Shown here piece by piece: positions 1-64,000 of a stretch of DNA of 64,000 bases. The DNA is from an uncultured Solirubrobacterales bacterium (GTDB lineage Bacteria > Actinomycetota > Thermoleophilia > Solirubrobacterales > 70-9): contig CAVUGL010000004.1 of assembly GCA_963740995.1 (NCBI GenBank), forward strand, positions 297,306-361,305. The letters run 5' to 3'. A program made the position numbers and the translations under genes. The first letter of the stretch is position 1. Each line of letters opens with the position of its first letter. The notes under the pieces are model-generated. The model was not told the origin of the DNA, searched no databases, and worked only from the letters and a program-made list of their open reading frames with translations.

Positions 1-601
1 ACAGGGCCCCGACTGTGACGGGCAGAAGCGCGGCGACAACGCCTCTGAAGACGATCAGGGAGAGCAGCAGGAGCAGGGGGAGGGCGTAGAGCTCGATCCG
101 CTGGAGGTCGTCCTGCGTCGTCGTCGTCAGCTCGTCGACCGTGACCGCCGCCCCGCCGACCTTCACGTCGGGATCTCCGGAGAACCGGTCCCGCACCCTC
201 GTGCCGACCTGCGAGATGTCGTTCACCTGCGAGGAGAGGAAGCCGAGCACCAAGGCCGCTTTGCGGTCGTCGGAGAGCAGGCGCCGATCCGATGCGGGGG
301 TGAGCACCCGCCGCACTCCGCTCACCGTTCGCAGCTCCGTCCCGGCACGCTCCGCGGCGGCCCTCGGGTTGCCCGAAGCGGGCTCGACCAGCAGCTCGAC
401 CTCCGGGATCGGCCTCTCGCCCGTCGCATCGCGCAGGCGTTCGTAGGCTCTCGAGCTCTCCGCATGCGGGTCCTGGAAGCCGAACGGCTTCACGTTGTCG
501 AACACGGACCTGCCGCCGAGCGCGCTGGCGACGGCGACCAGCGCTGCCGCCAGCACGAGCACTCTCCTCCTGCGATAAGCGAACTGCCCCAGCTTCCGCA
601 C
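1..601 (-). CDS. MMPL/RND-superfamily membrane transporter, N-terminal part (gene continues past the left edge)
   Basis: Absent from the ORF track because it has no in-window stop. My minus-strand translation from GTG 601..599 gives VRKLGQFAYRRRRVLVLAAALVAVASALGG...DDLQRIELYALPLLLLLSLIVFRGVVAALLPV. That is TM1, a soluble loop and TM2, as in the MMPL at 49883..52609. Confidence 0.6.
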   Translation of the reverse strand, partial: MRKLGQFAYRRRRVLVLAAALVAVASALGGRSVFDNVKPFGFQDPHAESSRAYERLRDATGERPIPEVELLVEPASGNPRAAAERAGTELRTVSGVRRVLTPASDRRLLSDDRKAALVLGFLSSQVNDISQVGTRVRDRFSGDPDVKVGGAAVTVDELTTTTQDDLQRIELYALPLLLLLSLIVFRGVVAALLPVTVGAL

Positions 602-743
602 CTGCCCGATCCTATGCGTGGTTCCGGGAAATTGGCTAGTGGATTGGTTGGCCGTAGGCGAAGCCCGAACCGCGTGGTGGATGTAGTGCGAAGTAGGACG
701 TAGCACTTCTCATTGGCCCAAGATCCACTAGGGTCCTTGACGA

Positions 744-1523
744 ATGGCCGACGAGCTGCGCTACGAGGTGGACGACGGGGTCGCGACGGTGACGCTCAAC
801 CGGCCCGATCAGCGCAATGCGCTGAACGGCGAGCTGCTGGCCGCGCTGGTCGACGCGATGAGGAGCGCACGAGATGACGAGGACGTCCGGGCGGTCGTCC
901 TCACCGGCGCTGGCGAGAAGGTCTTCTGTGCCGGCGCCGACTTGAGTGGCTTCGCGGCCGATGCTCCGCTCGTCGACAAGCACTTCGCCTCCGACCTCTT
1001 CCTCGAGTTCTTCCGACTCATGCCGCGGCTCGGCAAGCCCTCCCTCTGCGCCGCCAACGGTCACGTGCTGGCGGGCGGCATGGGCCTGGCGCTCTCCTGC
1101 GACCTGCTGATCGCCAAGCAGGGGGCGCGCTTCGGCACGCCGGAGATCAACGTGGGCGCCTTCCCCTACATGATCATGTCGATCATCTACCGCAACGTCC
1201 CGCGGAGGAAGGTCAACGAGATGATGCTGCTGGGCGAGCAGATCTCTGCGGACCAGGCCGTCGAGTACGGGCTCGCCAACAAGGTCGTGCCCGCCGGCGA
1301 GTTCGAAGGCGCGGTCGACGACTGGGCCCGGAAGCTCGCTTCCAAGAGCCCGGTGCTGATGCGGCTGGGCCACGACGCGATGTACCGCCAGCAGGACATG
1401 GCGATCGACGATGCGCTCGAGTACCTGCGCTCGCAGCTCTCGCTCACCTTCTCGACCGAGGACATCCAGGAGGGCGTCAAGGCCTTCTTCGAAAAGCGTG
1501 AGCCGGAATGGAAGGGGCGCTGA
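744..1523 (+). CDS. enoyl-CoA hydratase/isomerase (crotonase) family protein
   Basis: 259 aa. VATVTLNRPDQRNALN, VVLTGAGEKVFCAGADL and GGMGLALSCDLLIA are typical crotonase motifs. Confidence 0.9.
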   Translation: MADELRYEVDDGVATVTLNRPDQRNALNGELLAALVDAMRSARDDEDVRAVVLTGAGEKVFCAGADLSGFAADAPLVDKHFASDLFLEFFRLMPRLGKPSLCAANGHVLAGGMGLALSCDLLIAKQGARFGTPEINVGAFPYMIMSIIYRNVPRRKVNEMMLLGEQISADQAVEYGLANKVVPAGEFEGAVDDWARKLASKSPVLMRLGHDAMYRQQDMAIDDALEYLRSQLSLTFSTEDIQEGVKAFFEKREPEWKGR

Positions 1524-3148
1524 TGGCCGCCACCGATGAGACCAGGCATGAGGGCGAGGCTCCGGAGGCGCCCGACACCGTTGAGGGTGGCGAGGAGACT
1601 GGAATGAAGAAGCTCACCGAGGACGTTCACTCTCGGCGTGAGCACGCGAAGCTCGGTGGCGGCGAGGAGAAGATCGCGGTTCAGCACGAGCGGGGCAAGC
1701 TCACTGCGAGGGAGCGGATCGACCTCCTCTGCGACCCGGGCACCTTCGCCGAGATGGGGGTCCACGGCCGGCCCCACTTCTCACAGCGAAACATGGAGGG
1801 CAGAGAGGCGCCGGCCGACGGCGTGATCACCGGCTGGGGTGACGTGGACGGCCGCCGCTGCTGCATCGCCGCCTACGACTTCACGGTGATGGCCGGGTCG
1901 ATGGGGATGACCGGCGAGCTCAAGGTCGGGCGCCTGCGGGAGATGGCGCTCTCGAAGCGGATGCCGTTCATCTGGCTGCTCGATTCCGCGGGTGCTCGCA
2001 TCCAGGAGGCTGCGGGATCCCTGTTCGCGGGCTCGGGTCACCTCTTCCAGGAGGAAGTCGTGATGTCGGGTGTGATCCCCATGGTCGCCGCCATGCTCGG
2101 TCCCTGCGCGGCGGGGACCGCGTACATCCCCGCCCTCTCGGACTTCGTCCCGATGGTCGTGGGCCAGGGCGCCATGGCGCTCGCTGGGCCTCACCTGACC
2201 AAGGCGGTCACCGGCGAGGACATCTCCATGGAGGAGCTCGGCGGGGCCAAGGTCCACTGCCGCAAGTCGGGCGTCGGGGACCTCGAGGTGAAGGACGATG
2301 AGGAGTGCATCCGGGTCGTCAAGGACTACCTCTCCTACTTTCCCGCCAACTGCGAGGAGCGCCCGCCCATCCGCGAGACGAAGGATCCCGAGGACCGGAT
2401 GTCGGAGAAGCTCCTCGACATCGTTCCCGAGTCGGCGAGGCATCCGTACGACATGTACGACGTGATCCGAGAGATCACCGACGACGGCGAGATCTTCGAC
2501 ATCAAGCCGAAGTTCGCGAAGACCATCATCACCTGCCTCGCGCGCTTCGGCGGCCAGCCGGTCGGCATCGTCGCCAACCAGCCGAAGCAGCTCGGCGGCA
2601 TTCTCGAGAACGACTCGGCCGACAAGGCCGCTCGCTTCATCAACCTCTGCGACGCCTTCAACATCCCGCTCGTCTTCCTCCAGGACGTGCCCGGCTTCAT
2701 GGTCGGCTCGAAGGTCGAGCACGCCGGGATCATTCGCCACGGCGCGAAGATGCTCTACGCCGTCTCGCGAGCGACGGTGCCGAAGGTGACGGTCGTCGTC
2801 CGCAAGGCCTACGGCGCCGGCTATTACGTGATGAACGGCAAGGCGTACGAGCCGGATCTGATCGTCGCCTGGCCCTCCGCCGAGATCTCGGTGATGGGCG
2901 CCGAGGGGGCGGTCAATATCATCGGCCGCTCGGCGATCGAGGCCTCGGACGACCCGGAGGCGACCCGCGAGCAGATGCTCCAGGCCGTCCGCAAGCAGAT
3001 CGACCCCTACATCGCCGCCGGCAACGCGTTGATCGACGACGTCATCGACCCGCGCGAGACGCGGCCGACGATCGTCCGCGGCCTGCGGATGGCGGCCAAC
3101 AAGCGCGTCGAGCGTCCCTACAAGAAGCACGGGGTGATGCCGGTATGA
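1508..3148 (+). CDS. acyl-CoA carboxylase beta subunit / carboxyltransferase (PCC/MCC beta-like)
   Basis: 546 aa with a two-domain carboxyltransferase signature (QHERGKLTARERIDLL, GSMG, VVRKAYGAGYYVM). Overlaps the crotonase stop. The true start could be 1508, 1523 or 1604. Confidence 0.88.
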   Translation: MEGALMAATDETRHEGEAPEAPDTVEGGEETGMKKLTEDVHSRREHAKLGGGEEKIAVQHERGKLTARERIDLLCDPGTFAEMGVHGRPHFSQRNMEGREAPADGVITGWGDVDGRRCCIAAYDFTVMAGSMGMTGELKVGRLREMALSKRMPFIWLLDSAGARIQEAAGSLFAGSGHLFQEEVVMSGVIPMVAAMLGPCAAGTAYIPALSDFVPMVVGQGAMALAGPHLTKAVTGEDISMEELGGAKVHCRKSGVGDLEVKDDEECIRVVKDYLSYFPANCEERPPIRETKDPEDRMSEKLLDIVPESARHPYDMYDVIREITDDGEIFDIKPKFAKTIITCLARFGGQPVGIVANQPKQLGGILENDSADKAARFINLCDAFNIPLVFLQDVPGFMVGSKVEHAGIIRHGAKMLYAVSRATVPKVTVVVRKAYGAGYYVMNGKAYEPDLIVAWPSAEISVMGAEGAVNIIGRSAIEASDDPEATREQMLQAVRKQIDPYIAAGNALIDDVIDPRETRPTIVRGLRMAANKRVERPYKKHGVMPV

Positions 3149-3185
3149 GTGAGAGCGTGGGGTCCATCGAGGAACGAGGTCCCAG

Positions 3186-3617
3186 ATGACCGAGAACCCC
3201 ACGGACACAAGCCCGGGCAACCTCGAGGTGGCCAGACGCGGATATCAGGGATGGGCGGCCGGCGATATCTCAGCGATGCTTGAAGTCAGCACCTCGGACG
3301 TCGAATTCGTCCCGGCGATCGCCGGCGGCGTCGAGGGGGGCTCCACCAAGGGGCACGACGAGTTCCGACGGTTCTTCGACGCCCTCGGGGAGACCTGGGA
3401 GACCTTCCGGCTCCAGGTGGACGAATTCCATGAGGTGGGCGACCGAGTGATTGGGATCGGCCGGCTGACGGCCAAAGGTCGGGGCAGCGAGCTCGAGCTC
3501 GACCAACCGATCTACTCGGTCCTCTGGTTCCGCGATGGCAAGGTGGCGCGGATGAAGAGCTTCCTGGACCGAGAGGCAGCGGAAGCCGCGGCCTCCGGGG
3601 AGGAGGTCACCCGATGA
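3186..3617 (+). CDS. SnoaL-like / NTF2-fold protein (COG3631 type)
   Basis: 143 aa. The N-terminus ARRGYQGWAAGDISAML and the core GDRVIGIGRLTAKGRGSELELDQPIYSVLWFRDGKVARM fit the family. Confidence 0.7.
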   Translation: MTENPTDTSPGNLEVARRGYQGWAAGDISAMLEVSTSDVEFVPAIAGGVEGGSTKGHDEFRRFFDALGETWETFRLQVDEFHEVGDRVIGIGRLTAKGRGSELELDQPIYSVLWFRDGKVARMKSFLDREAAEAAASGEEVTR

Positions 3618-4507
3618 GCCGCTTCGAGGACCCGGTGATCATCAGCAACTCGATCTCCGGCGCGATCGCCAACCGCGACCAGTGCCCCGCGATCCCCTAC
3701 ACGCCCGAGGAGTACGCGGCCGAGGCTCGCCGGGCGGTCGACGAGGGCGCCTCGCAGATCCACATCCACGCCCGCACACCGGACGGCACTCCCTCGTATG
3801 AGATCGAGGACTTCCGAGCGATCACGGAGGCAATCCGGGCCGAGGTCGACGACGTGATCATCAACTACTCGACCGGCGCGATCGGGGTGCCGATCGAGAA
3901 GCGCCTGGAATATCTGCGCGCCCTCCGGCCCGACGTCGCCGCTCTGAATATGAGCTCCATGAATTACGCCAAGTACTCCCGGCGCCGCAAGGACTTCGTC
4001 TTCAAGGCGGTCTTCGAGAACAGCTTCGACACGATCACCGCGTTCCTGACCGAGATGAACGAGCTCGGGATCCAGCCCGAGCATGAGTGCTTCGACGCCG
4101 GTCATGTCGCCAACCTGGACCCCTTCCTCGATATGGGGACGTTGACCCCGCCGCTGCAGATCTCGCTGGTGATGGGCGTCAACGGCGGAATCAGACCCAA
4201 TGCCCGCAACGTCGCCTTCATGTCGGAGCAGATCCCCGGCGGAGCCGACGGCCCCAACAACTGGCAGGTGATCGGCGTCTCGCGGGACCAGTGGAAGCTG
4301 CTCGCCGCCTCTCTCAACCTCGGTGGCAACGTCCGCGCCGGGCTCGAGGACAACCTCTATCTGCCCAACGGCGAGATGGCGAAGTCGAACGGCGAGCTGA
4401 TCGCCAAGGCGCGGCAGATGGCGGAGGACGTCGGCCGTCGCCCCGCCACGGTCGCCGAGGCTCGCGAGCTGCTCGGCGTCCCCAAGCGAGAGAAGGCCAG
4501 GGCGTGA
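3614..4507 (+). CDS. beta-keto acid cleavage enzyme (BKACE, DUF849; 3-keto-5-aminohexanoate cleavage enzyme family)
   Basis: 297 aa with IHIHARTPDG, GGNVRAGLEDNLYLPNGEMAKSNGELI and ATVAEARELLGVP. The start overlaps the previous stop (ATGA). Confidence 0.85.
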   Translation: MSRFEDPVIISNSISGAIANRDQCPAIPYTPEEYAAEARRAVDEGASQIHIHARTPDGTPSYEIEDFRAITEAIRAEVDDVIINYSTGAIGVPIEKRLEYLRALRPDVAALNMSSMNYAKYSRRRKDFVFKAVFENSFDTITAFLTEMNELGIQPEHECFDAGHVANLDPFLDMGTLTPPLQISLVMGVNGGIRPNARNVAFMSEQIPGGADGPNNWQVIGVSRDQWKLLAASLNLGGNVRAGLEDNLYLPNGEMAKSNGELIAKARQMAEDVGRRPATVAEARELLGVPKREKARA

Positions 4508-5739
4508 GCCGTCCGCTCGAGGACGTCAAGATCCTCGATCTGACTCGCCTGCTGCCCGGTGGCTTCTGCACGCTGCTGCTTGCGGATCTGGGCGCCGACG
4601 TGATCAAGGTCGAGGACACCGGCCAGGGCGACTACGTTCGCTGGGCGCCGCCCTACTACGGCTCCGAGGAGCACACACCGCTCGGCACACGGTCGGCGAT
4701 CTACCTCGCCCTGAACCGCAACAAGCGCTCCGTTCGCCTCGACTTGAAGCAGGAGGGCGGCCGCCAGGCCCTGATCAAGCTCGCGGAGTCGGCGGACGTC
4801 CTGGTCGAGAGCTTCCGACCGGGCGTCCTCGACAAGCTCGGGGTCGGATTCGACGTGCTGCGCCAGGCGAACCCGGCCCTCGTCTACTGCCCGATCACCG
4901 GCTACGGCCAGGACGGGCCGAACCGCGACCGGGCCGGCCACGACATGAACTACCTCGGTCTGAACGGAATCCTCGGGCTCACAGGGGAGGCCGGCGGACC
5001 CCCGATCCAGTCGGGGGCGCAGATCGCGGATCTGGGCGGCGGCGGCTTGATGGCAGCGGTTGGGATCCTGGCGGCGCTGCAGGAGGCGCGCCGCAGCGGT
5101 CAGGGCCAGATGGTCGACATCTCGATGACGGACGGCTCGCTCTCATGGCTCGTCATGGAAGCGGCCCGCTACTTCGGCTCCGGCGAGGTCCCGGAGCGCG
5201 GCGACATCATGCTCTCGGGCGGAATCATCTGCTACCGGCCTTATGAAGCATCCGACGGCTGGGTGACATGCGGGGCTCTCGAGCCGAAGTTCTGGCAGCG
5301 GTTCTGCAAGGGGGTCGGCCGTGAGGACCTGATCGAGAAGCAATTCGAGAAGCCCGGCTCGGATGCCCACCGCCAGGTCGCGGAGATCTTCAAGACCAGG
5401 ACCCGATCCGAGTGGAAGGCCTTCAACGACGAGCACGACGCGATGATCGAGCCGATCCTCGACCTCGATGAGGCGCTCACCTCCGAGCTCGCCAGAGAGC
5501 GCGAGATGACGGTGACCTACGAGCAGCCGCTGATGGGCGAGATCAAGCAGCTCGGCTTCCCCATCAAGCTCTCGAGGACGCCGGCGAGCATCGAGCGCCC
5601 GGCGCCGGCGCTCGGCGAGCACACCGCCGAGGTCCTGGGTGACGCCGGCTATTCGGCCGAGGAGATCCAGGCACTCGAGGAATCCGGCGCCGCGAAGGGC
5701 CCGGATGCGGCTCAGCGCGAGGAGCCGTTCCTGGCATGA
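4504..5739 (+). CDS. family III CoA-transferase (CaiB/BaiF/AMACR-like)
   Basis: The track ORF 4087..5739 is over-extended. GTG at 4504 gives VSRPLEDVKILDLTRLLPGGFCTLLLADLGADVIKVED, the family N-terminus. GTGA overlap with the BKACE stop. Confidence 0.85.
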   Translation: MSRPLEDVKILDLTRLLPGGFCTLLLADLGADVIKVEDTGQGDYVRWAPPYYGSEEHTPLGTRSAIYLALNRNKRSVRLDLKQEGGRQALIKLAESADVLVESFRPGVLDKLGVGFDVLRQANPALVYCPITGYGQDGPNRDRAGHDMNYLGLNGILGLTGEAGGPPIQSGAQIADLGGGGLMAAVGILAALQEARRSGQGQMVDISMTDGSLSWLVMEAARYFGSGEVPERGDIMLSGGIICYRPYEASDGWVTCGALEPKFWQRFCKGVGREDLIEKQFEKPGSDAHRQVAEIFKTRTRSEWKAFNDEHDAMIEPILDLDEALTSELAREREMTVTYEQPLMGEIKQLGFPIKLSRTPASIERPAPALGEHTAEVLGDAGYSAEEIQALEESGAAKGPDAAQREEPFLA

Positions 5740-6503
5740 GTGCTGCGGACGCGAGGGCGCGCGACGGCGCGACGCAGGAGAACGAGGAGATGCTGCGCAT
5801 GGGCGAACTGGCCCGTGCGTCCGGCGTCTCCGCCGCGACGATCAAGCACTACCTGCGGGAGGGCCTCCTGCCGGAACCGGTCAAGACCTCACGCAACATG
5901 GCCTACTACCCGGCTGAGTTCGTCGACCGGATCAAGATGATCAAGCAGCTCCAGGAGGAGCGCTACATGCCGCTCCGGGTGATCAAAGACCTGCTCGAGG
6001 AGGACCCGGATCGCGCCAAGGCATTGATCGAGCTCGGGGATCGGCTGCTCGAGCACGCGCTCGCGACGGAGAGCGAGCGGGTCAGCGCCACCGAGGTCCG
6101 CCACCGCTACGACATTCCGAAGGACGTGCTCGACCGGCTCGCGGAGCTGGAGGTGCTGACACCCGACAAGAAGGGCTATTCGCCCAGCGACGTCCGGATC
6201 GTCGAGGCGATCAGCCGCTTCCGCGCCGGCGGCTATGAGGAGCGAATCGGCTTCACGGTCTACGACACGCTCCGCTACAAGGACGCGATGGCGGCGCTGG
6301 TGAAGCAGGAGGTCGACGTCCTGATGGAGCGGTTGGCCGGCGAGATGGACGCCGACGAGGCGATGACGCTGATCGAGGCCGGCACCCAGCCGCTAAACGA
6401 TCTGCTCGCGGCCATGCACACCAAGGCGCTGGTGGCGGAGCTCGAGCGGCGGCGCGGCTCCGAGCAGGACTCGAACGGCAAGAAGGCCGGCCGCGCCGGC
6501 TAG
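5736..6503 (+). CDS. MerR-family transcriptional regulator
   Basis: HTH MGELARASGVSAATIKHYLREGLLPEP. ATGA overlap with the CoA-transferase stop. The start could instead be 5790 or 5799. Confidence 0.8.
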   Translation: MSAADARARDGATQENEEMLRMGELARASGVSAATIKHYLREGLLPEPVKTSRNMAYYPAEFVDRIKMIKQLQEERYMPLRVIKDLLEEDPDRAKALIELGDRLLEHALATESERVSATEVRHRYDIPKDVLDRLAELEVLTPDKKGYSPSDVRIVEAISRFRAGGYEERIGFTVYDTLRYKDAMAALVKQEVDVLMERLAGEMDADEAMTLIEAGTQPLNDLLAAMHTKALVAELERRRGSEQDSNGKKAGRAG

Positions 6504-6509
6504 CGCCCG

Positions 6510-7136
6510 ATGGCGACGCTCGCGGCCTGGATGCTGGCCGGCTTCGCCGTCCTGACCCTCGCGGTGCGGGTGATGATCCAGCTGATCCGCACGGGCCGAA
6601 CCGGCCTGGTCGGCTTCCGCCGCGGGGCAGGGCCCGTCGACTGGCTGAGCGGGATCCTTTTCGTCGGCGGGATGGCCATGAGCGTGGTGTCCCTGGTCCT
6701 GGTCCTGCAGGACTCGTTGGAACCAATCGACGCACTGGACACGGACGCCGTCCACGTCGTCGGCATCGTCCTGGCGGCGAGCGGCGGCCTCACCGTGTTC
6801 GCAGCTCAGCTGGGCATGGGGGCGTCCTGGCGCATCGGGGTGAGTGACGACCAGGACACGGCCCTGGTCACGAGGGGCTGGTTCTCGATCGTTCGCAACC
6901 CGATCTACACGGCGATGATCGTCGGCTGGACCGGGTTTGCGCTGATAGTCCCGACGTGGCTGGCGTTTGCGGCCGTCCTGGTGATCGCCGTGGGCCTCGA
7001 GCTGCAGGTCCGGGCCGTGGAGGAGCCGTATCTGGTCCGCACACACGGCGACGGGTACCGCGTCTACGCCTCACGGGTAGGCCGCTTCGTCCCGGGCGTC
7101 GGGCGATTCAGCCCTCCAGCAAGCCCATCGCGTTGA
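6510..7136 (+). CDS. isoprenylcysteine carboxyl methyltransferase (ICMT/PEMT-like) family membrane protein
   Basis: 208 aa with multiple TM segments and the motif WFSIVRNPIYTAMIVGWTGFALI. Confidence 0.7.
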   Translation: MATLAAWMLAGFAVLTLAVRVMIQLIRTGRTGLVGFRRGAGPVDWLSGILFVGGMAMSVVSLVLVLQDSLEPIDALDTDAVHVVGIVLAASGGLTVFAAQLGMGASWRIGVSDDQDTALVTRGWFSIVRNPIYTAMIVGWTGFALIVPTWLAFAAVLVIAVGLELQVRAVEEPYLVRTHGDGYRVYASRVGRFVPGVGRFSPPASPSR

Positions 7137-8082
7137 GCGTCTGCCGGACGCCCTCCTCGAGCGGGGTCAACTCCCAGCCGAGCTCACGCTGGGCCTTGGA
7201 GGAGTCCGGTCGGGCCTGCCAGAGGATGTAGGTGAGCTGCCCTTTCGGCAGCAGCGGAGGGCGCCGGATCACGCGCGAAACGCCGGCGCCGAGGGCCGCG
7301 ACGGCCTTGGCGACGGGGACGGGCATGGTCGGCGGGACCCTGCCGCGCCCGGCGACCTCCTTGACCGTCTTGGCGATCTCTCGGAAGGTCGCATAGCCGT
7401 CGGCGAGGATGTAGCGCTCGCCGTCCTTCCCCTTCTCGGCGGCGAGCAGATGCCCGGCCGCGACGCCCTCGACGAACGCGTATCCGGTCCCGCCCGGTGG
7501 AACCGCGGGCAGGCGCTTCCGCACGACGGGCTCGAAGATCTCGTTCTCGAAAGATGGGGTGGGAGAGGGTGTGGGCCCGTACACGCCGGAGGGATTGAGG
7601 ACCACGATCTCCATTCCGTCGCGCTCGGCCAGCACCAATTCCTCGGCGTGCTGCTTGGAGCGCTCGTACGCAGTTCCCTTCGGATAGTCGGCCAGCATGG
7701 TCTCGTCGAAACGCTCTCCCGTCTCGGCGTGGAAGACGTCATGAGTCGAGGTGTGGATGAACCTGCTCACGCCCGCCCGCTTCGCGGCGATCGCGACCTG
7801 CTGGCTGCCGACCGCATTGACCCGGTCGAAGATCCCCTCGTCGCGCACCCACTGCTCCGGCATCCCCATCGCGTTGAAGACGAGCTCGCACCCCTCGACC
7901 GCGGCGGCCAGGCTGTCGGGATCGGTGACGTCGCCCCGAATCGGCTCGATTCCGGCGGGGAGGATGCTGGCCGCACGCTTCGGATCCCGGACCAGCGCCC
8001 GGACCCCGTCTCCCCTATCGAGGAGGGCGGAGGCGATCGCATGACCGACCTTCCCCGTAGCCCCGGTGACCAGAGCCTTCAT
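7108..8082 (-). CDS. NAD-dependent epimerase/dehydratase (extended SDR)
   Basis: 324 aa with MKALVTGATGKVGHAI Rossmann N-terminus. Its 3' end overlaps 6510..7136 convergently by 29 bp. Confidence 0.85.
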   Translation of the reverse strand: MKALVTGATGKVGHAIASALLDRGDGVRALVRDPKRAASILPAGIEPIRGDVTDPDSLAAAVEGCELVFNAMGMPEQWVRDEGIFDRVNAVGSQQVAIAAKRAGVSRFIHTSTHDVFHAETGERFDETMLADYPKGTAYERSKQHAEELVLAERDGMEIVVLNPSGVYGPTPSPTPSFENEIFEPVVRKRLPAVPPGGTGYAFVEGVAAGHLLAAEKGKDGERYILADGYATFREIAKTVKEVAGRGRVPPTMPVPVAKAVAALGAGVSRVIRRPPLLPKGQLTYILWQARPDSSKAQRELGWELTPLEEGVRQTLNAMGLLEG

Positions 8083-8136
8083 CAGGCCATCCTATGCGGG
8101 CGCCGGGCGCCGTTTCCCGGCGGTGTACCCGCTAGA

Positions 8137-8152
8137 TTGACTGGTCAGTCAA
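8137..8152. promoter_or_regulatory. palindromic operator candidate TTGACTG-GT-CAGTCAA
   Basis: A 7-2-7 inverted repeat read directly from the sequence. It lies 47 bp upstream of the nitrilase-TetR operon start. Confidence 0.45.
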
Positions 8153-8198
8153 CCGAACCCGGACCGCGCCGCGGAAGCCGGGCCGCGCCCGGGGAGAT

Positions 8199-9077
8199 AT
8201 GCGCGCCGCCGCAGTACAGCTCAACTCCACCGATGAATATGACCGCAACCTGGAGGTTGCCGAGCGCCTGGTTCGCGGCGCCGCGGCCGACGGGGCCGAG
8301 CTGGTCGTCCTGCCCGAGAAGTGGACGGTGCTCGGGTCGCCCGAGGCGATCCGCTCCTGCGCCGAGCCGCTCGACGGACCGGCGCTGAGCGCGGCCGCCG
8401 GGTGGGCGCGCGAGCTGGGGATCCACCTGGTCGCGGGCAGCTTTCCCGAGGTCGTCCCGGAATGGGAGCGCCTCGGGAACACCTCCGTCATGTTCGGGCC
8501 CGACGGGGAACAGCGAGCGATCTACCGCAAGATCCACATGTTCGACGTCGAGGTCGGCGGCGTCTCGTACCGGGAGTCCGAGGTCGAGCAGGCCGGAGAT
8601 GCGATCGCGCTCGGCGAGGTCGCTGGGACGCCGGTCGGGCTGACCATCTGTTACGACCTCCGTTTTCCCGAGCTCTACCGGATCCTCGCCCTGCGGGGCG
8701 CCCGCGTGATCACTGTTCCCTCCGCCTTCACCGAGCGCACAGGGCGCGATCACTGGGAGGTCCTGATCCGCGCCCGCGCCATCGAGGACCAGGTCTTCAT
8801 GGTCGCGGCGGGTCAGGTCGGGTTCGCGCCCCCTCACTATCGAAGCTTTGGGCGCTCGATGATCGTCGACCCTTGGGGTGTGGTTCTGACCCAGGCCGCC
8901 GACACTGAGTGCTTCGTCTCCGCCGACCTCGACTTCGCGATCCAGAACGAGATGCGAGACAGCCTGCCATCGCTGCGCCACCGCCGTCCCGAGGCCTACC
9001 GCTGGCCCGACGACGGCGAGTCGAACGGAGTGCAGGCGTCGTCCACCGAGCCCGCCGCCACCACGGGAGCGCCCTGA
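8199..9077 (+). CDS. carbon-nitrogen hydrolase (nitrilase superfamily)
   Basis: 292 aa with MRAAAVQLNS, VVLPEKW and ICYDLRFPE, matching the Glu-Lys-Cys triad context. Confidence 0.88.
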   Translation: MRAAAVQLNSTDEYDRNLEVAERLVRGAAADGAELVVLPEKWTVLGSPEAIRSCAEPLDGPALSAAAGWARELGIHLVAGSFPEVVPEWERLGNTSVMFGPDGEQRAIYRKIHMFDVEVGGVSYRESEVEQAGDAIALGEVAGTPVGLTICYDLRFPELYRILALRGARVITVPSAFTERTGRDHWEVLIRARAIEDQVFMVAAGQVGFAPPHYRSFGRSMIVDPWGVVLTQAADTECFVSADLDFAIQNEMRDSLPSLRHRRPEAYRWPDDGESNGVQASSTEPAATTGAP

Positions 9078-9697
9078 TGTCGCAGACGCCGGCCCCCGAC
9101 AAGCGCCGCGCGATCCTCGACGCCGCGATCACCGTCTTCGCCCGGCAGGGCTTTCACAGCGCCAGGGTCTCCGATGTGGCGGCCGAGGCCGGAGTCGCCT
9201 ACGGGCTCGTCTACCACTACTTCGACTCGAAGGACCAGATGCTGAACGAGCTCTTCTCCGAGCGCTGGGCGCTGCTGGTCGAGGCGAGCCGGGAAGTGCG
9301 GCAGGGTGACGCCCCGCCGCGCGACAAGCTCGCCGGCGTCGCCAACTTCATCATCGAGTCCTACCGCCACGAGCCCGAGCTGATGAAGGTGATCATCGTG
9401 GAGGTGACGCGGGCGGCCAACTCGTTCGGCCGCACCCATCTTCCTGAGATCAGGCAGGCCTACGACCTGGTCGCCGAGATCGTCTCGGACGCCCAGGAGG
9501 CGGGGGAGTTCCGGGACGACGTGGACCCGAACTTCGCCGCCCTGGTCTTCTACGGAGCGATCGAACAGCTGCTCACCGGCTGGATCTTCGGCTCGCTGCC
9601 GGGCAGCGACGCGGACATGGAGCGGGCGAAGCGGCTGGTGATCGAGACCATCTGCGACGGCCTCGAGCCGCGCCCCGTCGGCGACGCGGTGGTCTAA
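9077..9697 (+). CDS. TetR/AcrR-family transcriptional regulator
   Basis: The ATG at 9077 overlaps the nitrilase TGA. The sequence KRRAILDAAITVFARQGFHSARVSDVAAEAGVAYGLVYHYF is a TetR HTH. Confidence 0.88.
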   Translation: MSQTPAPDKRRAILDAAITVFARQGFHSARVSDVAAEAGVAYGLVYHYFDSKDQMLNELFSERWALLVEASREVRQGDAPPRDKLAGVANFIIESYRHEPELMKVIIVEVTRAANSFGRTHLPEIRQAYDLVAEIVSDAQEAGEFRDDVDPNFAALVFYGAIEQLLTGWIFGSLPGSDADMERAKRLVIETICDGLEPRPVGDAVV

Positions 9698-9700
9698 CTC

Positions 9701-10981
9701 GTGTGGGAGGGGCTGGCAAGGACCGAGCGACAGGACCGTGTTCTGCACGGTGCGGCCAAGCTCGTCAACGTCCTGCTCGGGATCGTGCTGCTGCCTCTCT
9801 GGCTCTTCGGCCAGCTGCTCGGCGGGCGCGTACGCGACTTTCTCAGGGCGCTCGAGCGTCGCGGTCAACGAGCGCTGCCGGTCCCCCCGGAGCGCGAGCG
9901 GACGATGGACGCTCTGATGCGCGACCTGCAGGCGATTCCCGAGCACCTCCACCACTCGGACCTCGCGGAGCTGCGCCGCGGCTTTGCGGACATCTCCAAT
10001 TTCGTGGTCGCGCAGCACCGGGAGGGAGCCGTGATCGGCTACCGCTATCCGGGTCAGTTCAAGGACCACATCGTCGAGGGCGCGGACGGTGAGCGAATCG
10101 CCGCGTCGATTGCGCTTCAGGAGGCGGCGAGGCCGTCGCTGATCGTCGTCCACGGTCTCTTCACCAACAGCCGCTTCGACTACGTCCGCCAGATCGCGGT
10201 CCGGGCGTTCTACGAGTGGGGTTTCAACGTCGCGGCGCTCGATCTGCGCAGCTTCGGGATGACGGAGCTGACCAGCCCGGCGCCATCCACGGGTGGATGG
10301 AAGGAAGGCCTCGACATCCTCGCCCTCGCGCGCTACATGAAGGAGCTCGGCGGGACCAGCGTCGGCGCGCTCGGCATCTCGCTCGGCGGGAGTTCGGTGT
10401 TGAACGCCTGTGATCAGGAGGAGACTTCGACCACACTCGACGGCGGAATCCTCGCGGTCTCGCCGCCTGCAGTCCCGAAGCTCGCCTGGGAGAGGCTCTC
10501 GGAGCCGGTCCCGAGGGGCCATCCCCGCTACCCGATCCACCGCGCCTTCGAGGCTGCGCTGATCTCCCGCGTGCGCTCCGGCCGGTGGCCACCGGAGGCC
10601 GAGGACATGATGAGCGCGATGCAGGTCGTTTCGGCGCCGTATTACGGCGTCGAGGCCGACGAGATCTGGGACAACTCGCGGGGCCTCGATCGCGTCGCCA
10701 ACGCAAAGGTCCCCCTGCTCGTCCTGCACCCGGAGGACGACCCCATCATCAAGGTTGAGCAGGCGCGGATGCTGGCGGAGGCGGCCAAGGACAACGACCT
10801 GGTTCGCGTCTGGATCCTGCGCGCCGGCTCCCATGGACTGCTCGAGGCGGCCGATCCGCGCTGGACGCATCTCGTCTACCGGACCTTCTTCGAGCGCTGG
10901 GCGACCTACGCGGAGCGCAGCGTCCCGCAGGCCAACGGGCACGGCCCCGAGTTGGTTTACTCCTCGCAAGAACCCGGGTAG
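9701..10981 (+). CDS. alpha/beta-hydrolase fold protein with N-terminal TM segment
   Basis: 426 aa with SLIVVHGLF and GISLGGS (nucleophile elbow GxSxG). GTG start. Confidence 0.75.
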   Translation: MWEGLARTERQDRVLHGAAKLVNVLLGIVLLPLWLFGQLLGGRVRDFLRALERRGQRALPVPPERERTMDALMRDLQAIPEHLHHSDLAELRRGFADISNFVVAQHREGAVIGYRYPGQFKDHIVEGADGERIAASIALQEAARPSLIVVHGLFTNSRFDYVRQIAVRAFYEWGFNVAALDLRSFGMTELTSPAPSTGGWKEGLDILALARYMKELGGTSVGALGISLGGSSVLNACDQEETSTTLDGGILAVSPPAVPKLAWERLSEPVPRGHPRYPIHRAFEAALISRVRSGRWPPEAEDMMSAMQVVSAPYYGVEADEIWDNSRGLDRVANAKVPLLVLHPEDDPIIKVEQARMLAEAAKDNDLVRVWILRAGSHGLLEAADPRWTHLVYRTFFERWATYAERSVPQANGHGPELVYSSQEPG

Positions 10982-11005
10982 CGCGTTCCCGGGAGAGGAG
11001 GGCAA

Positions 11006-11140
11006 ATGGACAGCGAAATCTTGAGGCGACTGATCTGGGCGGGCCTGCTGGCGGCGACCGGCGCGCTGGCGACCGTGGCCGCGCACCGGCTCTCCGAGGT
11101 GATCTGGCGCCGCGTCTTCAACGAGGAGCCACCCGAATGA
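11006..11140 (+). CDS. small membrane protein (44 aa, DUF4235-like)
   Basis: Below the track cutoff. ATG 11006 is preceded by gggagaggagggcaa. Translation: MDSEILRRLIWAGLLAATGALATVAAHRLSEVIWRRVFNEEPPE. Its TGA overlaps the next ATG (ATGA). Confidence 0.5.
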   Translation: MDSEILRRLIWAGLLAATGALATVAAHRLSEVIWRRVFNEEPPE

Positions 11141-11631
11141 CCGACGGCGAGGGCACTCAGCCGCAGGAGCCGGCCGCTTCCCCTCCGCCGAACCAGGCTC
11201 CGTCCGCCGGCAACGGCGCCAAGGCCCCAGAGGACATGACAGTGGGCGAGCTCGTCTTCGAGGTCTCCGATCGCGCTTCGGTCCTGGTCCGCGAGGAGAT
11301 CGAGCTCGCCAAGACCGAGGTCACCGAGAAGTTCAACAGCCTGCTGCGCGGCTCGGTGGCCGGGCTCGCGGCGGGCATCTTCGTCCTGCTGGCCCTGGCG
11401 ATGCTGATGCACGGTTTCGCCTGGCTGCTCAACGACCTCGTCTTCAACAACTTCTGGGCCGGCTTCTTCGTCGAGGCGGCCCTCTTCCTGCTGATTGCTG
11501 CTGGAGCGGGGCTGTTCGCCTGGCGCGCGTTCAAGCGCTCCGCCCCGCCGACCCCTGACATGGCGATCGAGGAGGCCAAGGAGATCAAGGCGGCCTTCGA
11601 CCAGAACGGACAGGAGGACGCGAATGATTAA
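11137..11631 (+). CDS. phage holin family (Holin-X / superfamily III-like) membrane protein
   Basis: 164 aa with a Pro/Ala-rich N-terminus and two TM helices (VAGLAAGIFVLLALAMLMHGFAWLL, FFVEAALFLLIAAGAGLFAW). Confidence 0.6.
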   Translation: MTDGEGTQPQEPAASPPPNQAPSAGNGAKAPEDMTVGELVFEVSDRASVLVREEIELAKTEVTEKFNSLLRGSVAGLAAGIFVLLALAMLMHGFAWLLNDLVFNNFWAGFFVEAALFLLIAAGAGLFAWRAFKRSAPPTPDMAIEEAKEIKAAFDQNGQEDAND

Positions 11632-11929
11632 ACGGCTTGTGCTGTCGCACAGCCTCGCATCCCCCGCCGGCCGGACCCTTCAGACTCAGGGCAACGGTCG
11701 CTGGACGCCCCCGCCGCCCGGTAGTCGCTCCGCCGAGCAGATCCGCAACGACATCGTTCAGCAGCGGAACGAGCTCTCTCGTTCGGTGGACGCTCTCCGG
11801 AGCCGCTGGGTGCAGGTCACGGACGTGCGCCGCCAGATCCGCGAGCACCGCTCGGAGCTTGCCGTCGGCGCGGCGGTCGTCGGCTTCCTGATCGGCGGAG
11901 CGATCGCGCTCAGGCGCCGACGTTCCTAG
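11624..11929 (+). CDS. DUF3618-like protein with C-terminal TM anchor
   Basis: SAEQIRNDIVQQRNELSRSVDALRSR followed by a TM segment AVGAAVVGFLIGGAIAL. The start was chosen at the ATG overlapping the upstream stop and is uncertain. Confidence 0.55.
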   Translation: MIKRLVLSHSLASPAGRTLQTQGNGRWTPPPPGSRSAEQIRNDIVQQRNELSRSVDALRSRWVQVTDVRRQIREHRSELAVGAAVVGFLIGGAIALRRRRS

Positions 11930-11939
11930 TTTGATGCGA

Positions 11940-11964
11940 GGGCGCGCGTGAGCGCGACCCGTTT
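11940..11964 (+). terminator. GC-rich hairpin between convergent genes
   Basis: GGGCGCGC-GTGA-GCGCG(A)CCC followed by GTTTC. The U-tract is weak. Confidence 0.35.
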
Positions 11965-12833
11965 CAAAACTCGAGAGTCGACGTCGGCACGCCGCCGACG
12001 CCGAGCAGTCCCGGCCCGACGTGCGCCCCGATCACCGGACCGACTTCGGACACGAAGACGGGGTCATGGCCGAAGATCGGCTCGCAGGCCTCAACCAGCC
12101 GCTGCGCGGTCTCCGGGTCCTGGACGTGCTGGACGACCCACGAGTCCGCGCCGTCCTCGTGGCGCTGGCGCGCGTAGTCGACCATCCGCTCGAAAGCCCG
12201 GGCGCGGGTGCGCACCCGCTCGATCGGGGTGATCTCGTTCTCGAGGGTGAGGATCGGCTTGATCTTCAGGGTGGTGCCGATCCAGGCGCGCGCCGCGCCG
12301 ATCCGGCCACCACGTCGCAGATAGTCGAGCGTGTCGACCGCGAACCAGATCTTGAGCTCCTCCCGGGCCGTCTCGGCGCGGGCTTTCGCCTGAGACGCGC
12401 TTTCGCCCTTCTCGGCGGCGTGGGCGGCCGCGAGGATCATCAGCCCCATCCCGCCGGCACCCGTTGACGAGTCGCAGACGACGATGCGCTCGCCGCCCTT
12501 GCCCTCGGCGGTGAGCCGCTCACGCGCCTGCATCGCCGATTCATAGGTACCGGAGATGCCGGAGGAGAGGTGGATCGAGACGATCTCCTTGCCCTCGGCC
12601 AGCAGCGGCTCGTATACCGAGATGAAGTCGCCTACCGACGGCTGCGAGGTGGTCACGGTCTGGTCGGAGACGCGCAGTCGCTCGTAGAACGCGTGGAGGT
12701 CCTTGATGTCGGACTCCCTCTCCTGCTCTCCCTCCACCCCGACGTAGAGACTGACGAGCCTGATGTCGTGCTCGGCCAGCAGTTCCGGCGTCAGGTACGA
12801 GGTCGTGTCGGCGACCACGGCGGTCGAGGGCAT
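11964..12833 (-). CDS. DegV family fatty-acid-binding protein
   Basis: 289 aa with AVVADTTSYLTPELLAEHDIRLVSLYV and IHLSSGISGTYESA. Confidence 0.88.
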   Translation of the reverse strand: MPSTAVVADTTSYLTPELLAEHDIRLVSLYVGVEGEQERESDIKDLHAFYERLRVSDQTVTTSQPSVGDFISVYEPLLAEGKEIVSIHLSSGISGTYESAMQARERLTAEGKGGERIVVCDSSTGAGGMGLMILAAAHAAEKGESASQAKARAETAREELKIWFAVDTLDYLRRGGRIGAARAWIGTTLKIKPILTLENEITPIERVRTRARAFERMVDYARQRHEDGADSWVVQHVQDPETAQRLVEACEPIFGHDPVFVSEVGPVIGAHVGPGLLGVGGVPTSTLEF

Positions 12834-12858
12834 TCGAGCGTTCTACCATGCCCGCCCT

Positions 12859-13911
12859 ATGTCCAAGACGCTCGTCACCGGCGGGACGGGCTTTGTCGGT
12901 CTCCATCTGGTCAAGGAGCTCGCTCGCAGGGGCGACGACCTGAGGCTGCTGGTCCGCAAGGAGAGCAACACGGAGCCGCTCGAGGAAATCGAGTGGGAGC
13001 GCGCCGTCGGCGATGTCACCGACCGCAAGGCGGTCCGCAAGGCGATGAAGGGCGTCGAGCGGGTCTTCCACGTCGCAGGTACCACCTCGATGCGAAGCCG
13101 GGACCGCGGCCGCGTCTTCGAGGTCAACGTCGAGGGGACGCGCAACGTGATGGAGGAGGCGTTGCGCGCCGGCGTCGTCCGCGCCGTGCTCACCTCGAGC
13201 TCGAGCGCAGTCGGCGCGGCGCGCCCGGGCGAGACCATCGACGAGGACCACCCGTTCACGGTGGGCCGTCTCGGGATCGCCTACATCAACTCCAAGCACG
13301 AGGCCGAGCTGGTCTCGATGCGCGTAGCCGCCAAGGGGCTGCCGGTCGTGATCGTGAACCCGTCGTTCGTCCTCGGCCCCGAGGATCCGAATCCGAGCGG
13401 CACCTCAAACGCGCTGGTGCGACGGCTCCTGCTGCGCCGCATCCCCGGCTACTTGGATGGAGCCATCAACATCGTGGACGTTCGCGACGTCGCCAGGGGC
13501 CACGTCCTCGCCGACGAGCGCGGGGAGGAGGGTGAGCGCTACCTGCTCACCGGCAGGAACTTCACCCAGCAGCGGCTGTTCGCCGATCTGAGCCGGATCG
13601 CGGGCGTGCCGCCCCCGCCGGTGCGGATCCAGGGGCGGCTCGCTGTGGCGGGCGTCGAGGCGATGGAGCTGATCGGTTGGCGCGTGCCGACCTCCGCCGA
13701 CGAGGTGCGATCCGGAAGCCAGTGGTTCACCTACCGCAACGACAAGGCGCGAAAGAAGCTCGGCTGGGAGCCGCGGCCGCACGAGGAGACCCTCGAGGAC
13801 ACCGTCAACTGGCAGCTCGAGGAGCTCGGCGAACGCACCGAGGGGCACCGTCTCACGGACCTCGCGCTGCGCACCACCGGCGGCGTCCTGCGTCATATTC
13901 CCTTCATCTAG
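12859..13911 (+). CDS. NAD-dependent epimerase/dehydratase (dihydroflavonol-reductase/HpnA-like SDR)
   Basis: The ATG at 12859 gives MSKTLVTGGTGFVGLHLVKEL. The track ORF start at 12763 is an over-extension. Confidence 0.85.
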   Translation: MSKTLVTGGTGFVGLHLVKELARRGDDLRLLVRKESNTEPLEEIEWERAVGDVTDRKAVRKAMKGVERVFHVAGTTSMRSRDRGRVFEVNVEGTRNVMEEALRAGVVRAVLTSSSSAVGAARPGETIDEDHPFTVGRLGIAYINSKHEAELVSMRVAAKGLPVVIVNPSFVLGPEDPNPSGTSNALVRRLLLRRIPGYLDGAINIVDVRDVARGHVLADERGEEGERYLLTGRNFTQQRLFADLSRIAGVPPPPVRIQGRLAVAGVEAMELIGWRVPTSADEVRSGSQWFTYRNDKARKKLGWEPRPHEETLEDTVNWQLEELGERTEGHRLTDLALRTTGGVLRHIPFI

Positions 13912-13959
13912 CTATCCCCGCATTCCAATGCGGTTTGCGGCCGTTTTGCTAACCGATTG

Positions 13960-15068
13960 CTAACGGGCGAGTTCGGCGGCGAGCGTTTCGGCGGCGACCT
14001 CGTCCGACTGCGGAAGCAGATGGGCATACGTCGAGAGCACCGTCTTCGGGTCGTCTCCGAGCCGTGCGGCCACGATGTGTACGGGAACGCCGGCGGTGAG
14101 TGCGAGGGTGGCCGCGGTGTGCCGCAGGATGTGAAGTGTTCCGCTCGCTATTCCGACCGCCTTGCGGTGTTTGCCGAATAAATCGGTGAGCCGCATCGGG
14201 TGGATCGCGCCGCCGAGCTCGTCCGCGAAAACCAGGTCACGATCCGCGTAGGCGTCCCCGGCGAAGTCACGCTCGAGCAGCTGAGCATCACGATGTTGGC
14301 GAAGTGCCGCAACCGTCTCGCCGTCCAGCGCGATCGTCCGCCGTGAGCGCGCCGACTTCGGCGGTCCGAAGCTTGCGCCGCCGCGGGTGGGGATGAGCTG
14401 TTGCTCGACCGAGAGCCGCGCGCCGTCGAGGTCGAGAGTGCGCCACGTCAGTCCGGCGAGTTCCCCCCTGCGCATTCCGCTTGTCGCCGCCAGTCGCCAG
14501 AGCGCGAAGAGGCGATCGCCTGCGACGTGTTCAAGGAACCGACGGAGCTCGCCAGCCGTCCAGGCTTCGACCTTTGAGACGCTCCGGCTCGTGGGTCCGC
14601 AAGGTCGGCGGGGTTGCGCGTCAGCTTCCCCCACCGCACCGCATCGCGGAGGGCACGGTGCAGGACGGCATGGGTGCCGCGGCGCGTCGACGTCGAGAGT
14701 CCTGCATGCTCGAGCTCCGCGTAGAGCCCGTTCAGATGTGCCGGCGAGAGCGACTGGAGCCGCACGCGGCCGAGCGACGGGTTAATCCGCAGCCTGATGA
14801 CCTGTTGGTACTGCTGGATGCTCAGCGGTCGCAGGGTTCCCTCGACCGCCGGAAGCCACGCGGCCAGGTACTCAGACACCGTCTCCTTCGAAGGCTGCGC
14901 ATAGGAGCCGTCGCCGAGACGGCGGAGCTGGTCGGCGAGGAACGCCTCAGCCTCGCGCCTGGTGGTGAAGCCGCCCTTGGAACGCTGGCGCCGCCGTCCG
15001 CCCTCGTCGTGTCCCTCGTCGTAGACGACAGTCCAACTCGACCCCCGCTTTCTGACGTGACCGCGCAT
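13960..15068 (-). pseudogene. tyrosine recombinase (phage-type integrase), frameshifted
   Basis: The N-terminal ORF 14448..15110 reads MRGHVRKRGSSWTVVYDEG...NPADLADP. The C-terminal ORF 13960..14634 reads EAWTAGELRRFLEH...HILRHTAATLAL...LSTYAHLLP, carrying R, HxxR and Y. They are in different frames, and the junction maps to the TTT run at 14573..14575. Confidence 0.85.
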
Positions 15069-15493
15069 CAGTCGGCCCGCTCCGGCGGTGTCTCGGTGGC
15101 CTGGTCCCATGCGTCGGCCACCCGCTCATCGAATTCCTGCTTTGGAACCTCAGAGAGGTAGAAGCGCGCGTTCTGGTTGAAGAACGGCCGCTCGCCGCGA
15201 ATCCACGCGCGCATCTCGAGAGGACTGGCTTCGAAGCTGCCGAGCGTCAGAGGTTCATCTCCGTCTGGATGGGCGAGCAGATGAACTGGCGCGACGTCGA
15301 GTGCCAGCGCGTACCGCAGAAACTCCGAGAGTGAGAGACCGCGCTGCCCGAGTTCGACCTTCGCCACGGCGGCGCGGTCGATCTTGGTGCCGCCGATCAA
15401 GTTGAGCTCCCTCGCGAGGTCCTGCTGAGTCCAGCCGTGGCGCTTGCGTAGTTCGCGGATGCGCTCGCGGGCCGTCTGTTCAGGTGTCTTCAA
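15068..15493 (-). CDS. XRE-family helix-turn-helix regulator (repressor-like)
   Basis: 141 aa with RIRELRKRHGWTQQDLARELNLIGGTKIDRAAVAKVELGQRGLSLSEF. TTG start. Its stop overlaps the integrase ATG (ATGA). Confidence 0.8.
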   Translation of the reverse strand: MKTPEQTARERIRELRKRHGWTQQDLARELNLIGGTKIDRAAVAKVELGQRGLSLSEFLRYALALDVAPVHLLAHPDGDEPLTLGSFEASPLEMRAWIRGERPFFNQNARFYLSEVPKQEFDERVADAWDQATETPPERAD

Positions 15494-15572
15494 CTCAATT
15501 CCTTAGTACCAATATCGCACAAAAGTGTACCAGATCATCATATGTATGTGCGGAATGCTTATCATTGTTCGC
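15494..15572. promoter_or_regulatory. AT-rich divergent promoter/operator region (xre versus xis)
   Basis: This is the lowest-GC stretch of the left island end. A GTACCA direct repeat sits at 15506..15511 and 15527..15532, 21 bp apart. Confidence 0.4.
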
Positions 15573-15787
15573 GTGAGCGATTCAAGAACAGCATCGAGTG
15601 AAAACCGCACGGACACCCTCCTCACCGTGAGCGACGTGGCCGGGTGGCTCGGGATCGCCGAGGGCACCCTGCGCTACTGGCGTCACGTCCACCGCGGGCC
15701 CCGCTCACTCTCGGTTGGCGGCGCGGTGCGCTACGGGTGCGCGACATCGAGCAGTGGCTGGAGCGATCCGCCGAGCCTGGGGAATGA
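15573..15787 (+). pseudogene. excisionase/AlpA-like HTH gene, frameshifted
   Basis: LLTVSDVAGWLGIAEGTLRYWRHVHRGPRSLSVGGAVRY is followed, after a 1-nt shift near 15733, by RVRDIEQWLERSAEPGE-stop. The stop overlaps the next ATG (ATGA). Confidence 0.6.
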
Positions 15788-16011
15788 ACGAGCGCGCCGT
15801 CTACACGATCGAGGAAGCGGCACAGATGCTCGGCGTCGGCCGCTCGACCGCTTACGACGCGGCTCGCCGTGGCGAGCTTCCGGTCGTCCGGCTCGGCCGG
15901 CGCTTGTTGGTCCCGAGGGCTCGGCTGAATGAACTTCTTGGCATCAATAAAGCCAATGGAAGCGGCACAGGGGCCGATTCCCCGAAAGAGAACGGGGGCG
16001 AAGTCGGGTAG
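15784..16011 (+). CDS. excisionase-family helix-turn-helix DNA-binding protein
   Basis: 75 aa: MNERAVYTIEEAAQMLGVGRSTAYDAARRGELPVVRLGRRLLVPRARLNELL. Confidence 0.75.
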   Translation: MNERAVYTIEEAAQMLGVGRSTAYDAARRGELPVVRLGRRLLVPRARLNELLGINKANGSGTGADSPKENGGEVG

Positions 16012-16304
16012 GCGCTCACGCCGGGTAGCCCCGGCCAGTAACTCGCCCCTCGGCCGCACAAGCCCCGCGGGAGCTCTGGACCAGCTGGGGTGTTGAACCG
16101 GCCAGGTTTGACGATGAGGCTCCGCGGGCCCGCCAAGGATTCGGATCGGTCACCAGCACGGAAGGACGCGATACCCGGAGCGGACCGTATGGGAGCGGAG
16201 ATGCGAGCGGACTAGTCCACCGCTCAGCGGCCTAGGCGAGATCAGACATTGGAAACCACCCGGTAAGGGCAGCTACCCCTGCCGCCTGAAGGAAAGGGAA
16301 GAAC

Positions 16305-16577
16305 ATGAGTTACAAGAGCAGAGAGAAGAAACGCCGCGCCAAGCTAGCGATCGCCGGCAGTAAGGGCCGAGCCGACCGCTGGTACATCACACCGGTTCGC
16401 CGCCACTGCTGCTGCAACCGCTGCGGCGTCTCCCTGCGGGCTGGGCAGCACACCATGGTCTTCCGGCACTCGCCGAAGGAGATCCGTTGCCAGGGCTGCG
16501 CGGACTCCGAGCGGATTTCCTATCGGCCCTCGAGGCGCTGGGATGCTCAGAAGGCCCGGGAGCTCAAGGCGGCATGA
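16305..16577 (+). CDS. hypothetical basic protein with 4-Cys zinc-ribbon
   Basis: 90 aa. SD ggaaagggaag upstream, a Lys/Arg-rich N-terminus, and CNRC...CQGC. Confidence 0.45.
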   Translation: MSYKSREKKRRAKLAIAGSKGRADRWYITPVRRHCCCNRCGVSLRAGQHTMVFRHSPKEIRCQGCADSERISYRPSRRWDAQKARELKAA

Positions 16578-16600
16578 CTAGCCGAGTACCGAACCTTGGC

Positions 16601-17002
16601 TTAATCAGACAGCCCGGCGGCTTTGAGGGCCTCCTCGCGCGACTCGTACATGCGGTAGCGCACGACCTTCGACTCCCTCAGGTCGTAGACGGAAAAGAAA
16701 TCGCGCTCCATGTGAATCCCGCTCTGCCGGCCTATGCCACGTTGGCGAAAGACGACCACCACCGAATCCCCTGCATCGAGGTACTCGCTGAATTCAACTT
16801 CGAAGTCCCTCCAGGTTCCAAGCCAGTCGCGGAAGAACTGCTCCACCCCCGCGTGGCCGTGAAGAACGCCTGCCGAGGGCCAGTTGCTCGCGGAGGTGTC
16901 CCACACGACGTCCGGATCGAAGTACTCACGCCACTTGTCGCGGTCGCCTTTCTCAAAGAGTTGGCTGAACTCCTTGACGATCTCAACGTTCTCCTCCGAC
17001 AT
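16601..17002 (-). CDS. SnoaL-like/NTF2-fold protein, cassette A (only intact copy)
   Basis: 133 aa: MSEENVEIVKEFSQLFEKGD...VVRYRMYESREEALKAAGLSD. Confidence 0.75.
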   Translation of the reverse strand: MSEENVEIVKEFSQLFEKGDRDKWREYFDPDVVWDTSASNWPSAGVLHGHAGVEQFFRDWLGTWRDFEVEFSEYLDAGDSVVVVFRQRGIGRQSGIHMERDFFSVYDLRESKVVRYRMYESREEALKAAGLSD

Positions 17003-17005
17003 CGC

Positions 17006-17412
17006 CTACTCTCGCAGCTCGGCGGTTTTGAGGGCTTCGGCACGGGTCCAGAAGACTCGGCGTCTGGTAATCAGGCCGTCGGCGAACAGGACGATCTGCC
17101 AGGTGCGGTATTCAAACGGCACGCCGCTGCCCCTACGGCGTGCTGTGAGAACCACGGCGATGAAGACCCGGTCATCACCCAAGTCCGTTATCTGCTCGAT
17201 CTCGATGTGGACGCCCTCCTCCGCGTTTTCCCACATCAGCTCGATCCACTCTCGCACCTCTGCGCGCCCGCGGTAAAGCTCACCAATCCCGGGGACACTA
17301 CCAGGGCCTCCCATACGACATCAGGGCTGAGGAAGGCCAGGAAGCCGTCGAGGTCGCTGCGGTTGAGAGCGTCAATGGCCTTCCGTGCCAGCGCTACGTT
17401 CTCCTCCGACAT
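17006..17412 (-). pseudogene. SnoaL-like cassette B, one frameshift
   Basis: The ATG at 17412 gives MSEENVALARKAIDALNRSDLDGFLAFLSPDVVWE. The frame then changes near 17310 into GPGSVPGIGELYRGRAEVREWIE...RAEALKTAELRE (track ORF 17006..17314). Confidence 0.7.
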
Positions 17413-17415
17413 CGC

Positions 17416-17695
17416 CTATTCCCGAAGGCCGGCGGCTTCATTGGCCCGCGCCCACTCGATGATGTTCTGCGAGCTGTCGATGATCGTGCCGCTGTCGAGC
17501 ACAAGCGTGGGCACCTTGTAGTTGCCGGTCAGGCGCTTGACCTCACGCCGCCCTGGAAAGAGCGGGTCGGTTCGGTAGCAGCCACCGGTCTTGCTACCTC
17601 GGGCTGGTAGCCCGCCGTGACCAAGGCTTCGTGGGCTTTACCGCAAGGGTGTCCCCGGTGGGACGGAACGTCCCCCAGCACACGTAGAGCCTCAT
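17416..17695 (-). pseudogene. glutaredoxin-like / GST-N-terminal-domain cassette, at least 2 frameshifts
   Basis: Three frames read in turn: MRLYVCWGTF, then PSHRGHPCGKAHEALVTAGYQPEV, then PGRREVKRLTGNYKVPTLVLDSGTIIDSSQNIIEWARANEAAGLRE-stop. Same family as 22025..22321. Confidence 0.6.
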
Positions 17696-18148
17696 CGCCT
17701 ACGCAGTATCCCCTCCCGGGGGGGTACCCGGTCAATCGTGAAACGCGAAAGCACGCGACCGCCGTACCACCAACGCGCGAAAAAAACTCCAAAAAACACG
17801 AAAGGAAAAACGATGAGTGACATACCGAACCGCTACCGGACAACTGGCGCCAGCCGAGCCAGGTCTCATAGAGAGCGAGTGGTAGAAGCATCCGCAGCGC
17901 GCCGAGTTGGATGCCCGCAAAGCTGAGCGCGATGTGAGGGATACCCAACCTGGAGCTTGGAGGCGGAACGAGCCCGAGGGCTGGACGGGATGTGTTCTAC
18001 TCCGTAGACCCGCTTGATGGGCGCGAGGACATCGCGTATGCGGCTGACGAATAAGTGGCTCAGGGACGAGCTGGCCAAGGCAGAGATGCAGGCCGGCGAG
18101 TCTTCAGCCGATTAGAGATTTGGGATACCGCTGCTCTGTCCAAAGCGG

Positions 18149-18529
18149 CTATGCCGACTCCCGGCGGCTTCAGGTGTCACTCCGATTCTGAAACAACTGC
18201 GTTCGGAGGATATCGCCGTCTTTGACGGTCGAGAGCGACCACGTCCGGGTCTCCACTGGTACGTCGCTTCCCGCCGTCCAGCCCCGGTATGAACTCTACC
18301 AAGACTTGGTGGCCGCCCGCGTCATGAACTCGACCGGCTCCTGAGCAAACGGTCGATGGAGTTCACCCAGGCAGATATCCACTCCCGCGCCGCCCCACCT
18401 CGAAGGTGCCGGCTCGGGCATCTCCTGCGAGTATAGCTCGATTTCGCCGGAAGATCAGCGATTGTGCTGAAGTCGCTCTGGGTGAACTGCTCGAAAGCGG
18501 CCCGCAAAGGTCTACTGCTTTTCCGACAT
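18149..18529 (-). pseudogene. SnoaL-like cassette F, heavily degraded
   Basis: ATG 18529 gives MSEKQ-TAG. Other frames carry LRAAFEQFTQSDFSTIADL and TWSLSTVKDGDILRTQLFQNRSD..EAAG. The boundaries are approximate. Confidence 0.5.
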
Positions 18530-18532
18530 CGC

Positions 18533-18926
18533 CTACTCCGACAGCTACGCGGCTTCGAGGGCCTCGGTACGGGTTCCGCATATGCCTGTAGACGATCTTG
18601 CCTTGACGGTACCTGACGGCGCAGAACCAAGGCTGCTCGACGGGGACGCCGCCTGTTCGACCCGTCTGGTGTTCTTGCCGGACACCAGGAGCGTCGTCGA
18701 ATCTTCGATTCGGGAGTAGTCGGCGTGGACCTCGGCATAGATGTCGTTCAGCTGCGAGATATATTCAATTGCCCCCGCTCGTCTCCGATAGACGTCACCT
18801 TCAACCACGCCCGCCAGCTAGGGCTCGATCCTCGCCTCCGGGCCGAACAGTTCCTGCGACTGCGGGTCGCCCCCCGGTTGAAGGCTGCGACGACTCGCCG
18901 GAGGTCTCGACGTTCTCCTCCGACAT
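18533..18926 (-). pseudogene. SnoaL-like cassette D, multiple frameshifts and in-frame TAGs
   Basis: Fragments spread over three frames: MSEENVE / DLRRVVAAFNRG / ARIEP-TAG-LAGVVEGDVYRRRAGAIEYISQL / GVPVEQPWFCAVRYRQGKIVYRHM / RTEALEAA-TAG-LSE-TAG. Confidence 0.6.
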
Positions 18927-18929
18927 CGC

Positions 18930-19326
18930 CTACTCCGACAGCCCGGCGCTTCGAGGGCCTGCTGCCAGCGGCGAATAGACATTCTCACTCGCCACCCCGT
19001 TCTCGATCGTCACTAGGTTCGCGTATTCCAACTTCACCTCGACTCCCTCCCGTCCTAGCCCATGGAACCGGAGCAGGGCGAGTATCCGATCGTCGCCGAT
19101 CGGCTCGATGCGCTCGACTTCGATCAGGACGGTTTCCCTAGGCTCTCGGAACGTGTTCCAGAACTGCCGGACCCCTCTCGCCCCCGATACACGGCATCGG
19201 TATCGGGTAAAGCTGCGCTGTGCGCCACTCGTAGTCGGGGGTAATGTGGTCCAGCACCCAGTCGAGATCGCCGCGATTCCACGCCTCGTAGGTCTGCCGC
19301 ACCAGCTCCACGATCTCCTCCGACAT
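18930..19326 (-). pseudogene. SnoaL-like cassette E, at least 2 frameshifts
   Basis: MSEEIVELVRQTYEAWNRGDLDWVLDHITPDYEW comes from track ORF 19138..19368. YRGREGVRQFWNTFREP...GVEVKLEYANLVTIENG comes from track ORF 18930..19364. The tail ALEAPG/AGLSE is shifted again. Confidence 0.65.
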
Positions 19327-19490
19327 CGCCCACGCAGTATCTCGCGCGTACCGCTGCTTTCCATGCATAGCGTATAGCCGCTTCCCGTATAGCAGTACTC
19401 CTGACTGGGGCTTACTGCTCAGTCGTCGTAGCCGTTACGGGTCTCGGGACCGAGAGAGATCTCGCCGAGAGGAGGCTCAGGTAGCCCGGT

Positions 19491-20613
19491 TCAGGGTGTC
19501 CACTTCGCGGCCAGTGTGCCGCCGGAACCGTAAAAGTTGTACCCGCAGACGGCCATGCAGTAGAGCCGGCTCGGACAGGAGACGCCGGTTAAGTACGGGT
19601 TCGTTTTACCTCCTCAGAACAGATCGACAATAGCTGCCATATCGCTCCGTCGTAGCGTTCTGCGATCAGACCGGGGCTGCCCGATACATCCCCGATGCCC
19701 ACGGCATGACACACGCTTCGTCCCGGGCAGCTAATGCCGTGGAGCTGGGCGAACGCGTAGCGGAATGAGGATTGGGTGTCGGCATGACCGACCAGGTCGA
19801 GCCACTGCGACGTGCGCCAAGCGTTGTCGTCACCCGCGTGACTGGCGTCGGATAGCTGATGGAGCTTCCGACCGCGACACACACGGGTGCGTCCGGACAG
19901 GACACGCCGTTGTATGACGCGCTCTCCGCCCCGCGGGCTCGGGTAAGCAGATCCACGAGTTGACGCGGCCGACCCAGCGCTGAGAGAGAGGCAATCACGC
20001 CGCCGGTGTCTGAGTAGCCGTCAGCTGTGCTGGGTGTTAAGGGGCAGAAACGCCTGCCAAGGAACTGGACTGGGACCCGGGAGGGCTCGGTGTTGATTGG
20101 ATGTGCCAGCCGGTGCCTAACAGCGCTAGACGAGGGCTGGCCCCGCGGTGTTGGGGATCTTCCCGACTGCCGTGCTCGCCAGATGCCCAGAGCTGAGACG
20201 GCATCGAGCTCCTGCCCCCTGCGCTCGACTGGTCGACCTACTCGTCCCGTCCCAGTGCTCGATCAGCGGCCTGGTGTCTGAGCTGCCGTCCGCGATGCAG
20301 TCGTGCGGCGGTGGGCGGAGAAACCATTCAGCGAGTTGAAGGTCGAGCCCGGAGGATTGGGAGTCGTCACGATCTGCCAGCTTGTGCCATTCCAGTGCTC
20401 GGCCACGGTCGCCGCGGTCCCGCCGGGAGCGTTGATCGTCGCCTGGCCGACGGCCATGCCGATTCGCCGACGTGCTGTCGACCGCGCTCTGGTTCGTGGA
20501 GCTTGCGCCAGCGACGTTCGGTGTTGGCGAGACGCTCCAGGCGGCCGAGGCGGGAAGGCGTGAGCGCGCGCCGCGGTCGCTAGCTGGATCAGGCGATCCG
20601 ATCGAAGGGACAT
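19491..20613 (-). pseudogene. secreted repeat protein (about 45-50 aa units W-x-G-T-x-W...P-x-P...GVSC...C-x-AVG), many frameshifts
   Basis: A signal-like N-terminus MSLRSDRLIQLATAARAHA starts at 20613. Repeat units such as TVAEHWNGTSWQIVTTPNPPGSTFNSLNG, PLIEHWDGTS, YNGVSCPDAPVCVAVG and GVSCPSRLYCMAV are scattered over all three minus frames. Confidence 0.5.
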
Positions 20614-20836
20614 CTGCTCCGCTGTGGCTACGCCTGCGGTCTGGGCGGAAGTAGCGGTCGCCTACCAAAGCTGCTGCTTTCCATGCAAAGCAGCGGTTTC
20701 CTATCCTCTGCTGCATATCCTTTTCCTAGGTCTGAGAGCCGCCTAGAGCTCTCGCTAAGGAGCTGGCGCTAGATAAATCCGATCGACCGTCAAGATCACA
20801 GGGCGATACCGCCCGCGACGGAACAAGGAGTGGTCT

Positions 20837-21310
20837 ATGACAGAGCTGGAACTTCGTGCAGAGATCGAGGCGCTTGAGGCTGCGGCACACGGCCGAAGCT
20901 TCACCTCGGAGGAGCGCGCCGAGTGGAACCGCCTCAACGCGGACTTCGATGAGGTCAGAAGTGGAGCGCCCGCGTCCTCAGATCGGGCTCTATCCTCTCG
21001 CCCGCGAGGAGGGCGCGACCTTCACGGTTCCGGCTCTCCGTTGGGGCCGCGACTCACACGCCGAGCCCCGCGAGCAGGGACTGCGGACGATCGAGCGGCT
21101 CGGCCGCGACGAGAGTCTCTCGCCTGAGGCCGGCGACCGGCTCGAGGAGCTGATGCGCAGCGATCGAAGCGGCGTGGATTCCCGCTACCTCTGGTAGTCT
21201 CGGTTAGTCCTACGCGACGGCATTCGGCAAGCTCGTGACGCGCCCGGACACGGCACTAATGAGTTCGACGACGCCGAAGCCGCCGCGATTCGTGCTGTCG
21301 GGGACGGTTG
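20837..21310 (+). pseudogene. HK97-family phage major capsid protein, N-terminal fragment, frameshifted and truncated
   Basis: MTELELRAEIEALEAAAHGRSFTSEERAEWNRLNADFDE, then PREQGLRTIERLGRDESLSPEAGDRLEELMRSD, then AYATAFGKLV and GHGTNEFDDAEAAAIRAV in shifted frames. The coding signal fades after about 21310. Confidence 0.5.
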
Positions 21311-22016
21311 CCTCTAATCTCGCCGTAGATGTGTGAGCCATACCTCTGAGTTGATCCTGTACGATTGGACGTATGACTGAGTTCATCTTGAGTCATAAGC
21401 TTATAAGTTGATCGCGTGTCCGTCTCGATATGTACTCTCTACCACTGGCCGGAGGACACGTCGTAGAATTGGGACCTAGTCGTATAGGCGATCTATACTT
21501 ATACCTGTCACGACGCCGTCATGAGTATCTCCCCTATCTCTTCATATCTCTACCTGATCATTTATGACTCCGCCCCCTATGCCCCTCATACTTCTTTCTG
21601 TATCCTTATAACACCATCTTTCCTCTCTATCTTCTCATCTCTTATCTCTGCGACTACGCTTCCCCTCCTATCATATCACTTATAGAATAAACATTACCTC
21701 TCTGCTCCTCTATCTCATTTTTCTCCATTCCACAACCAAGCATCTATAAACTACTGTTCCCTCCATATTATCTAATGCCTCAACTTCACCTCATCCTTAC
21801 CCACACCAACCCCTACAAACCCAAACCATACACCCGAACAACCCAAATATCTCACCCTAACCCAATATCAACAACCCACCCAAAATAAATAACAAAATCT
21901 ATTACTGCCAAACCAACCCAAAACTAACTAACAAATAACTAATAAATTAAAAAATAACCAAAAAAAAAAATATAAAAAAAAAAAAAAATAAAAATAAAAA
22001 AAAAAAAATAAATCCC
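21300..22016. other. non-coding tract with progressive loss of G, then T, then C, ending in poly(A)
   Basis: Read directly from the sequence. It has no ORF, no periodic repeat and no hairpin. It ends 11 nt before the ATG at 22025. Confidence 0.9.
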
Positions 22017-22024
22017 TTCATCTG

Positions 22025-22321
22025 ATGACCGAGCCCCGGCGCGTCCTCTACCGCTGTCCGACCCGGACCAACATGCTCTGCCCCTGCGGCGCCGTCGCGC
22101 GCAGGCTCAACAAGCTGGGGCTGGAGTATCGAACCGAGCGCGTGCCCTACCGGCGCGCCAACCGCCCGGAGATCGTCGAGCTGACCGGCATGAAGTACGT
22201 CCCGGTGCTGGTCGACGGGGACGAGGTCGTCAACGACTCCCATCGGATCCGCCAGTACCTGGCCTGGAAGTACGGCGAGGAGGAGCAGCGACCCGAGGCC
22301 GGTTCCGCGGCGGCTAGCTGA
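22025..22321 (+). CDS. glutaredoxin-like / GST N-terminal domain protein
   Basis: 98 aa: VLYRCPTRTNMLCPCGAVARRLNKLGLEYRTERVP...EIVELTGMKYVPVLVDGDEVVNDSHRIRQYL. No SD is visible upstream, where there is poly-A. Confidence 0.65.
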   Translation: MTEPRRVLYRCPTRTNMLCPCGAVARRLNKLGLEYRTERVPYRRANRPEIVELTGMKYVPVLVDGDEVVNDSHRIRQYLAWKYGEEEQRPEAGSAAAS

Positions 22322-22760
22322 CGCCCGCGTCCCGCAGCGCTTCCTCTGGATCCCAGTAAGCCCGTTGGTAGGCGAGCCGACCGTCGCGCACCCGGCAGAC
22401 GTAGGCCCACAGATGCTCGAAGGGAACGTCACCGCCCTTGGAGACGCCGCTTAGACGGACCATCGCTACCACCTCGCCACCCGCGTCGTGAAGCTCCTCC
22501 ACCTTCATCTCGACCGCTCCGAACACCTCCAGGTAGCCATGCCATGCGCGGATGACCGCCTCACGGCCGCGGTAGGTCGCCGATCCAGGCCACTTCGGGT
22601 CCTCGACGTATTCGATCTCCGGATGCCACCAACGCTCGGCGGCCGCCTCATTCATCTCCACAGGCGTCGAGCTGAGCATCTCACCCCACATCTGACGGAG
22701 GATTTCGAGGTCTTCCGTGCCCACGGCTGGCCAGTATCCAAGATCAGCCACAGGGGTCAC
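22314..22760 (-). CDS. SnoaL-like/NTF2-fold protein
   Basis: 148 aa: YRGREAVIRAWHGYLEVFGAVEMKVEELHDAGGEVVAMVRLSG...RDGRLAYQRAYWDPEEALRDAGVS. Confidence 0.7.
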   Translation of the reverse strand: MTPVADLGYWPAVGTEDLEILRQMWGEMLSSTPVEMNEAAAERWWHPEIEYVEDPKWPGSATYRGREAVIRAWHGYLEVFGAVEMKVEELHDAGGEVVAMVRLSGVSKGGDVPFEHLWAYVCRVRDGRLAYQRAYWDPEEALRDAGVS

Positions 22761-22768
22761 TACAATTC

Positions 22769-23149
22769 ATGCCGATGAGCGAGACGTCTCAACCAATCAC
22801 GCTGACCGACAAGGCCGCGGGCAAGATCAAGGAGCTGCTCTCAGACCAGGAGAACGGGTCCGAGCAGGCTCTGCGCGTCGCGGTCCGCGGCGGTGGCTGC
22901 TCCGGCTTCCAGTACGCACTCGCCTTCGACGCTCCCAAGGAGGACGACCACCGCTTCGAGAATCAGGGCGTGGCGGTCGTCGTCGACAAGACGAGCATGC
23001 AGTTCGTCTTCGGTTCCGAGGTCGACTGGGTCGATGGGCTGCAGGGCGCCGGCTTCTCGGTCAACAATCCGAACGTCGTCGCGGCCTGTGGCTGCGGCTC
23101 TTCCTTCCAGGTCAAGGAAGACGCGGCCGAAGAGGCCGCCACGGTCTAG
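22769..23149 (+). CDS. A-type iron-sulfur cluster carrier (HesB/IscA/ErpA family)
   Basis: 126 aa with LRVAVRGGGCSGFQY and CGCGSSF. Confidence 0.9.
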   Translation: MPMSETSQPITLTDKAAGKIKELLSDQENGSEQALRVAVRGGGCSGFQYALAFDAPKEDDHRFENQGVAVVVDKTSMQFVFGSEVDWVDGLQGAGFSVNNPNVVAACGCGSSFQVKEDAAEEAATV

Positions 23150-23167
23150 CCCGATCCGCCTTAGCGA

Positions 23168-23572
23168 CTAGCGCTCGATCTGGATCGGCGGGCTCTGCTG
23201 CGGGTCGTCCGCCTTGAGCTCCTGCTTGGCCGACATCGTCGGCCGCTCCGGCCGCTCGACCCCGAGCACGCCGGCCAGTTCGCCCGACTCGTCCATCTCG
23301 GCGACTATGTCCGCGCCGCCGAGGAGCTCGCCGTTGACGTAGAGCTGCGGGAAGGTCTGCCAGTCGGAGATCTCGGCCGTCACCTCGCGCAGCGGCTGGA
23401 GCGCCGGCAGCACGTCGACCGCGCCGTACTCGACGCCGTAGCTCTCGAGCACCTGGACGACCCGCATCGAGAAGCCGCACTGGGGCTGCTCCGGAGTGCC
23501 CTTCATGAAGAGCAGGACCGGGTTCTCCCGGATCAGCTCCTCGACCTTGTCCTTGAGAGTGGGTTCAGTCAT
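23168..23572 (-). CDS. grxD: Grx4-family monothiol glutaredoxin
   Basis: 134 aa: VLLFMKGTPEQPQCGFSMRVVQVL (CGFS active site) and WQTFPQLYVNGELLGGADI. Confidence 0.9.
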   Translation of the reverse strand: MTEPTLKDKVEELIRENPVLLFMKGTPEQPQCGFSMRVVQVLESYGVEYGAVDVLPALQPLREVTAEISDWQTFPQLYVNGELLGGADIVAEMDESGELAGVLGVERPERPTMSAKQELKADDPQQSPPIQIER

Positions 23573-23616
23573 CTCCGACCACGATACAGACCGGATCGAG
23601 CGGCTACGCGGAGCCG

Positions 23617-23853
23617 CTACTCCGGCACCGATGTCTTGATGGAGAGAGCGTGAATCGAGCCGTCGTCAAAGCGAGTCTGCACGGCCCTCTTGACGAGCTT
23701 GTGCTGCTCGATCCGCGAGAGGCCCTCGAACTGCGGCGCCGCCACGGTGGCGCGCAGATGGTCCTGGGTGCCGGTTTCGTCCACCACCTCGACCTTGGCG
23801 CCGGGCAGCGATGCCTCGATCATCAGGCGGACTTCGTCCATGGAGATCGCCAT
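23617..23853 (-). CDS. BolA-family protein
   Basis: 78 aa: VEVVDETGTQDHLRATVAAPQFEGLSRIEQHKLV...IHALSIKT. Confidence 0.85.
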   Translation of the reverse strand: MAISMDEVRLMIEASLPGAKVEVVDETGTQDHLRATVAAPQFEGLSRIEQHKLVKRAVQTRFDDGSIHALSIKTSVPE

Positions 23854-23893
23854 CGCCGTGATTCTAGGAAGCTGGGGGGCCCGCCCTCACCTG

Positions 23894-24451
23894 CTAGGGC
23901 TCGAGGAGATCGGCGAGCGCGCGCTCCAGCACGTCTGCGCGGCTGCGCTCGCCGTGGTCGGCCGTGATGAATGGGCTCCCGATGAACAGCGAGAAGGCGA
24001 GCAGGCTGCGGGCCTCGGCCTCGTCCTCGTCGTGACAGAGGGCGCCGAACAGCGAGCGCATGTACTCCATGCGCCGGTTGTCGACGCGCCTCACCCGCCT
24101 GGCGACAGCCTCGTCGCGTCTTGCCCAGTCACGGATCGCCAGCTCCACCCTGATCAGCTTGCGGCCGCCGGAGGTGGCGAGCGCGAACAGGCGCCGCAGC
24201 CTGGCCCGGGCGTCTGCGCCCTCCTCCTCGACACGTTCGATCACCTCGTCGACCATCGTCCGCTCCCAGGTGTCGAGCATCTCCCGGAGCAGCTCGCTGC
24301 GGCCCGCGAAGTGCCCGTAGAAGCCCCCCTTGGTGACGCCGAGCGACCGCGCCAGCGGCTCGATCCGGACTGCATCCGGGCCGCCGGCGGCCAGGGCCCG
24401 CAGTCCCTCTTCGATCCAGGTGTCGCGGGGTGTCAGGGTCGGTGCGGGCAT
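23894..24451 (-). CDS. TetR/AcrR-family transcriptional regulator
   Basis: 185 aa: GPDAVRIEPLARSLGVTKGGFYGHFAGRSELL. Confidence 0.88.
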   Translation of the reverse strand: MPAPTLTPRDTWIEEGLRALAAGGPDAVRIEPLARSLGVTKGGFYGHFAGRSELLREMLDTWERTMVDEVIERVEEEGADARARLRRLFALATSGGRKLIRVELAIRDWARRDEAVARRVRRVDNRRMEYMRSLFGALCHDEDEAEARSLLAFSLFIGSPFITADHGERSRADVLERALADLLEP

Positions 24452-24466
24452 TGACGCGGCTCCATC

Positions 24467-24482
24467 TATACGCTAGCGTATA
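24467..24482. promoter_or_regulatory. perfect 16-bp palindrome TATACGCTAGCGTATA (operator candidate)
   Basis: Lies in the 44-bp gap between the divergent TetR (start 24451) and the DUF2867 gene (start 24496). Confidence 0.6.
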
Positions 24483-24495
24483 CATCATCAACCGG

Positions 24496-25116
24496 ATGGA
24501 TCGAGGTCCACGAATGAGGCTCCCCAACAGCGCGCACACCTCTCGGCCCTGGCGTATTCACGATGTGGCCCCCGACTTTCGAGTGGAGGACGTGTGGGCG
24601 TTGCCCACTCCGGGCGGCCCCGACGACTTCCATCTGCTGGTCGAGAGATTCGCTGAGACGAACACCGCCGAGAGCTCCTCCGCCGCCGTCCGCTTCCTGT
24701 TCGCGCTCCGCTGGAAGCTCGGGGAGCTGTTCGGGTGGGACGCCCCGGAGGACGGCATCGACTCCCGGGTGCCGACCCTGCGGGACCGCCTGCCTGAGGA
24801 TCTGCGGGATGCGGACCCAGGTCCGAGGTCAACGGCGCTCCCTTTCAGCCCGCTCTACCTACTCCACGACGAGTACGCGGCCGAGATCGCCAACCGCACC
24901 ATGCACGGGGTGGCCCACCTCGGCTGGGTCCCGGACGGCTCCGGCGGCTACCGCGGTCAGATGGCCGTGCTGGTGAAGCCCAACGGCCTCAAGGGTCGGG
25001 CGTACATGGCCGCGATCAAGCCGTTCCGGCACCTGCTGGTCTACCCGCGGATGCTGCGGGACATCGAGCGGCGATGGCGGACGGCGCAGGGCGGCCCGAC
25101 GCCCGCCCACGCGTAG
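24496..25116 (+). CDS. DUF2867-like protein
   Basis: MDRGPRMRLPNSAHTSRPWRIHDVAPDFRVEDVWALPTPGGPDDF. The start was chosen downstream of the divergent TetR start; 24514 is also possible. Confidence 0.6.
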   Translation: MDRGPRMRLPNSAHTSRPWRIHDVAPDFRVEDVWALPTPGGPDDFHLLVERFAETNTAESSSAAVRFLFALRWKLGELFGWDAPEDGIDSRVPTLRDRLPEDLRDADPGPRSTALPFSPLYLLHDEYAAEIANRTMHGVAHLGWVPDGSGGYRGQMAVLVKPNGLKGRAYMAAIKPFRHLLVYPRMLRDIERRWRTAQGGPTPAHA

Positions 25117-25126
25117 CCGGCCGCGG

Positions 25127-26532
25127 CTAGGCGGCCGTCTTGGACGCCCCGGAGGCCTCGACCAGCTCGTCGACCTTGCAGAGCTTGACCCGCGGGCGGC
25201 CGTGCGGCTTGCCTGCTTCGACCTCGGCGGCGTCGATCGCCTGCCAGCCCTCGAAGGTGACGTGGTCGGGCCTGCGCTCGGAGAGCAGTGCCTCGATCGA
25301 GCCGCGGTCGCCGGCCAGCTCGGCCTCGGGGACCTTGCCGGCTTCCAAATCGGCGAAGAGGTTGTCGACGGTCTCCAGAGCGTCCTTCTTGTTGGTGCCG
25401 ATCACGCCGGAGGGGCCGCGCTTGATCCAGCCGACCGCGTACAGCCCCAGGGACCTGCTCGCCGCCGTCGGTGACGCGGCCGCCCTCGTTGGAGATCGTC
25501 CCGGCGCGCTCGTCGAAGGGAACGTCCCTCGATCGGGATCCCCTTGTAGCCGATCGAGCGCAGTACCAGGCCGCATTCGATGGTCTCCCGCTCGCCGGTG
25601 TCGACAGCTCGGATCCGTCCGCCGTCGTCACGCTGCAGCTCGTTTCTGCCCACCACGATCCTCTCCACTTTGCCGTCGCCCTGAATTTCGACGGGGGAGC
25701 GCAGGAAGCGCAGCACGATCCTCTGCGGCTTGCCCTCAGGGTCGCGCTGGGAGAAGCCGGTGAAGATCTCGACGTTCCGGCGGTTGGTCGGGTCGGCGTC
25801 GTCGGAGTCGAGCCACTCACGGCTCAGCTCGTCGAGCTCCATCTCGTCCGCGTCGATGTCGATGTCGGCGTTCGACATCTCGCCGAGCTCTCGGACCTCA
25901 GGGTTGGTGAACGCGGCCTGAGCCGGCCCGCGGCGACCGAGCACCAGGATCTCCTTGACGCTGCTCCCCGAGAAAGCCTCGATGGCGTGGTCTGCGGTGT
26001 CGGTCTCGCCGAGCTCATCAGGCGTCAGGGCGAGCATCCGAGCCACGTCGGCGGCGACGTTGCCGTTACCGATCACCACCACACGCTCAGAGGAGAGGTC
26101 GAACTCCCGGTCGGCGAAGTCGGGGTGGGCGTTGTACCAGTTGACGAACTCGGTGGCCGGATGGCTGCCGACCAGATCCTCGCCCGGAATGCCGAGCTGG
26201 CGGTCGGTGGCGGTTCCGTAGGCGAAGACGAGCGCGTGATAGCGCTCCCTGAGCTCGTCGACGGAGACGTCCTTGCCGACCTCGACGTTGCCGAAGAAGC
26301 GAAACTCGGGGCGGGCGGCCGTCTTCTCGTAGACGCGGATCACCGACTTGATCTTGGGATGGTCGGGCGCGACGCCGAAGCGGACGAGGCCGTAGGGCGT
26401 CGGCAACCGGTCGAACATGTCGACCTCCGCGTGTGTGCCCTCGTGCTTGAGCACGTGCTCGGCCGTGTAGAAGCCGGCCGGGCCCGAGCCGACGATGGCC
26501 ACGCGCAGCGGTTGTTCGGGGGTTCCGATCAC
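25127..26532 (-). pseudogene. fprA: ferredoxin-NADP+ reductase (FprA/adrenodoxin-reductase type), two frameshifts
   Basis: The N-terminal ORF 25402..26532 reads LRVAIVGSGPAGFYTAEH...LRSIGYKGIPIEG. The middle segment VPFDERAGTISNEGGRVTDGGEQVPG is in a third frame. The C-terminal ORF 25127..25576 reads LYAVGWIKRGPSGVIGTNKKDA. Confidence 0.8.
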
Positions 26533-26559
26533 AGCGAGCCGGAAAGGGTAGTGACTGGG

Positions 26560-27282
26560 TTAGGCGGGAGTGGGGGTCACCGCGGTGGCCGCGGTGCCGT
26601 CGAGCGCATCGAGTGCGCGCCCCAGCGACATCGCCACGCAGGTGAAGATCGGCGTGTCGCGGAGGGTGTAAGAGCTCGACTCCGTGCCGCGCAGTTCCTG
26701 CACGAGGTCGAGGAACTCAGCGGGCTCGTCGCCCTCGAATGAGACGACGAACTCCTGGTCGTCAAGGCCAAAGGAATAGGCGGTGTTGATCGAGATCTCC
26801 GGATAGCGGCGACCGACCTCAATGTGGTCGGTCATGATCCGCTTTCTCTCATCGAGGGGCAGGCCGTACCACTCCCGCTTCTTGTCGAACGGATAGACGA
26901 AGAGGTACTTGCGCTCCGAAATGCAGATCTCGGGGCGGGACTCGGATTCGGAGTAGGGCGATGGCTTGGTCATCGCCAGATAGGAATAGGGCGTGGAGGC
27001 CCAGCGGGCGAGGCCGCTCTGCCCGAGTACGACGTGGAAGGTGTGGATGTCCTCGAGGATCGGGCTCTGGCCGAGCAGCAGCAGGTCGGTGTCACCCCGG
27101 GTGCCGACGGTCGAATACGCTCGCAGCGAGCGGTCCTCCGCGAAGTCCTCGCAAGCCGCCAGGAACTCGGCCTTGTCCTGGGCCCGCTCGGAGGCACTGC
27201 GCCGGCGCCAGGCGGGGTCGAGCTTGAAGAACGTGAACTTGACGAACGTCCGGTCGGCCACCAAGCGAAGGTTAGTGGCCAC
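26560..27282 (-). CDS. hemQ: chlorite-dismutase-family coproheme decarboxylase (HemQ/ChdC)
   Basis: 240 aa: FTFFKLDPAWRR...YLFVYPFDKKREWYGLPLDERKRIMTDHIEVGRRY. GTG start. Confidence 0.85.
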   Translation of the reverse strand: MATNLRLVADRTFVKFTFFKLDPAWRRRSASERAQDKAEFLAACEDFAEDRSLRAYSTVGTRGDTDLLLLGQSPILEDIHTFHVVLGQSGLARWASTPYSYLAMTKPSPYSESESRPEICISERKYLFVYPFDKKREWYGLPLDERKRIMTDHIEVGRRYPEISINTAYSFGLDDQEFVVSFEGDEPAEFLDLVQELRGTESSSYTLRDTPIFTCVAMSLGRALDALDGTAATAVTPTPA

Positions 27283-29157
27283 CGTCGTGGCGGCAGGGCG
27301 CGTCGTGTGCGGGCTGGCGGCGCAAGCCCACGCTCAAACCGTGACCGTCGCGGTCTTGCCGCCGGATACCACGATCGAGGAGCTCGCCGCGGTCCCGCAC
27401 ATGTCCGTAGGAGTGATGAGCGCCGGAATCGGCAAGGTCCCGGAAGAGCAGACCTACCTCGACATCTCCCAGGGGAACCGGATCGACGACGTCGCTGTAC
27501 GACCGTGCGCTGCCGCCGCTTCCGAACTTCGACGCCCACGTCCCCAACTGGGCGAAGATCGTCGGGAGGGCCGACAGCGCGCCGGCCGAGATCGTCCCCG
27601 GGCTGCTTGCGTCGACCTGCTTTCCGCCCGGGATCCGGTCCGAGGCGGCGCCCGCCGCGGAATCCGCCGCAATGGTGGTGGCACGGCGCGATGGTGTCAG
27701 TAGGTCGAGCGGTCTGGTGCGAGTTGAGCGTGTTCTCGGCTGGGGTCGGGGTCGTGCGAAAGCAGGCGACCGGTCTGCGCGCCGACGGCCTTCTGATCGC
27801 GTTCGCGCAGCCGACTGCAGGCGAGCAGACCGTGCCGATCGGCATCGCCGGTGCAGGCTTCGGCGGGGACCTCACCTCGGATTCGACGCGCACCGACGGC
27901 TACGTCCTCTCCACGGACGTCGCACCGACGATCCTGCGGCGATTCGGACTGCCGATCCCAGGCGAGATGAACGGCGAGCCGATCAGATCCGATAGGACGG
28001 ATGATCCGGCCGCAGTCGAGGACCTCGCCGGGCGCCTGGAAGCCATTCCCGAGCGACGCACGCCGGTCGTGATCCTCTCCTTGGTCGCGTGGATCGCCGC
28101 GGCGGCGATCGCCGGTCTGACCGGGCGGGACCTGCGGAGAGCTGCCCTAGCCTGGTTGGCCCTCGCCTTCGCCTACATGCCCCTGCTGCTGCTCGCCGGA
28201 GCCGCCATCGAGCCGAGCGGACCGGTGGAGGGCCTGCTCGTCGGCTTCGGGGCGGCGGTGCTGGCCGCCCTGACCCTCTGGCTGGTTCGCGGCTGGTGGG
28301 CCCTGACCATCGCCTGCGCGACCACGGTGACGGCGTATGGGATCGATGTCATCGCCGGCTCAGCGCTGACCAAGCTCTCCCTCCTCGGTCCGAATCCGAT
28401 CTTCGGCGTCCGCTTCTACGGGATCGGCAACGAGCTCGAGGCGCTGTTCGCTGTGATGGTTCCCGTCGCCGCCGGGGCTGGCCTCAGCGCTTACGGCGGC
28501 TGTGGGAAAGGGGGTGACCCGGAGGGGGGCGATTGGTGCCTTCCTCTCCGCCGCCGTGGTTGCCTCCATCGTCTTTGGGGCGGGGCGCTTCGGGGCCGAC
28601 GTGGGTGCGGCGATCGTGCTGCCCGTGGGCGCGGCGGTCGCCGCCGCCTCGCTGCTGCGAGCGAATCTCGAAGCTTTTGCGCAGCCTGGTACCCAAGACC
28701 CTTCGAAACTCACAACGGGTCGGCGGCGCGGCAGGTCGCGGCCTTGATCGCCACCCCTTTCCTTGCTCTGGTCTTCCTTGCCGTGATTGACCTCGTTTCG
28801 GGCGGCAACGCTCACCTGACGCGTTCGGTGCTCGACGCAGGCGGAGCGGGCGACCTGGCCGACGTCGCGCAGCGCCGATTTGAGCTCTCCTCGCACGACT
28901 TCACCCAGGCGGCAACCAACCCCCTCTTCTGGATCGTGATCGCCGGTGTTGCCCTTGCGGGGTCGCAGTGGCGCCGGATCGACGCCTGGCTGCGGCCAGT
29001 TCCATTCGTGCGTGCAGGCCTGATCGGCGCCTGCGTGGCGGTGGCAGTGGGTGTGCTCGTGAACGACTCCGGGGCCACCTTCCTGACGCTTGGGGTCCTC
29101 GCCCTGGGCGCCGCTCTGGCCTTCGCCTGGGCACGGGCTCCAGGCACGAATCCGTAG
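27275..29157 (+). pseudogene. membrane protein with alkaline-phosphatase/sulfatase-like N-domain and multi-TM C-domain, several frameshifts
   Basis: GTG 27275 gives a signal-like VATVVAAGRVVCGLAAQAHAQTV. Later pieces sit in at least 3 frames: DSTRTDGYVLSTDVAPTILRRFGLPIPGEMNGEPI, VTRRGAIGAFLSAAVVASIVFGAG, LIATPFLALVFLAVIDLVSGGN. Confidence 0.55.
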
Positions 29158-29250
29158 TGGCCCGCGTAATGCACGAAGCCCAGCCGGGTAGTTCAACGAG
29201 GTGTGACTTCCGCCACTAATCACAACCAGCAGGCGCGGTACCCTGACCTT

Positions 29251-31578
29251 ATGCGCATCGCGCTGGTTTCGCCCTATTCCTGGACCTATCAGGGAGGGGT
29301 GAACAGGCACGTTGAGGCGCTCGCGGAGCAGTTCATCGCCCGAGGAGACCACGTTCGCGTCTTGGCCCCCTGGGATCCGCCGGACGCCATCAGTCGTCGC
29401 CTGCACCGCTCCCATCCCGAACTGCGGGAGGCGCCCGACTATCTGGTCCCGCTGGGCCGGACCGTCGGCGTCGGTGCCAACGGCGCCGTCTCCAACCTCT
29501 CGGTCTTCCCCGAGGGCCCCATCTCTCTCCGCCGCGCGCTCAACGCCGGCAACTACGACGTCATCCACGTGCACGAGCCCCTGGCGCCGATGGTCGGCTG
29601 GGACGCCATGGTCTTCCGGGGCGCGCCGGTGGTCGGCACCTTCCACGCCTACTCGACCAAGGCCTTCCCGAATCACCTGGCCACCGTGCTCGGGGCGCGC
29701 CGCCGCTTCAACCAGCTCTCCGCGCGCATCGCCGTCTCCGAGGCCGCAGCCTGGACGGGGCGGCGCTGGTTCGGCGGCGAGTACACGATCGTCCCCAACG
29801 GCGTCGACATCGAGGCTGCCCCACAGGGGCCGAAGGCCCCGAGCGAGGAGCTCCGCCTCCTCTTCGTGGGTCGCGCCGAGGAGCGCAAGGGGCTTCCCGT
29901 GCTGCTCGCGGCGTTCGAGGCGTTGGTCGAGCACGTCCCCTCCCGCCTGACCATCGTCGGCGCGGATCCCGAGGAGATCTCCCGGCGCGTAGCCGATCCG
30001 GACGTGATGTCCCACATCGACGTGTTGGGGAAGGTCTCGGACTCGATCCTCTGGCGCCAGCTTGGCGAGGCCGACCTGCTCTGCGCGCCCTCGCTCGCCG
30101 GTGAGAGCTTCGGCATGGTCCTGATCGAGGCGATGGCCGCGGGCACTCCGGTGATCGCGTCGGCGATCGCGGGTTACAGCGACGTCGTCACCAACGGCAG
30201 CGATGGGATTCTCGTCCCGCCCGCCGATCCGCAGGCCCTTGCGGAAGAGCTCCAACTTCTTGCGCACGAACCCGAGCGGCTGGTGGCGATGGGTGAGGCC
30301 GGCCGCCGCAGCGCCAAGCGCTACGCCTGGCCGCATATCGCCGACGAGGTCACCGAGCTCTACGAGCGCGCGATCGAGCCCGTCCCGTCGCCGCTCATGC
30401 CCGTTGAGGGCGTGGCGCGACGAACCGGGATCGTCCCCCTCGACGGCGGGCCGAGGCGGCCGGCGCAACGGCTGCCCTCCCTCGAGCCCACTCCTCTCGA
30501 TGGCCGCAGTCTGGGCCGGCGAGCGGCCCGCAAGATCGGCGTTGCGGTCGCCGGCGTTCTCGGCCTCGGCCTGACTGCACTCGCCGCGCGGCGCATCGGC
30601 GTCGACCAGGTCGCCTCCAACATCATCGACTCGGACCTCAAATGGGTCCTGATCGCCTGCGCCCTGATGGTCGCCGCGATGTTTGCGCGCGCGGCCTCCT
30701 GGATCGCGATCACCCGTGCCGCTCTCCCCCGGTACCACGTGCGTCGCCGGGACGTCACCTCGGCAACGATGATCGGCGTCCTCATGTCCGCGACCCTGCC
30801 CGCCCGACTCGGCGAGCCGGCCAGGGCGATGGTCCTCTCCCGGCACATCGGCCGGATGCGGGAGACCTTCCCGGTCCTGATCGGCACGCTGGTCTCGCAG
30901 ACCGCCCTGAACATCCTCGCCCTGGCCCTGCTCGGCGGCATCATCGTCTCCACCACCGACCTCTTCCAGGCGAGCACCCAGAAGCTCTTCCTCGTCTCGA
31001 CCGCCCCGCTGCTCGTCCTGCTGGCGGTGCTCATGGCGCCCTCGCTGGTCAAGGTGAACGGTCAGGGCCGAATCGCCCGCGCGATCAAGGCCGTCCGCGG
31101 CGCCCTGCAGCAGGCGCGCCGGGGCCTGACCGTCTTCCGTGACCCCCGCAAGGGCTCCTTCGCCGCCGGGGCCCAGCTCCTCGCCTGGTTCCTGCAGCTG
31201 CTGGCCTGCTGGGCGCTGTTCGCGGCGCTCGGCCTCGATCACAAGGTCGCGATCGGCGCCGCCGCGGCCTGTCTGTTCGCCGTCAACGTCACCGCGGTCG
31301 TGCCGGCCACCCCATCGAACATCGGGATCTTCCAGCTGGCGATCATCAGCGTCCTCAACAAGGGCTTCGGCGTGCCGGCGGCCGACGCCCTCGCCTACGG
31401 CGTGATCCTGCAGGCGGTTGAGATCGCCACCGCCGTGGCCCTCGGCGTCCCCGCCCTGGTGCGGGAGGGAGTGAGCTGGTCCGACATGCGTGTCCGCGCG
31501 ATGGCCGCTGCGCCGGTCGAGCTTCCCGAGCGCCCGCGCGCCCGCCGAGACCGGGAAGCCGACCGGATTTCCGCCTAG
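29251..31578 (+). CDS. fusion protein: GT4 glycosyltransferase (PimA-like) + UPF0104/lysyl-PG-synthase-like multi-TM domain
   Basis: The ATG at 29251 gives MRIALVSPYSWTYQGGVNRHVEALAEQF, with GESFGMVLIEAMAAGTPVIAS (GT4 E-x7-E region). From about residue 430 there are at least 6 TM helices. Confidence 0.75.
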   Translation: MRIALVSPYSWTYQGGVNRHVEALAEQFIARGDHVRVLAPWDPPDAISRRLHRSHPELREAPDYLVPLGRTVGVGANGAVSNLSVFPEGPISLRRALNAGNYDVIHVHEPLAPMVGWDAMVFRGAPVVGTFHAYSTKAFPNHLATVLGARRRFNQLSARIAVSEAAAWTGRRWFGGEYTIVPNGVDIEAAPQGPKAPSEELRLLFVGRAEERKGLPVLLAAFEALVEHVPSRLTIVGADPEEISRRVADPDVMSHIDVLGKVSDSILWRQLGEADLLCAPSLAGESFGMVLIEAMAAGTPVIASAIAGYSDVVTNGSDGILVPPADPQALAEELQLLAHEPERLVAMGEAGRRSAKRYAWPHIADEVTELYERAIEPVPSPLMPVEGVARRTGIVPLDGGPRRPAQRLPSLEPTPLDGRSLGRRAARKIGVAVAGVLGLGLTALAARRIGVDQVASNIIDSDLKWVLIACALMVAAMFARAASWIAITRAALPRYHVRRRDVTSATMIGVLMSATLPARLGEPARAMVLSRHIGRMRETFPVLIGTLVSQTALNILALALLGGIIVSTTDLFQASTQKLFLVSTAPLLVLLAVLMAPSLVKVNGQGRIARAIKAVRGALQQARRGLTVFRDPRKGSFAAGAQLLAWFLQLLACWALFAALGLDHKVAIGAAAACLFAVNVTAVVPATPSNIGIFQLAIISVLNKGFGVPAADALAYGVILQAVEIATAVALGVPALVREGVSWSDMRVRAMAAAPVELPERPRARRDREADRISA

Positions 31579-31623
31579 CGCGGCCCGCGGACCGCATCGC
31601 CGCTTTCGTTAGCCTGATCAGGG

Positions 31624-33990
31624 ATGGCGCTCTCCAACATTTCCGGCTTCCCGCGCATCGGCCGCAATCGCGAGCTCAAGTTCGCGACCGAGGGCTACTG
31701 GCGCGGTCAGACCTCGGCCGATGAGCTCGCCGCCACGGCGAAGGCGATCCGGGTCGAGAACTGGAAGCTGATGCAGGACGCGGGGATCGACCTGATTCCC
31801 TCCAACGACTTCTCCTATTACGACCAAGTGCTCGACACGATCGCCCTGGTGGGAGCCGTCCCCGAGCGCTACGGCTGGGACGGCGGCCAGGTCGATCTAG
31901 ACACGTACTTCGCGATGGCCCGCGGCCGGCAGACCGACGAGCTCGACGTGACGGCGATGGAGATGACCAAGTGGTTCGACACGAACTACCACTACCTCGT
32001 TCCCGAGCTCGGTCCGAACACGCGGTTCTCTCTGTCCAGCTCCAAGCCGTTCGATGAGCACTCAGAGGCGATGGAGGAGCTCGGTATCGACACGATCCCG
32101 GTGCTGATCGGGCCCGTCAGCTTCCTGCTGCTCTCCAAGCCGGCCGACGGAGCCCCCGAGCGCTTCGACCCACTCGACCTGGTCGAGCCGCTGGTGGAGG
32201 TGTACGGCGAGGTGATCGAGAAGCTCGCCGAGCAGGGCGCGACCTGGGTGCAGCTCGACGAGCCCTGCTTCGTCGAGGACCGCAGCGAGCGGGAGCTCGA
32301 CGCCCTACGGCTCGCCTACGAGGAGCTCGGCAAGGTTCACGAGCGGCCGCGCATCCTCGTCAAGACCTACTTCGACCACGTCGGCGACGCCTTCAGCGTC
32401 CTACGGGAGGCGCCGATCGACGGGGTGGGTCTCGACTTCACCGGGGTCGTGCACGGAGACGTGCTCAGCGAGGACGTCCACGTGCACGGCGGGCGACACA
32501 ATGCGGAGTTCCTGGCCGAGGACGACCTCGGTGAGAAGTGGCTGTTCGCAGGCTTCGTCGACGGGCGCAACGTCTGGATCAACCACCTGGAGCATTCGCT
32601 CGATGCACTCGAGGGCCTCGCCTCCCGCACCAAGCAGCTGGTGGTCTCGACGAGCTGCTCTCTGCTGCATTCACCGATCGACCTGGACGCCGAGCCCGCC
32701 GGCGGGGACGCCGACCTCGACGACGAGATGCGCTCCTGGATGGCGTTCGCTGTCCAGAAGGTGGGCGAGGTGGCGACACTCGCCAAGGGCCTCGCCGACG
32801 GCCGCGACGCGATCGCGGACGAGCTCGACGCCAATGACCGCGCCCGGGACTCGCGCCGGGACTCTCACCGGACCCGTACGCCGGAGGTTCGCGCCCGCGT
32901 TGAGGCCCTGACCGACGCTGATGCGCGCCGCGACTCCGAGTTTCCCCAGCGCAAGGAGGCCCAGCGGGCGCGGTTCGGGTTGCCGATGTTCCCGTCAACG
33001 ACGATCGGCTCCTATCCGCAGACCGACGAGATTCGTACCGCTCGCAAGCAGCTGCGGGAGGGCGAGATCCAGCTCGCCACCTACGAGGAGCGGATGCGCG
33101 GCGAGATCGACCGGGTGATCGACTTTCAGGAGGAGATCGGCCTCGACGTGCTGGTGCACGGCGAGCCCGAGCGCAACGACATGGTCCAGTACTTCGGCGA
33201 GCAGATGCTCGGCTACGTCTTCACCCAGAACGCCTGGGTGCAGTCATACGGCTCTCGCTACGTTCGCCCGCCGATCATCTTCGGCGACGTCAGCCGGCCC
33301 GTGCCGATGACGGTCGAGTGGATCAACTACGCGCAGTCGAAGACGCAGAAGCCCGTAAAGGGGATGCTCACCGGCCCGGTCACCATGCTGCAGTGGTCGT
33401 TCGTCCGCGATGACCAGCCGCTCTCCGTGACCTGCGAGCAGCTCGCGCTTGCGATCCGCGACGAGGTCGAGGACCTCGAGAAGTCGGGCGTAGGGATCAT
33501 CCAGGTCGATGAGCCCGCGATCCGCGAGGGATTGCCGCTGCGCCGCGACCGCTGGGACGAGTACCTGCAATGGGCCGTCTACTCCTTCCGGGTCGCCACC
33601 TCGGTCGTCCGCGACGAGACCCAGATCCAGACCCATATGTGTTACTCGGACTTCGGCGACATCATGGAGCACATCCAGGCGATGGACGCCGACGTCAACC
33701 TGATCGAGGCGGCCCGCTCCCGTATGGAGCTCCTGCACGACTGGGAGAAGACGGGCTACACCAACGACATCGGCCCCGGCGTCTACGACATCCACTCGCC
33801 TCGGGTGCCGACGGTGGAGGAGATGGTCGAGTTGCTCCATGAGGCGGCGCGCGTGCTGCGTCCGGAGCAGATCTGGGTCAACCCCGATTGCGGCCTCAAG
33901 ACCCGTGCCTGGCCCGAGACGGAGGAGAGCCTCCGCAACATGGTCCAGGCCGCCAAGCAGCTGCGCGAAGAGCTCGTCCCGGCCTCCTAG
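31624..33990 (+). CDS. metE: cobalamin-independent methionine synthase
   Basis: 788 aa: GFPRIGRNRELKFATEGYW, TTIGSYPQT, HMCYSDF, WVNPDCGLKTR. Confidence 0.93.
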   Translation: MALSNISGFPRIGRNRELKFATEGYWRGQTSADELAATAKAIRVENWKLMQDAGIDLIPSNDFSYYDQVLDTIALVGAVPERYGWDGGQVDLDTYFAMARGRQTDELDVTAMEMTKWFDTNYHYLVPELGPNTRFSLSSSKPFDEHSEAMEELGIDTIPVLIGPVSFLLLSKPADGAPERFDPLDLVEPLVEVYGEVIEKLAEQGATWVQLDEPCFVEDRSERELDALRLAYEELGKVHERPRILVKTYFDHVGDAFSVLREAPIDGVGLDFTGVVHGDVLSEDVHVHGGRHNAEFLAEDDLGEKWLFAGFVDGRNVWINHLEHSLDALEGLASRTKQLVVSTSCSLLHSPIDLDAEPAGGDADLDDEMRSWMAFAVQKVGEVATLAKGLADGRDAIADELDANDRARDSRRDSHRTRTPEVRARVEALTDADARRDSEFPQRKEAQRARFGLPMFPSTTIGSYPQTDEIRTARKQLREGEIQLATYEERMRGEIDRVIDFQEEIGLDVLVHGEPERNDMVQYFGEQMLGYVFTQNAWVQSYGSRYVRPPIIFGDVSRPVPMTVEWINYAQSKTQKPVKGMLTGPVTMLQWSFVRDDQPLSVTCEQLALAIRDEVEDLEKSGVGIIQVDEPAIREGLPLRRDRWDEYLQWAVYSFRVATSVVRDETQIQTHMCYSDFGDIMEHIQAMDADVNLIEAARSRMELLHDWEKTGYTNDIGPGVYDIHSPRVPTVEEMVELLHEAARVLRPEQIWVNPDCGLKTRAWPETEESLRNMVQAAKQLREELVPAS

Positions 33991-34119
33991 AGCGCGTCTC
34001 GCCGCGCCGCGGGGATCGGCAAATTGCGCGGCTTTCGGAAGCAGTTAACGAGGGTTTAGCGCCGTGTTACGGGTCGCTCGCACACTTGTCTTTCCCAGCG
34101 AACGAACAGAGGGGACGAC

Positions 34120-34428
34120 ATGGAAGCGAACAGAGTGCAGGGACTACAGGTCGGCGGGCGCGAGCCGAAGGCGCTTCTGATGAGCGACGGGACCCGGTTG
34201 GCCCTCGAGGACGAGGGTCCCGGAGGCCGGGCCGATTGGATGCTGCTGGCCGACGACGGCGATCGGGAGCTCTCGGTCGCGGAAGCGATCCGGATCGCCG
34301 GAGACCGGCATGCCGAATACGTCAGGATCAGAACGCGATCGGAAGTCGCCTGGCTGCGGCTGGTCTCGGAATGGTTCGAGCACGAGGCGCGGAGGCTGGA
34401 CAGTGATCTCAGGACGGCTTCGCCATAA
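34120..34428 (+). CDS. hypothetical protein
   Basis: 102 aa. SD-like agaggggacgac upstream. No recognisable family. Confidence 0.35.
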   Translation: MEANRVQGLQVGGREPKALLMSDGTRLALEDEGPGGRADWMLLADDGDRELSVAEAIRIAGDRHAEYVRIRTRSEVAWLRLVSEWFEHEARRLDSDLRTASP

Positions 34429-34483
34429 GGTCGCGGCCACGAGCGGCCGCCCAGCACAAGTCGCTACGGCCTTCGGCCTTCGC
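34416..34483. repeat. intergenic repeat element, copy 1 (core TCGCGGCCACGAGCGGCCGCCC)
   Basis: Lies between convergent genes. Close copy at 58471..58533. Contains the hairpins GCGGCC-ACGAGC-GGCCGC and GGCC-TTC-GGCC. Confidence 0.7.
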
Positions 34484-34485
34484 TC

Positions 34486-36051
34486 CTAGGTGGATCGGCC
34501 TGGTGGCCGCTTGCGCCCCAACCGGCGGCGCCAGTCGCGGGCGGCGAAGAAGTCGCTGATCTTCCGCAGCTGTGCCCGGCGCTTCTCCGAGTAGGGGAAG
34601 TAGAGGGCCTCGCGCTTGGTGATGAGGCGGGAGCTCACGATCGACTCGGGACGGACGAACTTCTTGATCCCGTACTCGCCGTGGCGGAAGCCGATGCCCG
34701 AGTCCTTCCAGCCTCCCATCGGGACGTCCGAGGCGAGGAACCCGACCAGGACGTCGTTGACGTTCGCCGTGCCGACCTCCAGCCGCCGCGCGACCGCCTC
34801 TGCCTCACGCTTCGAGCCGAACACCGACCCCGCCAGTCCGTAGCGGCTGTCATTCGCCAGGCGGACGGCCTCGTCGGCGTCGCGGACCTTCATGATCCCG
34901 ACGACCGGGCCGAAGCTCTCGTCACGCATGATCTTCATCGAGTGGTCGACGCCGGTGAGGACCGTTGGCGGGTACCAGTCGCCGTCGCCCTCGAGACGCT
35001 GGCCGCCGGTTAGGACCGTCGCTCCCGCCTGGCGGGCGTCCTCGACGTGGTCCTCGACGATCTTCGTCTGCGGCGGGAAGGTCATCGCCCCGACGTCCTT
35101 GCCGTGCTCGCGGCCGTCCATTCCCTGGTTGAGATTGCGGACCTCCTCGGTAAAGCGCTGGACGAACTGGTCGTAGACGGGCTCCTCGACGTAGAGCCGC
35201 TCCACGGAGATGCAGACCTGGCCGGCGTTGGCGAAGGCGCCCCAGGTAGCGGCGTTCGCGGCCCTGTCGATGTTGGCACTCCGCAGAACGATCATCGGGT
35301 CCTTCCCCCCGAGCTCGGCGCTCACTGGCGTCAGGGTTTCGGCGGCGCGTGCGAGGACCTTCTTCGCGGTCCGGTCGGAGCCAGTGAACTGGACGAAGTC
35401 GACCTCGTCGACCAGGGCCGAGCCGGTCTCGCCCATACCGTTGACGACGTCGAAGACGTCGGGGGCGCCGATCTCACGCTTCCACCCGTCGACGATCTCG
35501 GCGAGGCCGAGCGGGGTGATCTCCGATGGCTTGATGACGACCGCGCAGCCGGCCATCAGAGCAGGAATCGCATCGCCGAGGGAGAGGATCAGCGGGAAGT
35601 TCCACGGGCTGATCACGCCCACGACGGGATAGGGGCGGTACTGCACTCGCAGTTTCTTCACCTTCATCAACGGGGAGTGCGCGGAGACGCGCTCCTCCCC
35701 GATGTACTTCCCGGCCTTCTTGCCGTAGAAGTTGATGAGGTCCGTCAGGTAGACCGACTCGCCGGCCGCCTCGCCGCGGACCTTGCCGGTTTCCAACTGC
35801 ATGGTGTCGGCGATCTCGTCCTGATGGTCGAGGATCCAGTCGCGCAGCTTGTACAGCCACTGGGCGCGGCCCTTGAGCCCGAGGGCCTCCCAGGCGGGTT
35901 GGTTGGCGCGCACGCGGGCGACCGTCGCGCCGACCTCGGCGGGTCCGTCGAGGGGCACGCTCGTGATGACCGATCCGTCGGCCGGGTTCGTGACCTGGAA
36001 GCTCTCGCGCGAGTCCTTCCGGGCGCTTTCGGTGACGGTGTCGATTGCCAT
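34486..36051 (-). CDS. NAD(P)-dependent aldehyde dehydrogenase
   Basis: The track ORF 34486..37341 is over-extended. The ATG at 36051 gives MAIDTVTESARK...; also FPLILSLGDAIPALMAGCAVVIKPSE, ELGGKDP and FANAGQVCISVER. Confidence 0.88.
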   Translation of the reverse strand: MAIDTVTESARKDSRESFQVTNPADGSVITSVPLDGPAEVGATVARVRANQPAWEALGLKGRAQWLYKLRDWILDHQDEIADTMQLETGKVRGEAAGESVYLTDLINFYGKKAGKYIGEERVSAHSPLMKVKKLRVQYRPYPVVGVISPWNFPLILSLGDAIPALMAGCAVVIKPSEITPLGLAEIVDGWKREIGAPDVFDVVNGMGETGSALVDEVDFVQFTGSDRTAKKVLARAAETLTPVSAELGGKDPMIVLRSANIDRAANAATWGAFANAGQVCISVERLYVEEPVYDQFVQRFTEEVRNLNQGMDGREHGKDVGAMTFPPQTKIVEDHVEDARQAGATVLTGGQRLEGDGDWYPPTVLTGVDHSMKIMRDESFGPVVGIMKVRDADEAVRLANDSRYGLAGSVFGSKREAEAVARRLEVGTANVNDVLVGFLASDVPMGGWKDSGIGFRHGEYGIKKFVRPESIVSSRLITKREALYFPYSEKRRAQLRKISDFFAARDWRRRLGRKRPPGRST

Positions 36052-36147
36052 GCGCACTCCCCTCATAGACCGGATGCTGGGCGGACTGTAGCGCGGACTG
36101 GCTGGCTGGCCAGGAACGCGATGAGCTGGACGGCCCGCGCTGGCAGA

Positions 36148-37404
36148 ATGCGGCCGATGCCCGCGCGAGACACCGGCAAGCCGTTCGTGATCCTCGGTGG
36201 GGGCCTCACCGGGGGCAATGCCGCCGCGACCCTTCGCGACGAAGGATTCGAGGGCCACGTCATCCTGATCAGCGGCGAGCCGGGCGTCCCCTTCGGCCGG
36301 CCTCCGCTCTCGAAGACCTATCTCCGATCGGAAGAGCCTCTCGAGGACTGGTATGTCCGGCCCGCCGAGTGGTACGGCGAGCACGAGGTCGAGAGGCTCG
36401 AGTCGATCGTCGCCGCCGTGGATGCGGACGCGCACAAGGTGGTCCTCGAAACGGGCAAGGAGATCGAATACGAGAAGCTCCTCGTAGCCACGGGTGGGCG
36501 GAACCGGCGGTTCGACGTCCCGGGGGCCGAGCTCGCGGGGATCCATCAGCTTCGGACGTTGGCGGAGTGCGAGGCGATCAAGAGCGAGGCAGTCGCCGAT
36601 CGGCGGGCGGTGGTCGTGGGCATGAGCTTCATCGGCTGCGAGGTGGCGGCCTCCCTCACCGTGCTCGGGATTCGCGTCACCGCGGCCTTCCCGGGGACCG
36701 CTCCTCTCGAGAGGGTCCTGGGCAAGGAGGTCGGCGGGGCGGTCGCGGCATTCCACCGCTCCAACGGGGTCGAACTCCTCCCCGACAGTCAGGTCACGTC
36801 CTTCGAGGGATCCGACCGGGTCGAGGCGGCCATCACCGCCGGCGGGGATCGCATTCCCTGCGATTTCGCGGTGGTCGGCATCGGAATCGAACCGGCCGTG
36901 CCGACCTTCGCCTCGCCGGTGGCGGTCGAGAATGGTGTGCTCGTGGACGAGCTCTGTCGCGCCAGCGCTCCCGACGTCTACGCGGCCGGCGACGTCGCCA
37001 ACCAACTCCACCCGCTCTTTGGACGGGTTCGTGTGGAGCACTACAACAACGGCGAGAAGATGGGGGGCGCCGCTGCGCGGTCGATGCTCGGCTCGACCAC
37101 TCCGTACGACTACGTCCACACCTTCTGGTCCGACCAGTACGAGCACAAGCTCGAGTACGTCGGCCACGCCACCGAGTGGGATCGGTTCGTGATTCGCGGG
37201 AGCCTGGAGGACGGGAAACTGCTCGGTTTCTATATGAAGTCGGGGGTCCTGCTGGCGGCGGTCGGCCTCGACCGCGGTGGTGACCCCGAGCTGGACGAAG
37301 ACTCGGAGATGGCGGCGTGTGCCCGCCTCGTTGGCGCGCAAGCCCGGCCAGAAGCCGCACAGCTCGCCGACGAGGGCGTCGATCTATGGAGCCTTCCGGC
37401 GTAG
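36148..37404 (+). CDS. FAD-dependent pyridine-nucleotide-disulfide oxidoreductase (ferredoxin/rubredoxin reductase type)
   Basis: MRPMPARDTGKPFVILGGGLTGGNAAATLR, RAVVVGMSFIGCEVAASL and VYAAGDVAN. The track ORF is over-extended upstream; the start could be 36121 or 36157. Confidence 0.82.
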   Translation: MRPMPARDTGKPFVILGGGLTGGNAAATLRDEGFEGHVILISGEPGVPFGRPPLSKTYLRSEEPLEDWYVRPAEWYGEHEVERLESIVAAVDADAHKVVLETGKEIEYEKLLVATGGRNRRFDVPGAELAGIHQLRTLAECEAIKSEAVADRRAVVVGMSFIGCEVAASLTVLGIRVTAAFPGTAPLERVLGKEVGGAVAAFHRSNGVELLPDSQVTSFEGSDRVEAAITAGGDRIPCDFAVVGIGIEPAVPTFASPVAVENGVLVDELCRASAPDVYAAGDVANQLHPLFGRVRVEHYNNGEKMGGAAARSMLGSTTPYDYVHTFWSDQYEHKLEYVGHATEWDRFVIRGSLEDGKLLGFYMKSGVLLAAVGLDRGGDPELDEDSEMAACARLVGAQARPEAAQLADEGVDLWSLPA

Positions 37405-37408
37405 CCGG

Positions 37409-38134
37409 CTAGGCGTTCGTGAAGAGAGGGATGTTCGCTCCGCTGGCCGGCGCCAGGGGGCTGTCCAGCAGGGAGACGATCAGGTCGGCGACCTGGTCGG
37501 CCGTGACGCCTGGCCGGAGGTCGGGATTGGCTCGGCGAAGCATCTCGGTGTCGACGGCGCCCGGGCTGATGCAGATGGCGCTGATCCCCTCCTCCTTTCC
37601 CTCGACGGCGATCGCCTCAGTCAGCCCGACGACCCCGTACTTCGAGACGTTGTATGCCGCCAGCCCGGGGAACTTCTCGGTGGCGTAGACACCGGAGAGC
37701 GAGGCGATGTTGACGATTCGCCCTCCGCCCGACCGCCGCATCGCGATGAACGCCCCCCGGCAACAGAGGAAGCAGCCGGTCAGGTTCACATCGAGGGTCT
37801 TCGCCCAAGCTTCAGGAGTCAAGTCGGCAAACGGCACCGGATCCAGGGCGCCCGCCGCACACACCAGTGCGCCGAGATTCCCGATCTCCTCGACCCTGGC
37901 GAACAGCCGCTCCACCTCGTCGGCTCGGCTGACGTCGGCCGGCTCCGGTGTCGCCTCGCCGCCGGCCTCGCGAATCCGTTCGGCGAGTTGGTCGAGTGCC
38001 TCGGTGTCCCGCGCGGCAAGCACTGCGTGGGCGCCAGCCGCCGCAACCGCCTCGGCAGTGGCAGCTCCAATGCCCCCGCTGGCCCCCGTCACCACGGCCA
38101 GCCGTCCCGCGAGCCAATGCCGAGCCTCAGCCAC
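37409..38134 (-). CDS. classical short-chain dehydrogenase/reductase
   Basis: 241 aa: LAVVTGASGGIGAATA, NIASLSG, YNVSKYG (YxxxK). Confidence 0.88.
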   Translation of the reverse strand: MAEARHWLAGRLAVVTGASGGIGAATAEAVAAAGAHAVLAARDTEALDQLAERIREAGGEATPEPADVSRADEVERLFARVEEIGNLGALVCAAGALDPVPFADLTPEAWAKTLDVNLTGCFLCCRGAFIAMRRSGGGRIVNIASLSGVYATEKFPGLAAYNVSKYGVVGLTEAIAVEGKEEGISAICISPGAVDTEMLRRANPDLRPGVTADQVADLIVSLLDSPLAPASGANIPLFTNA

Positions 38135-39218
38135 GAACGGCGGCCCCGGTCGCAGGGGCGACGACTCGACGGTAGATCTGCTCGTGAGCGTCGAGACTCC
38201 GTTCGAGATCCAGACCGCGCGTCGCGTGGGCGCGGCAGGCGGCGCGGGACAGCCGGCTAGCCCTGTCGACGGCGTCGGCCGCCGAGCCGATGTCGCCGGG
38301 GGCGACCAGGAAGCCGGTCACCCCATCCACGACGACCTCCCCGATCGCGCCGCGCTCGAAGGCGACGACGGGGGTCCCGCAAGCCTGCGCCTCGGCGGCG
38401 ACCATGCCGAACGGCTCATCCCAGCCGGCAGGGCAGAGAACGACAGTGGCTCGCGCCATCGCCTCCCAGAGAGCCGTTCGCGGCACCGCCGGATGAAGGC
38501 TGACGCCCGGATCATCACCCCGCGAGTGGATCCGCTCGGCGTAGTCGGCGTCGTAGCTGTCGCCGTAGAGGTCGATCCCGACGCCGGCCGCCTGGGCGAT
38601 GTCGATGGCCTCCGCGGCACCCTTCTCAGGACTCAACCTGCCGGCGAACACGGCGCCGACTGCGGCTGTCCGGGACCACCGGATGAGAGCGGTCGGGACG
38701 TAGGACGGAAGAATCGCGTCGACCGGGACGACTCGTCGCCAGGCCCTCTCCTGGAAAGCGGACACGGTCGCCACCGCCGGCGGCACGTCATCGCTCGCGG
38801 CGCGGCGGAGCGCGGCGGAAACCGCATCATCGGGAGGTAGATGGAGCGTGTGGACGACGGGCGCAGGCAGCGCCGTGGCCAGGCTGATCGCCGGCGCATC
38901 GAAGGCGTGATTGTGGATCACGTCGTACCGGCTCTCTCGCACTGCCGAATAGACGGCAGCAAAGGCGTCCTCCGCCGCGGCCGAATCGGCGGCGCCGCCG
39001 CGGGAGGCCCGGTACAGGCTGGAGCTCAGGACCCGGGGATCGACGCCGACGTCGACCACCGTCACTCCCGGCACGTCCGATCCGGATGCGGCGTAGAGCG
39101 TCACCTCCGCTCCGCGGTCGATCAGCCCACGGGCAAGATCGCAGATGAAAGCCTGTGACCCACCGCGCTGTGGCTCGCGGATGGGGGCGACGAGCGGGGC
39201 GATGAGGGCGAGTCTCAT
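38127..39218 (-). CDS. GT4-family glycosyltransferase
   Basis: 363 aa: MRLALIAPLVAPIREPQRGGSQAF and EPFGMVAAEAQACGTPVVAFERGAIGEVV. Confidence 0.85.
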   Translation of the reverse strand: MRLALIAPLVAPIREPQRGGSQAFICDLARGLIDRGAEVTLYAASGSDVPGVTVVDVGVDPRVLSSSLYRASRGGAADSAAAEDAFAAVYSAVRESRYDVIHNHAFDAPAISLATALPAPVVHTLHLPPDDAVSAALRRAASDDVPPAVATVSAFQERAWRRVVPVDAILPSYVPTALIRWSRTAAVGAVFAGRLSPEKGAAEAIDIAQAAGVGIDLYGDSYDADYAERIHSRGDDPGVSLHPAVPRTALWEAMARATVVLCPAGWDEPFGMVAAEAQACGTPVVAFERGAIGEVVVDGVTGFLVAPGDIGSAADAVDRASRLSRAACRAHATRGLDLERSLDAHEQIYRRVVAPATGAAVRG

Positions 39219-40003
39219 CGTGGCAGCACCTTGTAGGTGAGATCGCGCGGCGGGTTGACCCCGAGCAGGTCGAACGGGACCCGCCTTCCGCCATGCCGGC
39301 GAACCGCAGACAGCGCTCCGGGATAGAAGATCGCCGTGAGTTCAACGGCCTCCTCAGGGCTCGCGAACTCGACGAACATCTCACCGGGGAAGCTCTCATA
39401 GCGATACCCACGGGCGGATAGCCAGCGGACGTTGTTCGGCCAGACGATGATCACGGAACCGCCAGGCCGGCAGACGCGCTCCATCTCGGCCAGGCCGGCC
39501 TCACCCCCATGGCTCTCGTCCCGGGTGAACGCCGAGCAGGCGACGACAAGGTCGGCGGAGTCGTCCGCTACGGGCAGCTCGTCGAAGAAGCCGTGAGCTA
39601 CACGGACGCGATCACCCTGCTGGGCCTCTGCAAGGTTCCGACGGAGAACGCAGCGCAGCGGCTCGGCGGGCTCGATCGCAATGACCTCCCGGGCGTGCCT
39701 CGAGAGCTCAAGCGTCAACCGACCAGTGCCCGCCCCGACCTCGACAATCCGCCCGAGCTCGCGCGGCAGCCACCGCAGCACCTCTGGGTGGAGTCGCTCC
39801 GCCCTGACGAGCCGATCGTAGAGCTCCGGCTCGAGTCGATAGAGAAGCTCCCAGGCGAGAGCGAGGTCAGCCTGCGGGTTCCCCACGCCTTCGGGGATGA
39901 ATCGCCTCGCCTCGTCCTCAGTGAGGACACGAAGGTCCGCGGGTGTGTAGCGCTTTCGCACCTCTCGACGCCGCCGTCGCGGCGTCTCAGACGTGATCAC
40001 CAA
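39215..40003 (-). CDS. class I SAM-dependent methyltransferase
   Basis: 262 aa with motif I IVEVGAGTGRLTLEL and motif post-I VIAIEPA. Confidence 0.82.
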   Translation of the reverse strand: MVITSETPRRRRREVRKRYTPADLRVLTEDEARRFIPEGVGNPQADLALAWELLYRLEPELYDRLVRAERLHPEVLRWLPRELGRIVEVGAGTGRLTLELSRHAREVIAIEPAEPLRCVLRRNLAEAQQGDRVRVAHGFFDELPVADDSADLVVACSAFTRDESHGGEAGLAEMERVCRPGGSVIIVWPNNVRWLSARGYRYESFPGEMFVEFASPEEAVELTAIFYPGALSAVRRHGGRRVPFDLLGVNPPRDLTYKVLPR

Positions 40004-40461
40004 CTTCGGCCCAGTTCTTGTCTGTCTCCCAAAGCCGAACCGTGTGCAACTGGCCCTCGGGTAGCTCTGAGCGGATCCTCTCCCAGAAGGCGAGGGCCAG
40101 ATTCTCGGCGGTCGGGATCAGCTCCACGCAGCCACGGAACGTCCCTGTTCAGATTGCGGTGGTCAACGTCCTGGATCACTCGCCGCTGGATCACATCGGA
40201 GAGGTGCTTCAGGTCCAGGACGTAGCCGGTGCCGGCTTGGATCTCGCCGGCAACCACCACCTCGAGGACGTAGTTGTGCCCGTGCAGACGCACGCACTTC
40301 CCGAAGAGACGTTCGTTCTCCTCGTCGGATCTCGCAGGGTCGTACAGCTGATGCGCGGCGTTGAAGGTCTCGCGACGGCTCACCTTCGCGATGGTCGCAC
40401 CCCTGCTCGCTTGCTCGCCCTCGACGGCGGCATCCCGCTCCCTCAGATCCTGATAGGCCAC
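39987..40461 (-). pseudogene. queD: 6-carboxy-tetrahydropterin / 6-pyruvoyl-tetrahydropterin synthase (QueD/PTPS family), C-terminal frameshift
   Basis: RRETFNAAHQLY, CVRLHGHNYVLEV (CxxxHGH) and DHRNLNRDVPWL. After about 40121 the conserved tail LIPTAENLALAFWERIRSELPEGQLHTVRLWETDKNWAEV is in the +1 frame. The start is uncertain (40461 or 40383). Confidence 0.7.
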
Positions 40462-40606
40462 TTGCGCTCTCCTCACTCGTTCCTCCACGATCGTACTTCG
40501 TCCTGCTTGTGCCGATCTGCACTCTCGACCGCTTGGAGCAACCCTCGCGCGCGATTTTCGACAGAGGGCCAAAGACTGCGCGCCCGGGCGTGTCTACCGT
40601 GCTCAT

Positions 40607-40618
40607 CGACAGCTGTCG
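40607..40618. promoter_or_regulatory. perfect 12-bp palindrome CGACAGCTGTCG upstream of the PII gene
   Basis: Read directly from the sequence. It lies 22 bp upstream of GTG 40640. Confidence 0.35.
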
Positions 40619-40639
40619 CCGTCCCCGGGGGGAGTCCCT

Positions 40640-41026
40640 GTGAAGAAAATCGAGGCCTTCATCCGCCATGAGGCGTTCGAGCCGATTCGCTCGGAGCTGC
40701 TCGACAAGGGCTTCCCGTCGCTCTCGATCTCCGAGGTGAAGGGGTCCGGCAGGCAGAAGGGACTCGTGGAGGCCTACCGGGGTTCCTCCCTGACCGTCTC
40801 CGTGCGGCCGAAGCTCAAGCTCGAGGTGGTCGTCTCGGACGGCGACACGGGAACCGTCGTCGAGACCATCATCAGGCACGCCCGCTCCGGTGAGATCGGT
40901 GACGGCAAGGTCTTCGTCCTGCCGGTGGAGGAGGCGATCCGGATTCGCACCGGCGAGGAGGGCGAGATCGTTCTCCAGGCCCACAGCGAGCAGGAGATCG
41001 CGGCCGGAGCGGCGGCCGAGGAATGA
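40640..41026 (+). CDS. P-II family nitrogen/energy signal-transduction protein
   Basis: 128 aa: MKKIEAFIRHEAFEPI, T-loop SEVKGSGRQKGLVEAYRGS, and GEIGDGKVFVLPVEEAIRIRTGEEG. GTG start with SD gggggag. Confidence 0.88.
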   Translation: MKKIEAFIRHEAFEPIRSELLDKGFPSLSISEVKGSGRQKGLVEAYRGSSLTVSVRPKLKLEVVVSDGDTGTVVETIIRHARSGEIGDGKVFVLPVEEAIRIRTGEEGEIVLQAHSEQEIAAGAAAEE

Positions 41027-42192
41027 CGATGCGCGAGCTCAGCACCCGCATGATCGAGGCCGTCCTCGATGGCGAGGGGCTGCAGGGCGTGGCCGAGCTG
41101 GCCGCCGCGGAGGCCGGTGGCCCGGTGGCGATCGTCCTGCCTCCGCGCGGACTGGCGGCCCGCGCACCGGGCGGCGGCGAGCTCAACGGCCTCGCCGAGT
41201 ACGCAAAGGCCCGCATCGCCGAGACGGAAGCCAGCGCGCCTCACCCGATCGCTCTCGAGCGCTCGATTGAGGCCGGTGGACAGGTCGTTGGCGTGGTCCT
41301 GCTGCTCGAGTCGGATTCGGAGAATGGCGACGTTCCGGTGCTGGTCGATTGCGACGAGGTTCTCAGGGCGGCCTCGCTGGCGGCGCTCGCCGAGGTCGCG
41401 GTCGCCGACGCCCGCGACGACGCTGAGCGAAAGTTGCGAGGGGGCCTGATCGAAGAGTTGCGGGCGCGCGAGATCGAGACGGCCGAGGCCACCAGCAAGG
41501 CGGCCAGGCTCGGCTGCGACCTGGCCCGCGGGGCGATCGCGCTGGTGGCGGAGATCGAGTCCGCCAGCCCGAGCCACGCGACCGCGCTGCTCGAGGCGGA
41601 GTACGAGGGATCGCTCGCCGAGCTGGCCGAGGGCAGGCTCTACGCAATCCTGCCGGCCCGCGGCGGCGATGATGCGCCGGAGAAGACGCTGCAGGGTGCC
41701 GGCCGGATCGCGGGCCGCCTCCGCAGGCACGGGATGGCCGCTGTCTCCTCCTTCTATCCGGATCCGGGAGAGCTGCATCGAGCGATCAAGGAGGCCGAGC
41801 TGGTGCTCGACGTGATCGCGCGCGAGCCCGCGATCGCCGAGGCACTCGATGAGGGCATCGCGGCCAGTGGCGTGTACCGGCTCCTCTTCCGGGCACTGAT
41901 CTCCGACCCCGAGGAGGTGCGGAGCTTCTATCGCGACACGGTGGAGCCGCTGGTCCGCTACGACAATCAGTACCGCTCGGACCTGCTCGGGACGCTCGAG
42001 GAGTACCTGGCGAGTGACTGCAACATGAATGCGACGGCGCGAGCGATCTTCGCCCATCGCCACACGGTCGCCTACCGGCTCGAGCGCGTGAAGGAGCTGA
42101 GCGGGCTGGATCCGCAGATCTCCGAGGATCGCGAGCGGCTCGGCCTCGGGATCAAGGCCTACCGGATCCTCGCCCCGGCTCTGCCCCGCTAG
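41023..42192 (+). CDS. PucR/CdaR-family transcriptional regulator
   Basis: 389 aa with C-terminal HTH NATARAIFAHRHTVAYRLERVKELSGLDP. ATGA overlap with the PII stop. Confidence 0.82.
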   Translation: MTMRELSTRMIEAVLDGEGLQGVAELAAAEAGGPVAIVLPPRGLAARAPGGGELNGLAEYAKARIAETEASAPHPIALERSIEAGGQVVGVVLLLESDSENGDVPVLVDCDEVLRAASLAALAEVAVADARDDAERKLRGGLIEELRAREIETAEATSKAARLGCDLARGAIALVAEIESASPSHATALLEAEYEGSLAELAEGRLYAILPARGGDDAPEKTLQGAGRIAGRLRRHGMAAVSSFYPDPGELHRAIKEAELVLDVIAREPAIAEALDEGIAASGVYRLLFRALISDPEEVRSFYRDTVEPLVRYDNQYRSDLLGTLEEYLASDCNMNATARAIFAHRHTVAYRLERVKELSGLDPQISEDRERLGLGIKAYRILAPALPR

Positions 42193-43376
42193 AGCTCCTT
42201 GCGGACAGGGACGAGCCGGAAGACCGAACCCAGCGTGGGCTTGCCGTGCCGGTGCGGCCCCTTCAGCGTGAGCACGTAGATGCGGCCACCATTGTCCACA
42301 CCGAGGGAGGTCAGATTGCTGAACCTGAAGCGGAAGCTCCGCAGCTTGCCCGCGCGGCGCCCGGGGCGGGGCCGAAAGGCGAACAGCTTCCCGGAGCAGC
42401 GCACGCCGTAGAGATAGCTGCCGTTCAGCTCCCGGCCGCGGATTCGCGTGAGCCGCGGGTCCCGGACCAGGTAGCCGCCGATCACCGCGCAGCCGCGCCG
42501 ACGCGGAAAAGCGATCGCCGGGAAGGTCGCCTGGGTTCTGGGCAGCCCGCCGTGCAGGACGACGAAGCCGTCGTACGCCGGCCAGCCGAAGTTCGCGCCC
42601 CTCGCCCTGTCGATCGGCAGGTACTCGATCTCCTCGTAGCGCTCGTCGCCGACGTCGGCGATACCCACCGAGTGGGAGACGCGATCAAAGGAGATCCTGC
42701 GCGGATCGCCGAGCCCCGATGCCCAGATCTCGGCGCTGCCCGGCCTGGAGGGATTGATCCTCAGGATCTTGCCCCGCTGCTGCCCCGGGTTCTGCGCGAC
42801 GCCCCCGGGATCCCCGGGCGCCGAGCCGTCCCCGGTGCCGATGTACAGACCGCCGTCCGGCCCGAAGGTGATGAAGCCGCCGTGACGCTCGGGCCTCGAC
42901 TCCGGGACGGTGAGGACCGCCTCCCCCGAGGACCTGTCGGCCACCAGGGGGTTCGCGGCGCTGCGGCTGTAGCGGGCGACCACCAGCTGGTCCCGATGAT
43001 CCGTGTAGGCGACGTAGAAGAGCCCGGACTGCGCGTAGTCCGGCGAGAAGGCGATGGAGGTCATGCCGCCGTCCGCGCCGCCGCCGCCCTGCTTGACCAG
43101 GTTCGAGATCTTGAGAAACGGCCGGGGGAGGAGCCGATCCGAGGCCAGGACCCGGACGGTCCCCTGCCTCTGCACGACGTAGAGCTGTGAGCCTGGCCCC
43201 GGGGGCTGGGTCAGGTAGACCGGCTCCTTGAGCCGGGCGATGCGGTCCAGCTTGATGAACTTCGGCCCGAGGCTTCTCGATGCCTCGCGGGTGGCGATCC
43301 CGACGATGCCGGCCGCGATTGCGACCAGCGCGGCGATCGCGGTCTCGATCCGGCGGCGGTTGAGCGAAGACGGCAT
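42189..43376 (-). CDS. PQQ-dependent sugar dehydrogenase (soluble glucose/sorbosone dehydrogenase beta-propeller), paralog 1
   Basis: 395 aa with an N-terminal TM segment: HGGFITFGPDGGLYIGTGDGS, QRGKILRI, IWASGLGDPRRISFD, NFGWPAYDG. Confidence 0.82.
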   Translation of the reverse strand: MPSSLNRRRIETAIAALVAIAAGIVGIATREASRSLGPKFIKLDRIARLKEPVYLTQPPGPGSQLYVVQRQGTVRVLASDRLLPRPFLKISNLVKQGGGGADGGMTSIAFSPDYAQSGLFYVAYTDHRDQLVVARYSRSAANPLVADRSSGEAVLTVPESRPERHGGFITFGPDGGLYIGTGDGSAPGDPGGVAQNPGQQRGKILRINPSRPGSAEIWASGLGDPRRISFDRVSHSVGIADVGDERYEEIEYLPIDRARGANFGWPAYDGFVVLHGGLPRTQATFPAIAFPRRRGCAVIGGYLVRDPRLTRIRGRELNGSYLYGVRCSGKLFAFRPRPGRRAGKLRSFRFRFSNLTSLGVDNGGRIYVLTLKGPHRHGKPTLGSVFRLVPVRKEL

Positions 43377-43434
43377 TCCAGGTCCCGGGCGGGCGAGCGC
43401 AGGTTAGTGGTGTGTCAGGGGCGCCCGGGCGGGC

Positions 43435-44550
43435 TCAGTGGCGGCGGCGGACGAAGCGGTACACCGGTCCGTCCAGCGAGGCGGCGTACAGGGCGCCGTT
43501 CGCGCCCACTCCGAAGGAGCTCAGGTTCGGCACGTGCACTCCGGTGCCCCTGTCCTTGCGCGCTCCCCCGAGCGTCGGGATCAGGGACCGGACCTTGCCG
43601 GTGCAGAAGTCGCCGTAGACGTAGCGATGCAGCAAGGAGCGACGCAGCCGCCGGTCGCGAACGACGTAACCGCCGACGATCGCGCAGCCGCCGCCGTCGT
43701 GGCTGTAGACCTTGATCGGCTTCACCGTCCCGCTTGCGGTCGGCGGGTGGGCGCCCGAGAACGGGGCGAACCCCTCGAAGTCGTTCCAGCCGAAGTTCGC
43801 GCCCCGGGCCGCCACGAGGCTCAGGTAGTCGATCTCCTCCCAGTGATCCTGCCCCACATCGCCGATCGCGATTCTCGGCTGACCCGGGTCGGTGGTCAGG
43901 TCGAAGGAGAATCGGTATGGATTGCGCAGGCCGCTCGAGTAGATCGTGGTCGCTCCCGATGCCGGGTCGATGCGCAGCAGCTTGCCCAGCATCGAGTTCG
44001 GGTTCTGGGCGTTGTCGTTGGGATCCCCTTCGCTGCCGCCGTCGCCCGTCCCCGCATAGAGAAAGCCGTCGGGTCCGATCTGGAGCTGGCCGCCGTTGTG
44101 GTTGTTCTCGCTGCTGTGTGTGACCAGCAGCAGCTGCCGCATGCTCCCGGCTGAAGTGTGGCGCCCGTTGGGATCGGCATGGAGCTCGGCGATCACGATG
44201 TTGCCGGCCTGGTTCGTGAAGTAGATGTAGAAGAGCCGCGAGGAGGCGTAGTTCGGGGCGAAGGCGACCGACAACAGGCCGCGCTCACCCTGGGTGCTGA
44301 CTTGGGAGGAGATATCCAGGAAGGTGCTGCGGTGCTTGCCTTTGACGAGGCGGATGGTGCCGCCCCGCTCGACCACGAAGACGCCCTTGATGCCAGGGGC
44401 CGAGGCTACATAGGTGGGGCTCTGGAAGTGCCCGATCCGCTTCAGCTTGACTCCCGGCTTCGCGGCGGCGCCCGGCGCCGCCGCCACAGCCAACGCAGCG
44501 AGCAGACAGAAGGCGAGAGCGACCCGCACCGCAAGGTTCCACGGCTTCAT
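43435..44550 (-). CDS. PQQ-dependent sugar dehydrogenase, paralog 2
   Basis: 371 aa with a signal peptide: HNGGQLQIGPDGFLYAGTGDGG, MLGKLLRI, SGLRNPYRFSFD, NFGWNDFEG. Confidence 0.82.
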   Translation of the reverse strand: MKPWNLAVRVALAFCLLAALAVAAAPGAAAKPGVKLKRIGHFQSPTYVASAPGIKGVFVVERGGTIRLVKGKHRSTFLDISSQVSTQGERGLLSVAFAPNYASSRLFYIYFTNQAGNIVIAELHADPNGRHTSAGSMRQLLLVTHSSENNHNGGQLQIGPDGFLYAGTGDGGSEGDPNDNAQNPNSMLGKLLRIDPASGATTIYSSGLRNPYRFSFDLTTDPGQPRIAIGDVGQDHWEEIDYLSLVAARGANFGWNDFEGFAPFSGAHPPTASGTVKPIKVYSHDGGGCAIVGGYVVRDRRLRRSLLHRYVYGDFCTGKVRSLIPTLGGARKDRGTGVHVPNLSSFGVGANGALYAASLDGPVYRFVRRRH

Positions 44551-44589
44551 CTGTGAGGGAACACCTCGCCGGCTCCTTCGATGCGGGAG

Positions 44590-45783
44590 TTACCCACCTG
44601 CAACGAGGCGATAGACGGGGCCGTCGAGCGAGGTGACGTAGATGTGGTCCTGATTGTCCTCGCCGAACGATGAGACCGAGGGAACGTTGAGACCGAGCGA
44701 GCGGTCGTCCTTCGCGTGCGGGATCGCCGGCACGAGGCTGTGGAGATCTCCGGTGCAGTAGTCCCCGTAGACGTAGCGGCCGTAGAGGGAAGGAAGCGAG
44801 TGGTCGCGGACGACGTATCCGCCGGTGATGGAGCAGGCGTCCCCGTTGTGGCTGTATTCGAAGATCGGCGGCACCGCGTTCGGGGCGGTCTGGTCCTGGT
44901 TGAAGCGGTCGGTCCCCTCAAAGGCCGACCAGCCGAAGTTGACCCCCTTGGCCTGGCCCTTCTGCCTGTAGTCGACCTCCTCGAGGGTGTCCTGGCCGAC
45001 GTCGCCGATCGAGATCGCGCCGGTCTTGGCGTCGAAGCTGAATCGCCACGGATTTCGCAGCCCATAGGAGTAGATCTCCGGCCTGGCCCCCGGGGGCCGG
45101 TTGACGAACGGGTTGTCCGGCGGGATGGAGTAGGGAGGGCCGCCGCTTCCGGTGGACGGCCTGATGCGGAGCAGCTTGCCGAGCAGCGTGTCGAGGTTCT
45201 GGCCCGTGCGGCGCGGATCGTCCTCGTGGCCGCCGTCGCCCGTGCCGATGTAGAGGTCGCCGTCCGGCCCGAACTGGAGCTGGCCGCCATTGTGGTTTTC
45301 GGCGAAGTCGGCCATGTTCAGGATCTCGCGGGCGCTGCCCTCGTCGAAGGAGCCATCAGAGCGGACCACGTAGCGGACCACGTGCTGGTTCTGGTCGGTG
45401 CCGGTGAAGTAGGCGTAGACCAGGTGGGAGCTCTGGAAGTTCGGCGGGAAGGCGATCGAGAGGAGCCCCTGCTCGTCGTTGTTGGTCACTTGGTCGCTGA
45501 TGTCGAGGGCCGGGTCGGAGAGCACCTGACCGTCCCGGACGATGCGCACGCTGCCGCCCTGCTCGACGACGTAGAGGTCATTGCTGCCGGGTGGCTGGCC
45601 GACGTAGGTGGGCTGGTCGAAGTCGCCGATCTTCTCCAGCGTCGGTTTGCCCCCGGCCGGGGCCGGCTGATCCTGAGTGGCGGTCGTCGCGGAGGTGGAC
45701 GACGATCCGCCGCCCCCGCCGCAGCCGGCGACGAGGACGGTCAGCGCGGCCGCGACGACGAAGCTCGAAACCCTGCCGGTCAT
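44590..45783 (-). CDS. PQQ-dependent sugar dehydrogenase, paralog 3 (lipoprotein-like N-terminus)
   Basis: 397 aa: LVAGCGGGG, HNGGQLQFGPDGDLYIGTGDGG, LLGKLLRI, YGLRNPWRFSFD, NFGWSAFEG. Confidence 0.82.
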   Translation of the reverse strand: MTGRVSSFVVAAALTVLVAGCGGGGGSSSTSATTATQDQPAPAGGKPTLEKIGDFDQPTYVGQPPGSNDLYVVEQGGSVRIVRDGQVLSDPALDISDQVTNNDEQGLLSIAFPPNFQSSHLVYAYFTGTDQNQHVVRYVVRSDGSFDEGSAREILNMADFAENHNGGQLQFGPDGDLYIGTGDGGHEDDPRRTGQNLDTLLGKLLRIRPSTGSGGPPYSIPPDNPFVNRPPGARPEIYSYGLRNPWRFSFDAKTGAISIGDVGQDTLEEVDYRQKGQAKGVNFGWSAFEGTDRFNQDQTAPNAVPPIFEYSHNGDACSITGGYVVRDHSLPSLYGRYVYGDYCTGDLHSLVPAIPHAKDDRSLGLNVPSVSSFGEDNQDHIYVTSLDGPVYRLVAGG

Positions 45784-45803
45784 TCCGGCGAACTCTAAGG
45801 CCG

Positions 45804-46628
45804 CTAGGGGTTCGTCGAGGTGCCGGAGCCGCCGAGCTCCGACTTCTGCTTCTGGTTACCCGCCTGGCCGATGATGTCACTCGGCTTGATCGGCACGACC
45901 TGGCCAGAGTCGTTCACCCGGGTCTGCGGTGGGGCGGTTGAGATGCGCACGACAAACTCGCCCTCTGGGACCGACCCGTTGGCGGTGACCGCCTTGGCCT
46001 TGCCCTCGAGACCGGCGGCGACGCGGTAGTGGACCGTGTAGGTCCCGCCCTGCACCGGGGTCACATTCCAGACGATCCGCTTGGTCTGATGCGCGGCGAG
46101 CGCCCCGAATGCGTAGGTGTCGGTCTGTGCGGCCTCGGCGCCGGCGGAAGCGCTCTGGCCTTCGAGCTTCGGGAAACCGGTCTCGAGGATCCAGACCGGG
46201 CGGAAGGGGATCGCCAGTCCCTGTTGCTCGGAGCGGACCGAGAAGGAGCCCTGGACCGTGGGCAGTTCCTGCGCGGTACCGGTCGATCCGTTGCCGGTAG
46301 TCCCCGTGTTCGCGGTCTCATCGGAGCTCGGGTTCTGATTCGGGGTCGTGAAGATCGTGATTGCGAGGTTCGGGATCGTCTTGTCCCCGGAGTTGGCGAT
46401 CGCCAGGGTCAGGTTCGTGTTCTGGACGAGCTTCTGCTTGCTCGGGAAGTCGGCACTGACGATCTGCACCGGGAAGTTGCCGGAGGGTTCGTTAGCGTCC
46501 TGACGGCTGCCCCCGCAAGCCGCCACCCCCGCTGCCAGGAGCAAACCGAGAAACCCGATCCCGATCAGTTTGCGGGCCTTCAGGGGACGGGCTGTCAAGG
46601 CGCTCTCCTCCAAGGCCGCGAGCAACAT
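45804..46628 (-). CDS. hypothetical lipoprotein
   Basis: The internal ATG at 46628 gives MLLAALEES...LIGIGFLGLLLAAGVAACGGS (lipobox). The rest is beta-rich and Thr/Gly-rich. No family recognised. Confidence 0.5.
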   Translation of the reverse strand: MLLAALEESALTARPLKARKLIGIGFLGLLLAAGVAACGGSRQDANEPSGNFPVQIVSADFPSKQKLVQNTNLTLAIANSGDKTIPNLAITIFTTPNQNPSSDETANTGTTGNGSTGTAQELPTVQGSFSVRSEQQGLAIPFRPVWILETGFPKLEGQSASAGAEAAQTDTYAFGALAAHQTKRIVWNVTPVQGGTYTVHYRVAAGLEGKAKAVTANGSVPEGEFVVRISTAPPQTRVNDSGQVVPIKPSDIIGQAGNQKQKSELGGSGTSTNP

Positions 46629-46835
46629 ACCACGCACCGTACCCCCGTCATCCCGGCTTCGAATCCGCAGTTCCGGTGATTTTGCTGGGGATTTTGCGCA
46701 TAAATGTTGTGGGTGGCGAAAGGCGTCCCCATCACATAATCTTCCCTTGCGTTCATTCGGCGGCAATGTGGCCGCCGGTGTTGAAGGTGCGGGGCCGTGG
46801 CCTCCAGCTAGGGGAACCGGCTCCGGAGGAGAGCA

Positions 46836-47642
46836 ATGGTCAGATCGGTAGCCGACAGGGCGTTCCTCCCGGCCAAGTCTCTATTCGAGCAGGTCGGAGA
46901 CATGATGATCCTGACCGCGAAGACGATCGTCTCCGCGATCCGACCTCCGTACCCATACGGCGGCGAGTTCATCGGCCAGTTCCTCTTCGCTCTCCAGCTC
47001 TGCTGGTTCCCGATGATGATCTCGACGCTGGCGTTCGGGTTCGGGGCACCCGGCCTGCAGGCCGCTAACTTCCTCTCGCTGTTTGGCGCGCTCGACCGGC
47101 TCGGCGGTTTCTTCGTGCTCGCCTCGATCCGCGAGTTCGCGCCGACGGTGACCGCGGTCGTCGTCGCCGGAGTGGCGGGCACGGCGATCACCGCTGACCT
47201 CGGCGCCCGGAAGATCCGCGAGGAGCTCGATGCGCTCCAGGTGCTCGGCGTCGACCCGATCAAGAACCTGGTCGTGCCGCGCTTTCTCGCGCTGATGCTG
47301 ATCACGGGGCTGATGGACATCTACGCGCTGATCTTCGGCATCGTCGGCGGCCTCGGCGCGGAGCTGCTCTACAACGAGCCGCTCGGAGGCTTCTTCGCGA
47401 CGCTCTTCAACAACGCCTCGGTGACGGACCTCTGGGGCTCGGTGCTCAAGTGCACCTGTTTCGGAGCGATCATCGCGATCGTCTGCGCCTACAAGGGGAT
47501 GACTGCGTCCGGAGGCGCCGAGGGCGTGGGTCGCGCCGTCAATGAGGGGGTGGTGATCGCCTTCATGGGCGTGTTCGCATTCAACTACGTCTTTACGCAG
47601 ACCCTGCTCGCCACGCACCCCGAGCTCCAGGTGATCAAGTGA
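46836..47642 (+). CDS. MlaE/YrbE-family ABC transporter permease
   Basis: 268 aa: REFAPTVTAVVVAGVAGTAITADLGARKIREELDALQVLGVDP. Confidence 0.85.
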   Translation: MVRSVADRAFLPAKSLFEQVGDMMILTAKTIVSAIRPPYPYGGEFIGQFLFALQLCWFPMMISTLAFGFGAPGLQAANFLSLFGALDRLGGFFVLASIREFAPTVTAVVVAGVAGTAITADLGARKIREELDALQVLGVDPIKNLVVPRFLALMLITGLMDIYALIFGIVGGLGAELLYNEPLGGFFATLFNNASVTDLWGSVLKCTCFGAIIAIVCAYKGMTASGGAEGVGRAVNEGVVIAFMGVFAFNYVFTQTLLATHPELQVIK

Positions 47643-48439
47643 ACGCCGGCTGGCTCGCGGTCCCGCGAGGCTGGCTCAACTCGATCGGCGAGATCTTCGG
47701 CTTCTGCACGCGAGTCGCGGGGCTCGTCTACTCCGGCCGTGTCTTCCAGTTCTTCGGCGAGGCCCTGCGCCAGACGGGCATCCTGATCCTCGGCTCCACG
47801 ATCGTGATCTGGGGCCTGGTCTTCATCCTCGGGCTCCAGTGCGGCATCGAGGGCGCCTACTTCAACCGCTCCGTCGGCTCCCCCGCCTACGCGGGGGTGT
47901 TCGCCGCGTGGTGCGACCTGCGAGAGGTGATCCCGTATGGCTTCGGCTACATGTTGTCCGCGAAGGTCGGCACCGGAATCGTGGCCGAGCTGGGCGCAAT
48001 GCGGATCACGGACGAGATCGATGCGCTCGAGGTGATGGGTGTGCCTCCGGTGACCTTCCTGGCCGCCACCCGCCTGCTCGCCGCCTGGATCGCCTTCCCC
48101 TTCATGTACCTGGCCGCCGTCGGGATCGGCTACTTCGCCAGCTGGCTGGCGGTCGTCGAGCAGATCGGGGACGTGTCCTCCGGCGGCTACTTCCTGATCT
48201 TCTGGATGTTCCAGAACCCGCCCGACCTCTTATTCAGCTTGATAAAGGGCATGGTGATGGCGACCGCCATCGTGCTCGTCGGCTGCTACTACGGCTACAC
48301 GGCATCCGGTGGACCGGTGGGCGTCGGCACTGCGACGGCGAAGTCGATGGTGCTCAACATCGTGCTCGTCCACATCATCGGGATGCTGGGAACCCTCGTC
48401 TTCTGGGGCGCGAACCCGAGGGCCCCGATCGGAGGCTGA
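47639..48439 (+). CDS. MlaE/YrbE-family ABC transporter permease (second copy)
   Basis: 266 aa: GTGIVAELGAMRITDEIDALEVMGVPP. Overlaps the upstream stop. Confidence 0.85.
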   Translation: MNAGWLAVPRGWLNSIGEIFGFCTRVAGLVYSGRVFQFFGEALRQTGILILGSTIVIWGLVFILGLQCGIEGAYFNRSVGSPAYAGVFAAWCDLREVIPYGFGYMLSAKVGTGIVAELGAMRITDEIDALEVMGVPPVTFLAATRLLAAWIAFPFMYLAAVGIGYFASWLAVVEQIGDVSSGGYFLIFWMFQNPPDLLFSLIKGMVMATAIVLVGCYYGYTASGGPVGVGTATAKSMVLNIVLVHIIGMLGTLVFWGANPRAPIGG

Positions 48440-48513
48440 CGCGGCGACCGGCGCTGCCCCCGTTCGCCCCTGCCTAGAATTTGGTTTCGGAAACGCGCAA
48501 GGAGGAGTGAGAA

Positions 48514-49527
48514 TTGGCTGAAGGGAACAGGATCACCGGCCGCCGCAGCCGCGCCCAGCAGATCGAGGACGAGGCGCGCGGGAACAACGAGCCCGAGGTG
48601 AGCGAGGACGAGGCGACCGTCGACGCCGAGGCCGTCGAGGAGGGCGATCCGCTCACCGCGCAGGGCTACGGCGAGGAGGACTTCGCCAACCGCGACTACG
48701 CGATTCCGGGCGTAGAGGCCGACGATCCCGATCCCTACAAGTGGCATACCGGCAAGAAGCGTGACCACGGCGGGAAGGACGCGATCGAGATCATCGATCT
48801 CGTCAAGCAGTTCGGCCGCACCCGGATCCTGAACGGCTGCAACCTCGGCCTCCCGGACAACATGATCTCGATGGTCCTCGGTCCATCGGGCACCGGGAAA
48901 TCGGTGCTGATCAAGCACATCGTGGGCCTGCTCTACCCCGACTCCGGCGACGTGCTCGTCCACGGCGAGTCGATTCCGAACATGACCGACGATGAGCTCT
49001 TCGAGGTCCGCAAGAAGTTCGGCCTTCTCTTCCAGGACGGGGCGCTCTTCGGCTCCATGAACGTCTTCGACAACACCGCGTTCCCACTCCGGCAGCACAC
49101 CGACAAGAGCGAGGAGGAGATCGAGGAGATCGTCAACCGGCGGCTGCGCGAGGTCGGCCTGGCCGAGGCGATGTACAAGATGCCGAACGAGCTCTCCGGC
49201 GGGATGCGCAAGCGTGCCGGCTTCGCGCGGTCGCTGGTGCTCGACCCGGCCATCGTCATGTTCGACGAGCCTGACTCGGGTCTCGACCCCGTTCGCACCG
49301 CGCTGCTCTGCGAGCTGATCCGCGAGGTCCACGAGGAGAACGGCGGCTGCTACCTGGTGATCAGCCACGACCTCGGGACGGCGCGCCGGATCGCCGACTT
49401 CCTCGCGGTCCTCTGGAAGGGCCGGATCGTCGAGTCGGGCCCCGCGGACGAGCTCTTCAACTCGAAGAACGAGTTCGTCAACCAGTTCCTCAACGCCGAC
49501 GTCAAGGGCCCGCTCGCGATGGACTAG
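48514..49527 (+). CDS. ABC transporter ATP-binding protein (MlaF/Mkl-like) with about 80-aa acidic N-extension
   Basis: 337 aa. TTG start behind aaggagg. GPSGTGKS, LSGGMRKRAGFARSL, VMFDEPDSGLDP. Confidence 0.85.
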   Translation: MAEGNRITGRRSRAQQIEDEARGNNEPEVSEDEATVDAEAVEEGDPLTAQGYGEEDFANRDYAIPGVEADDPDPYKWHTGKKRDHGGKDAIEIIDLVKQFGRTRILNGCNLGLPDNMISMVLGPSGTGKSVLIKHIVGLLYPDSGDVLVHGESIPNMTDDELFEVRKKFGLLFQDGALFGSMNVFDNTAFPLRQHTDKSEEEIEEIVNRRLREVGLAEAMYKMPNELSGGMRKRAGFARSLVLDPAIVMFDEPDSGLDPVRTALLCELIREVHEENGGCYLVISHDLGTARRIADFLAVLWKGRIVESGPADELFNSKNEFVNQFLNADVKGPLAMD

Positions 49528-49568
49528 CGGCCGCCGGGACGCCGCTGGAGCCGCTGATCTGTGATGCC

Positions 49569-49813
49569 ATGCCGCTGAAGCGGATCAAGACGAGGATCGT
49601 GCTGGCCGCGGTCGTTGATCAGCAGGCGACGGCTACTGCCTGATCGCCGACGTGCTGCCTTCATTGCCGAAGCGCAGCCACGCCGACCGCCGACGGGCAC
49701 TGCATCGCACGATGAACCGGGGCCTCTTGATTCAGCGACGTGGCCCGGACCGCCGCGCCTACGTCACGATCTCCAGCGAGGGCTGGCGGCAGCTCCGAGC
49801 GTGGGCAGCCTAG
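49569..49813 (+). pseudogene. small winged-helix (MarR-like) regulator remnant, frameshifted
   Basis: The ATG at 49569 gives MPLKRIKTRIVLAAVVDQQATATA-stop. The next frame continues LIADVLPSLPKRSHADRRRALHRTMNRGLLIQRRGPDRRAYVTISSEGWRQL. Weak call. Confidence 0.35.
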
Positions 49814-49882
49814 GCCGTCGTCTCCGTGGCGCTCCGGTTCGAATTAGCGCGGCTCTAATAGTCGCTCCCTAACCTCCGCCTC

Positions 49883-52609
49883 GTGAATGCGGGGAGATTC
49901 TTCGAGCGGGTGGCGAGCGTCGCCGTGCGCGCCCCGTGGCTGCTGATCTTGCCGATCGTGCTGCTCACCGGCGCCGGCATCTTCGCCGCCACCCGGCTCG
50001 ACACCAACGCCGGCACGGACACGCTGGTCAGCAAGGGCTCCTCGGAGTACAAGGCGACACAGGACTTCCACGAGAACTTCGGCGATGAGCCGGTGATCGT
50101 GCTGGCGAAGGAGGATCTCCGCAAGCTCGTCCTCACCAAGGACCTCGAGCCGCTCTTCGAGCTCGAGGAGTGTTTCGCCGGCGGGACCCAGCTCGCCGCC
50201 TCGCTCCCGCATCGCACGAAGCAGCCGCTGCCGCCGGTCTGCGACCAGATCGCGAAGCTCCACCCGAGCCGTTCTGTCTTCGGGCCGGGCACCTTCCTCT
50301 ATCTGAGCGTCGCCGGGATCCAGCAGGCGCTCCAGGGACAGATCGGTGGCGCCAGCCAACAGGCGCGTGCCGCCGGGCAGCAGGCGGCCCGCGCGGCGGC
50401 GAAACGCGGTGCGTCCACGGCGGAGCAGCAGCAGGCCGCCAATGCCGCGGCGCAGCAGGTCCTCAGCCAGTTCCAGCGCCAGCTCATCCAGGTGGCGCTC
50501 CAGTACGGCATCACCTCAGTCCCGCGCCTGGACGACCCGAACTTCGTCAGCCGCGTCGTCTTCGACCCGTCGAAGCCGGCCGGGACCCCGAAGGAGCGCT
50601 TCGGCTACCTCTTCCCCAACAGGAATGCCGCGCAGATCATCGTCCGCCTGCGCCCGGACATGACAGACGCCGAGCGTCACCAGGCGATCGAGCTCTTCCG
50701 ACAGGCCGTCTCGAACCCCCGCTTCAAGCTCAGTGACGGCAGCTATATCGTCACCGGCGCGCCGGTAGTGGTGGACGCCGGAGCCCGGGAACTGCGCAAC
50801 CAGACGCTGCTCCTGCTCGGCGTCGCCGCCCTGGTGATGGCGCTGACACTGCTGTTCATCCTGCCGCGCCCGCTCAGGTTGCTGCCCCTGGCGGTTGCGG
50901 TTGCGGCGGGCTCGATGACCCTCGGCCTGGTGGCCCTCTTCGGCGGGTCGCTGACCGTCGGGGCGATCGCAATGCTGCCCGTCCTGGTCGGGCTGGCGGT
51001 GGACTACGCGATCCAGTTCCAGGCACGCTTCAACGAGGCGCGAGCCGAGGGGGCGCCGCCAGGGCGGGCGGTGGGCGTGGCCGCCGTGGGCGGGGGGCCG
51101 GTGATCGGCGCGGCCTGCGTGGCGACGATTGCCGGCTTCGCGGTCTTCGCGCTCTCGCCGAGTCCGCTGGTCCGCTCGTTCGGGCTCCTCCTCGTGGTCG
51201 GGATCGCACTCGCCTTCCTGGTGGCGCTCACCGGAGGGCTGGCGGCGCTCGGCCTCTCCGCCTGGCGCGGATCGACGCCGGTGCCCTCCACCCGCGGGCT
51301 GGGTGGCGGGCGGCTCGGCGCCCGACTGCGGTCCACCTCCGTTGCGGCAATCGCCCTCGCGATCGCCAGGCCCAGGCGCGTCCTCTTGGCCGGCGGGCTG
51401 CTCGCCGTCTGCGGCTGGATCGCCAGCGCCGGGACCGGTGTCGAGACGGACATCCGGGATCTCGCTCCCCCGCACCTCGCCGCACTCAAGGACCTCAACG
51501 AGCTAGAGAAGGAGACGGGAATCTCGGGCGACGTCAACGTGACGATCAAGGCGCCGGACCCGACCAGCCCGGCCGTGATCTCCTGGGCCGAGGGCTTCCA
51601 GCACCGCGTGCTGGCCCGCCACGGATTCTCGGGGTCTAACCCGAGCTGCGCCGACGCCCAGATCTGCCCTGCCCTGTCGTTGACCGACTTCTTCGGAGGT
51701 TCCTCGGGCGCCTCGTCCAGCTCCAGCTCGACCAGTGGCGCCTCGAGCCAGGACGTCGGGGACGTTCATGCCCTCGTCCAGGCACTGCCCTGCTTCATCA
51801 CCCAGATCGTGATCAGCCATCGCGGCGAGTGCAGCCCGACGGCGGGCGCCACCCCGATCGGCGACACGGCCGATGTCGCTTTCGGGATCCGCGTGCAGCC
51901 GCTCTCGGACCAGCAGAGCCTGATCGACGACATACGCGCCCAGATCAATCCGCCCGGCGGCCCCGGACCGCCGCCTGGAACGACCGTCGAGCTGGCGGGC
52001 CTTCCGGTTTTGGCTGCGCAGGCGAACACCGACCTCTCCCGCAGCCGCTGGTGGCTGCCGCTCGCCGGTCTCCTGGCAGTCGGAGTGGTCCTGGCCGTGG
52101 TCTACCGCTCGGTGCGCCGCGCCGTCGTCCCGCTGATCCCGGTCCTGATGGCGACCGGCTGGTCGGGGCTGGTAGTCGCGGCGCTGGGCGTCTCGCTCAA
52201 CCCGATGTCGGCCACGCTCGGGGCCCTGGTGATCGCAATCGCGACCGAGTTCAGCGTGATCCTGTCGGCCCGCTACGCGACCGAGCGCGCCGCCGGCCTC
52301 TCGGTGGGCGAGGCCCTGCGGCGCACCTATTTGCGCACCGGCGCGGCAGTGCTCGCCTCCGGCGTCACCGCGATTGCGGGCTTCGCGACTCTGGCCATCG
52401 CGGGCCTGCCGCTGCTCGATGACATCGGTCTGATCTCCGTCGCGCCCGTTCTCCGCGATTTCGGCCTCGTCACCGTGGCCGACCTGCTGGTCGCCCTGGC
52501 GGGCGTGATGCTGGTGCTGCCCGCGGCCGTGGTCTGGGCGGAGGAGGGGTTCCCGTTGCCCGCCCGGGCTCGGCCGACCGCGGTCGCACCGAGCGAATCC
52601 CCGTCGTGA
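49883..52609 (+). CDS. MMPL-family (RND superfamily) transporter
   Basis: 908 aa with two 6-TM bundles and two large soluble loops. Motifs include MLPVLVGLAVDYAIQF and GALVIAIATEFSVIL. Confidence 0.88.
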   Translation: MNAGRFFERVASVAVRAPWLLILPIVLLTGAGIFAATRLDTNAGTDTLVSKGSSEYKATQDFHENFGDEPVIVLAKEDLRKLVLTKDLEPLFELEECFAGGTQLAASLPHRTKQPLPPVCDQIAKLHPSRSVFGPGTFLYLSVAGIQQALQGQIGGASQQARAAGQQAARAAAKRGASTAEQQQAANAAAQQVLSQFQRQLIQVALQYGITSVPRLDDPNFVSRVVFDPSKPAGTPKERFGYLFPNRNAAQIIVRLRPDMTDAERHQAIELFRQAVSNPRFKLSDGSYIVTGAPVVVDAGARELRNQTLLLLGVAALVMALTLLFILPRPLRLLPLAVAVAAGSMTLGLVALFGGSLTVGAIAMLPVLVGLAVDYAIQFQARFNEARAEGAPPGRAVGVAAVGGGPVIGAACVATIAGFAVFALSPSPLVRSFGLLLVVGIALAFLVALTGGLAALGLSAWRGSTPVPSTRGLGGGRLGARLRSTSVAAIALAIARPRRVLLAGGLLAVCGWIASAGTGVETDIRDLAPPHLAALKDLNELEKETGISGDVNVTIKAPDPTSPAVISWAEGFQHRVLARHGFSGSNPSCADAQICPALSLTDFFGGSSGASSSSSSTSGASSQDVGDVHALVQALPCFITQIVISHRGECSPTAGATPIGDTADVAFGIRVQPLSDQQSLIDDIRAQINPPGGPGPPPGTTVELAGLPVLAAQANTDLSRSRWWLPLAGLLAVGVVLAVVYRSVRRAVVPLIPVLMATGWSGLVVAALGVSLNPMSATLGALVIAIATEFSVILSARYATERAAGLSVGEALRRTYLRTGAAVLASGVTAIAGFATLAIAGLPLLDDIGLISVAPVLRDFGLVTVADLLVALAGVMLVLPAAVVWAEEGFPLPARARPTAVAPSESPS

Positions 52610-52679
52610 GATGAGTGTTCCCACAACCATGCGGGCGTGGTGACGCGTGTGGCCGTCGCATCTCGGGGTCCTCGGGCTC

Positions 52680-52700
52680 GCCCTTGCCGCCAGCAAGGGC
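52680..52700 (+). terminator. hairpin GCCCTTG-CCGCCAG-CAAGGGC downstream of the MMPL gene
   Basis: A 7-bp stem followed by TTCGCC, a poor U-tract. Confidence 0.3.
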
Positions 52701-52786
52701 TTCGCCCTGCGTCTCCCGATCTGCTCGGCTACACGCGCCCCCACACCCACAGCGCCGTGGAATCACTCATCTAGGACCATTCCGGC

Positions 52787-53500
52787 ATGGAGAGCGGCGG
52801 AGAAGACCGCGGCGCAGGCAAGGAGCCGCAGCGCCCACGCCGGACCACGATCTACTCCCTGATCGTGGGGATGGCCTTCATCGCCCTGATCGCGGTCGCC
52901 GGGATCAACACGATCTCGACGAAGAACAAGGGTGTCCTCGGCGCGACCAACGAAGGAGACATGCCGCTGGCTCAGTTCGCCCTCCCGGACGCCCGCACGG
53001 GCGCGAATGGCGACGCCAACATCGCCCAGGACGATTGCGACGCGGCGCGCATTCCCTGTCCCTCGAGCAGCCGGCGGACGCCGGCGTGCCAGGTCGATGT
53101 TCCCGGCGCGATCCGGGTCTGCGATTTCTTCGACAAGCCCCTGGTCCTGTCGTTCTGGTTCACGCGCGGTGGCGACTGCGAGAACGAGGAGGACGTCTTC
53201 GAGGACGCCTACCGGAGGTACAAGAGCGAGGTCAACTTCCTCGCTGTGGACGTCCGTGACAGCACTTCGGAGGTCCAGAAGCTGATCCGAGAGCACCACT
53301 GGACCCACCCCGTGGGCCTTGACCGCGACGGGGCGCTCTCCAACCTCTATCGCGTCGGAGGGTGTCCGACCTTCGTTTACGCATACCCCGGCGGCATCAT
53401 GCACGCCACCTCGATCGGCCAGCTCGACGACCAGGCGTTCTACGCGAAGATCAACGACCTGATTGCAGCGTCCCAGCGAAGGGCCGAGACTCTGCGCTGA
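52787..53500 (+). CDS. TlpA/ResA-like thioredoxin-fold protein with N-terminal TM anchor and non-canonical active site
   Basis: 237 aa. PLVLSFWFTRGGDCENE occupies the position of W-C-x-x-C, and cis-Pro VGGCPTFVY is present. Confidence 0.65.
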   Translation: MESGGEDRGAGKEPQRPRRTTIYSLIVGMAFIALIAVAGINTISTKNKGVLGATNEGDMPLAQFALPDARTGANGDANIAQDDCDAARIPCPSSSRRTPACQVDVPGAIRVCDFFDKPLVLSFWFTRGGDCENEEDVFEDAYRRYKSEVNFLAVDVRDSTSEVQKLIREHHWTHPVGLDRDGALSNLYRVGGCPTFVYAYPGGIMHATSIGQLDDQAFYAKINDLIAASQRRAETLR

Positions 53501-54156
53501 TGGCGAAGTTGCCGGACGAATGGGAGGTGGCACCTGAACCGGGCTGGATCGAGCCCGTCCTCGCGGAGGAATTCCCGGGCCTCTCGATCGTCTCTACGGC
53601 CGTCGAAGCCACGACCGGACGCAGCCCCGAGGCGCTCAAGGAGCAACTGCGGGTGCTCAGCGACCGGATCGGTGGGCCGCAGGCGATCCAGCTGCGCCAG
53701 AAGCCGATTCCCTGGGCCTACCGCGTCTTCTTCCGGCACATCGGGCTCGATCCCGACACGACCCGCACCCCGATCGAGCAGCTGATCTTCGAGCGCATAC
53801 ACGATGGCCGCTTCAAGAGCCGCGGCAGGGTAGACGACGCGCTCACGATCGCGATGGTCGAGGTCGGGGTCGCGCTGCGCGCCTTCGACGCGGATCGAGT
53901 CGACGGCCGTGTCGGCCTGCGGCTCTCGGCGGAGGGCGAGGGGTTCGAGGGACGGGTCTCGCCGCTTCCGGATGGGACCATCGTCGTCGCCGATGAGAAG
54001 CGCGCACTGGGGATCCTGTTCGACCGCACCGCAGAGGGCCGGGCCGTGAAGCGGGTAACGGGTCGGGTCCTGCTGGTGGCGGTCGGCGTGCGAGGTGTGC
54101 CGGATATCGCCATGGAGGAGGCTCTATGGGTGGCACACAGCGCCTTGCGCGCGTAG
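53500..54156 (+). CDS. B3/B4 tRNA-binding-domain protein
   Basis: The ATG overlaps the upstream TGA. IPWAYRVFFRHIGLDPDTTRTPIEQLIFERI and DDALTIAMVEVGVALRAFDAD. Confidence 0.6.
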   Translation: MAKLPDEWEVAPEPGWIEPVLAEEFPGLSIVSTAVEATTGRSPEALKEQLRVLSDRIGGPQAIQLRQKPIPWAYRVFFRHIGLDPDTTRTPIEQLIFERIHDGRFKSRGRVDDALTIAMVEVGVALRAFDADRVDGRVGLRLSAEGEGFEGRVSPLPDGTIVVADEKRALGILFDRTAEGRAVKRVTGRVLLVAVGVRGVPDIAMEEALWVAHSALRA

Positions 54157-54179
54157 ACTGGGGTGCAGAGGAGGACTTG

Positions 54180-54995
54180 ATGACGGAGGAGCTGCTCGAA
54201 CGTCTCGAGGTTCCCGAGGTGCTCATCGCGCCCGATGAGGACCTGGTGCCGCCGGCCCCACCTGAGGGCCTCGACACAGTCCTCTACGAGCACGACGAGC
54301 GGGCCGCCCGCGCCGACCTGCGCCGGCAGATCGCCCTCATGGAGCTGGTCCTGGCCAGGCTGTTCGGCTCGGCCTTCTCGCGCAAGGGAATCGACTTCTC
54401 GGTTCGCGGGATGGGCGGGCCCCGGCTGCTCTCGGTGGACGAGCTCGAGCAGCTGCGTGACTCGCTGGCCACCCGCATCCAGGAGGTCAGGACGGGCCTG
54501 CACGACCACGCGCTCGTCGAGGAGGCGAACCGTGAGCTGATCGAGCAGATGACTGCAGATCCGGCGTCGCACAAGTGGGTTCGCGTCTACAACGAGGACA
54601 TCGGCGAGCCCGGCTGCAAGAACTGGCATGCGAAACCGAAGTGGGGCCTGCTCGGCATGCTGCTCGGCTGGTGGCGGGTCAAGATCTCCTCCGGTTGCCC
54701 CTTAGCCGAGGGGCTTCGGCCCCCTGAATCTCGATGGCGACGAAGCGACAGCGCCGCAAGCGGCGCCGCGAGCGTGGGCCGGGCGCACCCGCCCGACCGG
54801 CGCCGCCGGTCGCGGACGCGAGCGGGTCAGGAACGTCGGCATCGGGATCGGCGGCGGGCCCCGCTCGCGCAACGCGATCGGCTAGCAGACGGGCGGGCGC
54901 GCCCGACCCGCCCTCGGCACTCTGGGGCAGCTTCCCGCTCACGGAGATCGTCATCTTCATCGGCCTCGTCCTGCTGGTCGTCGGCTTCTTCGTGA
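54180..54995 (+). CDS. hypothetical protein; 3' end doubtful
   Basis: MTEELLERLEV...KWGLLGMLLGWWRVKISSGCPLAEG. The frame then runs on as Arg-rich text for about 260 nt into the next, credible gene. A stop was probably lost or shifted near 54700..54730. Confidence 0.4.
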   Translation: MTEELLERLEVPEVLIAPDEDLVPPAPPEGLDTVLYEHDERAARADLRRQIALMELVLARLFGSAFSRKGIDFSVRGMGGPRLLSVDELEQLRDSLATRIQEVRTGLHDHALVEEANRELIEQMTADPASHKWVRVYNEDIGEPGCKNWHAKPKWGLLGMLLGWWRVKISSGCPLAEGLRPPESRWRRSDSAASGAASVGRAHPPDRRRRSRTRAGQERRHRDRRRAPLAQRDRLADGRARPTRPRHSGAASRSRRSSSSSASSCWSSASS

Positions 54996-55279
54996 CACCG
55001 CCGCAGGGCTTCGTGATGATCGCGGTCGGGCTGGGGCTCGGTTCGCTCGCCGGCCTGGAGCTCGCCATCCGCGAGCATTTCGCCGCCTACCGCTCCCACA
55101 ACCTGGTGCTCGCAGCGGCGATCGGGGTCCCCGTCTTCGGGGCGCTCTTCGTCTTGACGAAGCTGAGCCCGGCGGTCTGTGCCGCCGCCGGGCTGCTGGC
55201 GTTTGGGGGCGCCGCCTGGCTCTTCGCTTCGGCATTCCGCCGCCGCTCTGGCGGCGCCCTCTATCGCCTCAAGGGGTGA
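54734..55279 (+). CDS. hypothetical membrane protein (basic N-terminus, 4 TM)
   Basis: 181 aa: MATKRQRRKRRRERG... followed by TEIVIFIGLVLLVVGFFV, VMIAVGLGLGSLAGL and further TM segments. Confidence 0.6.
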   Translation: MATKRQRRKRRRERGPGAPARPAPPVADASGSGTSASGSAAGPARATRSASRRAGAPDPPSALWGSFPLTEIVIFIGLVLLVVGFFVTPPQGFVMIAVGLGLGSLAGLELAIREHFAAYRSHNLVLAAAIGVPVFGALFVLTKLSPAVCAAAGLLAFGGAAWLFASAFRRRSGGALYRLKG

Positions 55280-55309
55280 GTTACCCGCCGGCCTCCTCCG
55301 GCGACCCGC

Positions 55310-55603
55310 CTAGTTCAGCCTCGCCAGCTTGGCTTCGAGCGCGTGCACGAGGATCCGGCGCTGGCGCTCGGTCAGGCTGCCGACCTTCTTGCCTTCGCTG
55401 ATTGCGGTCGAGGAGAGCAGCTTTCGAGAGCGGGCGCGTCCCCAGCGCCGCTGGCTGCAGAGGAGCTCGCTGAGGCTCATGCTGTCGGCCTCCCATGGGG
55501 AATCAACGATCACGTCGATGACACTGTGGCGGCCGGCGCCGATCGCGCGCTTGAGCTCGGCGCGGGCGAGGCGGACCTTGTTGGCGCGGGCAAGGGCCTG
55601 CAT
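55310..55603 (-). CDS. mihF: actinobacterial integration host factor (mIHF-like)
   Basis: The internal ATG at 55603 gives MQALARANKVRLARAELKRAIGAG...MSLSELLCSQRRWGRARSRKLL...VGSLTERQRRILVHAL, resembling the mIHF layout. Confidence 0.6.
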   Translation of the reverse strand: MQALARANKVRLARAELKRAIGAGRHSVIDVIVDSPWEADSMSLSELLCSQRRWGRARSRKLLSSTAISEGKKVGSLTERQRRILVHALEAKLARLN

Positions 55604-55960
55604 GCACTGGTCGGTTCCTCGCCGTCTCGGCTCTGAATCGGTCTGGGGTTCGACGATCGTAGGCTCGATCCGCCGATTGGGGAATTGGCAGTGGGCGGGC
55701 AGGGGCAATCGTCGAAGCAGCGGACATCGGTTCTCCCTCCTGCTAGATCAGGAATGGTTTTGGCGGGCTTGGTTGCGGCCGGCGGCCCCCAATTGCTCTT
55801 TTTTGAGCCGGGGGAAGTGGACGGTCCTCTCCTACATCGTTCCCGTCCGCTCCCTGCCCCGGAAGCGCGCGGCTCGGCGAAACCTACACTTCTGCGGCGC
55901 CGAGGGTCAACACCCGAAAAATCATCCCGTTCGCTAAGAGCAGATGTTTTGTCGGACGGG

Positions 55961-55983
55961 CCGATCGACTGTCCATCGATCGG
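55961..55983. other. 8-bp-stem hairpin CCGATCGA-CTGTCCA-TCGATCGG flanked by GTTTTG/CAAAAC
   Basis: Lies in a 330-bp gap downstream of the oxoamine synthase and upstream of mihF. It could be a terminator or an operator. Confidence 0.3.
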
Positions 55984-56032
55984 GCAAAACTTCTTCTGCT
56001 ACCCGGACACGGCAGCGCGAAACCTTCGGACT

Positions 56033-57316
56033 TCAGCCCGTCGGCAGGTCCGGGAAACGGCCCTTCACGTCCGCGATGATCTCGAGGGCACGATCGAGAT
56101 GCTCGCGCTCGTGGGTCGCCATCAGGCTGGTCCGGAGGAGAGCGCCGCCCGGCGGGACGGCTGGGTGGAGGGCGACGTTGGTGTAGACGCCGGCCTCGAA
56201 GAGTGCCTTCCAGAGCAGGACGGCCTGCCAGTCCTCTCCGACGATCACCGGGACCACCGGGGTGGTCGCCTCTGAACCATCCGGCAGCGTGCCGGGCTCG
56301 ACGACACGCAAGCCCAGATCCCGGAAGCCCTGCCGGAGATATGCGGCGTTGTCCAGCAGCCGGGCCATCAGCTCCGGCCCCTCGGCGCGGATGATCCGCA
56401 GCGCCCCGAGAGCCGCGCCGACTGCGGCGGGCACCGCGGAGGCGCTGAAGATGAATGACCGTGACGAGATCCGGAGGTACTCGATGACCTCCTCCGAGCC
56501 GGCGATGAAGCCGCCGCAGGAGGCGAGGCTCTTGGAGAAGGTGCCCATACGAAGGTCGACCTCGTCCTCGAGCCCGAACAACTCGGACGCTCCGGCGCCG
56601 CGCTTCCCGAGCACCCCGACCCCGTGCGCCTCGTCCACCATCAGCCTGGCCCCGAAACGCCTGCAGAGCTCGACGATCGGCGGCAGGTCGCAGACGTCAC
56701 CCTCCATCGAGAAGACGCCGTCGACCACCACCAGCGTTCCGCTCCCATCGGCGACCGCACGCTCCAGCATCGTCTCCAGCTTGTCCATCCGGTTGTGGCG
56801 GAAGGGGCGAAGGCGGGCACCGGAGAGCTTGCAGCCGTCCAGGATCGAGGCGTGGTCGCCCGAATCGCAGATGACGGTGTCGCCGGGCTCGAGGATCGCG
56901 CTGATCGCGCCCAGGTTCGACTGGTAACCGGTCGTGTAGACGATGCAGTCCTCGGTCCCCATCCAGTCGGCGAGCTCGCGCTCCAGCTCGACATGCATCG
57001 GAGTGGTGCCGTTGAGCAGGCGCGACCCGGTGAAGCCGGTCCCGTATTGCTCGAGCGCGTCGCGAGCGGCCTGCTTCACCCGCTCGTCGGTGGTCAGCCC
57101 GAGGTAGTTGTTGGAGCCGAGCATGATCGTCTCTCGTCCCTCCATCTCCACCACGGGCCCGGCCTGGGACTCGAGGATCCGGAAATAGGGGAGGAGGTCG
57201 CCCTGCTTGGCGGCTTCGAGTTGCTCGACCCGGTCATGGGTGCGGGCCTTCTCAAAGACATCCACGGGGGTCCGGGCGGACTGGGACGTGCCGGACATGC
57301 CCCCGAAGTCTCGCAC
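56033..57316 (-). CDS. PLP-dependent alpha-oxoamine synthase (serine palmitoyltransferase/KBL/BioF family; SPT-like)
   Basis: 427 aa: IMLGSNNYLGL, GSRLLNGT, HASILDGC, FRHN, VDEAHGVG, GTFSKS (Lys), LLRTSLMATH. The start may be 57298. Confidence 0.85.
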   Translation of the reverse strand: MRDFGGMSGTSQSARTPVDVFEKARTHDRVEQLEAAKQGDLLPYFRILESQAGPVVEMEGRETIMLGSNNYLGLTTDERVKQAARDALEQYGTGFTGSRLLNGTTPMHVELERELADWMGTEDCIVYTTGYQSNLGAISAILEPGDTVICDSGDHASILDGCKLSGARLRPFRHNRMDKLETMLERAVADGSGTLVVVDGVFSMEGDVCDLPPIVELCRRFGARLMVDEAHGVGVLGKRGAGASELFGLEDEVDLRMGTFSKSLASCGGFIAGSEEVIEYLRISSRSFIFSASAVPAAVGAALGALRIIRAEGPELMARLLDNAAYLRQGFRDLGLRVVEPGTLPDGSEATTPVVPVIVGEDWQAVLLWKALFEAGVYTNVALHPAVPPGGALLRTSLMATHEREHLDRALEIIADVKGRFPDLPTG

Positions 57317-57334
57317 CTTGTACGGTGCGCGGCC

Positions 57335-58468
57335 GTGCCAGGCTCAATCGAGGTAAGGCCCACCCATGGCCGCGCCGAGCTCACCAAGTTCATCAAGCTG
57401 CCCTTCCGCCTTCACAAAGGCACTCCCTGGGTCCCGCCCCTGCTCTACGAGCGGCGCGAGTTCCTCAACAAGGAGAAGAACCCCTACTTCAACCACGCGG
57501 AGGCCGAGTACTTCCTGGCCTGGCGCGACGGTGAGCCGGTCGGCCGCATCACCGCCCAGGTCGACCGCCGCTGGGACCAATTCCAGGGCGGGAGCGACGG
57601 TCAATTCGGCTTCATCGATGCCGACGACGACCCGGAGATCTTCGAGGCCCTCCTCGGCGGCGCTGAGGACTGGGTCCGCCAGCGGGGGCGCGAGCGCCTG
57701 GTCGGCCCGATGGACTTCACGACCAACGACGAGTGCGGGATCCTGATCGAGGGGTACGAGAGGCACCCCTACATCCTGGAGCCGTGGCACCCGCCCTACT
57801 ACAAGGAGCGAATCGAGGCGCTTGGCTACGGCAAGACGATGGACCTGCTCATGTGGAACCTCGAGATGGGCGGCCTGAAGAAGGGCGATGCGTTCGCCGA
57901 CGCCATCCACGCGGTCGCCGACAAGGTCGAGTCAGAGCACGGAATCACGGTCCGGAACATGAACAAGCGGGATCTGGAGACCGAGATCGCCCGCTTCATG
58001 GAGGTCTACAACTCGGCATGGGAGAAGAACTGGGGCTTCGTCCCGATCACTGACGAGGAGGTCGCCTTCCAGGCGAAGAACCTGAAGCAGGTGCTGGACC
58101 CGCGTTGGGCCTTCATCGCCGAGCGCGATGGCGAGATCCTCGGCGCCGCGCTGACCCTCCCGGACATCAACCAGGTGACCAGGAAGATGAACGGACGCCT
58201 GCTTCCCTTCGGCTGGTTGCGGTTCCTGCTCGGCAAGCGGAAGATCGACCGCGTCCGCGTCTTCGCCCTCGGGGTCAAGCCCGAGTACCAGCACACCGGG
58301 ATCGCGGCCCGCTTCTACGTCCGCCACATCGAGACCGCCGCGGAGGTCGGCGTGACGGGCGGTGAGGAGGGTTGGATCCTCGAGGTCAACGAGCCGATGA
58401 ATCGCGCCATGGAGGGGATGGGCGGCACGATCGTGAAGCGCTACCGGCTCTACGAAAAGTCGCTCTAG
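57335..58468 (+). CDS. large GNAT-family N-acyltransferase (about 377 aa)
   Basis: The in-frame GTG at 57335 gives VPGSIEVRPTHGRAELTKFIKLPFRLHKGTPWVPPLLYERREFL. Also VFALGVKPEYQHTGIAARF. The track ORF 56624.. is antisense over-extension. Confidence 0.7.
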   Translation: MPGSIEVRPTHGRAELTKFIKLPFRLHKGTPWVPPLLYERREFLNKEKNPYFNHAEAEYFLAWRDGEPVGRITAQVDRRWDQFQGGSDGQFGFIDADDDPEIFEALLGGAEDWVRQRGRERLVGPMDFTTNDECGILIEGYERHPYILEPWHPPYYKERIEALGYGKTMDLLMWNLEMGGLKKGDAFADAIHAVADKVESEHGITVRNMNKRDLETEIARFMEVYNSAWEKNWGFVPITDEEVAFQAKNLKQVLDPRWAFIAERDGEILGAALTLPDINQVTRKMNGRLLPFGWLRFLLGKRKIDRVRVFALGVKPEYQHTGIAARFYVRHIETAAEVGVTGGEEGWILEVNEPMNRAMEGMGGTIVKRYRLYEKSL

Positions 58469-58470
58469 TC

Positions 58471-58533
58471 GGCTTCGCCATCAGATCGCGGCCACGAGCG
58501 GCCGCCCCACATAAGTCGCTGCGACTTCGCCGC
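58471..58533. repeat. intergenic repeat element, copy 2
   Basis: GGCTTCGCCATCAGATCGCGGCCACGAGCGGCCGCCCCACATAAGTCGCTGCGACTTCGCC. Shares a 22-nt identical core with 34416..34483 and also lies between convergent genes. Confidence 0.7.
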
Positions 58534-58561
58534 CGCTCCGAGATACAGCGGCTGGTGGCCG

Positions 58562-59008
58562 CTAACGCTCGTAGACCCCGACCAGGCGGGCATCGGCGAG
58601 GACGTGTCCTTCGAGCGCCTGCTTGATCTGCTCCCTGTTCGCGGTCGCGTCCAGTTGGAGCGGCGAGTCGAGCGCGTAGAGCTGGTGGAAGTAGCGATGC
58701 GCGCCATGCCCGGGCGGCGGGCAGGGACCCATGTAGCCGACCTCGCCCCGCCCGTTGACACCCTCGCCGGGGGCCGAGGTGCCCTCGTCCAGGTGACCGG
58801 GCTCCGGGTCGATGTTCCAGGCGATCCAGTGGGTGAAATCGCCGGAGGGCGCGTCGGGATCGTGAACGACCAGTGCCAGCGACTCCGTTCCGGTTGGGAG
58901 ACCCTCCCAGGCGAGCGGCGGTGAGACGTTCTCGCCGTCGCAGCTGTACCTCTCGGGGATCGCCTCACCGTCATCGAACGCGTTGCTTGTCAGCTCCAGG
59001 TCGGGCAT
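58562..59008 (-). CDS. YbhB/YbcL-family PEBP (Raf kinase inhibitor-like) protein
   Basis: 148 aa: LVVHDPDAPSGDFTHW and GPCPPPGHGAHRYFHQLYAL. Confidence 0.88.
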   Translation of the reverse strand: MPDLELTSNAFDDGEAIPERYSCDGENVSPPLAWEGLPTGTESLALVVHDPDAPSGDFTHWIAWNIDPEPGHLDEGTSAPGEGVNGRGEVGYMGPCPPPGHGAHRYFHQLYALDSPLQLDATANREQIKQALEGHVLADARLVGVYER

Positions 59009-59081
59009 TTCCTCGTTATTGCGCCGGTTCCCTGCAGCGCACCGGTCGAAACCATGGGAGGGGTCTTGACTCGTTACTAGG

Positions 59082-59372
59082 ATGCCCTGGATGGCCGAGA
59101 ACGTGGAGGCGAGAGAGGAACTGGTGGAGGCGGAGCCCGTTCGGCCCCTGCCGGTTCGAGCTCAAACCGGAACGATCGAGATCTGGGGCCGGGAGTTCGG
59201 CCCCCTTGCCGTCGCGGCCGCCGGCGGAGCGGCCGCCGGCGTGGCGGTCGTCGCCGTCGCGCGCGCGGCTCGCTCGCCGAGGCGCCCGCCGCGCCGCGGG
59301 CTCTTCCGCCGCCGCGAGAAGGTCGTCGCCAGTCGCAGCTTCCTGGTCGACGTTCACGTCCTCGGGCGCTGA
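59082..59372 (+). CDS. hypothetical small protein with one TM segment
   Basis: 96 aa with no family recognised. It lies immediately upstream of the glycosylase gene. Confidence 0.3.
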   Translation: MPWMAENVEAREELVEAEPVRPLPVRAQTGTIEIWGREFGPLAVAAAGGAAAGVAVVAVARAARSPRRPPRRGLFRRREKVVASRSFLVDVHVLGR

Positions 59373-59374
59373 GC

Positions 59375-60358
59375 GTGGTCATCGAGGAGCGGGTGATGCC
59401 CCGCTGGCCCTATCGGCTCCGTCGTTCGCCGGGTCGCGACGGAGTCACCCGCTCCCGTGGAGGGGTGCTCGAGCGCTTCATGCACGTCGACCGCGTGCCG
59501 CTGCGGGCCAGGGCCTGGCAGACCCGGGATGGCTTCGTCCACATCCGCGCGGAGTCGATCGATCCCGGAGTCGTTGAACATCCGGACGAGGTGGCCCATC
59601 TCGTCGCGGACGACATCCGACCGGCGGGCGAACCCGAGCTGGACGTCGCGATCGAGCGGATCCGATTCTCACTGGCGGTGGAGGAGGAGATGGGTGGCTT
59701 CTACGAGACCTTCAAGCGCGATCCGCTCCTTGGCCCCACGATTCATCGGCGGCCCTGGGTACGGCCGCGGCGCCGGCCCTGGCCGTGGGAGGCGCTCTGC
59801 TGGGCGATCACCGAGCAGCTGATCGAGGGCTCGAGGGCCGCGGCGATCCAGCGCCGGATCGTTCGCCGGTGGGCCCCGAGCCACCTTCCGGCCGACCACC
59901 CGCCACCGCGGGCGCGCCGCGACCCCTGGCCGCTCCGCGACGTGCCGTCCGCGACCGTGATCGCCGGCCGGGCCCCCGCCGAGCTCGCCTCGATGGACCT
60001 GAGCCAGGGGCGCTCGCTGGCGATGGTGCGCTGCGCACGGGAGGTCGCTCGCGGCCGCGCTCGCCTCGCCAATCCCAGCGGCGACCGGCGTCTCCTCGAG
60101 ATCACCGAGATCGGGCCCTGGACGATCCAGTGCCTCGGCCTACACGGGCGCGGCGACCCGGATTCGTTGCCGGCGGGCGACCTCGCCTACGTGAAGCTGG
60201 TGGGCCATCTGGCCGGCCTGGGTCGCCGGGCGACGGTTGAGGAGGTCGAGGAGTACTTCGCGCCGTACGCGCCCTACCGCGGGCTGGCGGGGACCTTCGC
60301 GCTGGCCGGCTGGCACAAGGCGATGGGAGCGGGTCCACCCGCCCGTCTTGCCGCCTAG
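59375..60358 (+). CDS. DNA-3-methyladenine glycosylase II-like (HhH-GPD, AlkA family)
   Basis: 327 aa: LLEITEIGPWTIQCLGLHGRGDPDSLPAGDLAYVK (HhH plus Asp). Confidence 0.75.
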   Translation: MVIEERVMPRWPYRLRRSPGRDGVTRSRGGVLERFMHVDRVPLRARAWQTRDGFVHIRAESIDPGVVEHPDEVAHLVADDIRPAGEPELDVAIERIRFSLAVEEEMGGFYETFKRDPLLGPTIHRRPWVRPRRRPWPWEALCWAITEQLIEGSRAAAIQRRIVRRWAPSHLPADHPPPRARRDPWPLRDVPSATVIAGRAPAELASMDLSQGRSLAMVRCAREVARGRARLANPSGDRRLLEITEIGPWTIQCLGLHGRGDPDSLPAGDLAYVKLVGHLAGLGRRATVEEVEEYFAPYAPYRGLAGTFALAGWHKAMGAGPPARLAA

Positions 60359-60739
60359 TCAGGCCTGGCCGGTTTCGAAGCGGCTGATTTTGCCGTCCTC
60401 GACGATGAACGTCCAGTTGGTGAGCATCGTGCCGTAGGTCGAGTTCGTGTAGCTGACTACGAGCGAGCGCCCGTCCTCCGACTGCGAATCGACCTCCATG
60501 CGGCCATCCGAGGAGAAGATCTCCCGATCCACCCACTCCCCGAGGTTCCGCTCCGAGCCGTCATCGGACATCGTTGCCCCGGGAGCCAGCAACTCGAAGA
60601 AGGCGTCGCGGTCGCCCGCGTTGACCGCCTCGACAAAGGCACGAACAACGGGATCCGCGAGGTCATCGGGCACCGGCACCCGTCCGAACCTAACACCGAC
60701 CGGGTTAGGTCTGGCGTGTCGCGGGTAGCGCAGAACCAT
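60359..60739 (-). CDS. NTF2-like/SnoaL-fold protein
   Basis: 126 aa: VVRAFVEAVNAGDRDAFFELLAPGATMSDDG...WTFIVEDGKISRFE. Confidence 0.65.
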   Translation of the reverse strand: MVLRYPRHARPNPVGVRFGRVPVPDDLADPVVRAFVEAVNAGDRDAFFELLAPGATMSDDGSERNLGEWVDREIFSSDGRMEVDSQSEDGRSLVVSYTNSTYGTMLTNWTFIVEDGKISRFETGQA

Positions 60740-61727
60740 GCGGTACTTCTACGGGGCGGCCCATGAGCAGTTCCCACCCGAGGACCTGCTCGAGCAGGCG
60801 GTCGAGAGCGAGCGCGCCGGGTTCGACGGCGTCGCCTGCAGCGATCACCTGCAGCCCTGGTGGGAGCCGGGAGAGGCGGGAAACGCCTGGGTCTGGCTGG
60901 GCGCGGTCGGGCAGGCGACGGAGAGCCTTGCCCTGGGCACGGCGGTCACGCCGCCCGGGCCCCGCTACCACCCCGTTCTCATAGCGCAAGCGTGGGCGAC
61001 CCTGGAGCGGATGTTCCCGGGCCGTCCCTTCATCGGCATAGGTTCGGGCGAGTCACTGAACGAGTCCCCGCTGGCCGCGATCTGGCCGTCGGTGCCAGAG
61101 CAGGTCGAGCGTATGGAAGAGGGACTCGAGATCATCAGCCGGCTCTTCGACGGTGAGCGCCGCTCTTACGACGGGCGCCACTTCGAGACCAACGAGGCGA
61201 TCCTTCACACCCGCCCGAACCGCCGGCCGCCGATCTACGTCTCCGCCTTCGGACCGAAGGCGGCGGGGGTCGCGGCCAGGTGGGCGGATGGACTGTGGAC
61301 CCTCGCCGATCCCGAGTCGGCGCCGGACGTGATCGAGGCGTACAAGGGCGCCTGCGACGACGCGGGCAAGGAGCCCGGAGAGATCGTGCTGCAGGCGCAG
61401 TTCGCCTGGGCGGAGGATGACGACGCCGCGTTCGAGGGCGCCCGCGTCTGGAAGGGAGCCCAGCCCGACGAGTTCTACACGGACGACTGGCATGACCCGC
61501 GCAAGATGTACGAGGAGGGCGAGAGGCAGATCTCCGACGACGACCTCAAGGAGGCGCTGATCATCTCGTCAGACCCCGAGGTCCACGCGGACCGAATCCG
61601 CGAGGCGGAGCGGCTCGGAGCGACCACGATGAGCCTGATGAACTGCTCCGGTGCGGATCCTCACCGGGCCATCGAGGTGTACGGCAGCAAGGTGCTGCCG
61701 GCCCTCGCGAAGACCACCGCCCGCTAG
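60738..61727 (+). CDS. luciferase-like (LLM class) F420-dependent oxidoreductase, G6PDH-related subgroup
   Basis: 329 aa: FDGVACSDHLQPWW, LGTAVTPP, GIGSGESLNE. Confidence 0.8.
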   Translation: MRYFYGAAHEQFPPEDLLEQAVESERAGFDGVACSDHLQPWWEPGEAGNAWVWLGAVGQATESLALGTAVTPPGPRYHPVLIAQAWATLERMFPGRPFIGIGSGESLNESPLAAIWPSVPEQVERMEEGLEIISRLFDGERRSYDGRHFETNEAILHTRPNRRPPIYVSAFGPKAAGVAARWADGLWTLADPESAPDVIEAYKGACDDAGKEPGEIVLQAQFAWAEDDDAAFEGARVWKGAQPDEFYTDDWHDPRKMYEEGERQISDDDLKEALIISSDPEVHADRIREAERLGATTMSLMNCSGADPHRAIEVYGSKVLPALAKTTAR

Positions 61728-62753
61728 TCCCGCAGTAGCAGTTTGTTGGTGAGGGCGTCACGCGTCGGCGGCGCGGACGAGATCAGGTCGTGTGCCGCCA
61801 TCCACTCCGCATAGGTGTGCCACTGTGCCGGATCCATGAATCCGTACGGTCGCCCTCGAGTGCCCGCGAGCAGGGGCAGCGTGGCGGTGACCTCGGCCCG
61901 GGTCTGCATCGGGTCCAGGCCCTTGCCCGCCGAGAGCACCGCATTGGCGGCCTCAGCCGGGTGCGCAATCGCGTAGGTCGTTCCCCTCGCGAGCGCGGCG
62001 ATGAAGCTTCGGATCGCCTCCGGGTGTTCGTCGACGGTCGAGCTCCGGGCGACCAGGACGAGCTCGTCATAGGTCGGGACCCCGAGCTCGTCGACCGGCA
62101 CGATCCGGGGGTCGAGCCCGCGTTGCTGGAGGTCCACCCCCTCGATGTTGCGGTAGCCGCCCAGGATCGCGTCGACTCTCTCACCCAGTAGGGCCGGCAG
62201 CAGGTTGAGCCCGACGCTGACCTCTCTGGCCGACGACGAGGGGAGGCCGGCGGTCTGGAGGATGGTCTTGAGGTAGTCGCTCTGGTACGGGATCCCGGCG
62301 GTACCGACCGTCTTGCCCTCGAGGTCAGCGGCGCTGGCCACGCCGCCCTTCGGCAGCGAGATCAGGGACGTCAGCGGCTGATTGACGATCGCGCCCACCG
62401 CCTGGACGTCGAGCCCCTCCTCGCGCGCGAGCAGCACCTCCGGCTCGTAGGAGACCGCGAGGTCGGCGCGCCCGGCGGCGACCTCCTTGATCGGCGCCGA
62501 CGGATCCGAAGGGACCTGCGGCTGCACGTCGAGCCCGACCTGCTTGAAGTAGTCGCGGTCGAGCGCGCTGTAGATGCCAGCGTGGTCGGGGTTGACGTAC
62601 CAGTCGAGGTCGAGCGTGAAGGGCTGTGGGTTGGAGGGGGATCCGGTGGTCGCATCCCCCGCCGCCGCACGCGGAAAGCCCGAGTGCCAGGGACGCCACG
62701 GCGATCGCCAGCCCGACGCACGGACCGAGCCGCTTCGGGCCCACCAGGCTCAC
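61724..62753 (-). pseudogene. NMT1/THI5-like ABC substrate-binding lipoprotein, frameshift after the lipobox
   Basis: The N-terminal frame (62325..62753) reads MSLVGPKRLGPCVGLAIAVASLALGLSACGGG. The body GDATTGSPSNPQPFTLDLDWYVNPDHAGIYSAL... is in the frame of ORF 61724..62527. The shift lies in the C5 run at 62656..62660. Confidence 0.75.
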
Positions 62754-63532
62754 GTCCGTGTCACCGTACGAGCGTCCCAGGTGACGACCCGGCGCTCAAT
62801 CAACGTGACCAGGGCGAAGAGGATGATCGCCATCGCGCCAAGCAGCGTGATGGCAGCGAACATCCTGGCGGTCAGCAGCTGGCTGGAGGAGATCAGCACC
62901 TGGTGCCCGAGCCCCGAGTCTGCCCCGGCCCACTCGGCGAACAGCGCCCCGATCACGGCGACCGCGATCGCGATCCTCGTCCCGCTGAAGAAGAAGGGAA
63001 GGGCCGACGGCAGCTCGACCCGGCCGAGGATCTGGGCACGACTGGCTCCGAGCGTGCGCATCATCGTGATCAGCTGCGGGTCCACCGAGCGGAGCCCGTC
63101 GAGCGTGTTGACGGTGATCGGGAAGAAGCAGACCAGCGCGATCAGGAGCAGCTTCGGGCCGATTCCGAAGCCGAACCAGACAATCAGAATGGGGGCGATC
63201 GCCACCGGTGGGATCGCCTGGGAGGCGACGAGGAGCGGGTAGAAGGCGCGGCGCAGGGTTTCGGAGAGATGGAGGACCACGGCGAAGGCCAGGCCCGCCA
63301 CGAGGGCGCAGAGAAAGCCGAGGAGCACCTCGCGGAGGGTGACCCAGCCGTCGTCCGCGAGCAGGGAGCGATCCCGCCAGAGCGAGGTTGCGATGTCGCT
63401 CGGCGCGGGGACGAGGAAATCCTGGATGTTGAGCGCGTTGGAGATCAGGCCCCAGCGCGCTGCCAGCTCCCACGCGCCCAGCAGGAGCAGGATCACCGCG
63501 ACCGGCGCCAGGTACGGGTTCAGACGCCTCAT
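62750..63532 (-). CDS. ABC transporter permease (nitrate/sulfonate/bicarbonate type)
   Basis: 260 aa with 6 TM segments, and the EAA-like loop TMMRTLGASRAQILGRVELPSALP. Confidence 0.85.
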   Translation of the reverse strand: MRRLNPYLAPVAVILLLLGAWELAARWGLISNALNIQDFLVPAPSDIATSLWRDRSLLADDGWVTLREVLLGFLCALVAGLAFAVVLHLSETLRRAFYPLLVASQAIPPVAIAPILIVWFGFGIGPKLLLIALVCFFPITVNTLDGLRSVDPQLITMMRTLGASRAQILGRVELPSALPFFFSGTRIAIAVAVIGALFAEWAGADSGLGHQVLISSSQLLTARMFAAITLLGAMAIILFALVTLIERRVVTWDARTVTRT

Positions 63533-64000
63533 CGCGCCGCTCCCGCGAGGCTGCGGAGGGCTCGCTGACGCAACGCGGCGAACTCCGGCGAGGTGACGGC
63601 GGCCGCCCGGTCCGCCGCCCGCGGTGTGTCCACCTCGATCCGGTCCGCGACCGTGGCCGGGCGGGAGCTGAGCACGAGGACCCGGTCGGAGAGATAGAGC
63701 GCCTCCTCGACGTCGTGCGTGACGAGCAGGACGGTGTGCCTGTCGGGGCCGAGAATGTCGGCGAGCCAGGACTGCATCTCGCCCCTGGTGATCGCGTCCA
63801 GCGAGGCGAACGGTTCGTCGAGCAGCAACAGCGGCCGGCCCGCCATCAGCGTGCGCAGAAAGGCCACCCGCTGCCGCATCCCACCGGAGAGCTGGTCGGG
63901 GCGGGTGCCCTCGAAGCCCGCCAGGCCGAGCCGCTCGAAGTGCTCAGCCGCCTGGGTCCGGGCCTGGGTGCGCGACACACCGGCGATGCGAAGGGCGAGG
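63529..64000 (-). CDS. ABC transporter ATP-binding protein (C-terminal part; gene continues past the right edge)
   Basis: LSGGMRQRVAFLRTL, LLLLDEPFASLD, LLVTHDVEEA. Upstream of 63978 the frame remains open to the window end. Confidence 0.8.
   Translation of the reverse strand, partial: LALRIAGVSRTQARTQAAEHFERLGLAGFEGTRPDQLSGGMRQRVAFLRTLMAGRPLLLLDEPFASLDAITRGEMQSWLADILGPDRHTVLLVTHDVEEALYLSDRVLVLSSRPATVADRIEVDTPRAADRAAAVTSPEFAALRQRALRSLAGAAR

What the first reader, a model, noticed from the sequence alone, without database searches (positions are those of the whole stretch)
21300..22016. Stepwise collapse of the nucleotide alphabet (ACGT, then ACT, then AC, then A) ending in poly(A) 11 nt before an intact gene
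From about 21300 the + strand stops resembling the rest of the window. My hand count of G per 60-nt line from 21181 to 22020 is 17,19,17,15,16,10,5,3,2,3,1,0,1,0. After G disappears the text is C/T/A-rich (tcctctctatcttctcatctcttatctc). After about 21780 T thins out (ccacaccaacccctacaaacccaaacc). After about 21950 C is gone, and 21949..22013 is A with a few T. The grx-like ATG follows at 22025 with no SD. There is no ORF, no unit repeat and no stem-loop. The tract begins inside a truncated capsid gene. I know no bacterial mutational or mobile-element process that yields an ordered base-by-base extinction. A retro-element poly(A) tail would explain only the last 65 nt, and no RT gene is present. 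The most parsimonious reading is a non-biological origin: assembly or gap-fill artefact, chimeric low-quality read end, or in-silico generated sequence. If real, it would be about 450 nt of essentially G-free DNA in a GC-rich genome. Its G/T-rich complement carries several G-runs (gggtgggttgttgatattgggttagggtgag).
Basis: seen in the sequence. Interest (0 to 1): 0.7.

Follow-up and report, generated by a model that had tools for sequence, protein, structure and literature searches.

The report
Corrupted end of an integrated element
The strange stretch that fades from normal DNA into a run of A's is a progressively garbled copy of an ordinary, gene-bearing sequence at the end of an integrated mobile element, most likely a nanopore sequencing or assembly error in a public soil genome and not biology.

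Summary
G falls from about 14 per 40 nt to 0 between 21300 and 21780, T then thins, C vanishes after 21959, and an A/T run reaches 22012. Nothing else in the window resembles it.

The tract is not foreign DNA or an added tail. It is the right end of an 8.1-kb integrase-bearing element (13910-22012), flanked by an 11-bp direct repeat. The element sits between an epimerase gene and a GST_N gene that are adjacent in relatives.

An independent assembly (L008) carries the same element at the same site. There the homologous ~800 nt is ordinary GC-rich DNA encoding a conserved 74-aa protein. The window's tract aligns to it column by column as far as 21940. G is replaced first by T, then C, then A or deleted. 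C is then lost, and A is always kept.

Outgroups show the changes are derived in the window (98 changes versus 5). Directional errors start abruptly near 17800 and stop exactly at the right repeat.

An ORF that exists only because of these changes is on record on the 507-kb source contig, a nanopore-only Flye+Medaka MAG. So the corruption is in the deposit.

Best reading: technical corruption. The raw reads were not available to confirm it.

The parts
13899..13909 (+). Left copy of the 11-bp direct repeat TCCCTTCATCT (att core or target duplication). It is the last 11 nt of the epimerase coding sequence.
   Evidence: Found exactly twice in the window, 0.02 expected by chance. Relatives L001-L004 have a single copy, followed directly by the GST_N start.
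13910..22012 (.). 8.1-kb inserted integrative element or prophage remnant. It is absent from close relatives and present at the same site in L008.
   Evidence: L001-L004 align up to 13909 and resume at 22014, with 10 nt of the relative matched at both ends. L008rc 1-7949 aligns to 13910-21784.
13960..15110 (-). Tyrosine integrase, split over two overlapping frames (13960-14634 and 14448-15110).
   Evidence: Pfam Phage_integrase, Phage_int_SAM_3 and Arm-DNA-bind_4.
15068..15493 (-). Xre-type HTH regulator.
   Evidence: Pfam HTH_3 and HTH_31.
15715..16011 (+). Excisionase-type HTH_17 protein.
   Evidence: Pfam HTH_17, E 2.5e-14.
17800..21250 (+). Zone 1 of the corruption. It differs from L008 by about 7%. 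The changes are directional: A>T 58 against T>A 4, C>T 26, C>A 23, and 90 one-base deletions against 10 insertions. They break every gene in the zone.
   Evidence: Polarised by outgroups. The 82-aa ORF 20949-21194, created by these changes, is on record on the source contig.
20837..21306 (+). N-terminal fragment of an HK97-type major capsid gene. The truncation at 21306 is real and shared with L008. In the window the fragment is also frameshifted.
   Evidence: 79% aa identity to P0121. DNA homology to L005, L006 and L007 ends at 21306. Cluster mate P0219 (449 aa) matches Pfam Phage_capsid.
21307..21780 (+). Zone 2 of the tract, where G is lost. G retention falls from 67% to 22%, replaced mainly by T and then also C. 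C and T are kept at 88-100%.
   Evidence: Alignment z = 27 for 21500-21780. 55 window-unique changes against 2 L008-unique, with JGI outgroup L081.
21416..21637 (+). Remains of a conserved 74-aa gene. It is intact in L008 as P0203, which belongs to a 173-member cluster. In the window it is destroyed.
21780..21940 (+). Zone 3, an A/C-rich stretch. G is kept at 3% and otherwise becomes A or C or is deleted. T starts to be lost. A is kept at 98%.
   Evidence: Alignment z = 12.9.
21941..22012 (+). Zone 4, the A run with interspersed T. About 73 nt stand in place of about 123 nt of ordinary L008 sequence. Homology can no longer be demonstrated here.
   Evidence: Alignment z = 1.8.
22013..22023 (+). 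Right copy of the 11-bp direct repeat. Identity to L008 returns to about 98% from this point.
22025..22321 (+). Intact GST_N (glutaredoxin-like) gene. Before the insertion it was translationally coupled to the epimerase gene through an overlapping TGATGA.

Best explanation
The tract is a technical corruption of a real sequence.

Shown:
- Window 13910-22012 is an 8.1-kb tyrosine-integrase element inserted between two genes that are normally adjacent.
- Its right 4.2 kb differs from an independent copy of the same element by a one-sided, strand-specific, position-dependent loss of information.
- That loss ends in an A run and stops exactly at the element boundary.
- The true sequence of the tract is ordinary GC-rich DNA that carries a conserved 74-aa gene.

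Inferred:
- The source is a nanopore-only soil MAG (R10.4.1, Guppy, metaFlye, one round of Medaka).
- The insertion is polymorphic in these populations. Inside it, only reads from insertion-bearing cells can support the consensus.
- From about 17800 rightwards the support was probably one or very few poor reads, which gives about 7% raw-type errors.
- The signal or decoding of that support then degraded over the last ~750 nt. Called bases collapsed onto fewer and fewer letters, and identical neighbouring calls merged into deletions.
- At 22013 reads from all cells, including empty-site cells, cover the flank again, so the consensus recovers at once.
For: 1. Relatives have an empty site, and an 11-bp repeat flanks the insertion.
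2. L008, from another sample, has the same element at the same site. Its tract region is normal and the window aligns to it column by column (z = 27 and 12.9).
3. With outgroups, the counts are 55, 28 and 15 window-unique changes against 2, 3 and 0 L008-unique changes.
4. The spectrum is unlike divergence. There are almost no reciprocal changes.
 - The replacement for G shifts with position, from T to C to A.
 - C is hit at 5-12%, then spared (retention 93-98%), then lost at 93%.
 - A retention is 98-100% at the end.
5. Deletions behave like merged identical calls.
 - In 21300-21780 all 14 deletions lie next to a T in the window, against 36 of 96 substitutions (P = 5e-6).
 - New bases match a neighbour less often than permuted ones do.
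6. Onset is abrupt near 17800 and the end is abrupt at the repeat. Flanks differ from L008 by only 1-2%.
7. The 82-aa ORF created by the changes is on the 507,433-bp public contig that also carries the window's flanking proteins. That rules out tampering with the window, at least up to 21197.
8. Relatives are Microflora Danica long-read MAGs. Their pipeline is nanopore-only Flye plus Medaka.
9. Low-complexity junk reads and read glitches are recognised features of long reads (PMC6966772).
Against: - No read data were available, so local coverage is inferred, not seen.
- The study used a Flye read-coverage cutoff of 8 for large data sets. That sits badly with single-read support, unless local coverage inside the insertion fell below the contig average.
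- The zone-1 spectrum (A>T, C>T, C>A) is not the usual nanopore error profile of transitions and homopolymer indels. Deletions are not enriched in homopolymers.
- I found no second example in 1.4 Mb of related MAG loci. I know of no published description of exactly this failure mode.
- The presence of the tract itself (21300-22012) on the source contig is inferred, not shown. The inference rests on the 82-aa ORF upstream and on the 98-aa GST_N gene call.
Confidence: 0.8

Rival explanations
1. The tract is real DNA. It would be an end-anchored, strand-specific hypermutation of the attR-proximal 4.2 kb of the element in vivo. One possible route is repeated error-prone repair synthesis primed from a nick at attR. 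Another is damage to a resected single strand, with mutation load rising towards the break.
For: - The gradient is one-sided and stops exactly at the att repeat.
- The changes are strand-coordinated. The zone-1 spectrum (A>T, C>T, C>A, with G and T spared) resembles, from my own knowledge, the bypass outcomes reported for 1-methyladenine and 3-methylcytosine lesions in single-stranded DNA.
- The sequence is in a deposited assembly built with a coverage cutoff.
Against: - No known process changes its product with position (G to T, then C, then A).
- No known process spares C in the middle of a rising dose, reaches about 100% loss of G and C, adds up to 40% deletions, and keeps every A.
- Deletions sit where a merged identical call is expected.
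- The flanks differ from L008 by only 1-2%, so 33% divergence over the tract would need a catastrophic local event.
- The region includes a conserved gene that is destroyed.
Confidence: 0.07
2. The corruption was made by the polishing or consensus software, not by a read. For example, the Medaka recurrent network could drift on out-of-distribution input such as very low or single-strand depth inside the insertion. The Flye draft would then be normal.
For: - Deterioration is progressive and recovery is instantaneous at the point where depth must change.
- The final outputs are essentially 'A' or 'deletion'.
- The pipeline used one round of Medaka 1.8.0.
Against: - Medaka labels pileup columns independently of run length. 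The link between deletions and identical neighbours therefore fits a basecaller better.
- No other example turned up in 1.4 Mb of MAG loci, many from the same project.
- I know of no report of this behaviour.
Confidence: 0.1
3. A retroelement-type insertion made by target-primed reverse transcription. The A run would be a poly(A) tail and the 11-bp repeat a target-site duplication.
For: An A-rich run abuts a short direct repeat at one end of an insertion.
Against: - L008 has the same insertion and the same repeat with no A run. Ordinary sequence occupies that place.
- The element carries a tyrosine integrase, an Xre regulator and an excisionase at the other end.
- No reverse transcriptase domain appears among the Pfam hits of the genes called on the L008 copy.
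Confidence: 0.01
4. The sequence was altered in silico after retrieval, as a planted control in this window.
For: - The collapse looks designed.
- A 40-mer from the tract is absent from three public collections.
Against: - The 82-aa ORF that depends on the zone-1 changes is exactly on record on the public 507,433-bp contig.
- The corruption ends at a biological boundary that a blind edit would be unlikely to hit.
Confidence: 0.02

Closest known systems
Low-quality or low-complexity nanopore read segments ('junk' and 'glitches') surviving in a long-read assembly where coverage is thin
   Same: - The assembly is nanopore-only.
- Errors are confined to a strain-polymorphic insertion.
- Deletions far outnumber insertions.
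- The sequence ends in low complexity.
- Recovery is abrupt where all reads cover again.
   Different: - The tract still tracks the true sequence for about 640 nt while losing one letter after another.
- The substitution spectrum is not the usual transition and homopolymer profile.
- I know of no described case with this ordered collapse.
Integrated prophage remnant or integrative element with a tyrosine integrase and short att repeats
   Same: - Integrase, Xre regulator and excisionase lie at one end.
- An 11-bp direct repeat flanks the element.
- Relatives have an empty site.
- It carries a truncated capsid gene and cargo (SnoaL-like) genes.
   Different: This describes the carrier of the tract, not the tract. 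The integrase is split by a frameshift, and only two copies were seen.
Poly(A) tail plus target-site duplication of non-LTR retrotransposons and processed pseudogenes
   Same: An A-rich run lies directly next to a short direct repeat at the end of an insertion.
   Different: - The A run replaces ordinary sequence that is present in the sister copy.
- There is no reverse transcriptase.
- An integrase-type module is present.
Strand-coordinated mutation clusters in damaged single-stranded DNA (APOBEC kataegis, or alkylation of resected ends)
   Same: The changes are one-stranded and clustered, with density rising towards a fixed end.
   Different: - Several base types are hit in turn.
- The product changes with position.
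- One base class is lost almost completely.
- There are many deletions, and the tract ends in a homopolymer-like run.

Membership tests
Sequencing or assembly artefact (corrupted consensus) | An independent assembly of the same locus shows a normal sequence. | tested here: met
   L008 (ERZ25039533 contig_72486) has ordinary GC-rich DNA with a conserved 74-aa ORF at the homologous place.
Sequencing or assembly artefact (corrupted consensus) | All differences are derived in the suspect sequence. | tested here: met
   Window-unique against L008-unique changes are 55:2, 28:3 and 15:0 with three outgroups.
Sequencing or assembly artefact (corrupted consensus) | The error pattern fits a decoder and not mutation, for example merging of identical calls. 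| tested here: met
   All 14 deletions in 21300-21780 lie next to the sink base T, against 36 of 96 substitutions (P = 5e-6). New bases avoid matching their neighbours. However, deletions are not enriched in homopolymers.
Sequencing or assembly artefact (corrupted consensus) | Low or one-sided read support across the region. | not testable with these tools
   Raw reads (ENA PRJEB58634) cannot be mapped here.
Tyrosine-integrase integrative element | An integrase gene near one end. | tested here: met
   Pfam Phage_integrase, SAM-like and arm-binding domains at 13960-15110, split over two frames.
Tyrosine-integrase integrative element | Direct repeats at both junctions and an empty site in relatives. 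| tested here: met
   TCCCTTCATCT at 13899 and 22013 only. L001-L004 have one copy and no insert.
Non-LTR retroelement insertion (TPRT) | A reverse transcriptase is encoded or implied. | tested here: not met
   No RT domain appears among the Pfam hits of the genes called on the L008 copy or among the ORFs scanned here. Not every small ORF was scanned.
Non-LTR retroelement insertion (TPRT) | The poly(A) is an added tail at the 3' junction. | tested here: not met
   The sister copy has about 123 nt of ordinary sequence where the window has the 73-nt A run.
Strand-coordinated hypermutation cluster | One lesion type with a constant substitution outcome and few indels. | tested here: not met
   Targets and products change along the tract, and there are 187 deleted bases.

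The most novel reading that the evidence does not exclude
The tract is real DNA. It would be a previously undescribed mutational erosion that starts at the attR junction of an integrated element and works inward along one strand. It would progressively remove G, then C, and leave an A/T run just upstream of the host gene that the insertion had uncoupled from its partner.
Probability: 0.07. Interest if true: 0.85.

Novelty: not a real feature. Interest (0 to 1): 0.12.

Why it matters
As biology it most likely does not matter. The true sequence is an ordinary element end.

It matters as a quality warning:
- A deposited long-read soil MAG seems to carry about 4.2 kb of corrupted consensus. That stretch manufactures pseudogenes, including a frameshifted capsid fragment, broken SnoaL-like genes and a lost 74-aa gene. 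It also creates a striking compositional anomaly.
- Protein products of the corrupted DNA have already entered public protein collections.
- The case shows that strain-polymorphic insertions are places where nanopore-only consensus can fail badly.

If the reads showed the tract to be real, it would point to an unknown, boundary-anchored hypermutation process.

Tried and rejected
- **Exact searches for the tract.** A tract 40-mer found nothing in GTDB representative genomes, IMG/VR or JGI metagenomes. The L008-type junction found nothing in JGI.
- **Phage DNA search.** A search of the phage collection with the whole insertion gave no match.
- **Hidden source contig.** The look-up of encoding contigs does not show the source contig. 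Look-ups of window-only proteins returned 'not on record' even when the protein is in the collection. Those four look-ups are therefore uninformative.
- **Search with the L008 383-aa protein.** I hoped to see the source's gene fragments. Full-length homologues filled the list.
- **Stop-codon planting.** I tested whether the zone-1 substitutions were planted stop codons. Only 26% fall in stop triplets, against 7% background. That is an enrichment driven by new TA dinucleotides, not a rule.
- **Bases borrowed from paralogues.** I tested whether substituted bases come from paralogous elements. The window-unique changes do not match the outgroups L005, L006 or L081.
- **Smoothing towards neighbours.** I tested whether new bases copy a neighbouring base. 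The opposite is seen.
- **Recurrence.** I scanned 1.4 Mb of related loci, many from the same project, for similar low-entropy tracts. None was found.
- **Simple alkylation or depurination models.** They fit zone 1 but fail in zones 2-4.
- **G-quadruplex or structural readings of the complement.** These are moot once the tract is seen to be a degraded copy.

Full report
**Observation.** The window is 67.5% G+C overall.
- From 21300 the + strand first drops to about 25% of each base.
- It then loses G. Counts per 40 nt run 14, 10, 9, 9, 11, 6, 3, 2, 3, 1, 1, 3, 0...
- T then thins after about 21780.
- C is lost next. The last C of the tract is at 21959.
- The tract ends in an A run with interspersed T at 21949-22012.
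- G in 21540-22013 is 15 against 163 expected, P about 7e-64.
- No other 100-nt window of the 64 kb has fewer than 17 G.

So the description is right. One detail needs correcting: T persists at about 15% to the end.

**Where the tract sits.** The gene after the tract (22025-22321) encodes a GST_N/glutaredoxin-like protein. It has more than a thousand homologues in Solirubrobacterales-type genomes.
- In the closest relatives this gene overlaps the stop of a 350-aa epimerase gene (TGATGA).
- Their DNA aligns to the window up to 13909 and resumes at 22014. Ten bases of the relative match at both ends.
- The 11-mer TCCCTTCATCT occurs exactly twice in the window, at 13899 and 22013, against 0.02 expected.
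- Window 13910-22012 is therefore an 8.1-kb insertion.
- At its left end it carries a tyrosine integrase (split over two frames), an Xre-type regulator and an HTH_17 excisionase. It then carries several SnoaL-like cargo genes. Near the right end it has the first ~155 codons of an HK97-type capsid gene.
- The missing SD of the GST_N gene follows from the lost translational coupling.

**What the tract really is.** An exact look-up of one cargo protein found a 13,989-bp contig from another sample (L008, ERZ25039533). It carries the same element at the same site.
- Window 13910-21784 aligns to L008 in one piece, and 22006-26860 aligns beyond it.
- In L008 the region homologous to the tract is ordinary GC-rich DNA of about 800 nt. 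It contains a 74-aa ORF that belongs to a 173-member protein cluster.
- The window's tract aligns to this sequence column by column. Alignment z-scores against shuffles are 27 for 21500-21780 and 12.9 for 21780-21940.
- The last 73 nt give z = 1.8. Homology there can no longer be shown. That stretch stands in place of about 123 nt in L008.
- Capsid homology to a third set of contigs ends at 21306 in both the window and L008. The capsid truncation is therefore real and older than the anomaly.

**The pattern of change.** All figures below are relative to L008.
- The left part of the element (13910-17800) and the right flank differ from L008 by 1-2%, with mixed change types.
- From about 17800 the difference jumps to about 7%. 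It then climbs to 18, 26, 33 and 38% in successive 200-nt bins up to 22012, and falls back to 1-3% from 22013.
- In 17800-21250 the changes are directional: A>T 58 against T>A 4, C>T 26, C>A 23, and 90 deleted bases against 10 inserted.
- In the tract, G retention falls 67% > 22% > 3% > 0%.
- The replacement for G shifts from T to C to A, or G is deleted.
- C retention is 88%, 98% and 93%, and then 7% in the last 73 nt.
- T is fully kept until 21780 and then half lost.
- A retention is 98-100% at the end.
- The tract is 706 nt against 797 nt in L008.

**Which copy changed.** Outgroups polarise the differences.

| Window region | Outgroup | Window-unique changes | L008-unique changes |
|---|---|---|---|
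| 21351-21655 | L081 (JGI contig) | 55 | 2 |
| 20700-21306 | L006 | 28 | 3 |
| 18905-19345 | L005 | 15 | 0 |

The window's copy is the derived one.

**Is the corruption in the public record?**
- The window's flanking proteins are exactly on record on one 507,433-bp contig held by NCBI and ENA.
- An 82-aa ORF (20949-21194) exists only because of a one-base deletion, several A>T changes and a C>T that creates its stop. It is exactly on record on that same contig.
- The L008 versions of the genes in this zone have no cluster mate from that contig.
- The corruption is therefore in the deposited assembly, at least up to 21197. It was not introduced into the window afterwards.
- Close relatives are Microflora Danica long-read MAGs.
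- That project used R10.4.1 flow cells, Guppy, metaFlye 2.9.2 and one round of Medaka, with no short-read polishing (PMC12313526).

**Interpretation.** A natural mutational process would have to do all of the following:
- act on one strand only;
- start abruptly 4.2 kb inside the element;
- change its product with position;
- spare C in the middle of a rising dose;
- remove essentially all G and then all C;
- keep every A;
- delete up to 40% of bases;
- stop within three bases of the att repeat;
- do all this in a lineage whose flanks differ from the sister copy by 1-2%.

I know of none.

The details fit a decoding failure better. In 21300-21780 all 14 deletions lie next to a T in the window, where T is the current sink base. 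Only 36 of 96 substitutions do so (P = 5e-6). New bases also match a neighbour less often than permuted ones do. This is what is expected if a miscall identical to its neighbour is merged into one call.

The sharp right boundary is explained if the insertion is polymorphic in the sample. It is polymorphic across samples: present in the window and L008, absent in L001-L004. The L008 contig itself ends exactly at the left junction. Reads from empty-site cells then polish the flanks right up to the repeat but cannot help inside the insertion. The abrupt onset near 17800 would mark the point where good supporting reads run out.

I therefore read the tract as technical corruption, confidence about 0.8. 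Whether the fault lies in a poor read, the basecaller or the polisher cannot be decided from the sequence.

**Weak points.**
- No reads could be inspected.
- The project's Flye coverage cutoff of 8 argues against single-read support, unless local depth was far below the contig mean.
- The A>T/C>T/C>A spectrum and the lack of homopolymer bias in deletions are not the textbook nanopore profile.
- No second example turned up in 1.4 Mb of related loci.
- These points keep a small probability (about 0.07) for a real, boundary-anchored hypermutation. That would be remarkable.

**Comparison with known things.**
- The carrier is an ordinary integrase-type element or prophage remnant.
- The A run next to a short repeat mimics a retrotransposon tail plus target duplication. 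The sister copy has ordinary sequence in its place, and no reverse transcriptase is present.
- Strand-coordinated damage clusters share the one-strandedness and the gradient, but not the spectrum or the indels.

**Verdict.** This is not a real genomic feature. Its interest is low, except as a caution about a deposited MAG and the protein records derived from it.

Noticed in passing
window 13899-22023: An 8.1-kb tyrosine-integrase element is inserted exactly at the overlap of the epimerase stop and the GST_N start. The element's first two bases (AG) give the epimerase a new TAG stop, so both host genes stay intact. The insertion is polymorphic: present in the window and L008, absent in L001-L004.
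   Followed up: yes
window 13960-15110 (-); L008 12115-13021: The integrase is split by a frameshift in the window. It is also fragmented, at different places, in L008. Either the element is decaying or both nanopore assemblies carry indel errors here.
   Followed up: partly
window 16977-17056, 17391-17466, 18508-18583, 18905-18980, 19301-19333: A conserved ~35-75-nt segment (TTCTCCTCCGACATCGCCTAC...) recurs at the 5' ends of the several SnoaL-like cargo genes. It also recurs in the unrelated loci L005, L006 and L081, which suggests a cassette-like family of small SnoaL genes.
   Followed up: no
window 23710-24900: This stretch differs from L008 by about 20% and does not align with L001 or L004, which have a methyltransferase and GDPD genes there. 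It is a variable spot next to the conserved BolA / glutaredoxin / Fe-S biogenesis genes.
   Followed up: no
L008 (ERZ25039533 contig_72486), contig end: The 13,989-bp contig ends exactly at the left junction of the insertion. That is expected for a minor-strain branch in a metaFlye graph, and it is indirect evidence that empty-site and occupied-site strains co-occur in these soils.
   Followed up: partly
L004 (ERZ25039462 contig_27424): Many genes in this relative's locus are fragmented compared with L001 (for example CN_hydrolase, DegV and GDPD are split). This suggests a generally indel-rich nanopore consensus in that assembly.
   Followed up: no
L005 and L006, 10001-11344: The related capsid gene is also broken there (248-aa plus 101-aa pieces), inside a different SnoaL-rich island whose integrase lies on the other side. 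Remnants of this capsid gene seem to be common cargo-island debris in this lineage.
   Followed up: no
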